Source: a virus (lineage: Duplodnaviria; Caudoviricetes). From it: a DNA stretch of 51,346 nt. The notes under the pieces were generated by a model. The model did no database searches and was not told where the DNA came from. It was given only the letters and a program-made list of their open reading frames with translations. A program made the translations under genes and the position numbers. Of this stretch, positions 1 to 51,346 are shown one piece after another; within the stretch, counting starts at the first letter, position 1, and each line of letters starts with the position of its first letter. The stretch spans positions 1 through 51,346 of IMG/VR virus record IMGVR_UViG_3300006428_000046, one strand, 5' to 3'.

Positions 1-1647
1 ATGGCAAAACGCGTTTACTGTCTGTATCGTGTCTCCACGAAACAGCAGGTTGAAAAGGACGATATTCCCATGCAAAAGCAGCGGTGCCACGAATTTGTCG
101 CTGACAAGGACGACTGGGAAATTGTCAAAGAATTCAGTGAAAAAGGTGTCTCTGGTTTCAAAGTCTCCGCAAAAGACCGCGACGCGATTCAGGAAATCCA
201 AAAGGACGCTGCAATAGGTAAATTTGATATTCTTCTTGTATTCATGTTTGACCGTCTGGGCCGCAAGGAGGATGAAACGCCGTTTGTCGTAGAGTGGTTT
301 GCAAAAAATGGGATTGAGGTCTGGAGCGCGGAGGAAGGCCAGCAGCGTTTTGACAACCATGTGGATAAACTGCTGAATTACATACGGTACTGGCAGGCAT
401 CCGGTGAGAGCATCAAAACGTCGATCCGAACCAAAACCCGCCTTGCCCAGATCGTCCAGGAAGGACGGTTTCGCGGTGGCTGCGCGCCATACGGGTACAA
501 GCTCGTAAAGAACGGACGTACTGGGAAGAAGAACCGTGAGTTATACGACATTGCCGTAGAGCCGACAGAAGCGGTGACGGTTCAGAAGATCTTTGAACTC
601 TCAGATCGATATGGATACGGCGGCAGAAAAATCTCCTCCAGCTTGGCGGAGGAAGGGATCGTCAATATGCGCACAGGCGAGCCCTTCCACTACTCTTCCA
701 TCCAAAACATTTTGAGAAATATCATGTACGTCGGAATCCTACGCAGCGGAGAGACGCAGTCCGAAATTTTTTCAGAACTGCAGATCGTGGAACCGGAGCA
801 GTTTCAGAGAGTGGAAAAAGCCCGTGAACAGCGCAGCGCCGAGTACGAAGAAAAATGTGCTGCGGCAGCGCAAACGGTGGAATTGGCAGACGGTGAGGAA
901 ATTGAGGTGTCACGTCCCGACAGAATGTGTCCGCGGCGAAATGTCGGCAGGACATTGCTTTCCGGAAATGTTTATTGCGGTCACTGCGGTGGCCGCATTT
1001 TTGCGTCCACCGCTCGTAAAAGCCATCATGCCATGAACGGCGAGGTACGGGAGCGAATTCCCATCTACAAATGCTACAATCGAACGCAGCATAGAGACCT
1101 GTGCGACGGCCCTTCTACCTATCGCGCAGAAAAGGTGGATCAGGTGGTAGATTCCATTTTGTCAGGCATTTTCTTCCGTGCCAAAGACGTGAAAGAAAGT
1201 GAATTGCTGAAGCGGCAGATCACCTCAACGACCACCACATACCAAAAGCAGCTTAAAGCGGTCAAAGCTGAGTATGTTAAGAGCAGCAAGGAGCTTTCCA
1301 AATGGGAAGGCCTGATGCTGGATTCCATCGAAGGCACCTGCGTATTTACGCCGGAGCAGGTCAAAAAGCGTATGGACGTCGTACAGCAGAGCGTCAACGA
1401 TCTGTCTGCAAAAATTGAAGATTTGCAGAATAAAGCGACTGAAACCGCAGAGTTGACCGAGGAGATCAAGGCGGAACATCAGCGGCTCCTCTCCTGGGCG
1501 GAAGTTTATGACGGCGCTTCGCTGGAGGAGAAAAAGATGGTGGCGTCCTATCTGATCAAGGCCGTCACCATAAGCCAAAACTATGGTATCCGGATTGATT
1601 TTAACATTACCGAGGCGCAGTATCTCAGCGGGATGGAAATGGGATGA
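1..1647 (+). CDS. Large serine recombinase (resolvase + recombinase + Zn-ribbon + coiled coil) of a flanking mobile island
   Basis: N-terminal YRVST catalytic motif, DRLGR, APYGY, CGHCG Zn ribbon, C-terminal coiled coil. Confidence 0.93.
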   Translation: MAKRVYCLYRVSTKQQVEKDDIPMQKQRCHEFVADKDDWEIVKEFSEKGVSGFKVSAKDRDAIQEIQKDAAIGKFDILLVFMFDRLGRKEDETPFVVEWFAKNGIEVWSAEEGQQRFDNHVDKLLNYIRYWQASGESIKTSIRTKTRLAQIVQEGRFRGGCAPYGYKLVKNGRTGKKNRELYDIAVEPTEAVTVQKIFELSDRYGYGGRKISSSLAEEGIVNMRTGEPFHYSSIQNILRNIMYVGILRSGETQSEIFSELQIVEPEQFQRVEKAREQRSAEYEEKCAAAAQTVELADGEEIEVSRPDRMCPRRNVGRTLLSGNVYCGHCGGRIFASTARKSHHAMNGEVRERIPIYKCYNRTQHRDLCDGPSTYRAEKVDQVVDSILSGIFFRAKDVKESELLKRQITSTTTTYQKQLKAVKAEYVKSSKELSKWEGLMLDSIEGTCVFTPEQVKKRMDVVQQSVNDLSAKIEDLQNKATETAELTEEIKAEHQRLLSWAEVYDGASLEEKKMVASYLIKAVTISQNYGIRIDFNITEAQYLSGMEMG

Positions 1648-1793
1648 TGATATTTGTGTGGCTGTGTGGCCCGGAAAACTAAAAACCTTAGAAAACAGTA
1701 GATTAATCTCCAAAATAATGTTAAACTAAAAATTAAGTTAGTATGTCTATCAGTAGTGATAATCATGTGCTCAAGTCGAAAGGTGGATTAGCC

Positions 1794-2753
1794 ATGGCAA
1801 CCGCAGAACAAATAAAAACGCTAATCAAAGCGCATTATGATGGGAACGATGAACAGTTTAAAACAGCTGTTCTTCAGATTGCTGCAAACGAAGCAAAACT
1901 GGGACATACAAAATTGGCACGTGATTTTAAAGAATTGGCATTGAACGGAAAAGGGAAAAAAGCAAATATAATTAAGCTCAATAATGCTAATTCGATGTTT
2001 TTAGTTACAACCCCGAATGTGAGAATAAACGATTTGGTGGTCTCTGATGATTTAAGAGCTCGTATTGACAGAATTCTTAATGAGTTTATACAACGTGGAA
2101 AATTAAATAAATTCGGCTTTGTAAATCGTCGTAAAATTCTTTTGGAAGGCGCTCCTGGTACAGGGAAAACAATGACCGCAAGTGTCATTGCTTCAGAGTT
2201 GAATCTCCCATTGTATACAATTCAAATGGATAAGTTAATGACAAAGTACATGGGTGAGACCAGCGCCAAGCTGCGGCAAATTTTTGATAGTATAGAGGAA
2301 TCAACCGGCGTCTATTTCTTTGATGAGTTTGATGCTATTGGAGCGGATAGAAACCTTGATAATGAGGTCGGAGAAATTAGACGTGTATTGAACTCATTTT
2401 TACAATTTATCGAGCAAGATTGTTCAGATAGCATTATTATTGCGGCAACAAATAATCGCAAAATATTAGATCAAGCCCTTTTTAGACGTTTTGATGACGT
2501 TCTACACTATGAACTCCCAGACATAAAAGCAATTAATCATTTGCTGGAGATTAAACTGAGCAACTATGCAACGCCTGAAGCCCTCGACGATTCAGTAATT
2601 CAGATAGCAACAGGGCTGAGTCAAGCGGATATCGCGCACGCATGTGACGATGCACTTAAAGAAGCTATTTTGTCTGGGAAAAGGGTCGATAAGAGCTTGC
2701 TACAAGAAGCATTGACTGATCGTCATTCTGCCTACAAAGGCAAGGAGGCATAA
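1794..2753 (+). CDS. AAA+ ATPase, IetA-like
   Basis: Walker A GAPGTGKT, Walker B FFDEFD, AATN and RRFD; start moved to ATG 1794 (MATAEQIK) after AAAGGTGG; directly upstream of an S8 protease. Confidence 0.88.
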   Translation: MATAEQIKTLIKAHYDGNDEQFKTAVLQIAANEAKLGHTKLARDFKELALNGKGKKANIIKLNNANSMFLVTTPNVRINDLVVSDDLRARIDRILNEFIQRGKLNKFGFVNRRKILLEGAPGTGKTMTASVIASELNLPLYTIQMDKLMTKYMGETSAKLRQIFDSIEESTGVYFFDEFDAIGADRNLDNEVGEIRRVLNSFLQFIEQDCSDSIIIAATNNRKILDQALFRRFDDVLHYELPDIKAINHLLEIKLSNYATPEALDDSVIQIATGLSQADIAHACDDALKEAILSGKRVDKSLLQEALTDRHSAYKGKEA

Positions 2754-2756
2754 GAT

Positions 2757-5204
2757 ATGAGCATGTACCGCAATATTTTTTTAAAAGACACTGCTGAATT
2801 AATTCCATATAGATCTGGAAAACGTGTGATTAATGCAGGTGAGCTTCCACAAAGAGATCGCCGCTCACATGGTGAATGGTTAATTAGGCAGTTTAATATT
2901 GCGCGTACGGAATCTAAATCATATACACCTTCAATGGTAGCAGCCATAAAAGCAAAGCAAGGGATGTATGTTGAATTTACAGGGAGAGAAGGCTTTGACC
3001 TTGTAACGAAGGGGCTTGAGAACATTCGATCCCATATAAGGTTGTTAAATGTCCGGTCAGAGGAGAATTCTGCAACTATTTACATCCCAGAGGGAAAAGA
3101 ATCATTAGTTATCAAAAAAATCTCGAGCTATGTTGAAGAAAATACGAAGAACGGTGATCCCAAAAATAACGCGCTAATCGCAAGCATTGAACAGATTAAG
3201 GCAGCAACAATTGAGGCATTTTGGATTGGAGACAAAACGGAGATACCCAAGGAAATTGCAGTATGGTGTGAAGTGTGGCTTCGAACCGAGGACAATAATG
3301 ACATTGCTGTAAGAAATGCCTTTTTTAGTCTGTGTGATGAGTTAAAAATAGAACACAAAAATGAATATATAGAATTTCCAGAACGAAATGTAGTTTTGGC
3401 AAAGGTAAACTATCAAAATCTTCAAGATATTATTGGCGTAAGTGATAGTCTTGCCGAGCTTCGAATAGCCCCTGAAAGTGCGACATCTTTTATAAATATG
3501 CCTCCGCAGGAAGATGGCGATTGGGTAGAAGATTTGAAAACCCGCCTGACTATACGGGATTCGAACAGCGCAGTTTGCATATTAGATACAGGAATTGCTT
3601 TCGCACACCCTTTGTTGGAGCAGTCCATATCTGAAACAGATGCACAAGCTGTCGTGCCGACATGGGGCGTTGCGGATCACGAGGGCCATGGAACAGGCAT
3701 GGCTGGCATCGCATTGTACAACGATTTGCAAAAAGCCTTAGAGTCTGCTAATAAGGTCTTGTTAACTCACTCCTTGGAATCCGTGAAGATTTTGCCGCCA
3801 AAAGGCGCGAATCAGGAAGAACTGTACGGCGCCATTACGCAACAAGGTACTTTGCTGGCGGAAATTGATCATCCTGGCCGTAATCGAGTCTTCTGCATGG
3901 CAATTACAGCAGACGATAAGGCCAAAGATGGTCGTCCCTCCTCTTGGTCGGGTGCTATTGACAGTTTAGCATCAGGCGCAGAGGATGGGACGCACAGGCT
4001 GATGCTTGTGTCTGCCGGAAATATTGAATCAAGCAATTTACAAAGCCTTGGATACCCCACGGCGAATACTCTTTTTTCTGTTGAAAATCCTGGACAAGCG
4101 TGGAATGCAATTACCATCGGAGCTTATGCAAATATTGTACAGACAAAGATCCCAAATTACCATGCAGTAGCCGATGTAGGAGATTTATCTCCACATAGCA
4201 CCACATCTCTTCTTTGGCAGTCCAAATGGCCAATTAAGCCGGATATTCTTTGCGCTGGTGGAAACATGGCAACGGATGGAACATTTTACACAGATTGCGA
4301 TGATCTTTCCTTACTTACTTTAAATCGTGATTTTGTTCATCATGCTTTCGAAACTTCTCGTGCAACGAGTGCAGCAACCGCTCAAGCTGCTTGGATGGCC
4401 GCAAAAATACAAGCGCAATACCCTGACTTGTGGCCTGAGACAATTCGAGCTCTGCTGATTCATTCCGCTCAGTGGACAGACAAAATGGTTACAATGTTCA
4501 ATCGCGATGGGAAGAAAACCACAGGATTAAGGCAGCTCTTTCGAATGTGTGGCTATGGGATTCCCAATCTTAAAAAAGCTTTGCATTGTGTTGATAATAG
4601 TGTCAATATGATCATTCAGGGTGAATTACAGCCATATCAAAAGCTCCCCGATAGATGTGCAATGAACGAAATGCATCTTCACTCTGTTCCTTGGCCGTGT
4701 GATTTACTTCAAGAACTCGGTGATACCCCTGTAACAATGCGAATTACCCTGTCCTATTTTATTGAACCAGGCCCTGGAGAAGTGGGCTGGAAGGATAAGT
4801 ATCGGTATCCATCTTGCGGCCTTCGCTTCGATGTAAATAAACCAGGTGAATTAAAGGGCGAGTTTATTCGGCGGGTTAACGTCGCAATGCGAGATGAAGA
4901 AGATGGCTCGGATTCAAGTAATGATGGTGGAAGCAATCGATGGATACTTGGCAAAGGGTTACGCGATGTTGGTTCTATTCATTCTGATTCTTGGACCGGT
5001 ACAGCAGCAGATCTATGTCAAAGCCACTACATTGCTGTTTATCCCACTATTGGGTGGTGGAGACAGCGTGCAAATCTAAAAATGTATAGCAAACATGTAC
5101 GCTATGCTTTAGTAGTATCTATATCTACACCATCGTCTGATATTGATCTTTACACACCTATAGTAACGCAGATTAAAATTCCGATTGAAATTTACAGTGA
5201 ATAA
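2757..5204 (+). CDS. S8 (subtilisin-like) serine protease, IetS-like
   Basis: Catalytic motifs LDTG, GHGTGMAG, SAGN and ATSAA; C-terminal GWW/RYALVVSI segment typical of ATPase-associated S8 proteases. Confidence 0.88.
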   Translation: MSMYRNIFLKDTAELIPYRSGKRVINAGELPQRDRRSHGEWLIRQFNIARTESKSYTPSMVAAIKAKQGMYVEFTGREGFDLVTKGLENIRSHIRLLNVRSEENSATIYIPEGKESLVIKKISSYVEENTKNGDPKNNALIASIEQIKAATIEAFWIGDKTEIPKEIAVWCEVWLRTEDNNDIAVRNAFFSLCDELKIEHKNEYIEFPERNVVLAKVNYQNLQDIIGVSDSLAELRIAPESATSFINMPPQEDGDWVEDLKTRLTIRDSNSAVCILDTGIAFAHPLLEQSISETDAQAVVPTWGVADHEGHGTGMAGIALYNDLQKALESANKVLLTHSLESVKILPPKGANQEELYGAITQQGTLLAEIDHPGRNRVFCMAITADDKAKDGRPSSWSGAIDSLASGAEDGTHRLMLVSAGNIESSNLQSLGYPTANTLFSVENPGQAWNAITIGAYANIVQTKIPNYHAVADVGDLSPHSTTSLLWQSKWPIKPDILCAGGNMATDGTFYTDCDDLSLLTLNRDFVHHAFETSRATSAATAQAAWMAAKIQAQYPDLWPETIRALLIHSAQWTDKMVTMFNRDGKKTTGLRQLFRMCGYGIPNLKKALHCVDNSVNMIIQGELQPYQKLPDRCAMNEMHLHSVPWPCDLLQELGDTPVTMRITLSYFIEPGPGEVGWKDKYRYPSCGLRFDVNKPGELKGEFIRRVNVAMRDEEDGSDSSNDGGSNRWILGKGLRDVGSIHSDSWTGTAADLCQSHYIAVYPTIGWWRQRANLKMYSKHVRYALVVSISTPSSDIDLYTPIVTQIKIPIEIYSE

Positions 5205-5339
5205 AGTGAAATCCATATATATTCTATCAATTCAAAAGATGCGAACCGCGCGCGTTACTTCCGCTGCGTGGTTCGCATCCCCACCCTAAATTCAGGCAAT
5301 TTTTAAGCGAGGGACAAGGGCCCGCTTTGCGGGCCGTTC

Positions 5340-5398
5340 GGGAGAGCGTACGGTTCGCATCCGTAAGGTCGAGAGTTCGATCCTCTTCGTCTCCACCA
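5340..5398 (+). tRNA. tRNA-Ala(CGC) 3' remnant (5' acceptor strand and part of the D arm missing)
   Basis: GGGAGAGCG-TACGG-TT CGC AT-CCGTA-AGGTC-GAGAG-TTCGATC-CTCTT-CGTCTCC-ACCA; anticodon and T arms fold, but the upstream sequence cannot pair with CGTCTCC. Confidence 0.85.
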
Positions 5399-5417
5399 TT
5401 GGACGCATATCCGAACT
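5392..5417 (+). other. Left attachment site (core TCCACCA + phage arm ATCCGAACT 5409-5417)
   Basis: The arm is the inverted complement of AGTTCGGAT at 49042-49050, so the rejoined attP has inverted arms around the core. Confidence 0.82.
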
Positions 5418-5448
5418 TTTTGTGTTCGGTATGGTTTTCGTCCAAACC

Positions 5449-5492
5449 AAAATCCACCCTTTACCTTGATCGGTAGAGGGTGGATTTCTTTT
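5449..5492. terminator. Intrinsic terminator, probably bidirectional
   Basis: AAATCCACCCT-TTACC...GGTA-G-AGGGTGGATTT followed by T-rich sequence; lies at the end of the lysis genes and just after the stop of the attP-form integrase. Confidence 0.7.
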
Positions 5493-5676
5493 AGTCTTCG
5501 CCGGTGAAGCCGTTGGCCTTGGCACATTCCAAGGCTCGAAGCACAAGCTCGTCCTGAACAAGTTGCTTCTCGTAGTCTCTCACAAGCCAATCCTTGATAC
5601 CGGCGTGGCGTTCAAGGTGAACTCGGTCGTTGACAACTTTGCCGACATATACCGAGATCACATCATCAATGCTCAT
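5491..5676 (-). CDS. Hypothetical phage protein
   Basis: 61 aa ORF with ATGA overlap to the endolysin stop. Confidence 0.6.
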   Translation of the reverse strand: MSIDDVISVYVGKVVNDRVHLERHAGIKDWLVRDYEKQLVQDELVLRALECAKANGFTGED

Positions 5677-6437
5677 GCGCCGATCTTCTGAGCCAGACGA
5701 TGCAGGAAAACAGCCATCTGCTCACGAGTGCAGAAAGCCTTGTACATTTTATTGCCGTTTGTGTCACCGGCAATGATACCTTCACCCTCTGCCCAATTAC
5801 GAGAGTCTGCGCTCCAATCAGACGGCTCCTTGGTTTCCTGCTGCGTCAAATATACGTCCATCATCTGGTTAAACTGTTCCTGAGTCATTTCCTCTTCTCC
5901 TTCCAATCTTTTATTCACTTCTTCGGCAATCTGTCCGTGACGGCTATACAGCCACTCACCAGGGCAAGCCTTGTTTGCAAACCATCTGTGTACGGTCATG
6001 TTCTGCTGACCCACCTGGCCGATCAGGGACTTGTCCGCTTTCCACAACAGCTTTTTGATGTTGTTCCGCTGACAAATATCGGTCAGAAGATCAATGAGTG
6101 CGGCATACGCTTTGTCATTGACCTCTGTTCCGCTTGTATTGCTGGCTACCTCAATGGTGATTGCCCGATTGTCATTTGAGCGAGACGAGGTACACCAAGA
6201 ACGGTTTGCTTCATCAACCACGAGAGCAATACTTCCATCACCGCCGATAGCGTAATTGCAAGACGCTCCGTTTTCAGCGTCATAGACGGTAAAACGTGAC
6301 AAATCAGCAATTTGCTTTGCGCTGTTGTTTTTATTTCCTGCGGTACAATGAATTGAAACTGTGTCTATTGCATGGTTTCTCGGCTTACCGCAGTTCGGTG
6401 ACAGGTTTGTATAACCCGCGAGAGAACTGTTGCTCAT
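5673..6437 (-). CDS. Endolysin, N-acetylmuramoyl-L-alanine amidase (Amidase_2) with SLH-like C-terminus
   Basis: IHCTA, SCNY, ITIE, VHRWF..KACPG Zn-amidase motifs; C-terminal IIAGD..TREQMA segment. Confidence 0.9.
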   Translation of the reverse strand: MSNSSLAGYTNLSPNCGKPRNHAIDTVSIHCTAGNKNNSAKQIADLSRFTVYDAENGASCNYAIGGDGSIALVVDEANRSWCTSSRSNDNRAITIEVASNTSGTEVNDKAYAALIDLLTDICQRNNIKKLLWKADKSLIGQVGQQNMTVHRWFANKACPGEWLYSRHGQIAEEVNKRLEGEEEMTQEQFNQMMDVYLTQQETKEPSDWSADSRNWAEGEGIIAGDTNGNKMYKAFCTREQMAVFLHRLAQKIGA

Positions 6438-6440
6438 GAG

Positions 6441-6707
6441 TTAATCCCCCTCCGTGGTAGTCGTGCCGGTTTCGGTGATCGTTGTCACAGCGTCCTGAGT
6501 AGTCTCCACGGCGGTTTTAACGCTTGCCGCATCAATCTTACCCTCGGTGATGATGTACGTCACAACGCTGATAATAGCGGTCACAGCACCGGCAACCGTG
6601 CTGATCTCAGATGTGCTTGCACCCAAAGCCATTGCGATACCGGTAGCAACACCGGCGATTGCCAACCACAGCTTGCGGCTGGTCAGTTTGCGAATAATAT
6701 TACTCAT
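6441..6707 (-). CDS. Holin
   Basis: KLTSRKLW start, two hydrophobic helices, EGKIDA; immediately upstream of the endolysin. Confidence 0.8.
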   Translation of the reverse strand: MSNIIRKLTSRKLWLAIAGVATGIAMALGASTSEISTVAGAVTAIISVVTYIITEGKIDAASVKTAVETTQDAVTTITETGTTTTEGD

Positions 6708-6724
6708 TGAAATACTCCTTCCTT

Positions 6725-6830
6725 GGTGAATTTAGTGACCCATTTCTTAAAATCACCATAAACTCTCTTATAGAACGCTCTCTATAGAGGACTTTATAGC
6801 AAAAAGCTAAAATGAGTCACTAAACTCACT
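6725..6830. repeat. 106-bp palindromic element, copy 1
   Basis: GGTGAATTTAGTGACCCATTT...AAATGAGTCACTAAACTCACT with an inner TATAG/CTATA pair; same length as and roughly three-quarters identical to 30945-31050. Confidence 0.85.
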
Positions 6831-6852
6831 AAAACCCCTAATTATAATTAGT

Positions 6853-7125
6853 TCAATCGCAGTCCACATTTGTATTAACTGCCGTGTCGTAGACAATGCC
6901 ACCCTTGGTGTTCTCGGCCTTGGACTTGGAATAGTACATTGCCTGAGATACGCCATACGCTGTCCATGCGCCGGTCAGTGTCACGGTCAACCATGGGAGA
7001 CTGCCGGTATAACCCTTCGTGACACAGAGGTAAGCGAGTCCTATGAAACTGATAGACAAAATCCAAATCAATATTGACTCCTGAACGAGAAGTGTTTTTG
7101 AAAAGGCTGTCTTTGCCGGTTTCAT
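6853..7125 (-). CDS. Two-TM membrane protein of the lysis region
   Basis: Two hydrophobic segments, KSKAEN motif; located in the lysis cassette. Confidence 0.7.
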   Translation of the reverse strand: MKPAKTAFSKTLLVQESILIWILSISFIGLAYLCVTKGYTGSLPWLTVTLTGAWTAYGVSQAMYYSKSKAENTKGGIVYDTAVNTNVDCD

Positions 7126-7361
7126 GACGCTTCCTCCAAATCCTTAATCCGGTTGTTTGCTACTTTCACCTTCTCGTCAATGACGGCAAAATCCTGTTCC
7201 AGTTTGTAGGTACGCTCGATAACGCAATTGTGCTTGGCAACTTTTTTCTCCAACTCTTCCAACCGATAGGCAATTAGAGCTGTAGATTTCCGATTTGCGA
7301 AGTAAGTACCACTCATGCTCCCGATCAGTGCAAGAACCGCAACGATAATTTCACTTTGCAT
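7122..7361 (-). CDS. Holin-like membrane protein with coiled-coil tail
   Basis: N-terminal TM helix then YRLEELEKKV..HN coiled coil; lysis cassette. Confidence 0.7.
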   Translation of the reverse strand: MQSEIIVAVLALIGSMSGTYFANRKSTALIAYRLEELEKKVAKHNCVIERTYKLEQDFAVIDEKVKVANNRIKDLEEAS

Positions 7362-7373
7362 TTTTGCCCTCCA

Positions 7374-7511
7374 TTACACCATTTCGTTGATGATGTCCGC
7401 AACGATGGTGCGGAGATTGAATAGATTGGGAACCTGATCGACTGTGAATACTCCGCAAAGAACCAGACTTACCCATGTCTTGACTAACCCGCTATTTTTT
7501 GTGAAAGTCAT
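7374..7511 (-). CDS. Small 45-aa protein (CD1375/XkdX-like), not in the ORF track
   Basis: MTFTKNSGLVKTWVSLVLCGVFTVDQVPNLFNLRTIVADIINEMV; RBS AGGAGG; paralog of the adjacent ORF. Confidence 0.75.
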   Translation of the reverse strand: MTFTKNSGLVKTWVSLVLCGVFTVDQVPNLFNLRTIVADIINEMV

Positions 7512-7648
7512 GCCGTTTCACCTCCTTCCAGAACAGAAGCAACCACCTCATGGAGATTGCTGAGGTTAGGAACCTGATCGAGTGTATACGCTCCCTGCTG
7601 AATGAGCTTGACCCATGTTTTTACAAGTCCGCTGTTTTCGTTAAACAT
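7508..7648 (-). CDS. Small 46-aa protein (CD1375/XkdX-like), not in the ORF track
   Basis: MFNENSGLVKTWVKLIQQGAYTLDQVPNLSNLHEVVASVLEGGETA; RBS GGAGG; ATGA overlap with the next gene. Confidence 0.75.
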   Translation of the reverse strand: MFNENSGLVKTWVKLIQQGAYTLDQVPNLSNLHEVVASVLEGGETA

Positions 7649-7670
7649 ATCTCTTTACCTCCCAAAGTTA

Positions 7671-7982
7671 TTAAGCCGTGGTTAAACCATTGGCGATTAA
7701 GATAGACAATTCTGCCAAAGCGGTTTCCATTTGAAGCTGCTGCTCTTCCTGAGCCGCTTTCTGTTCTGCCTGATAAGCGGTTTCGCTGATCTCACCCAAG
7801 GCAACGGTTTCGGCACCGTCAATTTCAGGTTTTCCGGCAACGTGATATACTGTACCGTCTACCACAATACCGTGAGCTTCGTTCTCATTGCAGAGGGCAT
7901 AGCAGCCGTTGTTCTGTGTTTTCACCCAAGAAGGGGTAGTGACCACCGCTAAAACAGAATCATCTTTGAAAATCTTATACAT
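7671..7982 (-). CDS. Hypothetical protein (possible tail-fibre assembly-type)
   Basis: 103 aa ORF overlapping the RT stop; C-terminal ETALAEL helix. Confidence 0.65.
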   Translation of the reverse strand: MYKIFKDDSVLAVVTTPSWVKTQNNGCYALCNENEAHGIVVDGTVYHVAGKPEIDGAETVALGEISETAYQAEQKAAQEEQQLQMETALAELSILIANGLTTA

Positions 7983-9123
7983 GATTTTTCCAACCTTTCT
8001 TGTTCGGATAGAAACCGAACAGTGAATTGAAATATTGATTTGTACTTTCGATCACTCGGAAACTGTTTCCTCGTTTCATGTGACCTAAATAACTGTCGTA
8101 GGAACTGCGAATGTCCTGCATGGTGAAAGTTCCGTCCATATACCATTTGTGGAACTTCCGTAATTTCTTGCGAATGATAAGGGTAGAGTCAGGGTTCATT
8201 TTCAGTACGATCTTTCCGTTCGGGGTTACAATAAACTTGGTCTTCAACCAACGGTAGAAATCTTCCAAGGGAACAATCACCGTCTTTTTGCGATTCAGAG
8301 TCAGGCCAATTTTATTACAGATCAGCTCGATACAATCAAGGCACAAGTACAGGTAATCAATGTCTTCGTGAATGGCATAACCATCATCCATGTACCGCCC
8401 ATATCCTTTGATACGAAGAACTTCTTTGCAGTAGTGGTCAAGTGGACTCGGCAGCAGAAGCGCATTGGTCTGAGAAACCTGACTGCCAAGGCCAAGACCG
8501 ATTTCACCAAAATCTTGAATGAAACTGTCTGCAACCTTTCGTGTGCGTGGGTCATGCAGTCTTCGTATCGACTCTTGAAGCAAAGGCTCATGGGGTGCAG
8601 AATCGAAAAAGCTGTGAAAATCGTAAAGCAAAATACCACCGGTCAAACCATGCTTGCGATAATGTTTCTGCAAATGGCAGATCATACGCCGAATGGCAAA
8701 GTCCATGCCACGATGCTTCAAACTGGCTGAGTTATCATAAATGAACGATGCAGAGTAGATAGGAACAACACAGTAATCGCATAAGCATTTCTGAACAGCT
8801 CTTTCCGTGATGTGAACTGACCGGATATGCCGTTTCTTTCCTCGCTCCATGATGTCAAACTCATGAAACCCACGATGTACGAATTTGCCGTTTTGCAATG
8901 ATCGGTGAAGCTTTGCTGTGTTTGGGATGATGCTGTCAATATACCGCTGAGTCGAGTTTTTCCAGTAGACACCTGTGCAGCATTTCTTCCCTGCAAGATA
9001 TAAATGTCTGAACGAAAAGACTTCTTCAAAATCGCCATAGCTCATACTTCTCTTTTCACGAGCCACATCACGCTTGGCTTTTCTACGTTGGTACCGAGCT
9101 TCCTTTCGTTCTTCGCTTGTCAT
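7975..9123 (-). CDS. DGR reverse transcriptase
   Basis: RYMDD catalytic motif, LGSQVSQ (DGR-type SQ motif), DFHSFFDS; adjacent TR and Avd. Confidence 0.95.
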   Translation of the reverse strand: MTSEERKEARYQRRKAKRDVAREKRSMSYGDFEEVFSFRHLYLAGKKCCTGVYWKNSTQRYIDSIIPNTAKLHRSLQNGKFVHRGFHEFDIMERGKKRHIRSVHITERAVQKCLCDYCVVPIYSASFIYDNSASLKHRGMDFAIRRMICHLQKHYRKHGLTGGILLYDFHSFFDSAPHEPLLQESIRRLHDPRTRKVADSFIQDFGEIGLGLGSQVSQTNALLLPSPLDHYCKEVLRIKGYGRYMDDGYAIHEDIDYLYLCLDCIELICNKIGLTLNRKKTVIVPLEDFYRWLKTKFIVTPNGKIVLKMNPDSTLIIRKKLRKFHKWYMDGTFTMQDIRSSYDSYLGHMKRGNSFRVIESTNQYFNSLFGFYPNKKGWKNHV

Positions 9124-9345
9124 AATTTTATCCTCCGTACAGTCTTATTGTTGGGTACGGCTTCTAACTGCGTAGCAATTCCAGCCATGAAATGAGCTAC
9201 CGTACTGTCGCTCACCATGCAAGCAGCGTCCGGCTGATCGCATCGAAGGATTGTTTTAGCCTTTCGGCAGGGTACAAGTCCTCCTTCCGTAAGAGGTACT
9301 GATTTCACCCAAAGGGGTTACTACGACTGACCTATCGTTGTTACG

Positions 9346-9473
9346 GAATCCGAAGGAGACACCATTCGAGTTGCTGGCGTTGTTATTGTTAGCGTTGCCG
9401 TTGCTGTTGACATTACAGAAGTTGGTAGTGTTGCTGCCGTTCGGAGAACGCTCCCACCAGTTGTTCGCAGAGC
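9346..9473 (-). ncRNA. DGR template repeat (TR); 9124-9345 is the probable spacer of the DGR RNA
   Basis: AAC-rich on the coding strand (~37 adenines); aligns without gaps to 10016-10143 and 45440-45552 with mismatches only at TR adenines. Confidence 0.95.
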
Positions 9474-9503
9474 AACAAAACAGGACTTGACCCAATGTTC
9501 TCC

Positions 9504-9953
9504 TTATTCCGAACGGTTGAAATAGTTCACCGGAAGGTCTTTGAACCGTTCATTGTCAGACTTTTTGATCTTGGAAATAAGCTGTGCTTCGTCTATGATG
9601 TATTCCCCGAAGACCTTCATTGCGTTGTCAATCCATGGGCAGTTTTCAGGATTTTGAAGAATTGCATCATAGAGCAAAGTCAGCTTGGGACTGAGATTTT
9701 GGAGAGCAATGTTAGCGTTGAGCAAGTGATCTCTCCGCATCTGAGCTTCGTGCTGATCTCTCGGAAAGATGTTGTTTGCTGCTCTGACTTCTTCATGAAC
9801 GGTAGAAGCCAACTCGAAAATCCGAGAGGTCAACAACGGCATATACCGTTTCGGAGCTTTGGTGCAAATCGAAAACACATGAATTTCTAACTTCCTTGCT
9901 GTTTCAACGAACTGCATGGAACTTTCTCCACGCATGGACTTGACAACGGACAT
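9504..9953 (-). CDS. avd: DGR accessory variability determinant (Avd-like four-helix bundle)
   Basis: 149 aa helical protein between the target gene and TR; canonical target-avd-TR-RT order. Confidence 0.8.
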   Translation of the reverse strand: MSVVKSMRGESSMQFVETARKLEIHVFSICTKAPKRYMPLLTSRIFELASTVHEEVRAANNIFPRDQHEAQMRRDHLLNANIALQNLSPKLTLLYDAILQNPENCPWIDNAMKVFGEYIIDEAQLISKIKKSDNERFKDLPVNYFNRSE

Positions 9954-9968
9954 ATTATTACTCTCCTA

Positions 9969-9989
9969 CGCACCCCATTGAGGGGTGCG
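9969..9989 (-). promoter_or_regulatory. DGR target-recognition hairpin downstream of VR1
   Basis: CGCACCCC-ATTGA-GGGGTGCG, 17 nt past the target stop codon. Confidence 0.75.
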
Positions 9990-10006
9990 ATTTATTTGAT
10001 ACAGGA

Positions 10007-11146
10007 TTAAACGCAGAAGCCGAAGGAGACACCAAACGAGTAGCTGGCGGAGTTACCGGAAGCGTCGCCGTTGCTGTTGACACCACAGAAGGAGGTAGGG
10101 TTGCTGCCGTACGGAGAACGCTCCCACCAGTAGTACGCAGAGCCATTTACCGTTTTGATCTTACTGTTTCCGGCCTTGTAGTAATCGTACTGTGTACCTT
10201 CACCGGCCTTGGAATAAGTAACGGCTCCGAAAACCTCAATCTCGGACAACAGGAACAGTTTATCAGCAGTCGTATTGATCGTTGAAGACTGAGAGCCAGC
10301 CGATGTGAGCTTGTTTACCTGTTTGATAGCACTCTGCAAGATGGACGGAAGCTGAGTCAGGAGTGTTGCCATCGTAGTTCCTCTCATGACGCTGCTTGTC
10401 CAACCTCCACTGTTAGTATCAGAACTGTTCATGGGATAGGTCGTAGCAAGGCAATTCTGCAACTGGAATGTGATACCGGCCTTGCCACCGGCAGTCTTGG
10501 TGTCATGGTCAAAACCGAGAATGACCGCCGTATAGGTGACGCTGTTTACAGTCAGAGTTTTGGTATCTCCGACATTCCACAGCATCGAAGCTAATCCTGC
10601 TTCGGACACGGACGCTACGACAGACCAACTCAAACTTTCGAGAGAAGCTAAAGCGGTATAGAAAACAGCGATAGCATCAATCGTGAATGTCTTTGTGACG
10701 GTAGAACCGCCAATCGTTGCACTCAGCGTCCAATTTCCAAAAGCTGCCGGATATAGAATCGCCCATCCATCAGAACCCGCCGTTGCGGTTAAGGTTTTTG
10801 TGCCAAAGGTTGCCGTTACAACAATGCCGCTTCCCGCCAGCACATGAAGCTCTGCCGGTTGAGTTTTCTGAGAAAGGGCATAAATCGCATTGTTTACCGT
10901 GGGGTCAGTCTGCGACAATTCCAAGGCCGTTTTCGTGGTATCGTCCAGAAGATTGTTTTTGTTCTGAGCGGTACCGATTACGTCACAGCCGATGTTGTCA
11001 CCGGTTGTCGCAGTATTCAGAGCAATGTCCAAATACGCTTCACCGGCAAGAAGCTGAGTGCGCCACGCATCGAACGTGGACGGCATATCACTCGGAGCCA
11101 TAATGACTCTTGACTTACCGTTTCCCTTGATTACTGTGTCTTTCAT
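10007..11146 (-). CDS. DGR target 1, putative tail-tip/receptor-binding protein with C-terminal DUF6273-like (CLec-fold) domain
   Basis: Last gene of the tail module; C-terminus encoded by VR1 (WWERSP...GVSFGFCV). Confidence 0.88.
   Translation of the reverse strand: MKDTVIKGNGKSRVIMAPSDMPSTFDAWRTQLLAGEAYLDIALNTATTGDNIGCDVIGTAQNKNNLLDDTTKTALELSQTDPTVNNAIYALSQKTQPAELHVLAGSGIVVTATFGTKTLTATAGSDGWAILYPAAFGNWTLSATIGGSTVTKTFTIDAIAVFYTALASLESLSWSVVASVSEAGLASMLWNVGDTKTLTVNSVTYTAVILGFDHDTKTAGGKAGITFQLQNCLATTYPMNSSDTNSGGWTSSVMRGTTMATLLTQLPSILQSAIKQVNKLTSAGSQSSTINTTADKLFLLSEIEVFGAVTYSKAGEGTQYDYYKAGNSKIKTVNGSAYYWWERSPYGSNPTSFCGVNSNGDASGNSASYSFGVSFGFCV
10016..10143 (-). repeat. Variable repeat VR1
   Basis: 19 mismatches to TR over 128 nt, all at TR adenines (hand alignment, offset 670). 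Confidence 0.95.
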
Positions 11147-11158
11147 TTCATATCCTCC

Positions 11159-11650
11159 TTATTCTCCGCAGTAGTACATACCAGCGTAAGCGAAAGTCAC
11201 GGTTGCCCTGCTGATACGATCATCAATCACAGCAAGCAACTCTTCAATATCGTTGGCAGTCTCGTAGGTCATAGAGTCCAACGATATAGGAACCGCTGGC
11301 GCATCATCTGGCAATGAGAGCTTCGCTCGTAGCTTGGTCAGATTGGTAAGAAGAGCTGAGATTTGAGATTGCGTGGGAACGTCACCCATGACCCAATCTG
11401 TTTTCGGAACAATGGTGTCATCATAGATCGCCAGCTCTTCCATGCGTTCAACCAGATAAGCGATTGCTTCTCCTATACGGTTCAGGTCTGTGTAATTGTA
11501 AGCACCCTTCATACCGGCAAGGTATTCTGCCAATTCCTCAGCGGTAAGGCTCGAAAGTCCTTCCGTGAGGATTTTGGTTTTCAATGTAAATACACGGTCT
11601 ACATCGGCTTGGGTGCGGTCATAAATCAGAGTGTCAATGACTGTACTCAT
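11159..11650 (-). CDS. Putative tail/baseplate protein
   Basis: Position in the tail module; LIYDRT..KGAYNYTDLNR motif seen in Bacillota phage tail genes. Confidence 0.65.
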   Translation of the reverse strand: MSTVIDTLIYDRTQADVDRVFTLKTKILTEGLSSLTAEELAEYLAGMKGAYNYTDLNRIGEAIAYLVERMEELAIYDDTIVPKTDWVMGDVPTQSQISALLTNLTKLRAKLSLPDDAPAVPISLDSMTYETANDIEELLAVIDDRISRATVTFAYAGMYYCGE

Positions 11651-13896
11651 ATCAATCCTTTCACCTTCATCTTTCCGCTCAGAGAGCCGTTGAATGTGAT
11701 CTCGTCCACCAAGATCAATGCGTCCATTTCATCGGTATACTGAGTCTGTAAACCGATAATGTCACCCACTTCCATTTCGGGGTTTCCACGGTAAGCTGCT
11801 TCGTAGGTATTACGCATCTGCAAATAGGTAATCACATGAGAAGCGAGAGCTGTACACATCGTTTCATCAGTGATAAGGGGATTTTCCTCCTTGTCGATCT
11901 CGCCGCTCGTACTCACTGGATAGGAAACGACCACTGAGTTTTCTGACAGCGATTTTCCGGTAATAACAACGGTCTTAGTGCCGGAGGATAACACCAAGTC
12001 TGCTGCTCTGGCGAAGATTTCAGAAGAAACCAGTGTGCCGCCAGTTACCGAAATTTGAACATCTTGTGCAAGACCAGAGAACTCAACATGAAGCTGAGTC
12101 TCAGTGGTCGTTCCCTCAAATAGAGTCTGAGCGTCACTGTCTGCTGCGTAAGAATATCGAGCAACAGTAACCGTTTTGAGCTGGTCAATCTTCGAGAGTG
12201 TCTGACCGTTCTGAGAAATGGAAGAGAAGTCCAATGTGAAATCGGTTTCTCTATAATAGACCTTTCCAATACGCATTTTTCGATAAGGAAGACCACCATA
12301 CATCGTGACTTCGATTTTGGTACAGTCAACGGCAAGGTTGCTATTCACAAAAACCTCTGCCGAAGTAATGCCGGTGACAGTCTGCGTATCGAGAAGATCA
12401 GTTCCGTTGTAATATTTCACCTGAATAGAAGTGGGGTACTCGTCCAACGGAGTATCGAAACGAATTGCCAAAACAGGCAGATCATGAGAAACATCGAAGG
12501 TTTTTGTGAACACAGGATTAGTTGTAAAAGTTCCGCTACTGCCTGTCATTTCATCACTGACATAACCTCTACCGGAAGGGTTCGTATCAGCAATGATGAT
12601 TTGATTTCCACCATCCAATGTCCACCGGTTCAATTCTAAGGTAGCATAGGTGTTTCCAACGGTGTTGCCCTTGTCCACGGTTTCCCACTCGCTGAACCAC
12701 TCGTGACCGTTATCGTCCCAAGTACCGCTATAAATACCGATCACTGTAACCCCGAAAGGTTTAATGTGAATGATATTGTCATCGTCAGTGAAAAGGCGGC
12801 AGCGGCAAGCGTGAGCGATTAGCTGTAGGCAATTCATGTGAGTCCCAATGGGTAAAACTGCGGTGGTGTACATAGCTGCCAGAGAATCATCAATTTCCCA
12901 CGGATTTGTGCCTAATTCCGTTGGAGTCAGATCAGCGTCTTCCAGTACCTCTACTGCCATGTCATAGAAACTCTTGGAGCCAAGCTTGCTCTTATAGAAA
13001 GTTCCGGTAAGACTGCCAATCAAACCTGTAGCGTTGAAAGTGGCCTGATTATTTTTCGCCGTAGGTTTTGCGTTCAGAACATACTTGTCTGGTTTAAGCC
13101 ACTCAATCGTACCGTCAGGTAGTTCATAACCAAATTGGATTGATACCGGAGAATGACCATCCACATAGGTATAAACACCAGAAGGATTATCAGGGTCATA
13201 ATTGTGTTCATAATCCAGAATGGTAAATTGTATGGTTTCTGTCGGAAGTCTACGGCTGAGAGGGTCAACATCGTGAGATTGTTTTGTGCTGATAACATTT
13301 CCGTTGACAAACACTTTTGTTACACCGTAAAGAACCTTTTGCAGTCGAGGTTTACGGTACGGAAGGGTTGAACCAAAGCTGATTGATACTTTGTCAATAT
13401 TGGACGCTTTAGTATTGATAACCGCTTCTGTTCCTGTGACTTCAACAACCTGAGTGTCTTTCACGGTTCCATCTTGATAAAACTCGGCTGTAACCGTGAC
13501 AGGCCATTCGTTTTCACGAGTATCGAAAGTCAACGTCAATCCTGCAAAATTGTGTTCGGAAGTAAATTCCCTTGTCATGAGAGCCGAAGTATCGAAATTA
13601 CCGTTCGCATCACTCATGATACTGGAAACAAAACCGTCCAGCTTTTCAACAGGGGGAACGATTATGGTATTTCCGTCTAACGCCCAACGGTTTAGTTCGA
13701 GAGCGGCGTAGGTATTGCCGTAATCGTAATCATAGTCAATAGTGCTGAACTCAGAATAGCTCTGCTCACCATTACTCACCCACTCACCATCGGAAGGAGC
13801 GGTAGTATCGACATTGCTAAATGCAATTTTGATGTAAGAGCGGTTGCGGAGCATAGCTTTCATGCTCAGTTTGTAAGCGTTGCTTACAGATTTCAT
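11647..13896 (-). CDS. Large tail-tip/hub protein with internal domain duplication
   Basis: Follows the distal tail gene; YRGNPEMEVGD C-terminus; start moved to ATG 13896 after AGGAGG. Confidence 0.75.
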   Translation of the reverse strand: MKSVSNAYKLSMKAMLRNRSYIKIAFSNVDTTAPSDGEWVSNGEQSYSEFSTIDYDYDYGNTYAALELNRWALDGNTIIVPPVEKLDGFVSSIMSDANGNFDTSALMTREFTSEHNFAGLTLTFDTRENEWPVTVTAEFYQDGTVKDTQVVEVTGTEAVINTKASNIDKVSISFGSTLPYRKPRLQKVLYGVTKVFVNGNVISTKQSHDVDPLSRRLPTETIQFTILDYEHNYDPDNPSGVYTYVDGHSPVSIQFGYELPDGTIEWLKPDKYVLNAKPTAKNNQATFNATGLIGSLTGTFYKSKLGSKSFYDMAVEVLEDADLTPTELGTNPWEIDDSLAAMYTTAVLPIGTHMNCLQLIAHACRCRLFTDDDNIIHIKPFGVTVIGIYSGTWDDNGHEWFSEWETVDKGNTVGNTYATLELNRWTLDGGNQIIIADTNPSGRGYVSDEMTGSSGTFTTNPVFTKTFDVSHDLPVLAIRFDTPLDEYPTSIQVKYYNGTDLLDTQTVTGITSAEVFVNSNLAVDCTKIEVTMYGGLPYRKMRIGKVYYRETDFTLDFSSISQNGQTLSKIDQLKTVTVARYSYAADSDAQTLFEGTTTETQLHVEFSGLAQDVQISVTGGTLVSSEIFARAADLVLSSGTKTVVITGKSLSENSVVVSYPVSTSGEIDKEENPLITDETMCTALASHVITYLQMRNTYEAAYRGNPEMEVGDIIGLQTQYTDEMDALILVDEITFNGSLSGKMKVKGLI

Positions 13897-13907
13897 GCTC
13901 CACCTCC

Positions 13908-14291
13908 TTAGAACGGTTCGCCACAATCAATCAGGTTGACTTTGCAATTGATGTAGTCCAGAGGAAGCCCGGTATCATCATCCAAATGAAGCGGAGTAGC
14001 CGTTCTATCGCCGGGGTACATCTTTCGTGTAGTCCATTTATTTTCCACCATATCGGGATAACTGACCGTGGCATAGAAATTTGAAAACTCTTTGAGGATA
14101 GCCGACCATTGTGCAGCAGTCAGATAACCCCATTCAAGACCATTGATTTTTTGCTGTTCACGCCCTACGACCTGACCGACCATTACGGCATTGCTGTTTC
14201 GAGCCGAATCAACAATGGTAGCAACCATCAGGTCTAACCCCCTGCGGGGTTGAGGGTATGTGTGACCGTTGATTTTAATAAAAGCGTTCAT
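13908..14291 (-). CDS. Distal tail protein-like
   Basis: Immediately after the tape measure; SARN and MYPGDR motifs. Confidence 0.7.
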   Translation of the reverse strand: MNAFIKINGHTYPQPRRGLDLMVATIVDSARNSNAVMVGQVVGREQQKINGLEWGYLTAAQWSAILKEFSNFYATVSYPDMVENKWTTRKMYPGDRTATPLHLDDDTGLPLDYINCKVNLIDCGEPF

Positions 14292-14303
14292 ACCCTCACC
14301 CCC

Positions 14304-17300
14304 TTAGTAGGCATTAGCAAAGGCACCGCTGTTCACTCTGGCACCTCTACTGGTATTGTACCGATCATAAGAACGTCCAACCACATCGTCACCAATGCTG
14401 AGAGACATATCCTTGCTCTCCACTACATTCAGCAATGCGTAAATGGCAGCAATCACGCCGTCATTGGCTACTGTAACGCCAGCGGAAATACCTTCAACAA
14501 TCTGGTCATTGTTGGCAACTGCGGCTCTTCTGCCAATTCCACCAACCATCTCGGCACCAGCTTCACGAGCGATAAAGAGCTGACCTTCATCTACAAAGCC
14601 GCCGTCTGCGAATGTAGGAATTGAGATGTGACCGATTACTTCAATCGCAGTTCCACCAAAAAAGGTGATGACTGAATTTACTTTTCCGATCACCCAATTG
14701 ATACCGTCAATGATACCGTTCACAAATCCGGTAAATACCCCGATTGCTCCATTCACGAAACCCTTCCATAATTTGCTGACAGCATCGAGCATAAGACCGA
14801 TTTTTTCAGCGAAGAAATCCCAATTCAGAGCCACGCCGGAAGCCAGACTTGCGGCACCGGCAACTAAAAGTCCGATACCAAGAGGAATACCCACGCCTGT
14901 ACAGATCAGGATAAGACCGAGAGCGATTAAGGCACCGCCAGCGGCAATACCGATGTTCTTCAAAACCTCCTTGACCTTGTTTAGTACCGAGTTCCAATTG
15001 AGAGCCGCCGAAGCCGCCAAGGACACAGCACCAGCCGCCATGAGTGCGATACCAAGAGGAAGGTTCACGCCGCTGAAAGTGAGCAAGGCACCAACCGCCA
15101 GCATTGCACCGCCGATGATAGCCGTTAACGTACTCAGGATTGCGGAAATTTTGTCAGTGGTGCTATCCCAATTGAGCATTGCGGAGGTGATTAGGCCAAC
15201 CGCACCAGCAACCAAGAAAGCGATACCCAAGGGAAGACTTACACCTGTGAATACGAACAATGCACCGAGAGCAAGTAACGCACCGCCGACCATTCCGCTA
15301 AGAGTTCCGAGAACTCTACTCATGGTGTCGTTGGTACTGTCCCAATTCAAAGCTGCTGCCGACATGATGGATACGGCACCGGCAACCAAAAAAGCGATAC
15401 CGAGAGGTACATTGACTCCGCTGAATACGAACAAACCACCCAAGGCCAGTAATGCACCGCCTACTATCCCTTCGAGGGTAGCAATTGCATCTCTAAAATG
15501 ATCGTCACTTGCGTGCCAGTTGACGGCTACCGCCGATACGAGGTTTGCAGCACCAATGACCATCAAGGCAATACCAAGAGGGACGTTAGCTCCACTGAAT
15601 GCCAGAACAGCACCGAGTCCTAAGAAGAAACCAGACAAGATACCTTCGATTGTTGCGAGGGTACTGGCGAGTTGTCCGCTCATGCCCTCCCAATTTGTTA
15701 CGGTAGCTGATACGATGGTAGCTGCTCCGAGAGCCATCATAGCAATGCCGAGAGGAATGTTGGCACCACTCAGAGCGAGAATTGCACCAACACCGAGCAT
15801 AAACCCACCGCATACCGTTTGAATTTCACCAAGGCTATCTTCGATCATCTTTTTGATTTCTGCGGTTTTTGTGGCAACTGCATCTCCGATGAAGTCATAC
15901 TCAGGAAGTTCAAAATCGAAACCACTTCCACCAGCACCGGCAGAGCTGCTACCACTGGAAGAGTCAGGCGAAAAAATGTTCAGTTCATCGAAGCCAGCCG
16001 TATACTGCTTTAATTTCTTGGCGGCACCGGCAGCATCTTCCAGTCCATCAGCAGTAGAACCGGCACTTGAACTGAGAGAATCAAGGCCAGAATAGTCAAT
16101 TTCGGTAAGAGTGAAACCGACCAGAGAGCCGAGAGCATTAGCAAGATCACGGATGACCTGAATTACCGCAATAGCATACGGCAGGATTGCGTTCAGCATG
16201 GGAATAAACACGTTGCCGATTGCACGAGCGCATTGCGTAAACTGAGCTTGCAGAATACGAAGCTGGTTGGCAGGAGACTCCAAGGTTCTCGCTAAATCTC
16301 CCTGAGCGGTTGTGACCTGATTCATGATTGCGTAATAACGAAGTTCAGCCTTTTCAGCCTGAGTCATAGAAGAAACACTTTTATCAATACCGAGTGATAG
16401 AGCGGTTGCTTCCAACCGTGCCTGTGACAAATCGTAACCGAGTCTACGAAGCGGCTCCAACTCACCAGAGATACCGGACTGTAATTTCTGCATTGCGTCT
16501 TCCACTGAAATGTTGAAGAAAGAAGACAGGTCATAGCCGAGTTGTGTCAGATTCTTGCTCATGAGTGCTGCTCGATCAGCGGTATCACCGAAGCCAGTTA
16601 ATAGAGTGTTGAAAACGCCTTGATTTCGGAGCCAGTCAGAAGGGTCAATGCCTAAGACTTCACTGACATTTTCTGCATATTTCTGAGCCTGTGCCGCATA
16701 TTCGCCCAAAGACACAGTAAACAGGTTCAAGTTCTCCTGATATTTATTGGACTCCGTGATTGCCGAAGCAATCAATGTAGAAACCCTTCTCAAACCGTAA
16801 AGGAAAGCGGAAAACTTGATACTTCCCATGAGAGAACCAAACTTGCTTGTAGTTGTGCTTGCCTTACCCAAGGATGAATTGTATTTATCTGTGCTGGTAA
16901 TAAGCTTCTGAATTTTAGAGGGAAAAGCGGAAAAGCCACTGGAAACTTTCTGCATTTCATCAGCAAACGGTTTCATTGCGGCAGCAAGTTTGGTCATTTG
17001 CTGAGTGAATTTGTCAATGTTGGCTTTTTCCAACTGCTCAATGACGGTAGGTAATTTCCCAAGCTGATTGATAAAGGTGGTAAGGTTTGCTTTGCCGAGT
17101 TCAGACAACGGCTGTAAACCTTGTGCCAAAGCCGAGATTTTATCACCGTCAGTCCATTTGATATTAGAAAGAGCGGTGCTGATTGCGGTAATCTGATTGG
17201 GAATGGAACTGGACAATTTGACAGAGCCAACCTGACTCAGTGTTTGCAAACCATGAGCCAAAGTGGAAATCTTCTGAACATTGTCGCTACTCAGACCGGA

Positions 17301-17480
17301 CAGAGCCGTATTCAGAGCTTTGATTTGATTTGCTGTAGTACGAATACCGGTTACACCACCGGCAGTTGCGGTTTTCAATCTTTCCAGAGTAGAAGCCAGC
17401 TTATCAAGACCGGCTACCGCCGTGGTGCTATCCCCCTGAATTTGAAATTCCAAACCCTGAATTTCCACATTATCAGCCAT
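14304..17480 (-). CDS. Tape measure protein
   Basis: 1058 aa, Ala/Gly-rich helical, periodic NxPLGIA...NW repeats; follows the tail chaperones. Confidence 0.92.
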   Translation of the reverse strand: MADNVEIQGLEFQIQGDSTTAVAGLDKLASTLERLKTATAGGVTGIRTTANQIKALNTALSGLSSDNVQKISTLAHGLQTLSQVGSVKLSSSIPNQITAISTALSNIKWTDGDKISALAQGLQPLSELGKANLTTFINQLGKLPTVIEQLEKANIDKFTQQMTKLAAAMKPFADEMQKVSSGFSAFPSKIQKLITSTDKYNSSLGKASTTTSKFGSLMGSIKFSAFLYGLRRVSTLIASAITESNKYQENLNLFTVSLGEYAAQAQKYAENVSEVLGIDPSDWLRNQGVFNTLLTGFGDTADRAALMSKNLTQLGYDLSSFFNISVEDAMQKLQSGISGELEPLRRLGYDLSQARLEATALSLGIDKSVSSMTQAEKAELRYYAIMNQVTTAQGDLARTLESPANQLRILQAQFTQCARAIGNVFIPMLNAILPYAIAVIQVIRDLANALGSLVGFTLTEIDYSGLDSLSSSAGSTADGLEDAAGAAKKLKQYTAGFDELNIFSPDSSSGSSSAGAGGSGFDFELPEYDFIGDAVATKTAEIKKMIEDSLGEIQTVCGGFMLGVGAILALSGANIPLGIAMMALGAATIVSATVTNWEGMSGQLASTLATIEGILSGFFLGLGAVLAFSGANVPLGIALMVIGAANLVSAVAVNWHASDDHFRDAIATLEGIVGGALLALGGLFVFSGVNVPLGIAFLVAGAVSIMSAAALNWDSTNDTMSRVLGTLSGMVGGALLALGALFVFTGVSLPLGIAFLVAGAVGLITSAMLNWDSTTDKISAILSTLTAIIGGAMLAVGALLTFSGVNLPLGIALMAAGAVSLAASAALNWNSVLNKVKEVLKNIGIAAGGALIALGLILICTGVGIPLGIGLLVAGAASLASGVALNWDFFAEKIGLMLDAVSKLWKGFVNGAIGVFTGFVNGIIDGINWVIGKVNSVITFFGGTAIEVIGHISIPTFADGGFVDEGQLFIAREAGAEMVGGIGRRAAVANNDQIVEGISAGVTVANDGVIAAIYALLNVVESKDMSLSIGDDVVGRSYDRYNTSRGARVNSGAFANAY

Positions 17481-17844
17481 TCACGCCACCACCTTTCTTT
17501 TGAAACTTTTGGTTATACGCCATAGCGAAAGCTTCCATGAAGACCTTCGCTCGATCATCACTCTTCTGCTCCACTTTCTCTTGTTTTTCTTTATCCTGTC
17601 GCATATTCAGATCATAAGGCTCTTTTCGATACGGAGTGGCCTTAGTACCCTTTTTAGCAAAAGCATGAAAGATGGGAGCAACATCGACCAGTGCTTCATA
17701 CACATACAAGCCTTGCAACCAAGAGTCCTGATTACGGAGGTCTTGTTTGATTTGCGCCGCCTTACGGAAATATTTAACCAAATCACAATCCTGTTCCCAA
17801 AACTGTTCAGGGGTCATTCCAATCGCAAGGTAGTACGGAAACAC
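17473..17844 (-). CDS. Tail assembly chaperone, frameshift extension (gpT-like)
   Basis: IGMTPEQFW motif; frame open back to the slippery site at 17952-17958. Confidence 0.8.
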   Translation of the reverse strand: MFPYYLAIGMTPEQFWEQDCDLVKYFRKAAQIKQDLRNQDSWLQGLYVYEALVDVAPIFHAFAKKGTKATPYRKEPYDLNMRQDKEKQEKVEQKSDDRAKVFMEAFAMAYNQKFQKKGGGVNG

Positions 17845-17927
17845 TTCATAAAATTTGTTGGTGTAAGCAAGATGGGGAGTGGGGCGTTGATCGCCGCCAC
17901 CCCCCTCGAAATCGGACGGTGACTCGC

Positions 17928-18269
17928 TTACCAGTCTGCCGTCCAGCTCACGTTTCCCTCGGATTCCCCCTGCTCAGGTTCATCCAGAAGAGACATGATT
18001 GGGTCGTTATACATCTCCACCAATTTAGAGATAAGCTCGTCCTTCTTGGTCATACGAGCGTAAAGGTTCTCAATCACATCACGCTTTGCAAAGCGGTGAT
18101 GGGCGAGAAATGCACCGGCAAACAGGGCGGGGAGAAGAGTCATGGGTTTTTCGGTAACTTCCTGAGCTACGAATCCCTGCTTCTCCATCTGCTCAACGGT
18201 CTTGCGGGTATATTCCAGCGTGTAGGTATCTCCACTGGAAGGGTCTTTGATAACAAGCTGCTTTGCCAT
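17928..18269 (-). CDS. Tail assembly chaperone (gpG-like)
   Basis: Between the major tail and tape measure genes; slippery heptamer near its end. Confidence 0.82.
   Translation of the reverse strand: MAKQLVIKDPSSGDTYTLEYTRKTVEQMEKQGFVAQEVTEKPMTLLPALFAGAFLAHHRFAKRDVIENLYARMTKKDELISKLVEMYNDPIMSLLDEPEQGESEGNVSWTADW
17952..17958 (-). promoter_or_regulatory. -1 ribosomal frameshift heptamer G GGA AAC
   Basis: In-frame X XXY YYZ; the -1 frame reads RELDGRLVSES...KFYEVFPYYL without a stop into 17473..17844. Confidence 0.85.
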
Positions 18270-18301
18270 TATAATTTCCTCCTTATTATTCAGGCGTTAG
18301 A

Positions 18302-18727
18302 TTACGATGCTGCGAAAGTGATAGGCGTGGACGGAGCAATGGTGATGGTCATTCCCACAACCTCGTTTACGCTGCCGCCTGTCGGATAAACGGACAGTTC
18401 ACCATCAAAGGAAAACTTGCCGTTAGAGCCATCAGGCGTGACCACACCGGCACTCTCGGTTCCACCGAACCAAACAGCATAACTATTCTTAGCACCTTCC
18501 AGAGCTTTAAGGGTTTGAAACTGAGTCATGTCATAGTTTGAGGTGAAACTCAGGCCGTCAAGGGACTGAATACCGGAAATGTAGGTCTGCATCTTGTCAG
18601 ACAGGGTTGTAGTTTCCAACATCTCAGGCTCACCACCGAGATCAGGGAACTCTTTAATGTCGATCAGCTTTGACCAAGTTTCTGTTACCTTGTGCATCAG
18701 AAAAACCTTGTAGGTCGAAATTGCCAT
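18302..18727 (-). CDS. Major tail (tube) protein
   Basis: PDLGGEPEMLETTTL..YISGIQ motif; synteny. Confidence 0.88.
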   Translation of the reverse strand: MAISTYKVFLMHKVTETWSKLIDIKEFPDLGGEPEMLETTTLSDKMQTYISGIQSLDGLSFTSNYDMTQFQTLKALEGAKNSYAVWFGGTESAGVVTPDGSNGKFSFDGELSVYPTGGSVNEVVGMTITIAPSTPITFAAS

Positions 18728-18732
18728 TTCAG

Positions 18733-19134
18733 TTACCTCCTATAAAGTAATGTTCCGTCTGTCTCGGCTCGGTACCGAGCTGCCAGACGATAAATTGTTG
18801 CGTTCTCCAAATTAGGAACCGGAGAAAGAGAAATACGAGTGAAGTTTTGAGCATACATCAGATCGTCAATGACTTTCATAATGCTGCGGCATTCTGTTTT
18901 TTTGCCGGTACTCTTGTCTGAATACACGTTGACTTCATACATGATCGTGGCAAATCGTTCCTGATCGCCGGAGTCCAAGTGTTCAGAGGTAGTGTAGTTA
19001 TCCTGCTCTACCACACTCGCATAAGGGAAAGAAGAAGGAGCTTTGATATACTCGCCGCTTACTGTGATCGTGGGAAAAGCAGCTCGGAGAGCGGTTGCAA
19101 TCGGAGTGTAAATCTGACTTTCAATATCAATCAC
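18733..19134 (-). CDS. Tail terminator/completion protein
   Basis: SSFPY, YEVNVYS, RY C-terminus; position before the major tail gene. Confidence 0.75.
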   Translation of the reverse strand: MIDIESQIYTPIATALRAAFPTITVSGEYIKAPSSFPYASVVEQDNYTTSEHLDSGDQERFATIMYEVNVYSDKSTGKKTECRSIMKVIDDLMYAQNFTRISLSPVPNLENATIYRLAARYRAETDGTLLYRR

Positions 19135-19661
19135 TGACCGAACACCTCCCTAATCAGAGCTGGCAAACGACTTTTCAGCTCCTTTACCGTTTCATACATT
19201 GACATGTTTGCCGGATTGCCCTTCGTGATGACCAGTGAACCTTTGTCTGTCTCTTTCAGGACTTTCCCGTTGGTACCGGCTTCTCCGTAATAACCCCAAG
19301 AAGTCTGTTTTCCGTGGCCTTTTCCGTAACGACCTCGAATCATGCCGTTCTTAGCGGCTTCGGGGTGATTGTCTGGATAAGTCACGCCTGTACCAAACTC
19401 GATGAAGAGAACGGAAGAACCAACTGCCACAACAGCTCTGATCTTCTCGCTACGATTTTCAATAGATACTGCTGAATCGTTGACACCATCGTAAATTGCC
19501 TGAGAAAATTTTGCGGAAGCGATTTCAAACCCTTCCTGCGTCAACCTTTCAAGAAGAACGGTAGACCGCTCTTTGAGCCACTGTCTGTATTCAGCAACAG
19601 CATCAATGGCACCTTGAATGCCGGAAACCGAAAGAGGAATCTTAACCACTTTGTTTCTCAC
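19131..19661 (-). CDS. HK97 gp10-like neck protein
   Basis: FIEFGTG motif; synteny. Confidence 0.75.
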   Translation of the reverse strand: MRNKVVKIPLSVSGIQGAIDAVAEYRQWLKERSTVLLERLTQEGFEIASAKFSQAIYDGVNDSAVSIENRSEKIRAVVAVGSSVLFIEFGTGVTYPDNHPEAAKNGMIRGRYGKGHGKQTSWGYYGEAGTNGKVLKETDKGSLVITKGNPANMSMYETVKELKSRLPALIREVFGQ

Positions 19662-20032
19662 GATACTGTCACCTTGCTTACTGCATACGAAACAGAATTG
19701 AGAGACTTGGCAACACGTTTCACGATGTAGTCATAGAGAGGATTACCGCCAGTATCAAACTCAGGTTCTTTGTCGATGAACAAAACGGTATTTTCATCAA
19801 TCGGACAAGCAAGATCATCTGTGACAATCACTTTGTCATAAGAGATAAAATTACCAAACTGCTCCACCTGAGCGGAACCGCTTGCCGCAGACACGTTTGC
19901 TTTCATGGCAACAGGGGATTCATAGAGAACTTTGTTTTCACCAGTTTCATATCCGGCTGCGTCCGTAATGGGCGTTTTCCCTGAAAAAAGAAGGTAATAA
20001 AACGAAGTCTTGTTTCTATCCATGATCTTCAT
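19658..20032 (-). CDS. Head-closure (stopper) protein
   Basis: Synteny in the head-tail joining cluster. Confidence 0.7.
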   Translation of the reverse strand: MKIMDRNKTSFYYLLFSGKTPITDAAGYETGENKVLYESPVAMKANVSAASGSAQVEQFGNFISYDKVIVTDDLACPIDENTVLFIDKEPEFDTGGNPLYDYIVKRVAKSLNSVSYAVSKVTVS

Positions 20033-20358
20033 TCAACTACCTCCTGCCAAACAGGAGAAGCAAAAGGAACAATCTCCCTTAACAGCGTAGGCGGTACATC
20101 TCCGTCCTCGTAAGAACGAGAAATCCCATTTTCGCTGTGTGCGGTTTCTCCCTCTGCTCCACGCTTGTTCAGAAGATAAGCCGCAATCTGAACCTGATTG
20201 ATAGCATAAATGTCAGGAACCGCCGTTACCGTCTGGTCAAAGGGATAGGCTCGTCTGCAAACCTTGTTTGCGGCAATAGACAGGTAGACGGTAAGCACGG
20301 CATCATCTGTCCCACCGGTCAATGTTTTGAGCATTGCAAGTTTTTCAGCATCAGTCAT
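20029..20358 (-). CDS. Head-tail adaptor (SPP1 gp15/HK97 gp6-like)
   Basis: NKRGAEGETAHSENGISRSY motif. Confidence 0.85.
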   Translation of the reverse strand: MTDAEKLAMLKTLTGGTDDAVLTVYLSIAANKVCRRAYPFDQTVTAVPDIYAINQVQIAAYLLNKRGAEGETAHSENGISRSYEDGDVPPTLLREIVPFASPVWQEVVE

Positions 20359-20373
20359 GCTTACCGTCCTCCT

Positions 20374-20841
20374 TTAAGAAATTTCAGTTTCGGGATTTTC
20401 TTCCGATTCAGGTTCAGGTTCAGGTTCAGGTTCAGGTTCAGGTTCAGGTTCAGGTTCAGGTTCGGCATCTTCGGTTCCATCAGAAACGGAAGCTTCCAAA
20501 ACAACCAAAATGTCGGCTTTCTTGGTAGCGGTGCCAAGGTCAATTTCGTGTTCCTTCGCATAGGCTTTCAGTTCAGTAAGCGTCATATCGGAAAGAGCCT
20601 TTTCCACTCCATCACTGGCAAATGGAATAGGGTGTTCCTCAGACAGATTGAACTTCTTAATGATCTCTTCCAGCGTAAGAACACTTGGATTTTCCAGCGT
20701 TTCAGCCGTTACCGTTCCGTGAACCACAGTTACACTTTCAAGCTCACGCTTGGTGATAACTTTATCCTTAGCGGTAATGCTTACGTTTTGAAAGACATTG
20801 CCTTTCTTGACGTAAACCTTACCGTCAGAAATGTAGTACAT
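20374..20841 (-). CDS. Post-capsid protein with Rho-N/HeH-like domain and EP-repeat tail
   Basis: Start MYYISDG after GGAGG; MTLTELKAYAKEHEIDLG..KKADIL; (EP)n tail. Confidence 0.75.
   Translation of the reverse strand: MYYISDGKVYVKKGNVFQNVSITAKDKVITKRELESVTVVHGTVTAETLENPSVLTLEEIIKKFNLSEEHPIPFASDGVEKALSDMTLTELKAYAKEHEIDLGTATKKADILVVLEASVSDGTEDAEPEPEPEPEPEPEPEPEPESEENPETEIS
20407..20460. repeat. (TTCAGG)x9 in-frame microsatellite
   Basis: Nine perfect hexamers encoding the Pro-Glu repeat. Confidence 0.95.
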
Positions 20842-20854
20842 AGCTGCGACCTCC

Positions 20855-21883
20855 TTAGCCGTTAGTGATGATACGACCCATGGCAATAGTCTTGGGGTCA
20901 GCGATACCAGACCAGTTCGCACTTGCGGCAAGCTGAGCGTCAGTCGGAGAAGCCGTGTAGCCACTCTCAGGCTTGGTGAAGCTGAAACCGTTGGGGTGAA
21001 TCGTCTCACGAATACGAGTCACGAGAGCGGTATAACCACCGGCAGAGACAGCATTACGTTCCAGCTCAGAAGGAGTCATGACAGGAGCATCAGCATACTG
21101 CAATGCACCCAAGCCGAGAACATAAGTGGTGTACTTTGCCGCAACAGTTTCAGTGGCAGCAGTCACAGGTGCGCTATCGTCAACCACTACGGTAATACCG
21201 TTAATGGTTCCGATACGAAGAGGACGCTCAACGCCGTTGGCATCGGTGTATTTCAGGAAGTTCAGCAAATTCAGGCCAGCCATATTTGCCGCAACCTTGG
21301 AGTGCATGAAGCACAGGTTGAATTGGTCTTGTGCGTCACCAACAGCTTTCTGAATAGCGTCACCAATGGTGGTAGCACCAAACTTGTTGCTGTCGGCAAC
21401 GGTCAGATTAGCGGAAGAAATGTCGGTAGTGTGATTGTTCCAATTGGCAAATTCACCGCTGCCGGTGATACCGAAAACAGCAGACAGGATTTTGAGCATG
21501 ACCGCCTGACGCTGCTTCTGCCAATACTTCGCCACCTGAGAAACGATCTGTTGCATGGGGTCGGCCTTACTGTCGTAATCGACAATAAAATCCTTCTCCT
21601 TCCAGCCGTGCGCACGACCATAGACAATACCACTCTGAGAACCACCGGCAGGGTCAGTCAGGGTGATGTCCGTTGCACCATCGTAGTTCTCAGGAGTGCC
21701 GCCAATGACCTTATAGAACGGCAGGGTGTAAAGGTCAGAGCCGTTGGCAATCAGAGTGCGAAGTTCACTGTTCGCCTGAACAGCACCGCTTTCAAACATT
21801 GCGGTCAGGGTGGGGTCTTTTACGTTCGCCCAATTGTAGTTAAACAGTTCAGGGTTAAACGGATAGCCAAGATAAGTTGCCAT
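20855..21883 (-). CDS. Major capsid protein
   Basis: 342 aa after the scaffold gene; MHS, YL/VLG.GA and HPNG motifs of Bacillota phage coat proteins. Confidence 0.9.
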   Translation of the reverse strand: MATYLGYPFNPELFNYNWANVKDPTLTAMFESGAVQANSELRTLIANGSDLYTLPFYKVIGGTPENYDGATDITLTDPAGGSQSGIVYGRAHGWKEKDFIVDYDSKADPMQQIVSQVAKYWQKQRQAVMLKILSAVFGITGSGEFANWNNHTTDISSANLTVADSNKFGATTIGDAIQKAVGDAQDQFNLCFMHSKVAANMAGLNLLNFLKYTDANGVERPLRIGTINGITVVVDDSAPVTAATETVAAKYTTYVLGLGALQYADAPVMTPSELERNAVSAGGYTALVTRIRETIHPNGFSFTKPESGYTASPTDAQLAASANWSGIADPKTIAMGRIITNG

Positions 21884-21898
21884 AATAGTTACCTCCCA

Positions 21899-22459
21899 TT
21901 ATTTGAGTTCTTTCATCCAGTCAGGATGATCTTTAATGTATTCGTTCTGTTCTTTCGTGCTGAGTTTCAGGAACTTGTCTTTCGTCATTCCATCTCCACC
22001 GCCGCCAGCCGGAGGGGTAGGAGTCTTTTTCAGAAGTTCAGCCTTAATCGCTTTTTCTTTAGCTTCAAGGAATTTACCCTGATTGACAAAAACCTTTGCC
22101 ATATCACCGTCAACCATAGCCTGAGCTGTTTCCGAAGCCAGTTTTTCGTCATAACCCTGTGAAACAAGGGAAGCTTTGTAACCGGAAACGGTCTTCTCCT
22201 TTTCGAGATTTGCCAATTTCTCCTGCATTTCGCTGAGCGTCTGTTCGTTTGCCAACTTCTTCTGTTCATCCTCAGAGAGAAGAGCGTTGTGCTTCTTCTT
22301 CCAGTCAGCAGCTTCGGAAGCAGTCTTATCGAACAACTCCTTTTTCACATAGCCGGTATAATCTGCATCAGGCATCTCGAAAACAGTAAGAGCGTCAACC
22401 TTCTGCTCAGGGGTCATGGTGTCAAAACCTTCGATGGTAGATGTGTCGATTTTTGCCAT
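21899..22459 (-). CDS. Capsid scaffolding protein
   Basis: Charged coiled coil, TPTPPAGG linker, short C-terminal helices; start MAKIDTS after AGGAGG. Confidence 0.82.
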   Translation of the reverse strand: MAKIDTSTIEGFDTMTPEQKVDALTVFEMPDADYTGYVKKELFDKTASEAADWKKKHNALLSEDEQKKLANEQTLSEMQEKLANLEKEKTVSGYKASLVSQGYDEKLASETAQAMVDGDMAKVFVNQGKFLEAKEKAIKAELLKKTPTPPAGGGGDGMTKDKFLKLSTKEQNEYIKDHPDWMKELK

Positions 22460-22483
22460 AGTAAATACCTCCTGCGTTTTTAT

Positions 22484-22554
22484 AGTGCTTCTCTGCACTT
22501 TGATTTTGTGTTTGTACGGTTCTCTCCGTTTTGTGATTTAAGGCTTCTCTGCCT
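22484..22554 (-). promoter_or_regulatory. Three tandem hairpins with an identical AGAGAA loop in the scaffold 5' leader
   Basis: Coding strand: AGGC-AGAGAA-GCCT, ACGG-AGAGAA-CCGT, AGTGC-AGAGAA-GCACT. Confidence 0.7.
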
Positions 22555-22581
22555 ATATCAACGGCTTTTGCCGCTTATACC

Positions 22582-22631
22582 AAAAAGAAAAGAGACTACC
22601 GGCTTTCGCCAAGTAGTCCCATTCGACTGTT
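22582..22631 (-). terminator. Intrinsic terminator with conserved 5' flank, copy A
   Basis: AACAGTCGAAT-GGGACTAC...GTAGTCTC-TTTTCTTTTT on the coding strand. Confidence 0.65.
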
Positions 22632-22635
22632 GTTC

Positions 22636-22797
22636 CTACACTTTCGCAGGAACCGATATTTTGATTTGTTTCTTGATCTCCAAAACGATAATGTCATCTT
22701 TTCGAGGTTTTACTTCAACTGAATTACCCTTCGCCAAGATGTCATTTATCATCTTCACCGCTTCCGGACTGAGAGTCTTGGTCATTTCTGTCTTCAC
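22636..22797 (-). CDS. Small basic protein between portal and scaffold
   Basis: GTG start after AAGGAGG, overlapping the portal end; ILAKGNSVEVKPRK. Confidence 0.55.
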   Translation of the reverse strand: MKTEMTKTLSPEAVKMINDILAKGNSVEVKPRKDDIIVLEIKKQIKISVPAKV

Positions 22798-24166
22798 CGT
22801 TATCGCCCTCCTTTGGTGGAGTGACGGCAACTTTCGCCGCCTGTTCTTCTATATATTTCACGCTCATGTTGTAAGCAATAGAGGGGTCAGAGAACATACC
22901 ACAATGGGTAAATGCAAGCTGCGGTGCAATCTTCTGATTGTTAAGCATAGCGGTCAAAACATTAGCCTTTTCCGTGATGTTCTCGTAATTACGGCGAGTA
23001 AAGCGAATCTCGATTGAGGACAGTTTTAATTGCAAACTGCTCAAATCACGACAAATCCGAAGAACCAATTTCAAAAATTCTTTTTCGGATTTCTTGAACA
23101 TCAGTTCACTGTCTTTCGCTCTCGCTTCGGCAGCAGACCAACCATCACGCATAATAACGGCAGAGCCGGTATCGCTTGTGGAAGAACCACCGTTTCGGTT
23201 CGGCATTCCGCAAATGGTAAGCACCGTATTGTAAAGATGATCGACCATTGTTTGAACCTGAGTCTGGTTCAGCTCTGCGGTCAAGTAGTCAATCTCGGCC
23301 TTAAACTGCGGGTCAATATCCTTGAATTTGATTGCGCCCTCCTGACGGAGCTTGGCGTAATCATCACTGGTAATGTCAACATTGTGGAACAGCATGAGAG
23401 CCTGAACAAACTGCTCAACTGCGTCCATGCGGTTACTATCCACGTTATTCATTGCGTCCAGCAGAGGAAGAACGATCTCAAAAGCACCAAGCCGTGCATT
23501 GTTGGCAGGGTACTCTATAATGGGAATACCGAAAATCTGTGGCTCGTTCTTTGTGATTTCTCTCAGATCAGTGATTTCGTAATAATGATCTTCGGTGTAA
23601 ACACTGTAAATGTTCGAACCGCTCACTTTTTGGATATACTTCACCGCCATGATCGGAGGTTCGCCCAAGCTGTTTCGGTACACCACAAAGCAAAAACGAG
23701 GGTCAAGAGTATAAATCTCGAAGGGAGCTTCATCTTCCTCAACGTCAGCATTTCCATCAGGAAGCACCATACGATAAGACGTTCCGCAGATATGCGCCCA
23801 ATCTTCCAACTCCTTGTCCTTTGCAGCTTTATCTTCGGAAGCAACGTAGGAATTGAGCTTAGTGATATTGGCAGAAATCGTCTCGTCATCTCCACGGCTC
23901 ACATACTGGACAGGTTCTCCCATGAGATAGCCGACCTTGAAAGAAACGATCTCATTAGCACGGTTTTCAACAATCTTATTGTTGATCTCAGGCCGAACAT
24001 CTTTCACACGATCTAAAATCGGTTGTCTTCCACGATAGTAAGCGTAAAGATACTCGGTTTCACTCTTATTTCCCCAATGAACGACAAGTGCTTTTCGTAG
24101 AACATCGAGAACATTAGTTTCGTCAACAGAGTCAACATCAGTGAAAATCTTCTTCCGTCCGAACAT
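22742..24166 (-). CDS. Portal protein, SPP1-type
   Basis: YYRG.Q.I, NNKIVEN, GYLMGEP, PIIEY.N motifs; follows TerL. Confidence 0.93.
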   Translation of the reverse strand: MFGRKKIFTDVDSVDETNVLDVLRKALVVHWGNKSETEYLYAYYRGRQPILDRVKDVRPEINNKIVENRANEIVSFKVGYLMGEPVQYVSRGDDETISANITKLNSYVASEDKAAKDKELEDWAHICGTSYRMVLPDGNADVEEDEAPFEIYTLDPRFCFVVYRNSLGEPPIMAVKYIQKVSGSNIYSVYTEDHYYEITDLREITKNEPQIFGIPIIEYPANNARLGAFEIVLPLLDAMNNVDSNRMDAVEQFVQALMLFHNVDITSDDYAKLRQEGAIKFKDIDPQFKAEIDYLTAELNQTQVQTMVDHLYNTVLTICGMPNRNGGSSTSDTGSAVIMRDGWSAAEARAKDSELMFKKSEKEFLKLVLRICRDLSSLQLKLSSIEIRFTRRNYENITEKANVLTAMLNNQKIAPQLAFTHCGMFSDPSIAYNMSVKYIEEQAAKVAVTPPKEGDNGEDRNDQDSQSGSGEDDK

Positions 24167-24219
24167 TGCCACGAAAAGCACCTCCTTTCATAGTAATTCT
24201 GTTATCAGCTTTCGTTAAT

Positions 24220-24248
24220 ATTATAAATCATTCTCCAATGGTTGTCAA
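24220..24248 (-). promoter_or_regulatory. Consensus sigma-A promoter upstream of the portal gene
   Basis: TTGACA (24248-24243), 17 nt, TATAAT (24225-24220) on the minus strand. Confidence 0.7.
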
Positions 24249-24310
24249 GCGTTTAACCTTTTATTATACCATTGGAGAGTTAGTTTGGCAAGGACTCAGA
24301 AAGGCCGTTC

Positions 24311-25966
24311 TCAATATGGACGTTTGAAAACTTCAATTTTTCCACCGGACAGCATACGAATTTCATTCTCTAAGAGAGAAAGACTGTCCGGCGCATCATC
24401 GTGAGGAACCTTGCCGCTTCGAGTGTAAGTGGTAAGCTCTTTCATGAAATTCCAATACTGGCTACCTCGCTTATACAGAGAAGGGTCTTTGAAATAAAAA
24501 TTCTTTTTGATATTGTCAGCGGCAAATTCAATTCGAGTTTGCTTGTTAGAGATCGTGCGTTTTGTTCTGATACCAACCGTGTACCCTCGATCACGAATAA
24601 TCTGGTCTACATCTCTGGCGAAATACTGACCGGCATTGTTACTCTCGAAAATAGCCGAAGCAGCTTTGTTGTCGATCAGGCATTTAGCACACTCAGGCTT
24701 CGTAACCTCCGCAGGGGAATCATCAAAGACCACATCAACGATATACACAGCAGTTCCATAAATTGCCGCTACAGGCATTGAGGTTGAGTCGGAACCACTT
24801 TCAGCGGTATCACCAACAGCAATGATGGTGTCAGGGTCTTTATCCTGCGGCAGTCCGAGAAAATAATTCAATTCCTTTTTGTTGAACAAAAGACCTTTAG
24901 CTTCAAACGGCTGCTGCTGAAATTCAGACTCAAACTGTTCAGCGGATAAAAGCTCACGCTGCTCACGAAAATATGCAGTCGTGAAAACCCTCTTTCCCTC
25001 ACGCTCATACTCATAATTACTTTCGTCCGTGATCAGGTCAAGGGCGGGAATTTCAATTGCTCTCCACTTCCAGCCTTGCTTCTGCGCTTCATCCTGCAAA
25101 TGGCCTATCGGGTCATATAGCGAATACCGAGTACCGGTTGCCACAATCGGAGTACCTTCAATGGCACGACCCATAATATCACCGGAAATGACTTCCCATT
25201 TATCGTCAAGCCGCTGCCGATTCTTTGCTTCCTCACGACCTTCCACGCAGTCATCCAGATACAGAACATTAGTGGCTTCTGACAAACCAACCTGACGAGC
25301 ATCAATAGACCGGCACATAATGGTAGGAAAACGAGATTTCGTTGCAAGATTGATGATTTTGGTGTCAGCATTTGTTTGTACCAAGGGAGAATCGGGGAAC
25401 ACATCGTAAAATAGATATTCGTTCGGAGTGGTCAAATACTCCAAACAACCGTTGTAAAAAGATTTTACAAGGTCATCACCGGTTCCTTCCATCAAGGATG
25501 AACGGTCAGGATTTTTGCCGGACAGCATATTGATGAAGTTGATACCAAGCTGGCTCTTACCGGCTCGTTTCGGCAGAGATATGGTAAGCAATCGAAGCTT
25601 TCCGTCAATCACATCTTGATAACCTTCCACGATGGATTTTAAGTAATGCCGCCTTGGAGCATAAAAACGCTTCTCAGGTTTTCTGTCAAGCTCCATGTAA
25701 AGAAGGAAGCTATCAAACTCATAGGGAGCATCAAACAACAGAGACTTTTTCCATAGATCATAGAAAAACGGAGCGTCTTTGGGTTGGCACTGGCGTAGCA
25801 TCTGAGAGCATTGCGCTCGAAGTTCTTTATTCAGATCATGAGCGTCTTGAAACGCTTCCTCTTCCGTCTGACGGCATACGGAAAAGAGATCGGTGTAAGC
25901 ACCACAATCTGACGGCTTCCGTTCGATGCACTTAATGATGTTTTTGGAGACTAACTGGTAATCCAT
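24311..25966 (-). CDS. terL: Terminase large subunit
   Basis: PKRAGKS Walker A, LYLDD, GTR, FQQQP, VGDTA and HDDAPD nuclease motifs. Confidence 0.93.
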   Translation of the reverse strand: MDYQLVSKNIIKCIERKPSDCGAYTDLFSVCRQTEEEAFQDAHDLNKELRAQCSQMLRQCQPKDAPFFYDLWKKSLLFDAPYEFDSFLLYMELDRKPEKRFYAPRRHYLKSIVEGYQDVIDGKLRLLTISLPKRAGKSQLGINFINMLSGKNPDRSSLMEGTGDDLVKSFYNGCLEYLTTPNEYLFYDVFPDSPLVQTNADTKIINLATKSRFPTIMCRSIDARQVGLSEATNVLYLDDCVEGREEAKNRQRLDDKWEVISGDIMGRAIEGTPIVATGTRYSLYDPIGHLQDEAQKQGWKWRAIEIPALDLITDESNYEYEREGKRVFTTAYFREQRELLSAEQFESEFQQQPFEAKGLLFNKKELNYFLGLPQDKDPDTIIAVGDTAESGSDSTSMPVAAIYGTAVYIVDVVFDDSPAEVTKPECAKCLIDNKAASAIFESNNAGQYFARDVDQIIRDRGYTVGIRTKRTISNKQTRIEFAADNIKKNFYFKDPSLYKRGSQYWNFMKELTTYTRSGKVPHDDAPDSLSLLENEIRMLSGGKIEVFKRPY

Positions 25967-25975
25967 GATTTCACC

Positions 25976-26305
25976 TCAAATCGCATCGGCAGCAACCCAT
26001 GCAGAATAAATTTTAGTACCCATTCTGGCAAACCAATCTACCATTGTTTCGTTTCTCGCCCAAGCATCGGTTTCGCCGGAGCATTCATCAAGTCCGCTTT
26101 CAAGTAGAAAGGCGTGAACAATCTCGTGCCGTTTTACCTTCTTGACGTAAGCTTCCATATTGGTAAGAGTACCTGTGATTTCCCTCTCTACGACAATGGT
26201 TTTTATTGTCCAGTCACAGTAACCATCACAACCTTCTAATCTCTTGTCATCGTTCTCGGAGCGTTCAAGGATTTCCCACTCAGAACCTAAAATATCAATC
26301 TTCAT
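25976..26305 (-). CDS. Small HExxH (metallopeptidase-like) phage protein
   Basis: RHEIVHAF motif, DGYCD. Confidence 0.7.
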   Translation of the reverse strand: MKIDILGSEWEILERSENDDKRLEGCDGYCDWTIKTIVVEREITGTLTNMEAYVKKVKRHEIVHAFLLESGLDECSGETDAWARNETMVDWFARMGTKIYSAWVAADAI

Positions 26306-26320
26306 AAAACCTCCAAAATA

Positions 26321-26364
26321 AAAAAGAAAGGGACTACCAAAAACGGTAGTCCCTCTCGACTGTT
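26321..26364 (-). terminator. Intrinsic terminator with conserved 5' flank, copy B
   Basis: AACAGTCGAGA-GGGACTACC...GGTAGTCCC-TTTCTTTTTT on the coding strand. Confidence 0.7.
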
Positions 26365-26391
26365 ACCCTCACCCATTCATGAGAGTCTTAC

Positions 26392-26475
26392 TCACAATAT
26401 TCTCGGAATAACAAAGGCCAGTATCAATAAGAAAACTGCACCAAAGAAGAATCCATTGATAAAACCCTTAAACAT
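26392..26475 (-). CDS. Putative 27-aa hydrophobic peptide
   Basis: MFKGFINGFFFGAVFLLILAFVIPRIL, GAGG RBS, directly after the 26483..27007 gene. Confidence 0.4.
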   Translation of the reverse strand: MFKGFINGFFFGAVFLLILAFVIPRIL

Positions 26476-26482
26476 ACGAACC

Positions 26483-27007
26483 TCACATCTCGTCAATTGT
26501 CAGGTTTCCGGTTTCCTCTAAGGTTGCCGTATTCGCATCGACAACACACGCCTTAAATTCTATTTTGGAAATATCGGAAACCTGTGTGACATCAAGATTT
26601 TTATATGAGAAACAGAAAGGTTGCTGAGACTGCTTTCCGGCTTCAATAGTCATGGGTGTGCCACTCAGCATTTGAACCATCGTGTCATTCACAGAAGAAT
26701 CTTTCAAGTACACAGTGATTTCTTGATCGCTTTTGTTTTCCACAAGAAGTCTCAGGTAGCACATATCAGGAACGCTCTTTTCCTCAAAGACTTCAACATA
26801 CGAAATCTTCACGAGGTCATCTTCATAGAGCTGCACTTCACCGTTACTTGAATCAGTGGCTACCGCTGCTGCCGCTACAGAATTTTCCGATTGATCGTTA
26901 TGATTCATTGCCGCCAAAGCAATACTCAGAACAACGGCAAAGGTCACGACAGGAACAATAATGCCAATAGCAATTCGCTTTTTGAGACTCATTTTACTCT
27001 TTTTCAT
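26483..27007 (-). CDS. Membrane-anchored exported protein (moron-like)
   Basis: Basic N-terminus + TM helix + beta-rich domain (L.VENKSD..I.V). Confidence 0.7.
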   Translation of the reverse strand: MKKSKMSLKKRIAIGIIVPVVTFAVVLSIALAAMNHNDQSENSVAAAAVATDSSNGEVQLYEDDLVKISYVEVFEEKSVPDMCYLRLLVENKSDQEITVYLKDSSVNDTMVQMLSGTPMTIEAGKQSQQPFCFSYKNLDVTQVSDISKIEFKACVVDANTATLEETGNLTIDEM

Positions 27008-27021
27008 CGTGTGACATCTCC

Positions 27022-27645
27022 TTATGCAATTTTCTTTACAAGATTATACCACTTTGAGCGACTGATACCAAGCTGTTCACAACATTCGCTGACGGTCATA
27101 AGGCCGTCTTTTTGTTTTTCAGAGATTTTTTCAAGAGTGTCAGGGTCAATCTCGCTTTGAGGTCTACCAAATGCTTTTCCGGTCTTAGCAGAAATCCTTC
27201 TACCATCAACCACCGGCATTGCGGCAATACCCTCAGCCTGACGCTTGCGGTTTTTCTTCCGTTCCTGCTCTGCCACGGCTCCTAAGACCTCAATCAGAAT
27301 GTTATTCACCATATCGGCAATCCACTCTTGGCCTTGGAAGTCAATCAGCGTGGTCGGTACATCGAAGACCCTGACAATAATGCCGTGAGACTTAAACCAT
27401 TCCAACTCAGATTTGATTTCGGCCTTGTTTCTTCCGAGTCTGTCCAGTTCCTCGATCAGAATTTCATCACCGGCAGCAACAGACTGTTTCAACTCAATAT
27501 ATTGCTCTCGGTTGAAATCTTTGCCACTCTGCTTGTCTTTGTAAATATGGTCATCGTCCAGCTCAGGCGCATATTTCCGCAAAGCTTCAAGCTGACGAGC
27601 AAGGTTCTGATCTCTGGTGGAAACACGAGCATATCCGTATCTCAT
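27022..27645 (-). CDS. Small serine recombinase (resolvase/invertase) with C-terminal HTH
   Basis: YGYARVST, DRLGR, ER..RQAEGI, FGRP, C-terminal HTH. Confidence 0.93.
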   Translation of the reverse strand: MRYGYARVSTRDQNLARQLEALRKYAPELDDDHIYKDKQSGKDFNREQYIELKQSVAAGDEILIEELDRLGRNKAEIKSELEWFKSHGIIVRVFDVPTTLIDFQGQEWIADMVNNILIEVLGAVAEQERKKNRKRQAEGIAAMPVVDGRRISAKTGKAFGRPQSEIDPDTLEKISEKQKDGLMTVSECCEQLGISRSKWYNLVKKIA

Positions 27646-27646
27646 G

Positions 27647-27925
27647 TTAATCCTCCTTCAACAGTTCAGCCAAATCATAGCTTGGACTGTTCTGTTGGTC
27701 AATCACGATCTGGTCAGCTCTGCGAGAACCCTGCTTCTTTTCCTGTAGCACCACTTCATAGCCAAGGATATTGAGCATTTCCACGGCCTTGTCGAAAGAC
27801 ATATTGGCGTGGGCGAGTCTGGCACTTATGTCATTACCACGAGACTTACCGAGAGACTTTGCCATTGTGGTTAAAGAGATTTTCTTGTTTTTCATCACCT
27901 GACGGATAGCTTCGTTGATATTCAT
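27647..27925 (-). CDS. XRE-like HTH regulator
   Basis: ISLTTMAKSLG...ILGYEVV; start MNINE after GAGGTG. Confidence 0.75.
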   Translation of the reverse strand: MNINEAIRQVMKNKKISLTTMAKSLGKSRGNDISARLAHANMSFDKAVEMLNILGYEVVLQEKKQGSRRADQIVIDQQNSPSYDLAELLKED

Positions 27926-27943
27926 GTTATCACCTCTGCGAGT

Positions 27944-28283
27944 ATAGTACACTAAAATTATTTAGTTGTCAATAGAGAATTAAATATATTTAGTGACTAA
28001 AGATTGTTAGTGAAGGGTCTTTTAGATTTTTGCGGATTTTTCAAAAGTCAGCTTTTTATATTTTGCGGTAATTTCGACACTCACCCCGACCTGCTGCCGC
28101 CGTCCATATCCCCCGCCACCCTCAATAGTAGATCAGGCCGGAACCGCCAGCCGCACAACGTCCACAAAAGCACACTTAAAAACACGCATTAAAACCGGCA
28201 ACAAAGCACTAAAAATATTTTGTGTTTATCCCTTGACAACTAAATATAATTAGTGTAAGGTAAAGACACTAAAAATAATTAGT
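27944..28283. promoter_or_regulatory. Divergent sigma-A promoters with six 16-bp operators ACTAAA-N4-(T/A)TTAGT
   Basis: Operators at 27951, 27979, 27996, 28208, 28239, 28268; leftward TTGACA (27972-27967)/TACTAT and rightward TTGACA (28233-28238), each with an operator filling the -35/-10 spacer. Confidence 0.8.
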
Positions 28284-28331
28284 GTTTAACGACTGACCGC
28301 CCAACGGCGGCAATTATGAAAGGGGTATAAC

Positions 28332-28736
28332 ATGAAAGGCACAACTAAAATAGAAGTACGGCAAAAAATCAGAAAGTATATTATAGACCACATTGACCTT
28401 GAAAATTATATAGGCTATGAGTTGAAAACGGAACCGGAAACAACTAACGGAAAAGTGTTGGCGTGTTATGAGATTTTCAAAAGTGAAAAAGGATACGAGA
28501 TTAACAGAATAGGAGAACAAACCGCCTTTATTGATTGGCTGAAAGGTCTTGCCAGTGCGTTAACTGTTAGCTTTTATTATGAAGATGAAAAAAAGCGGTT
28601 GGCCTATTGGCTTGATGAATCGCCGGAAATGGCGGCGCAATATGACGATGACAAAGCAGACGGCCTATACTGGCACCTATTACGCCGAGAATTTTTCTGG
28701 TTAGTAGATCAAGCGAAAAAAGGTACTTTGAAATGA
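28332..28736 (+). CDS. Hypothetical protein, first gene of an oppositely oriented cassette
   Basis: RBS AAAGGGG, promoter upstream, translational coupling to the next gene. Confidence 0.75.
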   Translation: MKGTTKIEVRQKIRKYIIDHIDLENYIGYELKTEPETTNGKVLACYEIFKSEKGYEINRIGEQTAFIDWLKGLASALTVSFYYEDEKKRLAYWLDESPEMAAQYDDDKADGLYWHLLRREFFWLVDQAKKGTLK

Positions 28737-28915
28737 GCTATACAAGAAAAACCGTTGACCGCTGGGACATTATGACCAATTACGGTTATGGCTGGGAGTG
28801 CGAATGCAGCGAGTACACCGCGAAAGAAGCGCGGCAGCGTTTGAAAGAATATCGGGAAAACATAACCGGCTCTGTCCGGCTGGAAAAACACAGAGAAAGG
28901 AAAGATCAGAAATGA
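28733..28915 (+). CDS. Small hypothetical phage protein
   Basis: NYGYGWE..EAR.RLKEYREN; ATGA overlaps at both ends. Confidence 0.7.
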   Translation: MSYTRKTVDRWDIMTNYGYGWECECSEYTAKEARQRLKEYRENITGSVRLEKHRERKDQK

Positions 28916-29127
28916 CCATCAATAAAGCCAAAACCGCCAATTATGGCAGCGTGTCAAGCTCTTGTATTGTTGATTATATCGTGGACTATGTGAGAGAAAA
29001 CAAGACCCTTATTGACGATAACAACGACCGTTTGAGAGGATGCGACAGAACCCAATTGAAAGCCATTGCCGCAGAGCTTGAAACCGTTCACAAGCGGCTT
29101 GAATGGCTCATAAATGGGATGTATTAA
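28912..29127 (+). CDS. Hypothetical protein
   Basis: Start MTINKAK at an ATGA overlap, RBS AAAGGA. Confidence 0.6.
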   Translation: MTINKAKTANYGSVSSSCIVDYIVDYVRENKTLIDDNNDRLRGCDRTQLKAIAAELETVHKRLEWLINGMY

Positions 29128-29216
29128 AGCAGAGTGACCCGGCGCAAGCCGGGGTAATGCAGCCGGGCAGACGGTCACAAGCTCCGACAGCCCAAGCCGC
29201 AAAATTTAAGGAGGAC

Positions 29217-29786
29217 ATGAAAATGAAAAAATACGTTGACCCCATTAACAAGGCCGCTTTTAAGAAGTATTTCACCGGCGCAATGAAACACGGCGAAAAC
29301 ATTGCTATAGCTTTCCCGGAACCCGTCGCAGATGACCCCGCATATATCTACATTATCAACGGTTTTATTGCCGTAAAACTCCCGGCTTGCTTCTGGCCTG
29401 AATATGCACAGCCGGCATTTATGCGGGAATGCCCTAAGCCGGGAGAAAGTGTTTGCATCTCTGGCAGAATGGATAAACCCGCCGGGGAATGGCTCAAATT
29501 CTGGAATGATCTAATTAACCCCGCAACAGAACCCGCCACCGTTACGCCCTACACCCGTATTGTTACCGGCACTCTTGCCGTTCGTATTTTCTCACTTTGC
29601 AAAACACCGTTAACAATCGATGAAAAATATCTCAATATGTTTGATTGGCAATCCTTCAAATTTACCGGAAGTAAAAACATTTCCCCGGTTCACGCTGAAA
29701 ATTCATTTTGTGAGGTGGTATTTCTCCCGGTCAGATCAGACCCCACAAGCGCAGATCAGGCCATTATTGACGGTATGCCGGAATGA
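29217..29786 (+). CDS. Hypothetical protein
   Basis: Start after AAGGAGG (29217 or 29223); C-terminal FLPVR. Confidence 0.7.
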   Translation: MKMKKYVDPINKAAFKKYFTGAMKHGENIAIAFPEPVADDPAYIYIINGFIAVKLPACFWPEYAQPAFMRECPKPGESVCISGRMDKPAGEWLKFWNDLINPATEPATVTPYTRIVTGTLAVRIFSLCKTPLTIDEKYLNMFDWQSFKFTGSKNISPVHAENSFCEVVFLPVRSDPTSADQAIIDGMPE

Positions 29787-29857
29787 TATATGTTATCGCT
29801 GCTTTGCTCCTGCTGCCGGTCATGATTATAATTGACTGCACCAAAATGAATAAATGA
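29783..29857 (+). CDS. Putative 24-aa hydrophobic peptide
   Basis: MIYVIAALLLLPVMIIIDCTKMNK; ATGA overlap; ends just before a terminator. Confidence 0.45.
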   Translation: MIYVIAALLLLPVMIIIDCTKMNK

Positions 29858-29896
29858 GAAATGCCGCCTTGCAGCCTTGCAGGGCGGTTTTCTTTT
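29858..29896 (+). terminator. Intrinsic terminator of the + strand cassette
   Basis: CCGCCTTGCA-GCCT-TGCAGGGCGG-TTTTCTTTT. Confidence 0.75.
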
Positions 29897-30282
29897 GCCC
29901 TGAATGACTCTATACCAGATCAGCAGTCAAAAACGAACACAGGCCAATTAAACGCCCCTGCAAGGGCGTTTTCTTCATGCCTTGCCAGCTATCAACCGAA
30001 CGAAAAAGAGTAAACCGCCGTAGAGGGCATTTAACGCCGTTTTAAGCGGTTTTTCTTTTTACCTATTAAAGTATACCAGTACAGGCATAAAAACTCCACA
30101 GAGAGCCGCAGAGAGCCGCAGAGGGGTATTTCTGAATATCTCTGAACCATAGCACGAATTAACCGGCTTTTCACCCATTGGAGACAGGCCACCGCCAACC
30201 GTTTAGAAAACCGGCAGATTTTTGTCAAAAATTCGCACAAAATAAAGCCACCGACCTTCACACGGAAGATCGGCAGCTTGGC

Positions 30283-30336
30283 ATAGTCGCTATAGTCGCT
30301 ATAGTCGCTATAGTCGCTATAGTCGCTATAGTCGTT
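30283..30336. repeat. 9-bp tandem repeat (ATAGTCGCT)x5 plus one variant
   Basis: Direct reading; degenerate AAAGTCG copies continue at ~30341, 30350 and 30377. Confidence 0.95.
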
Positions 30337-30357
30337 GACCAAAGTCGGAAAAGTCGC

Positions 30358-30924
30358 TTACTCGTCAGGGTCAACCAAAGTCGCTTCGATATATTTCTGT
30401 TGCAGCTCTTCGGGAGTCGTTTCCGCTCCGAGCGGGTTATTGGGTGTAAGAACGACCTCTTGCTGATCTTTCAGACCGTCATAGTTCTTCTGCCAGAAAA
30501 TGCCGGTGATCGGATTTATCTGTCCGTCCTGCATGAGATTTTCACGATAAACCCCACAAAGTTTCTGCACTTTTTTAGCGAACTCGCAGAAGTCGGGGGT
30601 GCGTGAACGTCCATGAGTCCAGTTATACATATCATCCTTGTCAATCCCCAATGCAAAATAACAAGCCTGATTGCCTATCTTCATCTCAAACCTCGTACAA
30701 AGTTCAAGATACTCACCAAGTCTTTTCTCCATAGCATCAAGGTCTGTCTTATCAATCTTCGGCATTTGATTCAGTTCCATGATAAACCGAACATATCGAA
30801 CATTGTTGGGATTATTCTTTGCAGCTTCACTATCCTCAACCATAATATTTCTTCCTCTCGGTTTTTTCTTCGTCACGACAGTCGAAGAGTCTTTCTTCAC
30901 CGGAAGATTCTTATTTTCAACCAT
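30358..30924 (-). CDS. Terminase small subunit (putative)
   Basis: GQINPITGIFWQKNYDGLKDQQE motif of TerS-like DNA-packaging proteins; located at the early/late boundary. Confidence 0.75.
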   Translation of the reverse strand: MVENKNLPVKKDSSTVVTKKKPRGRNIMVEDSEAAKNNPNNVRYVRFIMELNQMPKIDKTDLDAMEKRLGEYLELCTRFEMKIGNQACYFALGIDKDDMYNWTHGRSRTPDFCEFAKKVQKLCGVYRENLMQDGQINPITGIFWQKNYDGLKDQQEVVLTPNNPLGAETTPEELQQKYIEATLVDPDE

Positions 30925-30944
30925 ACTTTTTCTCCTTTCCGTTT

Positions 30945-31050
30945 AGTGAGTTTAGTGACCCATTTCTGAAAAATGCTATAAACTCTCCTTATAGTAACTC
31001 TCTATAGGGGACTTTATGGTAAAATCAATAAATGATTCACTAAACTCACT
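30945..31050. repeat. 106-bp palindromic element, copy 2
   Basis: AGTGAGTTTAGTGACCCATTT...AAATGATTCACTAAACTCACT; direct repeat of 6725-6830. Confidence 0.85.
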
Positions 31051-31056
31051 GAAAAC

Positions 31057-31101
31057 GCTAAATATTTTTAGTTTTAGCCTAAAAGACTAAATATTTTTAG
31101 C
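31057..31101. promoter_or_regulatory. Two further 16-bp operator-like sites upstream of terS
   Basis: GCTAAATATTTTTAGT (31057-31072) and ACTAAATATTTTTAGC (31086-31101). Confidence 0.6.
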
Positions 31102-31506
31102 TCACACTCGACAGTTTGTTATTACTTCCTTTATCCCTGCGTTCTTGATTTTGCGTTCACACATGAGACAAGGTTTTGCATCAATTGGCTTGCCGTTTTC
31201 AAAGCCAGCGAGGTAGAGAGTCGCACCGATAGCCTTTCTTCCTGCCTGAGAAATTGCGTTGTCTTCCGCATGAATCGCAACACAAGCTTCGTATCTCTCG
31301 CCGTGAGGAATGTGGTTGATCTCTCGCCAACACTCGCCCACATCACAGCAGTTCGGCTCACCTCTGGCAGAGCCATTGTAACCGGTGGCGATAATCATGT
31401 CATCCTTGACGATGACTGCACCGTACTGACGGCGAAGACAGGTGGAACGCAATGACACCGCTCGTGCAATGGCAAGGTAATATTCTCGCTTATTGATTCT
31501 GGTCAT
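31102..31506 (-). CDS. dCMP deaminase (ComEB-like)
   Basis: RSTC.RR..GA, TGYNG, HAE and PC..C Zn-deaminase motifs; start MTRINK. Confidence 0.9.
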   Translation of the reverse strand: MTRINKREYYLAIARAVSLRSTCLRRQYGAVIVKDDMIIATGYNGSARGEPNCCDVGECWREINHIPHGERYEACVAIHAEDNAISQAGRKAIGATLYLAGFENGKPIDAKPCLMCERKIKNAGIKEVITNCRV

Positions 31507-31885
31507 CAGCTTCCTCCTGTTTAATTCTAAACCGTGTGGTGATCTTCTGACCCTCCAAGGGAGCTTTGTTCCATTCGGCAGTTCTCGAAAACTCAAACTT
31601 ACGCAAACCTTCCTCGAAAGAAATATTGAGCAATCGGCAAATATCCTTCGTGTCACACCATTCGCCATTATTAAAGGCGGTTAAGATATTTGCATCGGTG
31701 ATAGTTTTCCGCATATCTTCATTTTTCTCACGCAAAGAGAAAATCTCTGCGGTCATATCTTGAATGATGTTCAGAAACCGAAGATCAGGACAGCTTTCGC
31801 CATAACGTAAAACGTCCATTACTACACCTCTGTCATCAACCATGACGCTGTAATTGCTGCTGTCAATTTTCAATTCGTTTTCCAT
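31490..31885 (-). CDS. Hypothetical protein
   Basis: 131 aa ORF co-oriented in the operon. Confidence 0.6.
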   Translation of the reverse strand: MENELKIDSSNYSVMVDDRGVVMDVLRYGESCPDLRFLNIIQDMTAEIFSLREKNEDMRKTITDANILTAFNNGEWCDTKDICRLLNISFEEGLRKFEFSRTAEWNKAPLEGQKITTRFRIKQEEADDQNQ

Positions 31886-32051
31886 TATTACGATACCTCG
31901 TATTTCTTGATTTGAGCAATAGGGATTTTAGTAGACATTCTTCCGTTTTGGGGGAATATGTTCAAAATCCCTTTGTCCGAGATGGAAAGATCACCGTAAT
32001 ACTCTTCCTTTGTTCCATCCAAAAAATAAATTGTAATGGTTTTATACATAT

Positions 32052-32255
32052 TCAAATTCCTCTTTTCCGTCTTTGATGTTCAAACATTTCTATTTGTTTG
32101 AGCATATCAACATGAAATGGGTTTTCTTCGTGATAATCATTACAAACACCATGAGGATCTACCCATTCGTGCCGGTATGGACAGCGAATTTTTGAATCAT
32201 TCTCTCGCTTTGGGTCAGAACGCTGGCAAAAGCGGCACTCTCGTTGATTACTCAT
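32052..32255 (-). CDS. Small Cys-rich hypothetical protein
   Basis: CxxC...C...C; start MSNQREC. Confidence 0.5.
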   Translation of the reverse strand: MSNQRECRFCQRSDPKRENDSKIRCPYRHEWVDPHGVCNDYHEENPFHVDMLKQIEMFEHQRRKRGI

Positions 32256-32508
32256 TGCCGGTGTCCTTCTTATGGGTGTCGTTGTACTCCTTTTCTCCAT
32301 GAACGTAAACACAAACGATAGGTGTTGCGGAATTTCCATATCCACAGGAGTTAGTCACTCTAATCTCAGACCACAATGAAATTACCTCTCTGGCTGAAAT
32401 GTGTGAGTGCTTTTTCTCGCTGTAGTTACGGCATAGAAGTTTTCCGTTATATCCGCTTTTCACCTCTATTTGAGATTTCACAAGAACGGATAACTCTTTA
32501 ACTGTCAT
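32248..32508 (-). CDS. Hypothetical protein
   Basis: 86 aa ORF directly after the helicase. Confidence 0.55.
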   Translation of the reverse strand: MTVKELSVLVKSQIEVKSGYNGKLLCRNYSEKKHSHISAREVISLWSEIRVTNSCGYGNSATPIVCVYVHGEKEYNDTHKKDTGNE

Positions 32509-32512
32509 GTTC

Positions 32513-34021
32513 TTACACCATTCCTTTCAGCTTAATATCCTTGTAAGAGGGATAGCCGGAATAAACCGTTTTACCGCTGTGCCACTCAGGGTGAGCTTCC
32601 ATGTCAGCGTTGAACCGCTTTGCGCTGCACACAAAATAGCCGTTGGATTTGCACCAAATCTTATAAGCATCATAAAGGGACTTCGCTCTGGTGATCGTTC
32701 CGGTTGCACTCTCACATTTTTCTTCAAGGAATTGCAACACCAGATCATTGTCCTTCTCATACTGCCGCACAACTTTCTGCATCTCAGGAGACATTTTCAG
32801 GCCAAGCCGTTTGTATTTGAAATAACCTTCGATCAACCAGAAGAAAATGCCTTGCATGGCTTCCTGAGTTTGAAATTCATTTTTTAGATTTTTGTCCTGC
32901 TCAGTTTCATTGAAATGCCGGTTGAACTCAATCACTCGCACACGATCAGAAGCAAACAGGCTCTTGTCATTGACAGAGGGAAGATCATTGCAGGAGAGCC
33001 AGAGGGTGAATTGCGGCATAAAAGTTGTAGCTGCTTCATAAAGGTTCCGAGCCTTTATTTCTTCACCACCGGTGAGCTGCTTGATTGTTTCTTCATCCAG
33101 CTTGCCATACTGATTGCTCTCAGCCATGGTCACGAACCGTTTGCCTTTGAGAGAAGCAAGCATGGGGTTTGCGGCTTCGGCATTCTTTGAACGGTCAGCC
33201 TTGCAGATGATTGACACCGGAGATACAGAAGCATAGTCACCGAGAAGATGATGAATGGCACTGAGCATGGTGGATTTTCCGTTTCTGGTTGTCTTACCAT
33301 GAAGGATGAACATACACTCTTCGTTGGCGATACCGAGCATGGAATAACCAAGAGCTTTTTGCAGATATTCGGCTTTATCTACATTGTTGCAAGTAACTTC
33401 CGCAACGAACTTTTCCCACCGAGCGCACCGAACATCTTTCAAAGTGTACTCAAAATTCGTTTGCATGGTAAGAAAGTCATGCCAGTCATGCTCACGGAAA
33501 GTCATGTGTTCCAGATCATAAGTACCATTCAGGCAGTTAATCAAATAAGGGTTTGCATCAAACTGTCCTGAAATAATGGGATTGACGCTGGCAGCATCTT
33601 TCATAAGTCGATCACGGAAACGCCGATCTCCCATTTTGCTGACAAATTTCAAATAGTCTCTGCGCCGGTCTTCGTTTGTAATCTCTCCGCAATAGAGAGC
33701 CATCAGGCGGCAAAACTCTTTGATTTTTTCAGCAACCAGAAGAGAGCCGATGTCTTTACGCCATGCGCCAGTCGAGTAGGTGTACCAGCATTTGGCTTCC
33801 GGACAATAGCGAGTATCGTTTTTATAACACTCCGAAAACAACTCAGCCATGCCGCTTTCGTCCCAAGAATAACCGGTGCTACTGACTTGATGACTTTTCT
33901 CAGGTTGAATTTCCTTAATGTAGAACATCTTCTGAGAAAGCTGCTCGTCCATGATGTATCTGCCGTTGGAGAGCTGAAACAACATCTGTTCATCAGTCTC
34001 AGTGATAATTTCATTTGGCAT
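32513..34021 (-). CDS. P4-family/D5-like SF3 helicase (primase-associated)
   Basis: D5-N region, G.TTRNGKST Walker A, IKQLTGGEEI.AR, C-terminal winged helix. Confidence 0.9.
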   Translation of the reverse strand: MPNEIITETDEQMLFQLSNGRYIMDEQLSQKMFYIKEIQPEKSHQVSSTGYSWDESGMAELFSECYKNDTRYCPEAKCWYTYSTGAWRKDIGSLLVAEKIKEFCRLMALYCGEITNEDRRRDYLKFVSKMGDRRFRDRLMKDAASVNPIISGQFDANPYLINCLNGTYDLEHMTFREHDWHDFLTMQTNFEYTLKDVRCARWEKFVAEVTCNNVDKAEYLQKALGYSMLGIANEECMFILHGKTTRNGKSTMLSAIHHLLGDYASVSPVSIICKADRSKNAEAANPMLASLKGKRFVTMAESNQYGKLDEETIKQLTGGEEIKARNLYEAATTFMPQFTLWLSCNDLPSVNDKSLFASDRVRVIEFNRHFNETEQDKNLKNEFQTQEAMQGIFFWLIEGYFKYKRLGLKMSPEMQKVVRQYEKDNDLVLQFLEEKCESATGTITRAKSLYDAYKIWCKSNGYFVCSAKRFNADMEAHPEWHSGKTVYSGYPSYKDIKLKGMV

Positions 34022-34038
34022 ACGTCTTCACCTCCATT

Positions 34039-34410
34039 TCAAGCCTTTTCTAAATCTCCCCCCCCATTACCGGAAAAGAAGAACGCATTTCTCAGAGCGT
34101 TATCCACATGAGACATGATCTCTTTCGGAAGGGTGGTGATGTATTTCCATTCAGGGGTTATATCAACGACTCGCACCTGTTCGCACTCGATCATGCTGCA
34201 ACGCAGAGAATCCCAAGTGACAACAACATGAGTCGGAAGCTCCAACCGTTTTAGCTTCGTGGTGAGAGGGCAAACAATCGTGGTTGGAGAATGATTGTTT
34301 CCAATATCATTTTGAACAATGACCCAAGGACGAATACCGCCTTGAACATGACCGGTCTGAGGAATAGGCGCATCGAACAGCACCACATCTCCACGCTGAT
34401 AGGGTTTCAT
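34039..34410 (-). CDS. PemK/MazF-family protein
   Basis: RGDV..F, QGG.RP.VIVQND.GN..SPT.IV.PLTT, CEQVR. Confidence 0.88.
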   Translation of the reverse strand: MKPYQRGDVVLFDAPIPQTGHVQGGIRPWVIVQNDIGNNHSPTTIVCPLTTKLKRLELPTHVVVTWDSLRCSMIECEQVRVVDITPEWKYITTLPKEIMSHVDNALRNAFFFSGNGGGDLEKA

Positions 34411-34413
34411 AAC

Positions 34414-34587
34414 TTACCTCCAATATTTGAAACGGTCAAAGGTATCATTCTTTTGTTCTTTGACCCTTTTAATTTCTTCCTTCCGCTTTTCCCATGCTTC
34501 CCGCTCTTTCCTGTACCGCTCACAGGTAGAGTGGCAAGACACGGTGCGGTCTGGACAGTTAAGACAACATCTGATACTACCTTCCAT
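34414..34587 (-). CDS. 57-aa Cys-rich protein, not in the ORF track
   Basis: MEGSIRCCLNCPDRTVSCHSTCERY...; RBS GGAGG. Confidence 0.6.
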   Translation of the reverse strand: MEGSIRCCLNCPDRTVSCHSTCERYRKEREAWEKRKEEIKRVKEQKNDTFDRFKYWR

Positions 34588-34590
34588 GCT

Positions 34591-35376
34591 CTACCTCCGA
34601 TACCGAGTGACGCTGTTGACTATCAGTTCCACTTCGGAGCGGTCAAGCGGAGGTGTACACGCCTGTTGGTTTGCGTATAGCAGCTCTTTGTAAATCTCGG
34701 CCTTACCGTAACCCTGATTGTGCATCTGTCCTGCAAGAGAAGTCAGGCTCAGATTGCGAGAGCCGGAAAGAATCGGGGGATATTCCGGCTTTAACATGAT
34801 CTTTCCATTTTCAGGTTTACGATAGACCGGAGAGTAAATCCGCTGAGTGGTAGAAGTTCCAGTGTTTTCTTTCGGACTCTCAGAAAAATAGGTTCTCACA
34901 ATGTAGTCAATTGCTTCCTGATTCTCAACGATCTCAGGATATATCAGCACATCACCGGTCATGATAAAATATCTGCCGCTCTGGTAAATCTCTACACCGG
35001 CTCTATTGTTCTTGCCCTTGAATGGCAGAGTACCTTTTACAAGGACATGAATCCCTCTGCCGCTTCTGCTTTTTTCAGTGTACGACTTACAGGTTTTAAC
35101 AATATCAACCGCTGTTGGAGAAAGAAAACCGTCATCGTCAAAACCAGCATCAAGGTCAATCCCAACAATGCCGTTGTCACTGAAAACAAATCCGAGGTAA
35201 TCATAAGTACCGTTCTCAACTGCGGCCTTGGCAATGTCAAACCGGCTCCAAGTGTCAGAGTCAGAGGAAGCAGCCGCTTTCTTTTCATAAGCTTTCATTG
35301 GGATTTTTGAGTTTTTCCATGCACATACCCACTGTGAAAGTTCTGTTAATTCAGAAGGAATGTTCTCATATTTCAT
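34591..35376 (-). CDS. Primase-polymerase (AEP) with PriCT domain
   Basis: IP.EL....QWV, GIDLD, E.S.SG.G.H, EIY...RYF, G.RN..L. Confidence 0.88.
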   Translation of the reverse strand: MKYENIPSELTELSQWVCAWKNSKIPMKAYEKKAAASSDSDTWSRFDIAKAAVENGTYDYLGFVFSDNGIVGIDLDAGFDDDGFLSPTAVDIVKTCKSYTEKSRSGRGIHVLVKGTLPFKGKNNRAGVEIYQSGRYFIMTGDVLIYPEIVENQEAIDYIVRTYFSESPKENTGTSTTQRIYSPVYRKPENGKIMLKPEYPPILSGSRNLSLTSLAGQMHNQGYGKAEIYKELLYANQQACTPPLDRSEVELIVNSVTRYRR

Positions 35377-35384
35377 AGGCACCC

Positions 35385-35954
35385 TCAGCTTTCGTAGGGA
35401 CTTGGCAAACTCCAATCCCAAACTGTACCGTTTTCATAAGCATTGTAGAAATAATTGCGGCTCCCATCACCGGTAAACCAGAGATAATCAGACGGTAAGA
35501 TTCTACCAACATTCGTTTCACCGTCTTTTTCGGCATACCATCTGGAAACAACATCTTCACAAAGAGCTTTCAGATCATTGTCTACCGGATTGCTTTTCAC
35601 ATAACCGGCAAATTGGTAAGGAGCGGTTGTTATATCAATGATTGTTCCGTTTTCCTGATCGACTCTGTTTAAAACACACCAAACGCAAGCGGCCTGTTCT
35701 GTTTTAGATTTAATCCCTCTTGCTTCTCCCCACAACATCTTTGCGAGGACTACCAGCTCTTCGTCTGTCCATGATTTAACCTCAGCCGTAGGTTCAAGCG
35801 GGAGCTGCGTAACCGGCTCTGTTATCACGGACTGTTCCTCGATTTCCGTAGTTACAGGCTCAGTAGACTCGGCAGCAGGAATGGACGGCGTGGTGCAACT
35901 GGTAGTTCCCACAAAGAAAATAGTGACAAAGAGTAATATCAGTCTTTTTCGCAA
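35385..35954 (-). CDS. SleB/Hydrolase_2-like cell wall hydrolase with signal or lipoprotein peptide
   Basis: LAK...GEARG, VLNRV, PYQF; N-terminal hydrophobic stretch ending in TTSC. Confidence 0.78.
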   Translation of the reverse strand: MRKRLILLFVTIFFVGTTSCTTPSIPAAESTEPVTTEIEEQSVITEPVTQLPLEPTAEVKSWTDEELVVLAKMLWGEARGIKSKTEQAACVWCVLNRVDQENGTIIDITTAPYQFAGYVKSNPVDNDLKALCEDVVSRWYAEKDGETNVGRILPSDYLWFTGDGSRNYFYNAYENGTVWDWSLPSPYES

Positions 35955-36169
35955 GACTCTTTGGCCTTACCGGATTTTGTCGAGGACGTTCCGGCGAAAA
36001 AATATTGATTGTCTACGCAAATGGGATAACCCTCAAATCGGTTACTGGCTCTCTTGCTGCCAGTCTTGTAAATGCGCTCGGCTTCTTCAAGCGGCATTTC
36101 ACCTGAAACATGATCGGCACCGGCAACCATGATGTAAGGGACTTTTCCGTTATTTTCAGTGAATTTCAT
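35939..36169 (-). CDS. Hypothetical protein
   Basis: Start MKFTENN after GAGG; co-oriented and overlapping its neighbours. Confidence 0.55.
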   Translation of the reverse strand: MKFTENNGKVPYIMVAGADHVSGEMPLEEAERIYKTGSKRASNRFEGYPICVDNQYFFAGTSSTKSGKAKESCEKD

Positions 36170-36500
36170 CTGTGATACCTCTTTCTCTATTCCATGCTTC
36201 AATGTCAACCCCGATCTCTTTAAGCTTCTGCTTACAGAGCCAAGCATCGTCATCCGGCATTTCATAGTGTTTTATCAACTGCTCGTGTGCTTTGGCAAAG
36301 TTTTCATAGAATCTTTTCAGCCGCTTTTCACCAAACCCCTCGCTTACATGAAGGGCATACAGGACAGAAGCATCAATGTCATTGGCATATTTTCGGTCAG
36401 ATTCAATGATCTGGCGGTTAATCTCGATTTCCATTGCTTTCTTCTCGGCAGCGGTAAAGACTGCACCGAAAACCTTGCCGCCCGACTTTTTAACTTGCAT
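36156..36500 (-). CDS. Hypothetical phage protein
   Basis: LH...GFGEKRLKRF motif common in Bacillota phage early regions. Confidence 0.7.
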   Translation of the reverse strand: MQVKKSGGKVFGAVFTAAEKKAMEIEINRQIIESDRKYANDIDASVLYALHVSEGFGEKRLKRFYENFAKAHEQLIKHYEMPDDDAWLCKQKLKEIGVDIEAWNRERGITDEIH

Positions 36501-36502
36501 GA

Positions 36503-37126
36503 CTACACCTCAATGTCTTCAAAGAACACAGGGTATTTCTCTTTCAGCATTTTTGCCAGCATGATTGCAACCTCACGCATCTGAGGGTGTGCGGCAGCGG
36601 AAGTGCGAAGTTTCAAAAAATGCCGCCACTCTCTGAGGTCAGCCGTCATGACCACTTCGGTTTTCAAACTGTTCGGTAATACAGCACGAGCTTCCTGAGC
36701 TGTGCAACCGATGGTAAGAAGGTCAAAATAGGCCAGCTCTGAGGACAAACAAGCCTTTTTCCAAACCTGATATGTCTGGTCAGGCTCGCCCATGTAACAG
36801 GGTTTGATAACCGTGATTTCGCCGCCGAAATCTCCTTTGCTGTAATTACAGTAGCGGGTAGACTCTTGGCAGTATGCGGCAAGCCGGTGACGAACGATCT
36901 CATGACTTACGCCACGATCACAGGTGAACCGAACTGAGAGAGAGCCATGCTCTAAGACAGCTTCATGACCACGCTTGATAATGTTCTGGATGAATTTCTC
37001 TGCGCTGCTCTCGGTGATATTTCCCTCAGATTTGTAGCAAGTGCGCCCTGCCAGCTCTACCAGATTGAGAAGGAGCGCATATTCAGGTGGGTTAAGTAGT
37101 TCCACCGAAGGAAGGATTATTTTCAT
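36503..37126 (-). CDS. thyX: FAD-dependent thymidylate synthase
   Basis: RHRLAAYCQESTRY signature, GHEAVLEH, AR.VLP, HPQMRE. Confidence 0.95.
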   Translation of the reverse strand: MKIILPSVELLNPPEYALLLNLVELAGRTCYKSEGNITESSAEKFIQNIIKRGHEAVLEHGSLSVRFTCDRGVSHEIVRHRLAAYCQESTRYCNYSKGDFGGEITVIKPCYMGEPDQTYQVWKKACLSSELAYFDLLTIGCTAQEARAVLPNSLKTEVVMTADLREWRHFLKLRTSAAAHPQMREVAIMLAKMLKEKYPVFFEDIEV

Positions 37127-37257
37127 AACTCAGTCTCCTTTATTGTTCCGTTGTCATAATAAGCGGTACAGGTATCGCAACACCCTACGTCCAGCACAGG
37201 GTCAATATGGATATATCCTCCGCAAATAGGGCAAATCATGACATCTTCATTCATGGC

Positions 37258-37836
37258 CTATACCCCCGCAACGTGACTCGCCAGCATATCCGCTTGGTGC
37301 GTCCATAGAACATTCGGATAGATGTTGACGGCTCTCGTGTAATCACGCCATTCTTCCTTCTCAACAAAGGCTCCCATGTGATAGCGAATGCACAGAATCT
37401 CTTCTTCGGTCAGGGTGAAAAACTGAGACAGCAACATGACCGATTTATCTCCGTGTCCTTTCAACAGGGTATCAGGGTTGTATTCCCATGCGTCAGGATT
37501 GACCATCTCTACACCGTTTGCCAAAATTCCGCTCATGGAATTGCGGTACTGGTCGATCTTGCATAGATCATGGAACATACCCACGATGAAGGGAGAACGC
37601 CCTTTCTGCCAGATCAGGCCGTTTCTTTCGGTCATCTCCACCAGACTTCTCGCAACGGCAAGAGAATGGTCAAACAATCCACCTTCGTAATTTCCGTGAA
37701 ATTTGGTGGAAGCGGGAGCGGTAAAGAATCCATTGGCAGTCAGCCAATCCATCATATCTACTGTGATAAGGGGGACTCCGTTGCGTTTCGTGAAATCCAC
37801 CATAATGTCAAATCTCTCTTGTGCCTGTTCAATCAT
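37258..37836 (-). CDS. HD-domain phosphohydrolase
   Basis: APAS..FH...GGL..HS, HDLCK, GHG.KS, IRYHMG, H.AD. Confidence 0.88.
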   Translation of the reverse strand: MIEQAQERFDIMVDFTKRNGVPLITVDMMDWLTANGFFTAPASTKFHGNYEGGLFDHSLAVARSLVEMTERNGLIWQKGRSPFIVGMFHDLCKIDQYRNSMSGILANGVEMVNPDAWEYNPDTLLKGHGDKSVMLLSQFFTLTEEEILCIRYHMGAFVEKEEWRDYTRAVNIYPNVLWTHQADMLASHVAGV

Positions 37837-38176
37837 GAATAGAACCTCCTTCATATTCAGAGCGGTGAACGCTTCTCTCGGAGTCGAATCCATCAGGATA
37901 ACGCTTTCTCAGCTTATCCACATTGTGCTGTGCTACATCATCGAGGGTTACAGCAAGGCCGGTAGCTGTCTGAGCGATATACCAAAGGACATCTCCAAGC
38001 TCGTCAATCATCTTGTCACGGTCAAAAGCGTGACCCTGAAACTCATGCTTTTTCAGAATGTCAATACACTCACCGGCTTCACCGTTCAGGCCGTAGCAAC
38101 CGTTCCTGACTTTTTGAAAGGGAGTTAGATCACCGGAAGTACGCTCAGCAGCTTTCTGATATTCGTTCATGTTCAT
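37829..38176 (-). CDS. MazG-like NTP pyrophosphohydrolase
   Basis: GLNGEAGE..D..KK, ELGDVLWY, N..KL..RYP. Confidence 0.9.
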   Translation of the reverse strand: MNMNEYQKAAERTSGDLTPFQKVRNGCYGLNGEAGECIDILKKHEFQGHAFDRDKMIDELGDVLWYIAQTATGLAVTLDDVAQHNVDKLRKRYPDGFDSERSVHRSEYEGGSIHD

Positions 38177-38453
38177 CTGCTGCTACCTCCATTTCAAGAA
38201 CGGTCATGATTGCGTAATTGGCAAGGTCGATTAACGTATCACGGATAGACTCGTCATTGACCTTTTGACTCTCTCCACGAGATAGGGTCTTGAACCGACT
38301 GAATTTATCTCCTAAGCGAATACGAGCCATTGCCATACCTTCTTCAATGAAGGTTTGATGAAAGCTGTCACCGTAGTCATGGTTTTTGCGCTCATAAAGA
38401 GAGTTGAGTTCTTCGCACAGCTCTTTGTGCTTTTGCACTTTATTGATAGGCAT
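38145..38453 (-). CDS. DUF1599 / nucleotide-modification-associated domain protein
   Basis: KNHDYGDSF, R..DK..R, DTL.DLANYA. Confidence 0.85.
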   Translation of the reverse strand: MPINKVQKHKELCEELNSLYERKNHDYGDSFHQTFIEEGMAMARIRLGDKFSRFKTLSRGESQKVNDESIRDTLIDLANYAIMTVLEMEVAADEHERISESC

Positions 38454-38537
38454 TGCTCTAAACCTTCCTTTTCAGATTATTTTCACTAATACCATTGGCG
38501 AGGGAGGGCGTATAGAACACCCTCCCTCGCATGAGAT

Positions 38538-39032
38538 TTATCCGAGAAGGGAGTTTAGATCAAAGCTCGGCTTTCCTTTTCCTTCTGTCGGCTTCTGAGA
38601 AGTCGCAGGAGCGGTTTTCTTGGGTTCGGTATTAGTAGGTGCGGGTTCATCGTCCCAACCGTCAGCAGGGCGTTTATCAGCCAACCGAGCGAACGTGATG
38701 GTCTTGTCAGGGTGATTCTTGTTCGGCTGAACATCGTGTTCAATGTCACACTCAATGAAGCAACCGATCAGGTCTTCATGGTCAATCTCTGACAGAGAGA
38801 AATCATTGAGAGCGGTCTTAGCAAAATAGCTGAAAGCGTTCAGCGCACCTTCGTTGGGAGAGCCGTCATTCTTCATCAGAGAGAACCGCTCAACGTGTTT
38901 GGAACCTCCCTGAGTCTGCATGGTAATTTCCATCTTGCCAAAGGCTTCCTTGTAGTTTGCATCAATGATCTTGAACACATGGGTTCCTTCGGGAATGAGA
39001 GAAAACCCATCAGTGAGTCCGATTTTAGCCAT
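38538..39032 (-). CDS. Putative ssDNA-binding protein
   Basis: IPEG.H.F.I start, low-complexity C-terminal tail; located in the recombination module. Confidence 0.6.
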   Translation of the reverse strand: MAKIGLTDGFSLIPEGTHVFKIIDANYKEAFGKMEITMQTQGGSKHVERFSLMKNDGSPNEGALNAFSYFAKTALNDFSLSEIDHEDLIGCFIECDIEHDVQPNKNHPDKTITFARLADKRPADGWDDEPAPTNTEPKKTAPATSQKPTEGKGKPSFDLNSLLG

Positions 39033-39045
39033 TGCTTCTTCCTCC

Positions 39046-39522
39046 TTAAATTCTGTAATCGACAGGAAAGATCATACCAACCAGTTCCTCGTCATCATCC
39101 GGCATATCAGGGTATCTCTTGACCAGAAGAGCTTTTGCCGTATAAGTCTCACTGGCGGTGTCATGATCGTAAAGAATCTCGCAGAAATCGGACTTCTCAA
39201 TCAGTGACCAGTCATCGTTGCTGATTGCGATTGCAATGTCAGCGGCTTCGTTGGAAAAGATACGAACACAGTCCTTGATACAACCGTCTGCAAACGGCAT
39301 GACCGCCTTATGAAGCTGACAGGGTTCCGTGTGACTGATCTGAGAAAGCATGGAGTCAATCTTCTCAGGCATATCCTGAATACCGGCAGCGGTAACGCTA
39401 CGAATGGTGGCGGGAATGAGCATGAACACGGTAGAAGAAGCCAGCCAGCGTTCCTTAAAAATTCCACGCTCATAGATCACGCCGCTCGAAGCCAGAGATT
39501 TTACAAACTTTTCAAATTTCAT
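39046..39522 (-). CDS. Hypothetical protein
   Basis: 158 aa, RBS AAGGAGG. Confidence 0.7.
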   Translation of the reverse strand: MKFEKFVKSLASSGVIYERGIFKERWLASSTVFMLIPATIRSVTAAGIQDMPEKIDSMLSQISHTEPCQLHKAVMPFADGCIKDCVRIFSNEAADIAIAISNDDWSLIEKSDFCEILYDHDTASETYTAKALLVKRYPDMPDDDEELVGMIFPVDYRI

Positions 39523-39535
39523 TAAAATTTCCTCC

Positions 39536-39640
39536 TTATTTCTTTTTACCGCACCATGCGGCGTAAATGATGCAAGCCAATAACTCGACTATAATAGTGA
39601 AGATCACACCGGCAAGAAATGGATTGATATACATACTCAT
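39536..39640 (-). CDS. Small membrane peptide
   Basis: MSMYINPFLAGVIFTIIVELLACIIYAAWCGKKK after GGAGG. Confidence 0.55.
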   Translation of the reverse strand: MSMYINPFLAGVIFTIIVELLACIIYAAWCGKKK

Positions 39641-40680
39641 TCCTCCGTGATGACTTTCGGTGTAATGCGGTAGCTTTCTTCGACCGTGCTGTATTTCTCC
39701 AACACACCGTCCGCTTTCATAGCGTCCTTGTCGATCTTGGAAGTGGAAGATTTGCTGATCTCCCAATCGTAAGTAGCACCACGGATAGAAACCTTTTTAT
39801 CGCCGTCACGGAACTGAGCGATTGCCGATTTCTTAATCATATCGACCAAAGTTTTGTACCGCTTCTCGTCTTCGGCAACGGTAGCCTGAACCTCGTCAAT
39901 ATGAGATTTCAGTTTCTCAGCTTCTTTCACCAGATCAGCGACATCGGTTTGCGGGGACAAATTGTTGGTGCGAAGAGCTTTCAGAATGTCAGCGTCCTTC
40001 TTTTCGTCAAAGGCGGGAGAAATACCGCTGACCACATAATCTTTCCACCATTTCAATGCCGGTTTTACATACTTCTTCTCGAAAGTGGGATAACGCTCAG
40101 ACACTTTGAAAGGCTTGGTCATTGTGTTCTTGGCACTCGGAACAAACTTGGAAGGGTCATCGTAGTCCTTTTCTTCGAGGAAGGACGCAACCATAATTAC
40201 ATCATCCACGCCGAGAAGGTACGCATAGAGAGCGGCTTGCAGGGCGTAGTATTCTGGAATATCTGTCTGCCAGTCCTCAGCTCTCTTGGTGGTCTTCATT
40301 TCGAGAACCGTAACCGGTTTGCCGTCCTTATCGCAAAGCAGATAGTCCCACATACCGCCAAGGATTTTCGTGTCAGGGAAGAAATCACCCCATGTCTTCT
40401 TGAAGTAATCGGCACCCCACAAATCGGTAGGGGTTACGATGTTCGTCATGAAGTATGACTTCTTCATATACGCCGCCTGTTTCGGCTCAATGGTCTTACC
40501 GGCAATGGTATAGATCGTGTCCTCAAAAGGTTTCTGGTAGGTGCGAGTTACCTCACACCAAATCTCGAAGGGAGTAGACCAAGGATTCAGGCCAAGGACA
40601 GTAGCAAACCGAGTTGCAGTCAGCTTCTTAGGCTTTTTCGGAGGAACGATCTGGATTTTATTATCAGAAAGCCAGTCCAT
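39637..40680 (-). CDS. YqaJ-like (lambda-exonuclease family) nuclease
   Basis: LG.NPW.TP, G...EP, D...E.KT, IPEYY.LQ. Confidence 0.88.
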   Translation of the reverse strand: MDWLSDNKIQIVPPKKPKKLTATRFATVLGLNPWSTPFEIWCEVTRTYQKPFEDTIYTIAGKTIEPKQAAYMKKSYFMTNIVTPTDLWGADYFKKTWGDFFPDTKILGGMWDYLLCDKDGKPVTVLEMKTTKRAEDWQTDIPEYYALQAALYAYLLGVDDVIMVASFLEEKDYDDPSKFVPSAKNTMTKPFKVSERYPTFEKKYVKPALKWWKDYVVSGISPAFDEKKDADILKALRTNNLSPQTDVADLVKEAEKLKSHIDEVQATVAEDEKRYKTLVDMIKKSAIAQFRDGDKKVSIRGATYDWEISKSSTSKIDKDAMKADGVLEKYSTVEESYRITPKVITEE

Positions 40681-40683
40681 CTC

Positions 40684-41442
40684 TTAACCCTCCTGCGCCG
40701 GTGCGCTATAGGCGGCAACCATCTCGGCTACACCGTTGATAAGCTGCTCACAAACCTCTTTACTCATGTTTGTGAAACCTTCCGTCTTAACGGCAATGCT
40801 CTGAACAAAAGATTCTTGGTCAGAATCCAGCTCCATGAGATTTTTCAAAGCGGTCTTCAACGCCTTGATTTGCAACTCGTCAGCCTTGATAGAAGGGTTA
40901 GTCAGTTCTTTCTTGATTTCCTGACGCTTCTCAGCGGAGACAGGTTTCTTCTGCTTAGGCGGCTCAGGCTGCGCCGGTGAGTCATCGTTCAGGCCAATGT
41001 TCGGGTCAATACCATCGGCTTCGATGATGTCAAGAACGAGCTGCCAGAGATAACGGCGCATATAGGTGATCGAGCTGCCGAGAGCTTGCATTTCGTTCGT
41101 AACGACTTTGCCGGTGTTCGAGATGATTGGTGCAATCTGAGAGAAAGGAGCTTCAAACACAACAGGGTCTTCGTCACGGTCATCACAATTGAAGACACGC
41201 ATGACAGCGTAATCTTTGCCGAACGTGGGAACACCGAGCAAACCGACCTTAAAGAAGATGTTTTCTGCAATCGGAACAATGTCCTCCAACTCGAAGTACA
41301 TGAACTCCAAGTGCATATTCTTACCGGACTTTTTCACGCCGGATTTCAGAAACTCGATACGAGCCATCTGTAATTTCTGGAAAACATTCAGGTTGCTGAA
41401 ATCAACACCGGTGTCTTCCGTTTTCTTAGTAGCGGTAGCCAT
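40684..41442 (-). CDS. ERF-family single-strand annealing protein
   Basis: Q.LGSSITY.RRY signature; KSGKN....Y..LEDI. Confidence 0.88.
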   Translation of the reverse strand: MATATKKTEDTGVDFSNLNVFQKLQMARIEFLKSGVKKSGKNMHLEFMYFELEDIVPIAENIFFKVGLLGVPTFGKDYAVMRVFNCDDRDEDPVVFEAPFSQIAPIISNTGKVVTNEMQALGSSITYMRRYLWQLVLDIIEADGIDPNIGLNDDSPAQPEPPKQKKPVSAEKRQEIKKELTNPSIKADELQIKALKTALKNLMELDSDQESFVQSIAVKTEGFTNMSKEVCEQLINGVAEMVAAYSAPAQEG

Positions 41443-41444
41443 AT

Positions 41445-43343
41445 TTATACCTCCAATAAATTTAATAATTTTTTCTTGATGATGTTGACTCTTCTGGTGT
41501 TCCGCTTGGGAGCTTTAATGCCGAGAAAATCTCGAACGTACCGTTGCGCCAAACGGATATACCAGTCACGGTCAATTACATCAATGCTCAGGTGATTGTC
41601 GTTATCAACCACGCATTTTGTAGGAAGTCCGGCAATCTTTACCGGATTGCCGGTGCCAAGATGAATTTTGTAGAGAGTGCCGTAGTGGTAGTCTCCGGTA
41701 GCATAAACACGGTTGACCTTTTGAACAACGGTCATTTCTTCGTTGACTTCGTGTAGTGCATCTCCGTATTTGCTGCCAGCTTTGGCGATCAATTGGAAAT
41801 CCAGCATTCTGTCACACTCTTCGATGGTCTGTTCTACAGGAACACCGAAAGCCAGATAATCCTTGACCGCTCGTGCCACTACCACGGCATTGTTGTTGAT
41901 ATTGAACGCACCGCCGTTTTGATTCTCCCAAGGAGGGAAACCCATTACTTCAAAATCGACATTACTGTTGGTTACTGCTCCCCGAACAAGAACAACGCCT
42001 TTGATCTTCGGTTTTCCATCGAAGGGCAATTCCACATAATTGTTTACATCTTTCTGGCAGATCATCTTGATAAGGTCTTCTTCCAGTTCAAATCCGGTTC
42101 GGTCTTGCCACTCCTGAGTGATCTCCTGCCACTTTGGTTCGTCAGAGTCATCCAAACTGACCATGATACCATCGGTGTTAAGCTGGATGATTTTCAAGGT
42201 GGGGCATTCTCTGACAAGATGTTCTGCCATTTCGAGAAGCTGTAATTGGCCTGAGATACACACTGAGCGACCCATGAGAGGGTCAAACAGGTCGTTGTAC
42301 TGGTTTAGCATTGCGCCGTAGGTGGTGTTCAGAACCAGTTTCAAAGCGTTAGCTGTTTCTTTATCGCCGGACTTCTTCGCCTTGACTCTCCGTTCAATGG
42401 TTGCTTCGTACACTTCGGGAGAGGGAATGTTCCGACTACAGTAGCCATTTAAGGTCATCTGGTGCGGATAATAGCTTGCAACGTCCTTGTTGCGGATTGA
42501 TCGAGTCTCTGTGGCTTCCTCTCGGTAACAGGGAATTGCACCGTGAATACCACCGTAAGCGATCGTACAGGGACAACCGCCAACTGTAATATTCAGTTTC
42601 TCAGAGAAAACCTCTTTATTGGGAATTGAAGAGTCATGCACTCGATCAAAGAAGTCAAACACTTCTTGCGGGATATACTCACGGAGCAATTTCGGAGGGT
42701 ATTGATATTCACGCTCGTCCTGCCATTCGACTTCCCGCTTTGCATCGAGATAGGCTGCGGTCAGTTTGGCGTTGGTCATGTAGAGAGCCTTGGAAGAGTA
42801 AATATCTTTCTCCTTGCCCAATGTGAGTTTGTTGCTTAAATAGCCTTGTCGTAGATCGTCCAGCTTGTCAGTAGCGTCAACATCGTGTTTGCAGTAGAAA
42901 ACAACTTCTTCCAGCTCTGCATCATTCAAAGCGTGGTCAACATCAAAGCTGATTGTTGTTTCACGAATGTCCATGCCAAGGTGAGCTTCGATTGCTTTCA
43001 GGGACAAACCCATTTGGCAATCGTCCATAAGGTCGTACTGATCGAAATAGACCTTACATTCTCTCAGTTCTCCATGCTCCCATCCTTCATGCCCTTCCAC
43101 GATAATGTAATCGTTGACGGCCTTTATTTGCTCAGGAGTGAAATCACAAAGAACCGCTTTCAAAATGAACTGGTCATAATGCTTGTTATTAAACCCTCCC
43201 AAAAGAGGGTCAGCGTTCATGAATTGCTTGACTGCATCGTTGTCATTGTGAATGACTGTGTACTCTTTGGTCTGCTTGTCCTTGAAGACGAAAAGCCAAT
43301 CGTGAGCAAAAACTTCGCAGTCAAAGATGTAGAGGTTATTCAG
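41445..43343 (-). CDS. DNA polymerase, family B-like, with proofreading exonuclease
   Basis: FDCE, N...YD, YC..D exonuclease motifs; DVASYYP, K..LN..YG, NTDG polymerase motifs; start uncertain (CTG 43343 or TTG 43373). Confidence 0.88.
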   Translation of the reverse strand: MNNLYIFDCEVFAHDWLFVFKDKQTKEYTVIHNDNDAVKQFMNADPLLGGFNNKHYDQFILKAVLCDFTPEQIKAVNDYIIVEGHEGWEHGELRECKVYFDQYDLMDDCQMGLSLKAIEAHLGMDIRETTISFDVDHALNDAELEEVVFYCKHDVDATDKLDDLRQGYLSNKLTLGKEKDIYSSKALYMTNAKLTAAYLDAKREVEWQDEREYQYPPKLLREYIPQEVFDFFDRVHDSSIPNKEVFSEKLNITVGGCPCTIAYGGIHGAIPCYREEATETRSIRNKDVASYYPHQMTLNGYCSRNIPSPEVYEATIERRVKAKKSGDKETANALKLVLNTTYGAMLNQYNDLFDPLMGRSVCISGQLQLLEMAEHLVRECPTLKIIQLNTDGIMVSLDDSDEPKWQEITQEWQDRTGFELEEDLIKMICQKDVNNYVELPFDGKPKIKGVVLVRGAVTNSNVDFEVMGFPPWENQNGGAFNINNNAVVVARAVKDYLAFGVPVEQTIEECDRMLDFQLIAKAGSKYGDALHEVNEEMTVVQKVNRVYATGDYHYGTLYKIHLGTGNPVKIAGLPTKCVVDNDNHLSIDVIDRDWYIRLAQRYVRDFLGIKAPKRNTRRVNIIKKKLLNLLEV

Positions 43344-43354
43344 AGTGGCACCTC

Positions 43355-44743
43355 CTATTCGATGAATCGGCAACCAGCCTTACGATAGGTGGTACACCGC
43401 TTTTTGTAGCTGCGAACGAGATATTGAACTCTTTCGTCCACATAGTCATAGGCAATCGGGTCAGCCTTGCCATCAGCAACACGAGCAATGCGCCCGATAC
43501 TCTGAGTGACAACGGCATAATCCTTTTGCGGGGTGGTCAGATACAGACGGTCAAGGCAGGGAATGTCAAGACCTTCTTTTGCCAGAGAGTAGGTTGCGAA
43601 TAGGTACCGTTTTTTTCCTGTCCGCATATCCTCAATGGCCTGTTCACGCAAAACCTTCGCTTTCTTGGAAGTCATCTTTCCGTCAATCATTGCCGCTTGC
43701 AATCTCAGGTCATAGGGTAAATGCTTCATGAGATATTCCAAGTGACTCAGGCGATCAGACAAGATCAGGTTGGAATGTTCTTTATTGAGAATCAAATCCT
43801 TTATAATCAGGCTGCTTCGACTGACATCTTCGGTCAGGTAATTTATCAGTTTTGCGTAGACAATCGTTCCGTCTGTGTCTAAGAAATCTCGGCTTAACCC
43901 AACATGGGTAGGAACCGGCATAATGCTTACGGTCATGATCTTCTCGGCAACCGCTTCGTCTGGCACCTCATAGGCGATCTCTCCCAACATTGCGTAGGTG
44001 GCGGCAATCATACCGTCTGCCCGATGCACCGTTGCAGATAAACCGTATTTGTGCCGAGCTGCGAGAGAATTTAGCACTTTTGAGAATTGCGTAACTGAGG
44101 TTGGTGTACCGGCTACACGGTGACATTCATCAACGATGATGCAATCCCAAACATTACGGTACAGATCGAGATTCAGGTTACACATCGTTTGTACAGTGGC
44201 AAAGGTGATTGCCTTTCCGATCTTCACTCGTCCCTCAGTAACCGTTCCGGTCAGTGAAGGACTCATATACTGCTCTGCACGGCTTTTGCTCTGTAATAGC
44301 AAGTCTCGTGTGTGAGTCAGCCAAAGAGTCTTTCTACCAATCTCACAGGCCAGAGCGATACCGATTTGAGTCTTTCCGCTGCCAGCCGGACTCTGTAGAA
44401 TACCGTAATACTTTGCCAGCATTTCGGCCTTTGCAATGTCCTGATAGTCATACAGCGGAACGGTACAGCCGAAATCAACCTCTGTAGGGTCTGGTAAATC
44501 AGAGATCACTTCGGGGTCATTCCCCAAGCTAAGGACGGTGTTCAGACAACCATAAGGGAGAACGAGAATGTCACCGTCCCATTGCATCAGGAAGATTTTT
44601 TGAGGGGTGTTTCCAAGCCATAGGTGCATACGAGCCTTTTTGGTATAATCGGGGTTAGTGAGAATCAGGTTGTCGTGGCACCATTTCAGCAATTCGTCAG
44701 ACGGTTCCTCAATTCGCAATTGACTTCCGACTGTCACTCGCAT
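43355..44743 (-). CDS. SF2 (DExH) helicase
   Basis: PAGSGKT, DECH, SAT, EGLD.P, QSIGR..R. Confidence 0.92.
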   Translation of the reverse strand: MRVTVGSQLRIEEPSDELLKWCHDNLILTNPDYTKKARMHLWLGNTPQKIFLMQWDGDILVLPYGCLNTVLSLGNDPEVISDLPDPTEVDFGCTVPLYDYQDIAKAEMLAKYYGILQSPAGSGKTQIGIALACEIGRKTLWLTHTRDLLLQSKSRAEQYMSPSLTGTVTEGRVKIGKAITFATVQTMCNLNLDLYRNVWDCIIVDECHRVAGTPTSVTQFSKVLNSLAARHKYGLSATVHRADGMIAATYAMLGEIAYEVPDEAVAEKIMTVSIMPVPTHVGLSRDFLDTDGTIVYAKLINYLTEDVSRSSLIIKDLILNKEHSNLILSDRLSHLEYLMKHLPYDLRLQAAMIDGKMTSKKAKVLREQAIEDMRTGKKRYLFATYSLAKEGLDIPCLDRLYLTTPQKDYAVVTQSIGRIARVADGKADPIAYDYVDERVQYLVRSYKKRCTTYRKAGCRFIE

Positions 44744-45141
44744 TGGCGCACCCACTCTCCGAGAGGTATGCCGACAGCCTTGATCTCTGATTCAGACAGA
44801 ACCGTTTTCAAATAACTCAGGTCTTCCAGTTTTGAGAAGCTTACAAAGAAAACTGCTCCGTTGTTCATTTTCAGAGCAAACCAACCCTCTCCGTTTCCAG
44901 TCTCACGCCAAAGGGTCAACGCCGAAGCCTGATTTTCCTCAACACGTTCCATTTTGAAAATGTTCTTCTCACACACCTTGCAGTCAATCGGATGGACTTT
45001 ACCGTTACGAGCGGCAATCACATCAAAGGGTTGGCCTTGACTGTTTTGTGCGAGATTGTGCGCCCAAAAGCCATAACCGGATAGGCTAACACATAGCTGC
45101 TTTTCAAAACCAGTACCGATCTTGCGATTATCGTTTGTCAT
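44734..45141 (-). CDS. PD-(D/E)xK nuclease, Holliday junction resolvase-like
   Basis: G..FE, PFD.IA, IDCK, NQ motifs. Confidence 0.78.
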   Translation of the reverse strand: MTNDNRKIGTGFEKQLCVSLSGYGFWAHNLAQNSQGQPFDVIAARNGKVHPIDCKVCEKNIFKMERVEENQASALTLWRETGNGEGWFALKMNNGAVFFVSFSKLEDLSYLKTVLSESEIKAVGIPLGEWVRQCE

Positions 45142-45376
45142 CGAAATCACTCTCCAATTCTGCAATTTTGTTATTCAGAGAGCGAACGGCACCTTTCAGA
45201 TCAGATACAAACTGCTCACGCTCATTTTCTTTTTTGGCCTGTTCTTCACCCATCTCACGGAAATATCGAACCGCATCAAACCCCATGTACTTGTCAATCA
45301 GATACTCGAAGTCCTGAACAGTAAACAGGGTTTCGTTTTTGCCGTCTTTCAGGGTAATAACACAAGGGTATTGCAT
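45128..45376 (-). CDS. Hypothetical protein
   Basis: RBS AAGGAGG; coiled-coil C-terminus. Confidence 0.65.
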   Translation of the reverse strand: MQYPCVITLKDGKNETLFTVQDFEYLIDKYMGFDAVRYFREMGEEQAKKENEREQFVSDLKGAVRSLNNKIAELESDFDDKR

Positions 45377-45393
45377 AGGTTCCTCCTTCCTTG

Positions 45394-45411
45394 CCGCTCC
45401 TTACGGAGCGG
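45394..45411 (-). promoter_or_regulatory. DGR target-recognition hairpin downstream of VR2
   Basis: CCGCTCC-TTAC-GGAGCGG, 19 nt past the target-2 stop codon. Confidence 0.72.
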
Positions 45412-45430
45412 GATTTTTTGAGATTTTGGA

Positions 45431-46240
45431 TTAAACGCAGAAGCCGAAGGAGACACCACCCGAGTAGCTGGCGTTGCGAATGCTAGCGGCGCCGCTGCTG
45501 TGGACACCACAGAAGTAGGTAGCGTAGCTGCCGCTCGGAGAACGCTCCCACCGCCAATCAGACTCACCGTTCTGCTTGCACTTTCCGTAGTCAACATTCT
45601 CCTGCTTGTAGTAGTCATACCAATGACCTTCACCACCGATGGAATAAATCTTTCTACCGAAGATTTCCTGCTCGGACAGAAGAAACAGCTTGTCCACGGT
45701 GTTTCCCGTCTTGGGAGATTTACCGCCAGTACCGGTCAGCTTCGCACAAGGTTTAATGACGGCTTTCAGGTCATCCGGCAGCATATTGTTGAAGAAGTGA
45801 TCGTTCAGAGAAGAACGGAGTTTAGACGCAGACCAGCCGCCTTTATTCGTATATTCATCATTCATCTGAGCATCTTCGTTCAGCGTCTCTACCGACTCAA
45901 AGGTGATGGGGATAATCTGTCCGTTGTCGTTCTGATCGTGATTGAAACCGATGATACGAACATTGATGGAAGAGCCATCTGCCAGCGTGATTTCCTTGGT
46001 GTCACCGAGAGCAAACACACGGTCAGCCATACCGGACTGAGCATACATATTGATCTCGTTCCAAGAACAATCAGCCAGTTTCAGCTTCGGATAACTGTCG
46101 AGGGGAGCGTTGACCATCATGGGGCAACCACAGGGAACCATGGGCTGCTTCGGCAGAGCCGAAATGATCTTCTGCTGAAAAGCGATAATGCTTTCCATTT
46201 TTTCAAATTCAGCACAAAGCTGAGAAATAGTAGTGTTCAT
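45431..46240 (-). CDS. DGR target 2: stand-alone DUF6273-like (CLec-fold) protein in the early operon
   Basis: Paralog of the target-1 C-domain (GDTK, IIGFNHD, GGW..S, DKLFLLSE.E.FG, WERSP, GVSFGFCV); C-terminus is VR2. Confidence 0.9.
   Translation of the reverse strand: MNTTISQLCAEFEKMESIIAFQQKIISALPKQPMVPCGCPMMVNAPLDSYPKLKLADCSWNEINMYAQSGMADRVFALGDTKEITLADGSSINVRIIGFNHDQNDNGQIIPITFESVETLNEDAQMNDEYTNKGGWSASKLRSSLNDHFFNNMLPDDLKAVIKPCAKLTGTGGKSPKTGNTVDKLFLLSEQEIFGRKIYSIGGEGHWYDYYKQENVDYGKCKQNGESDWRWERSPSGSYATYFCGVHSSGAASIRNASYSGGVSFGFCV
45440..45552 (-). repeat. Variable repeat VR2
   Basis: 18 mismatches to TR over 113 nt, all at TR adenines; 31-nt 3' block identical to VR1 (45428.. vs 10004..). 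Confidence 0.93.
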
Positions 46241-46280
46241 GTGAAAATCTCCTTTTCAATTTTCAAAATATCTGATATAC

Positions 46281-46517
46281 TCAGATTGAGCTTTTACGCT
46301 TGCCGCCTTTCGGTCTGCTACACCGAGGGCGGTTTTCTTTTTCTGTGCTGTAGTCAAAGCCACCGGCAAGCCAAGTGAACAACCCAAAACCTACAAGTCC
46401 AAAAATCATTCGGACGGTTCCTATTCCGAGAGCCAGTGTGTTTTGCTCGATTGCACCAACAGTACCAAGCAAGAAAAAGAAAGATAAAAATGCTAATGTA
46501 CCAAACACTTTTTTCAC
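46281..46517 (-). CDS. Small two-TM membrane protein
   Basis: GTGA overlap start, two hydrophobic helices, basic tail. Confidence 0.6.
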   Translation of the reverse strand: MKKVFGTLAFLSFFFLLGTVGAIEQNTLALGIGTVRMIFGLVGFGLFTWLAGGFDYSTEKENRPRCSRPKGGKRKSSI

Positions 46518-46681
46518 GCTGTCACCTTCTGCCATGTGTATTTCTTGCCGTAGCGTTTTTCGTACCAGTCCTCAAACTCTTTTCTGTGCTGCTCGTCCTT
46601 AAAATAGGTACGAACCTTCTGAGCGAGTAACAGACTTAATGCCCTTGCCTGAGTCTGTTTTTCCGGTACGATAACGCTCAT
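46514..46681 (-). CDS. 55-aa hypothetical protein, not in the ORF track
   Basis: MSVIVPEKQ...YFKDEQHRKEFEDWYEKRYGK; overlaps both neighbours by 4 nt. Confidence 0.65.
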   Translation of the reverse strand: MSVIVPEKQTQARALSLLLAQKVRTYFKDEQHRKEFEDWYEKRYGKKYTWQKVTA

Positions 46682-46908
46682 GAACTTTCATATCCGCTTT
46701 CCTTGCTGACCTTCTCGTACCAGTCGAGGATATTGCAAGACTCACTTACAATTTCATCAACCTTTGCACCATTACGAGTACCGGCAAGAATAGCACTCAT
46801 GGTGGAGCGGTCAGTATCTACACCTCTTTTGCGAAGCATTCCGATTAACCAAGTAGAGGTTAGGTTGTTGACCCTCAGCCGAAAGCGGATATTTTCACGT
46901 TCATTCAC
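46678..46908 (-). CDS. Cro-like HTH regulator
   Basis: WL...L..RG...DRS.MS..L.G.R; first gene divergent from the repressor. Confidence 0.75.
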   Translation of the reverse strand: MNERENIRFRLRVNNLTSTWLIGMLRKRGVDTDRSTMSAILAGTRNGAKVDEIVSESCNILDWYEKVSKESGYESS

Positions 46909-46949
46909 CGTTTTTCCTCCCTTCTTCCATTATTTATGAACAATTTTTG

Positions 46950-46978
46950 TTGACAGCTAAGTGTTCTAATGCTATACT
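46950..46978 (+). promoter_or_regulatory. Rightward (lysogenic) promoter
   Basis: TTGACA-17-TATACT with extended -10 TG. Confidence 0.75.
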
Positions 46979-47079
46979 TTGGGTGTCAAGCAAAAATAAG
47001 CATTGGAGACTCAAACCATCGAAAGTTCCAGCTTTCGGGGGTCGGCTTTTTGTTGTCAAAATTTCTTGTTCACAATGAG

Positions 47080-47108
47080 AGTATATCTCGATTTCTCGTG
47101 ATTGTCAA
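47080..47108 (-). promoter_or_regulatory. Leftward (lytic) promoter
   Basis: TTGACA (47108-47103), 17 nt, TATACT (47085-47080) on the minus strand. Confidence 0.72.
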
Positions 47109-47154
47109 TATCAAAATCACAATTTGTCGAGATTTATTTTCTAAGGGAGTATTT

Positions 47155-47523
47155 ATGACTTTTTACGAACGATATGACACTCTTTGTCAGGAAAAAGGAT
47201 TTTCAGGCCAGTCAAAGCAAGCCTTTGATTTAATTGGCTTGGGTAAAGGTACAGTGGGCGGTTGGAAGAAAAACGGCAATATTCCTGCTGCTGAATATCT
47301 CATTGTCGTATCTCAATTTTTCGAGGTCAGTATTGATTACCTCGTTGGCTTAACAGATGTTCGTGAAAGAGGAATTGAACTGTCCAAGGAAGAACGTGAT
47401 TTATTAAACCGGTTCAGAAACCTCGATGACGATGGTAAATATGTTGTCATGGGTAATGTTATCGAGGAAGAAAGAAGCATCGAAAAAAAGAAAAAACATT
47501 CTCCTGAACAGTCTGTTGGATAA
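47155..47523 (+). CDS. CI-like XRE repressor
   Basis: HTH (IGLGKGTV..WK...P), F.VSIDYLVG; start MTFYERY after AAGGGAG. Confidence 0.85.
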   Translation: MTFYERYDTLCQEKGFSGQSKQAFDLIGLGKGTVGGWKKNGNIPAAEYLIVVSQFFEVSIDYLVGLTDVRERGIELSKEERDLLNRFRNLDDDGKYVVMGNVIEEERSIEKKKKHSPEQSVG

Positions 47524-47558
47524 TAAGATAATCGACCTTGAAGAATGGAGACGTATTT

Positions 47559-49091
47559 ATGGCTTATGAAGACATTCAGACTTGTTGCCTTTATCTGAGA
47601 TATAGTGATCGTTCTCAGTCGGAACAATCAATTGAAGGGCAATTTCATGTATGTCAGGAATTTTGCAAACGGAATAACATTCGTATTGTGCAACAGTATG
47701 TTGATCGTGCCACTTCCGCTCGTAGCACCGAGAAACGTGAAAAATTCATGGAAATGATACAGGCCAGTGATAAACACCCATGGGACGCTGTAATTGTCTA
47801 TAAACTTGACCGCTTTTCAAGAAATCGTTACGACTCTGCCAAGTACAAACATAGGTTAAAACGTAATGATGTAAAACTGATCTCTGCTACTGAGAATCTG
47901 AGTGACAATCCTGAAAGCATCATTCTTGAATCGGTGCTTGAAGGTATGGCTGAGTTTTATTCCGCAGAGCTTTCACAAAAAATCACTCGTGGCCTGAGAG
48001 AGTCAGCGTCAAAATGTCATAGTATTGGCGGTCATGTTCCTCTTGGGTATAAGATAGTAGATCATAAATTGGAGGTAGACCCTGCCACGGCACACATCGT
48101 TCAAGAAGCTTTTCAGCTCTATGCCAACGGAGAAACGGTTGCCGACATTTGTAGAAAATTTAACGCCCAAGGCTATAGAACAGCCAAGGGCGCAGAATTT
48201 AACCGAAACAGTTTTAAGTCCATGTTCAAAAACGAAAGATATATCGGAGTGTATACCTACCGTGATATGAGAATTGAGGATGGTGTTCCAGCTATCGTTG
48301 ATAAAGAGTTATTCGAGGAAGTATCTCACAGGCTCTCAGTTAACGGTCAGGCACCAGCAAGAGGTAAAGCTAAGGTAGATTACCTTTTAGCCGGAAAGCT
48401 GTTCTGTGGTCACTGTGGAGCTTCCATGAACGGAGAAAGCGGTACCGGCAAGTATGGGGGTATATATAATTACTATACTTGCTACAGCCGAAAGCGAACC
48501 CGCAACTGTGATAAAAAACCTTTGAAGAAGGAATATATTGAAACCATCGTGGCACAAGACGCTATGGCTCTCTTGACAGATGACATTATCGAAGAAATGG
48601 CTGATATGGCAATTTCTCAATCGGACAAGGATTTGAAAGAGAACACTCGAATACCAGAACTTACCGAACAGAAGAAATCAATTGAAAAATCTATCGCCAA
48701 TATTACAAAGGCTATTGAAAAAGGCGTTGCTTCCGATACTCTCATGCAGCGGCTAATGGAACTGGAAGACGAAAAGAAAGACGTTGAATTTCAATTGGTG
48801 GATGAAGAAAAATATATCTTCCGTATTGACAGAGATCAGGTAGTCTTCTGGTTGAGTCAGTTCAAACAGGGTGACATACAAGATGAAAAATTCAAGAGTC
48901 ATATCATTGACTTGATGATAAACTCAGTCACCGTTTGGGACGAGCCTGACGGCTTCCGAATTACCACGGCCTACAACCTAACTTCCTGTAAAACCAAGAC
49001 TTTCAGGGTTAACAAGGACTCTGAGATTTCTTTTAACGGGGAGTTCGGATTTGAGGAGTCAAAGTCCACCACGAAAGCCGCAAAATCATAA
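47559..49091 (+). CDS. Prophage large serine integrase
   Basis: YLRYS, DRFSR, PLGY, CGHCG Zn ribbon, coiled coil; spans the right att core. Confidence 0.93.
   Translation: MAYEDIQTCCLYLRYSDRSQSEQSIEGQFHVCQEFCKRNNIRIVQQYVDRATSARSTEKREKFMEMIQASDKHPWDAVIVYKLDRFSRNRYDSAKYKHRLKRNDVKLISATENLSDNPESIILESVLEGMAEFYSAELSQKITRGLRESASKCHSIGGHVPLGYKIVDHKLEVDPATAHIVQEAFQLYANGETVADICRKFNAQGYRTAKGAEFNRNSFKSMFKNERYIGVYTYRDMRIEDGVPAIVDKELFEEVSHRLSVNGQAPARGKAKVDYLLAGKLFCGHCGASMNGESGTGKYGGIYNYYTCYSRKRTRNCDKKPLKKEYIETIVAQDAMALLTDDIIEEMADMAISQSDKDLKENTRIPELTEQKKSIEKSIANITKAIEKGVASDTLMQRLMELEDEKKDVEFQLVDEEKYIFRIDRDQVVFWLSQFKQGDIQDEKFKSHIIDLMINSVTVWDEPDGFRITTAYNLTSCKTKTFRVNKDSEISFNGEFGFEESKSTTKAAKS
49042..49071 (+). 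other. Right attachment site (phage arm AGTTCGGAT + core TCCACCA)
   Basis: Core identical to the tRNA 3' end; followed immediately by a terminator. Confidence 0.82.
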
Positions 49092-49108
49092 GATTTTGCG
49101 GCTTTTTT
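49074..49108 (+). terminator. Intrinsic terminator (probably the original tRNA terminator)
   Basis: AAAGCCGCAAAATC-ATAA-GATTTTGCGGCTTT-TTT. Confidence 0.85.
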
Positions 49109-49440
49109 ATAACTTTTCGGAGAATTTTGAGGGCCTGCGAACCTGCCGTTTCCACGCTTTTTCGCAAAATTGGCCTCGCCTGGTTCGCATCCTATTTTCC
49201 CATGTGAAAAAGAGGGCAAGAATTGAATCAAAAGCCATCCCTAAAATGCCACAGGCAAAACAGCCCCAAAACCTTAGAAGTTGCGAACCATACCCTGCGC
49301 TCGGTTCGCATCTAAATTCCCAAAAGTATTGCAATATCAAGAAAAATCGAACTTCTCCCCAGAAGTACAATAGGGTGCTCAGGGCCAACATTCTGCAAAG
49401 AATGTTGGCCTTTTTATTTTATCAAAATACAATTTAAGGA

Positions 49441-50139
49441 GTGAACCGAATGAAACAGAATAATTCGAAAAATAGGACTGATTTTTTTGCGGAGATCGGC
49501 ATCGTGCTGCAGCGAGACGGCTATGATACTTCCGTCCCTGACAATGGACTGCTGCCCGTATTGGTAGACAGGCTTCCCCTCTGCCGGATCAGCGAAACCG
49601 GCAGCGTCAGATACCGGGACGCGGATATTGGAAGCGTGGAGCGCGAAGATGCTTTGCACGAAATAACCCAGACTGCGGAAACTGTGTCGGAGTATATGAA
49701 GCTCATGGATGCGGCTCCGCTTCTCAAGGCGCAGGGGCTGGACGAGACGTACAAGCTGCTGGCCGATTTCAACGGTGTTGTCCTTGCCGGTCATCCCAGC
49801 CGTCTTGGCGTTCAGTTCGTGACATGGGATTGGGACTATGAGCGGACCGGCGTATCCCAGGGACATTATATGTCGAACCATTACGAAGCGGCGAAGAAGG
49901 ACTTCGCCGTGCGCAGCGGCCTTGTTCGGGAGCAACAGCTCTTCTCACCGGAGCACCTCACGGAAATATATCGATGCGTTCAAGATACGCTGGATCATCC
50001 TTATAATCTCACCTATGACCGGGAAAAATGCCTTGGCAAAATACAGGAGCAAATCACAAATCTCGTGCCTGACTTGCAGCAGCGGATTGCACAAGCACAG
50101 CCGCTGGAGAAATCTGCATTCACAGAGCCAACTATGTAA
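49441..50139 (+). CDS. Conserved hypothetical protein of Clostridia ICE-like elements
   Basis: LLADFNGVVLAG, QFVTW..DY, GHY, AKKDFAVRSGL motifs; higher GC than the prophage (visual impression). Confidence 0.7.
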   Translation: MNRMKQNNSKNRTDFFAEIGIVLQRDGYDTSVPDNGLLPVLVDRLPLCRISETGSVRYRDADIGSVEREDALHEITQTAETVSEYMKLMDAAPLLKAQGLDETYKLLADFNGVVLAGHPSRLGVQFVTWDWDYERTGVSQGHYMSNHYEAAKKDFAVRSGLVREQQLFSPEHLTEIYRCVQDTLDHPYNLTYDREKCLGKIQEQITNLVPDLQQRIAQAQPLEKSAFTEPTM

Positions 50140-50153
50140 AATAAATTAGCATA

Positions 50154-50196
50154 AAAAGCGCCGAAGTTTTCATCATGAAGACTCCGGCGCTTTTTT
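50154..50196 (+). terminator. Intrinsic terminator
   Basis: AAAAGCGCCG.AGT.TTCAT / ATGAAGACT.CGGCGCTTTTTT. Confidence 0.7.
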
Positions 50197-50217
50197 GCAT
50201 TCAGGAAGGAAATCACA

Positions 50218-50466
50218 GTGGAGCATGTAAATAACCGACGCAGGCGTCAGCCCCTGTCTGCACCGAAAAATCCGCCCGTGCGGGAGGAACGTCCCGTTTG
50301 TTCTTTGTTCGAGCGATGTAAAAGCTGTCCCTATCCCCGGCATGGCTTTATCTGCTGGAATCGTGATGAGAGCTGCCTTCGCACAGATATGCAAAAAATC
50401 GATTCCATCACCCGTCTAAACAGCAGTGATCGTCTCTACTATATCGGTGGCGAAAATGGACTCTGA
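50218..50466 (+). CDS. Small Cys-rich hypothetical protein
   Basis: GTG start after AGGAAGG; C..CPY..HGFIC. Confidence 0.5.
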   Translation: MEHVNNRRRRQPLSAPKNPPVREERPVCSLFERCKSCPYPRHGFICWNRDESCLRTDMQKIDSITRLNSSDRLYYIGGENGL

Positions 50467-50491
50467 AATGAGAATATAAGGAGGACGCGAT

Positions 50492-51346
50492 ATGCAATTT
50501 CAAGCAGTACTGTCAAATCAGCATCACCCGGAATCCGGTGTGGTCACAGTGCCCTTCCCGATTCCGAGAGCGGAATACGACAACACCATTGCGCTGTTGG
50601 GACCGCTGGAGATCGGTGATGCGGTCAGGCGCGACTGCCGCATTGATGAAGTCAGCGGCGGTTTTCCGGTACTGAAACAACTGGAAAGGACCAATGTAAA
50701 CCTCGACGAACTGGATTACCTCGCCAAGCGTTTGGACAGCTTCGACGATTATGAGAAAACAGAGTTTCAGGGTATGGCGTCCCGGCTGGATCTCCATGGC
50801 GTGGACGAGTTCATCAACCTGACCTTCTGCTGTCAGGAGGTCACCGTGGTCACGGACTTTAACAATCTGGAATCTCTTGGGCGCAGGCACTACCTGACGC
50901 TGGGCGGCGGGGCGTCCATGGAGGATATGCAGGGCAGGGACTTCCGCTCGGTAGCGCTGGCATTGCTCGACGGCGAGGTCGGGCGGGTCACCCCCTACGG
51001 CGTGGTTTATGACAACGGCTTTGAAATATCGCAGCTCTATGACGGCCACAGTTTTCCACAGTACCGCTACAAAGACATCATCACAAAGCACTATGCCCTT
51101 GGCATGAGCGGCGGCGAGATTGCCGAGACACTCGACGTCAGCAAATCGGGTGTCAACGATTTTCTACATGCATTCAAAAGTTGCGGGGACTTGAGTTACC
51201 CTCTCCCCAAAGGGATTACCAACTACGGCATTGCCGCAGCGGTCTACGGCCAGAAACCCGCCATCGTTGGGCGAGATCTCAGTTACGAGCAGCCGGACTA
51301 CGAAGCGGTTGCAAAGGATATCAAAGCCGGTTTCCCGGTTATATAG
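50492..51346 (+). pseudogene. Chimeric ORF: ArdA-like/ICE protein 5' part fused to an IS21-type transposase N-terminal fragment
   Basis: NLDELDYLAKRLDSF...INLT...TPYG (ICE antirestriction-like) then an abrupt HTH segment GMSG.EIA..L.VSKSGVNDF...PDY. Confidence 0.55.

Follow-up and report, generated by a model that had tools for sequence, protein, structure and literature searches.

What is known about the function of phage DGRs concerns almost exclusively the tail proteins that bind receptors. The gut-type provirus analysed here (an IMG/VR record of 51,346 nt, taken at its full length and called the window below) carries a DGR whose first target adjoins tail genes, and, some tens of kilobases away, a small gene with what looks like a second variable repeat at its end. 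This second gene lies between a Cro-like regulator and the genes for a resolvase, a helicase and a DNA polymerase. Two questions follow: is the distant repeat a true target of the DGR, and what would a hypervariable protein do in such a place?

One DGR and two variable repeats

The cassette, its first target and the elements of the second target are located as follows.

7975..9123, minus strand: DGR reverse transcriptase (RT); PF00078; phrog_1423, E 1.9e-67
9346..9473, minus strand: template repeat (TR)
9504..9953, minus strand: Avd-like accessory protein; phrog_3206 'Avd protein of DGR', E 6.8e-6
10007..11146, minus strand: target 1, 379 aa, DUF6273, with VR1 at 10016-10143; adjoins tail genes
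10016-10143, minus strand: VR1, within the target 1 gene
45394..45411, minus strand: GC-rich hairpin with a perfect 7-bp stem and a GTAA loop
45428..45458, minus strand: IMH-like 3' block of 31 nt
45431..46240, minus strand: target 2 gene, 269 aa; N-terminal helix, linker and DUF6273 domain ending in VR2
45440..45552, minus strand: variable repeat VR2, 113 nt; ends the target 2 gene

A repeat family with three copies is found in the window, at 9321-9458, 9991-10128 and 45415-45552. The DGR reads target 1, Avd, TR, RT on the minus strand, and its TR is flanked by the cognate RT and accessory protein, the arrangement expected of a DGR. When VR2 (45440-45552) and the TR (9346-9458) are compared without gaps on the minus strand, they show 18 mismatches, and 18/18 fall at TR adenines. 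Given that the 113 nt of the TR contain 33 A, this bias has a hypergeometric P of about 3e-12, and the statement of the preliminary description that VR2 departs from the TR at adenines alone therefore holds. Similarly, 19/19 differences between VR1 and the TR, across 128 nt, are at TR adenines. Upstream of 45552, on the VR2 side, similarity to the TR is lost and non-A differences appear.

The 31-nt block at the 3' end (45428-45458), which spans the stop codon plus 3 nt, has the same sequence in both VRs, and the TR departs from it after TTCGG; we call this block IMH-like. The hairpin begins 19 nt past the stop codon of target 2. Both the shared block and the separate hairpin had been pointed out before, and both were recovered here. 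As judged from these elements, VR2 appears to have what a DGR target should have, namely a 3' element whose VR and TR versions differ, followed downstream by a hairpin. The two VRs have diverged in what they encode: 11 of the 14 codons changed in either VR specify different amino acids in VR1 and VR2, in line with the earlier remark that most variable codons differ. With one RT, one Avd and one TR in the window, and with adenine-only differences in both VRs, the results support the proposal that a single DGR serves two targets.

The description of VR2 as remote, about 35 kb from the TR, needs qualification. On the integrated prophage map the distance is indeed 36 kb, but in the circular relative G003 the TR lies about 7.9 kb from VR2, with lysis, integrase and immunity genes between them.

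The target 2 gene in its operon, in related loci and in populations

The genes around target 2, and the site that may drive them, are listed here.

47080..47108, minus strand: promoter-like site TTGACA-17-TATACT; 11/12 consensus match; points into the Cro operon
46678..46908, minus strand: Cro-like regulator, operon gene 1; phrog_1468 'transcriptional repressor', E 8.8e-5
46514..46681, minus strand: conserved 55-aa ORF (orf55), operon gene 2; kept in 81/83 loci
46281..46535, minus strand: 84-aa predicted two-span membrane protein (TM84), directly 5' of target 2; hydropathy maximum 2.01
41445..45376, minus strand: 82-aa ORF, Hjc-type resolvase, helicase and DNA polymerase, downstream of target 2

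Target 2 is the fourth gene of a Cro-led array on one strand, in which the ends of the genes from Cro to the polymerase overlap or abut; Erf and exonuclease genes follow the DNA polymerase, and the opposite strand encodes a CI-like repressor and a serine integrase. Open reading frames and family matches thus agree with the original assignment of target 2 as the fourth gene of a Cro-led operon, ahead of the resolvase, helicase and polymerase. The 55-, 84- and 82-aa neighbours have no family in Pfam, PHROGs or PADLOC, and TM84 ends in a conserved basic C-terminal tail. Scans of the operon for promoters and terminators, both of them consensus matches only, gave the promoter-like site listed above and found no strong minus-strand terminator between Cro and the polymerase. 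Since target 2 sits inside this packed array with no predicted sense-strand terminator, and since helicase and polymerase transcripts from the Cro promoter must cross it, the protein is most likely made early, along with the replication proteins.

The comparison with relatives covered the best 80 of 131 in IMG/VR plus three species genomes (Oscillospiraceae, Dysosmobacter), giving 83 loci. The order Cro-orf55-TM84-target on one strand is kept in 81/83, the two exceptions being records with no upstream DNA. Downstream of the target, Hjc is found in 79 of the loci, the helicase in 78 and the polymerase in 74, with the misses at contig ends. The survey of related prophages proposed in the preliminary description returns the same placement in these 81 loci. 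In two proteins, P0087 and P0109, a DUF6273-type domain is fused to an Hjc domain, in agreement with the order of target 2 and Hjc as neighbouring genes. Against 50,697 phage records, a blastn search with positions 44700-47000 gave two short fragments only.

The hairpin is conserved as well: a perfect stem of 6 bp or more, closed by a 4-nt loop, stands 18-20 nt past the stop codon in 79 of the 80 loci that could be examined, as compared with 65 of 1600 shuffled tails, and two versions of its stem, CCGCCCC and CCGCTCC, differ by paired changes. The target 2 ORF is intact in 80/83 loci. Outside the VR, 32 alignment columns show no change at all and many others reach at least 90% conservation, among proteins 43-90% identical.

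If VR2 is rewritten repeatedly, it should follow the TR of its own genome, and a relic would not show such tracking. In the 23 relatives with a usable TR and VR2, 383 of the 395 mismatches (9 to 23 in each record) fall on TR adenines. The non-A mismatches of VR2 average 0.52 to the cognate TR versus 7.76 to non-cognate TRs, in a control that leaves out the window's own VR because of its 3 extra nucleotides. In 22/23 relatives no other TR fits VR2 better than the cognate one, and all 23 VR2 sequences are distinct versus 15 distinct TRs. The exception, G015, has a VR2 that fits the TR of another lineage better, which suggests recombination. Five records were omitted from the tally. In three of them (G018, G013 and G010) the VR2 or TR stretch is truncated or matches merely in short pieces. 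In G023 the repeat at the TR position has 21 A only and 6 mismatches to VR2, 5 of them at A. In G025 the one long match to VR2 has 20 mismatches, 14 at A, and is probably VR1 and not a TR.

An RT was present in 28 of the 40 records searched, and in 19 of the 25 virus records at least 90% complete. Most of the records that lack it are contigs that stop at the DGR; the real losses counted are G028, with no RT, and G025, with a 52-aa RT remnant, and both keep both targets. Target 2 is therefore a core gene, whereas the DGR itself can be lost.

Variation was also followed among near-identical proteins. At E <= 1e-10, target 2 matches 1345 of the 5.8 billion proteins searched, and the best 120 of them are mostly 260-280 aa long. 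Six clusters at 90% identity have 2 to 7308 members; several clusters (7308, 2565, 1967 and 1856 members) are very large for the contig count of their representative. Alleles were read from 12-15 full-length members of each of the four large clusters. Here variation touches 16-20 of the 26 VR columns; the average VR column has 3.9-4.4 different residues, compared with 1.04-1.15 for columns outside the VR. The two members of the window's own cluster differ at 15/26 VR columns and at 11/235 other columns. Diversification among near-identical proteins is concentrated in the VR, as it should be in a DGR target, and the invariance of VR2 across populations and relatives that would have spoken against a live target is not found: VR2 is hypervariable within clusters and distinct in every one of the 23 relatives. 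Among the sequencing runs listed for the locus none was of RNA, and all were contigs that share at most 0.24 of the sampled words. In four sequencing runs, contigs of relatives about 90-99% identical end or begin at the 31-mer of VR1 and VR2; we rejected these breaks as a signal of variation, as they are an effect of the repeat, and contigs cannot show variation within a sample.

These data also bear on the idea that target 2 is a passive by-product, with VR2 either a duplicated domain that stores VR alleles for recombination with VR1, an alternative raised in the preliminary description as a reservoir of alleles, or a decaying relic hit accidentally. The paralogy of the target 1 and target 2 domains fits such an origin, as do the persistence of both targets in G028 and G025 after the loss of the RT and the VR2 of G015, which points to recombination. 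An ORF kept intact in nearly all loci and the many conserved columns outside the VR make a mere store of alleles unlikely, and the N-terminal helix of the protein, described below, is conserved and specific to the lineage. With target 2 a core gene and the DGR losable, we consider the passive reading highly improbable. We conclude that the single DGR of this prophage has a true second target in VR2 and that this target is still being maintained.

A helix, a linker and a DUF6273 domain

The Pfam family PF19789 (DUF6273) matches residues 122-264 of target 2 (E 1.3e-16, 61.4 bits versus a gathering cut-off of 23.5). The alignment with target 1 is confined to residues 54-269, at 43% identity, and the N-terminal 165 aa of target 1 have no counterpart in target 2, as expected from the earlier claim that target 2 has no virion-attachment region. 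A model made with AlphaFold2 on an alignment of 66 sequences has a mean pLDDT of 74, with values above 90 over much of residues 51-170. In it, a helix (residues 3-28) is followed by a low-confidence linker (29-52) and a confident globular domain; the VR residues 232-269 are below a pLDDT of 50, as is expected of hypervariable columns. No signal peptide, lipobox or membrane segment was found in target 2, whose top Kyte-Doolittle mean over 19 residues is 0.98. The modelled helix and the low hydropathy agree with the earlier picture of a short N-terminal helix plus a variable domain and no signal peptide.

The helix is encoded by a conserved segment.

46157..46234, minus strand: coding region of the conserved N-terminal amphipathic helix; heptad core I5 L8 F12 M15 I19 Q22 I26 L29

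The heptad register is occupied at 8/8 positions, and L8, E11, F12, M15 and E16 are invariant across 20 diverse relatives, with the other heptad positions nearly so. This 26-residue helix probably forms a coiled coil, through which the protein would associate with itself or with a partner. When a profile of the N-terminal 60 residues was compared with 1.84 billion representatives, 40 sequences matched; almost all are N-terminal fragments of the same family, and among these 40 no other architecture carries the helix.

Structural comparison added little. No PDB match was found by Foldseek at E <= 0.001, and a profile of target 2 against PDB sequences gave nothing under E 0.68. With VIA-align the sole domain-level match is 9qa6_A, an IgA peptidase of Thomasclavelia ramosa, in its N-terminal part (Z 7.9, rmsd 3.0, 141 residues aligned); the remaining rows cover the N-terminal helix alone, at Z 3.6 and below. 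The look-alikes in BFVD are other viral DUF6273 proteins, one of which is named tail-collar fiber. A PADLOC search for defence proteins returned no match for target 2. The likeness of DUF6273 to C-type lectins is taken from Baykov 2023 (PMC10743442) and from Egorov and Atkinson 2024 (bioRxiv 10.1101/2024.10.15.618418), as their accounts give it.

The domain shared with target 1 makes an accessory virion adhesin worth weighing, and this is the chief rival of the in-cell reading given in the next section. A protein made early could join or decorate the particle via its N-terminal coiled-coil helix, which we regard as somewhat unlikely, and could there serve as a second, independently diversified head binding receptors or glycans, like Mtd on the fibres of BPP-1, for which our expectation is equally low. 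The 43% identity to target 1 over residues 54-269 supports this, as does the BFVD look-alike named tail-collar fiber, and the conserved a/d heptad positions would suit docking. For its part, Baykov 2023 (PMC10743442) supposes Mtd-like receptor binding for small DUF6273 targets, as does Egorov 2024, so two published groups prefer a receptor-binding role. Several observations point away from the virion, however. The target 2 gene is never in the structural module: it stands in the early array in 81/83 loci, and the Toutatis record likewise has its small DUF6273 gene, gp24, between regulators and replication genes. The N-terminal region of target 1 has no counterpart in target 2, and the helix profile, by finding the target 2 family only, argues that the helix is not a virion adaptor shared with other proteins.

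Target 2 could also be a lectin acting at the cell surface or after release. It would be placed at the envelope, possibly with TM84, or freed at lysis, and would mask receptors or bind debris or glycans; this we think decidedly unlikely. Its effect would be superinfection exclusion or protection of the progeny, an outcome we hold to be just as doubtful. Llp of phage T5 offers a comparison for a role in receptor masking and exclusion or in progeny protection. The strict co-occurrence of target 2 with the two-span TM84 directly upstream, in 81/83 loci, agrees with a place at the envelope, and the conserved acidic motif EFEKME of the helix may face the conserved basic tail of TM84. So does the lectin fold attributed to the domain in the papers cited above, and, according to a 2026 preprint, the bacterial secretome contains a different DGR target of a prophage. 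Against a surface or released lectin stand the lack of a signal peptide, lipobox or membrane segment in target 2, and the 11/14 changed codons at which VR1 and VR2 differ, by which the specificities of the two targets are uncoupled. A free product would moreover be a shared good, under weaker selection on single alleles.

Comparable published systems and a possible role in the infected cell

The BPP-1 DGR (Mtd, Avd, TR, Brt) works by adenine-specific transfer into a VR at the C-terminus of a lectin fold; its 3' element is not the same in the TR as in the VR, beyond which stands a GC-rich hairpin whose loop is 4 nt long. Its Mtd is a single target beside the cassette and attaches to the fibre via N-terminal beta domains. 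The system described here shares with BPP-1 the adenine-specific transfer from TR to VR, the C-terminal VR, the differing 3' element and the GC-rich hairpin with a 4-nt loop; the VR here may also lie on a lectin-fold domain, going by the likeness given in the cited papers. Unlike Mtd, target 2 is remote, is one of two targets and has no N-terminal beta domains: in the AlphaFold2 model one helix and a linker precede the domain, in place of the beta-prism and beta-sandwich of the Mtd type.

By analogy with BPP-1, TR RNA would be copied by an RT/Avd complex into adenine-mutagenised cDNA, which would replace VR2 in trans, guided by the 3' block shared with VR1 and by the downstream hairpin. The product would be a free-standing binder composed of a heptad helix, a flexible linker and a DUF6273 lectin-fold domain with a rewritten tip, and, to judge from the position of its gene, it would be made early alongside the replication proteins. 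It may then act in or at the infected cell on a variable host factor, such as a defence protein or an envelope component.

Layouts of this kind are already in print. Gut phage DGRs with two DUF6273 targets are described in Baykov 2023 (PMC10743442), the second target being a single lectin-like domain with short helices, and an Mtd-like receptor binder is supposed there for the second targets nd4_tgt2 and nd12_tgt2. Gulyaeva 2024 (PMC11792537) reports a large and a small DUF6273 target in the Faecalibacterium phages Lelie and CP11; CP11 varies at both VRs, and the function of the small target is called 'not entirely clear'. In Toutatisvirus, according to Egorov and Atkinson 2024 (bioRxiv 10.1101/2024.10.15.618418), the gene that carries the second VR belongs to the core (98.8% of phages) and persists without the DGR, and its product is suggested to bind receptors. 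Target 2 resembles Toutatis gp24, the small target of Lelie and CP11, and nd4_tgt2 and nd12_tgt2 in its arrangement, with one TR serving a large target near the tail genes and a small remote one. As in these, the VR is at the C-terminus of both targets, the small protein is a single globular domain with short helices, and the gene is core and kept where the DGR is lost.

The resemblance is one of architecture, and target 2, a lone domain away from the cassette, has it. A relationship in sequence was not detected: by tblastn, target 2 matched 12 of 50,697 phage records at E <= 1e-5, including Taranis, Roos and Pioen at 29-31% identity, and Toutatis is absent from these matches. The small remote DUF6273 class is thus defined by architecture and not by orthology. 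The hosts here are Oscillospiraceae/Dysosmobacter and the phage lineage is separate from that of the Faecalibacterium phages Toutatis, Lelie and CP11. The conserved heptad helix belongs to target 2 as compared with the Toutatis class, and so does the fixed fourth-gene place in the Cro operon, which is not stated in the published passages on that class that we consulted.

A comparable arrangement is reported for other phages. In the account of Benler 2021 (PMC8008677), Quimbyviridae DGRs target genes nested among defence-related genes, and the second target of Quimbyvirus is read as non-structural and tied to the conflict between phage and host. A Nature 2025 study (PMC12629997) describes four gut prophage species in which a second VR lies at a distance, close to counter-defence genes, and again proposes a non-structural, conflict-related second target. 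These systems likewise have their second VR away from the structural module; they differ from ours in being Bacteroidota phages, with targets among methyltransferase and nuclease genes and not between Cro and replication genes. A survey, Roux 2021 (PMC8144416), was by its own account unable to detect remote DGR targets. The opinion in the preliminary description that functions of remote early targets are not established was out of date as a description, since such targets have been in print from Benler 2021 onward, and it stands in that their function is still called unknown in the published texts we drew on. Among the titles and abstracts listed on DGR and anti-defence from 2022 onward, none reports a tested function for a remote DGR target. 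The layout therefore is already in print, and target 2 is a well-documented addition to the remote, small, early-region DGR targets. The added anatomy (a heptad helix, a conserved hairpin and a VR2 that tracks its own TR) brings no new principle.

Concerning the role of the protein, the absence of an export signal, together with that of a counterpart to the anchoring half of target 1, argues for a soluble binder. Selection can sort single alleles most effectively when a product affects the very cell in which the genome encoding it resides, which favours a binder engaged in conflict inside the cell. We give an even chance to the reading in which target 2 is an early-expressed, non-virion binder, made of a coiled-coil helix and a lectin-fold domain, that acts in the infected cell; its expression timing, its place outside the virion and its ligand are predictions.

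Several side observations touch on this in-cell binder. Toutatis, an independent lineage, also keeps its small target gene between regulators and replication genes, which is in its favour, as are the similar interpretations published for Quimbyvirus and for four gut prophages. Three points count against it: docking onto a virion fibre would suit the conserved heptad helix just as well, a receptor-binding role is preferred by two published groups, and the nearest viral structural look-alikes include the protein named tail-collar fiber. Lectin-fold proteins diversified by DGRs have their known ligands outside the cell, which also counts against a site of action within it.

A narrower form of the in-cell binder, in which target 2 is a programmable intracellular counter-immunity factor and the DGR makes libraries of a cytoplasmic lectin-fold binder, we consider unlikely. 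If true, some genomes in each burst would carry an allele that neutralises the defence or restriction protein of the next host strain, and the system would be a phage-side mirror of bacterial DGR-diversified sensors. The lineage is a good test case, with a core gene in a rigid place, thousands of natural alleles and cultured hosts with related prophages. More generally, a small hypervariable early-region protein recurs in unrelated temperate phages (the Oscillospiraceae lineage, Toutatisvirus and Quimbyvirus), and this recurrence suggests that targeted hypermutation serves a second step of infection.

Structural likeness of the target 2 domain, and its upstream neighbour

The globular domain in the structural model of target 2, the DUF6273 protein that ends in VR2 (45431-46240), resembles PDB entry 9qa6_A, with a Z score of 7.9 and an rmsd of 3.0 over 141 aligned residues at 16% identity. 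The matched region covers residues 32-267, the N-terminal portion of the IgA peptidase from Thomasclavelia ramosa, and the modelled likeness suggests that a DUF6273-like domain is present in this secreted protease of a gut Firmicute. Upstream of target 2 lies a small gene:

46281-46535, minus strand: predicted 84-aa membrane protein with two spans

Its product ends at the C-terminus in a basic tail, RPRCSRPKGGKRKSS, which is nearly identical in the protein of a relative (locus L006, 5691-5960), the rest of that protein being only 59% identical.

Relatives with unusual template, VR2 or reverse transcriptase

VR2 of the related record G015 (loci L028 and L096) shows six non-adenine mismatches to its own template repeat (TR) and is a closer fit to the TR type found in another sub-lineage; it looks like a recombinant. 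The repeat at the TR position in G023 (L040 and L093) holds only 21 adenines and is nearly identical to VR2, with six mismatches; from its sequence it looks like a degenerate template. Both DUF6273 targets are kept in two complete records, G028 (L052), which is without the DGR reverse transcriptase (RT), and G025 (L044), where the RT is reduced to a 52-aa remnant.

Putative transcription signals, and repeats

Two promoter-like sites lie between the CI-like and Cro-like genes:

46950-46978, plus strand: promoter-like site, 11/12 consensus match
47108-47080, minus strand: promoter-like site, 11/12 consensus match

The sites point toward each other, so that divergent transcripts started from them would have roughly 150 nt in overlap. 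In the plus-strand reading, which is antisense to the operon, a run of T comes after the VR2 hairpin (45394-45411), and a consensus scan scores the hairpin as a terminator-like site.

Elsewhere, a 174-nt unit occurs in six tandem head-to-tail copies of 60-70% identity (14852-15788, minus strand) within a tail-module ORF (14304-17480, 1058 aa); they probably encode a repetitive stretch within a protein of the tape-measure kind. Two intergenic stretches spaced 24,220 nt apart (6723-6853 and 30943-31073) have repeats of 45 and 76 nt in common, at 80-84% identity, and an AT-rich 41-nt motif is found three times, at 27953, 28213 and 31060. These intergenic repeats and the motif may represent common regulatory sites.

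Recombinase and defence genes at the left end

The left end of the window carries a further recombinase:

1-1647, plus strand: second large serine recombinase

An IetA/IetS pair lies 3' of it, all within 1-5204 on the plus strand. IetA is an AAA ATPase (PADLOC E-value 4.7e-68) and IetS an S8 subtilase (1.2e-37), and by sequence the two are a known defence gene pair. The pair adjoins the prophage lysis genes, and is either carried as cargo or part of a neighbouring island.
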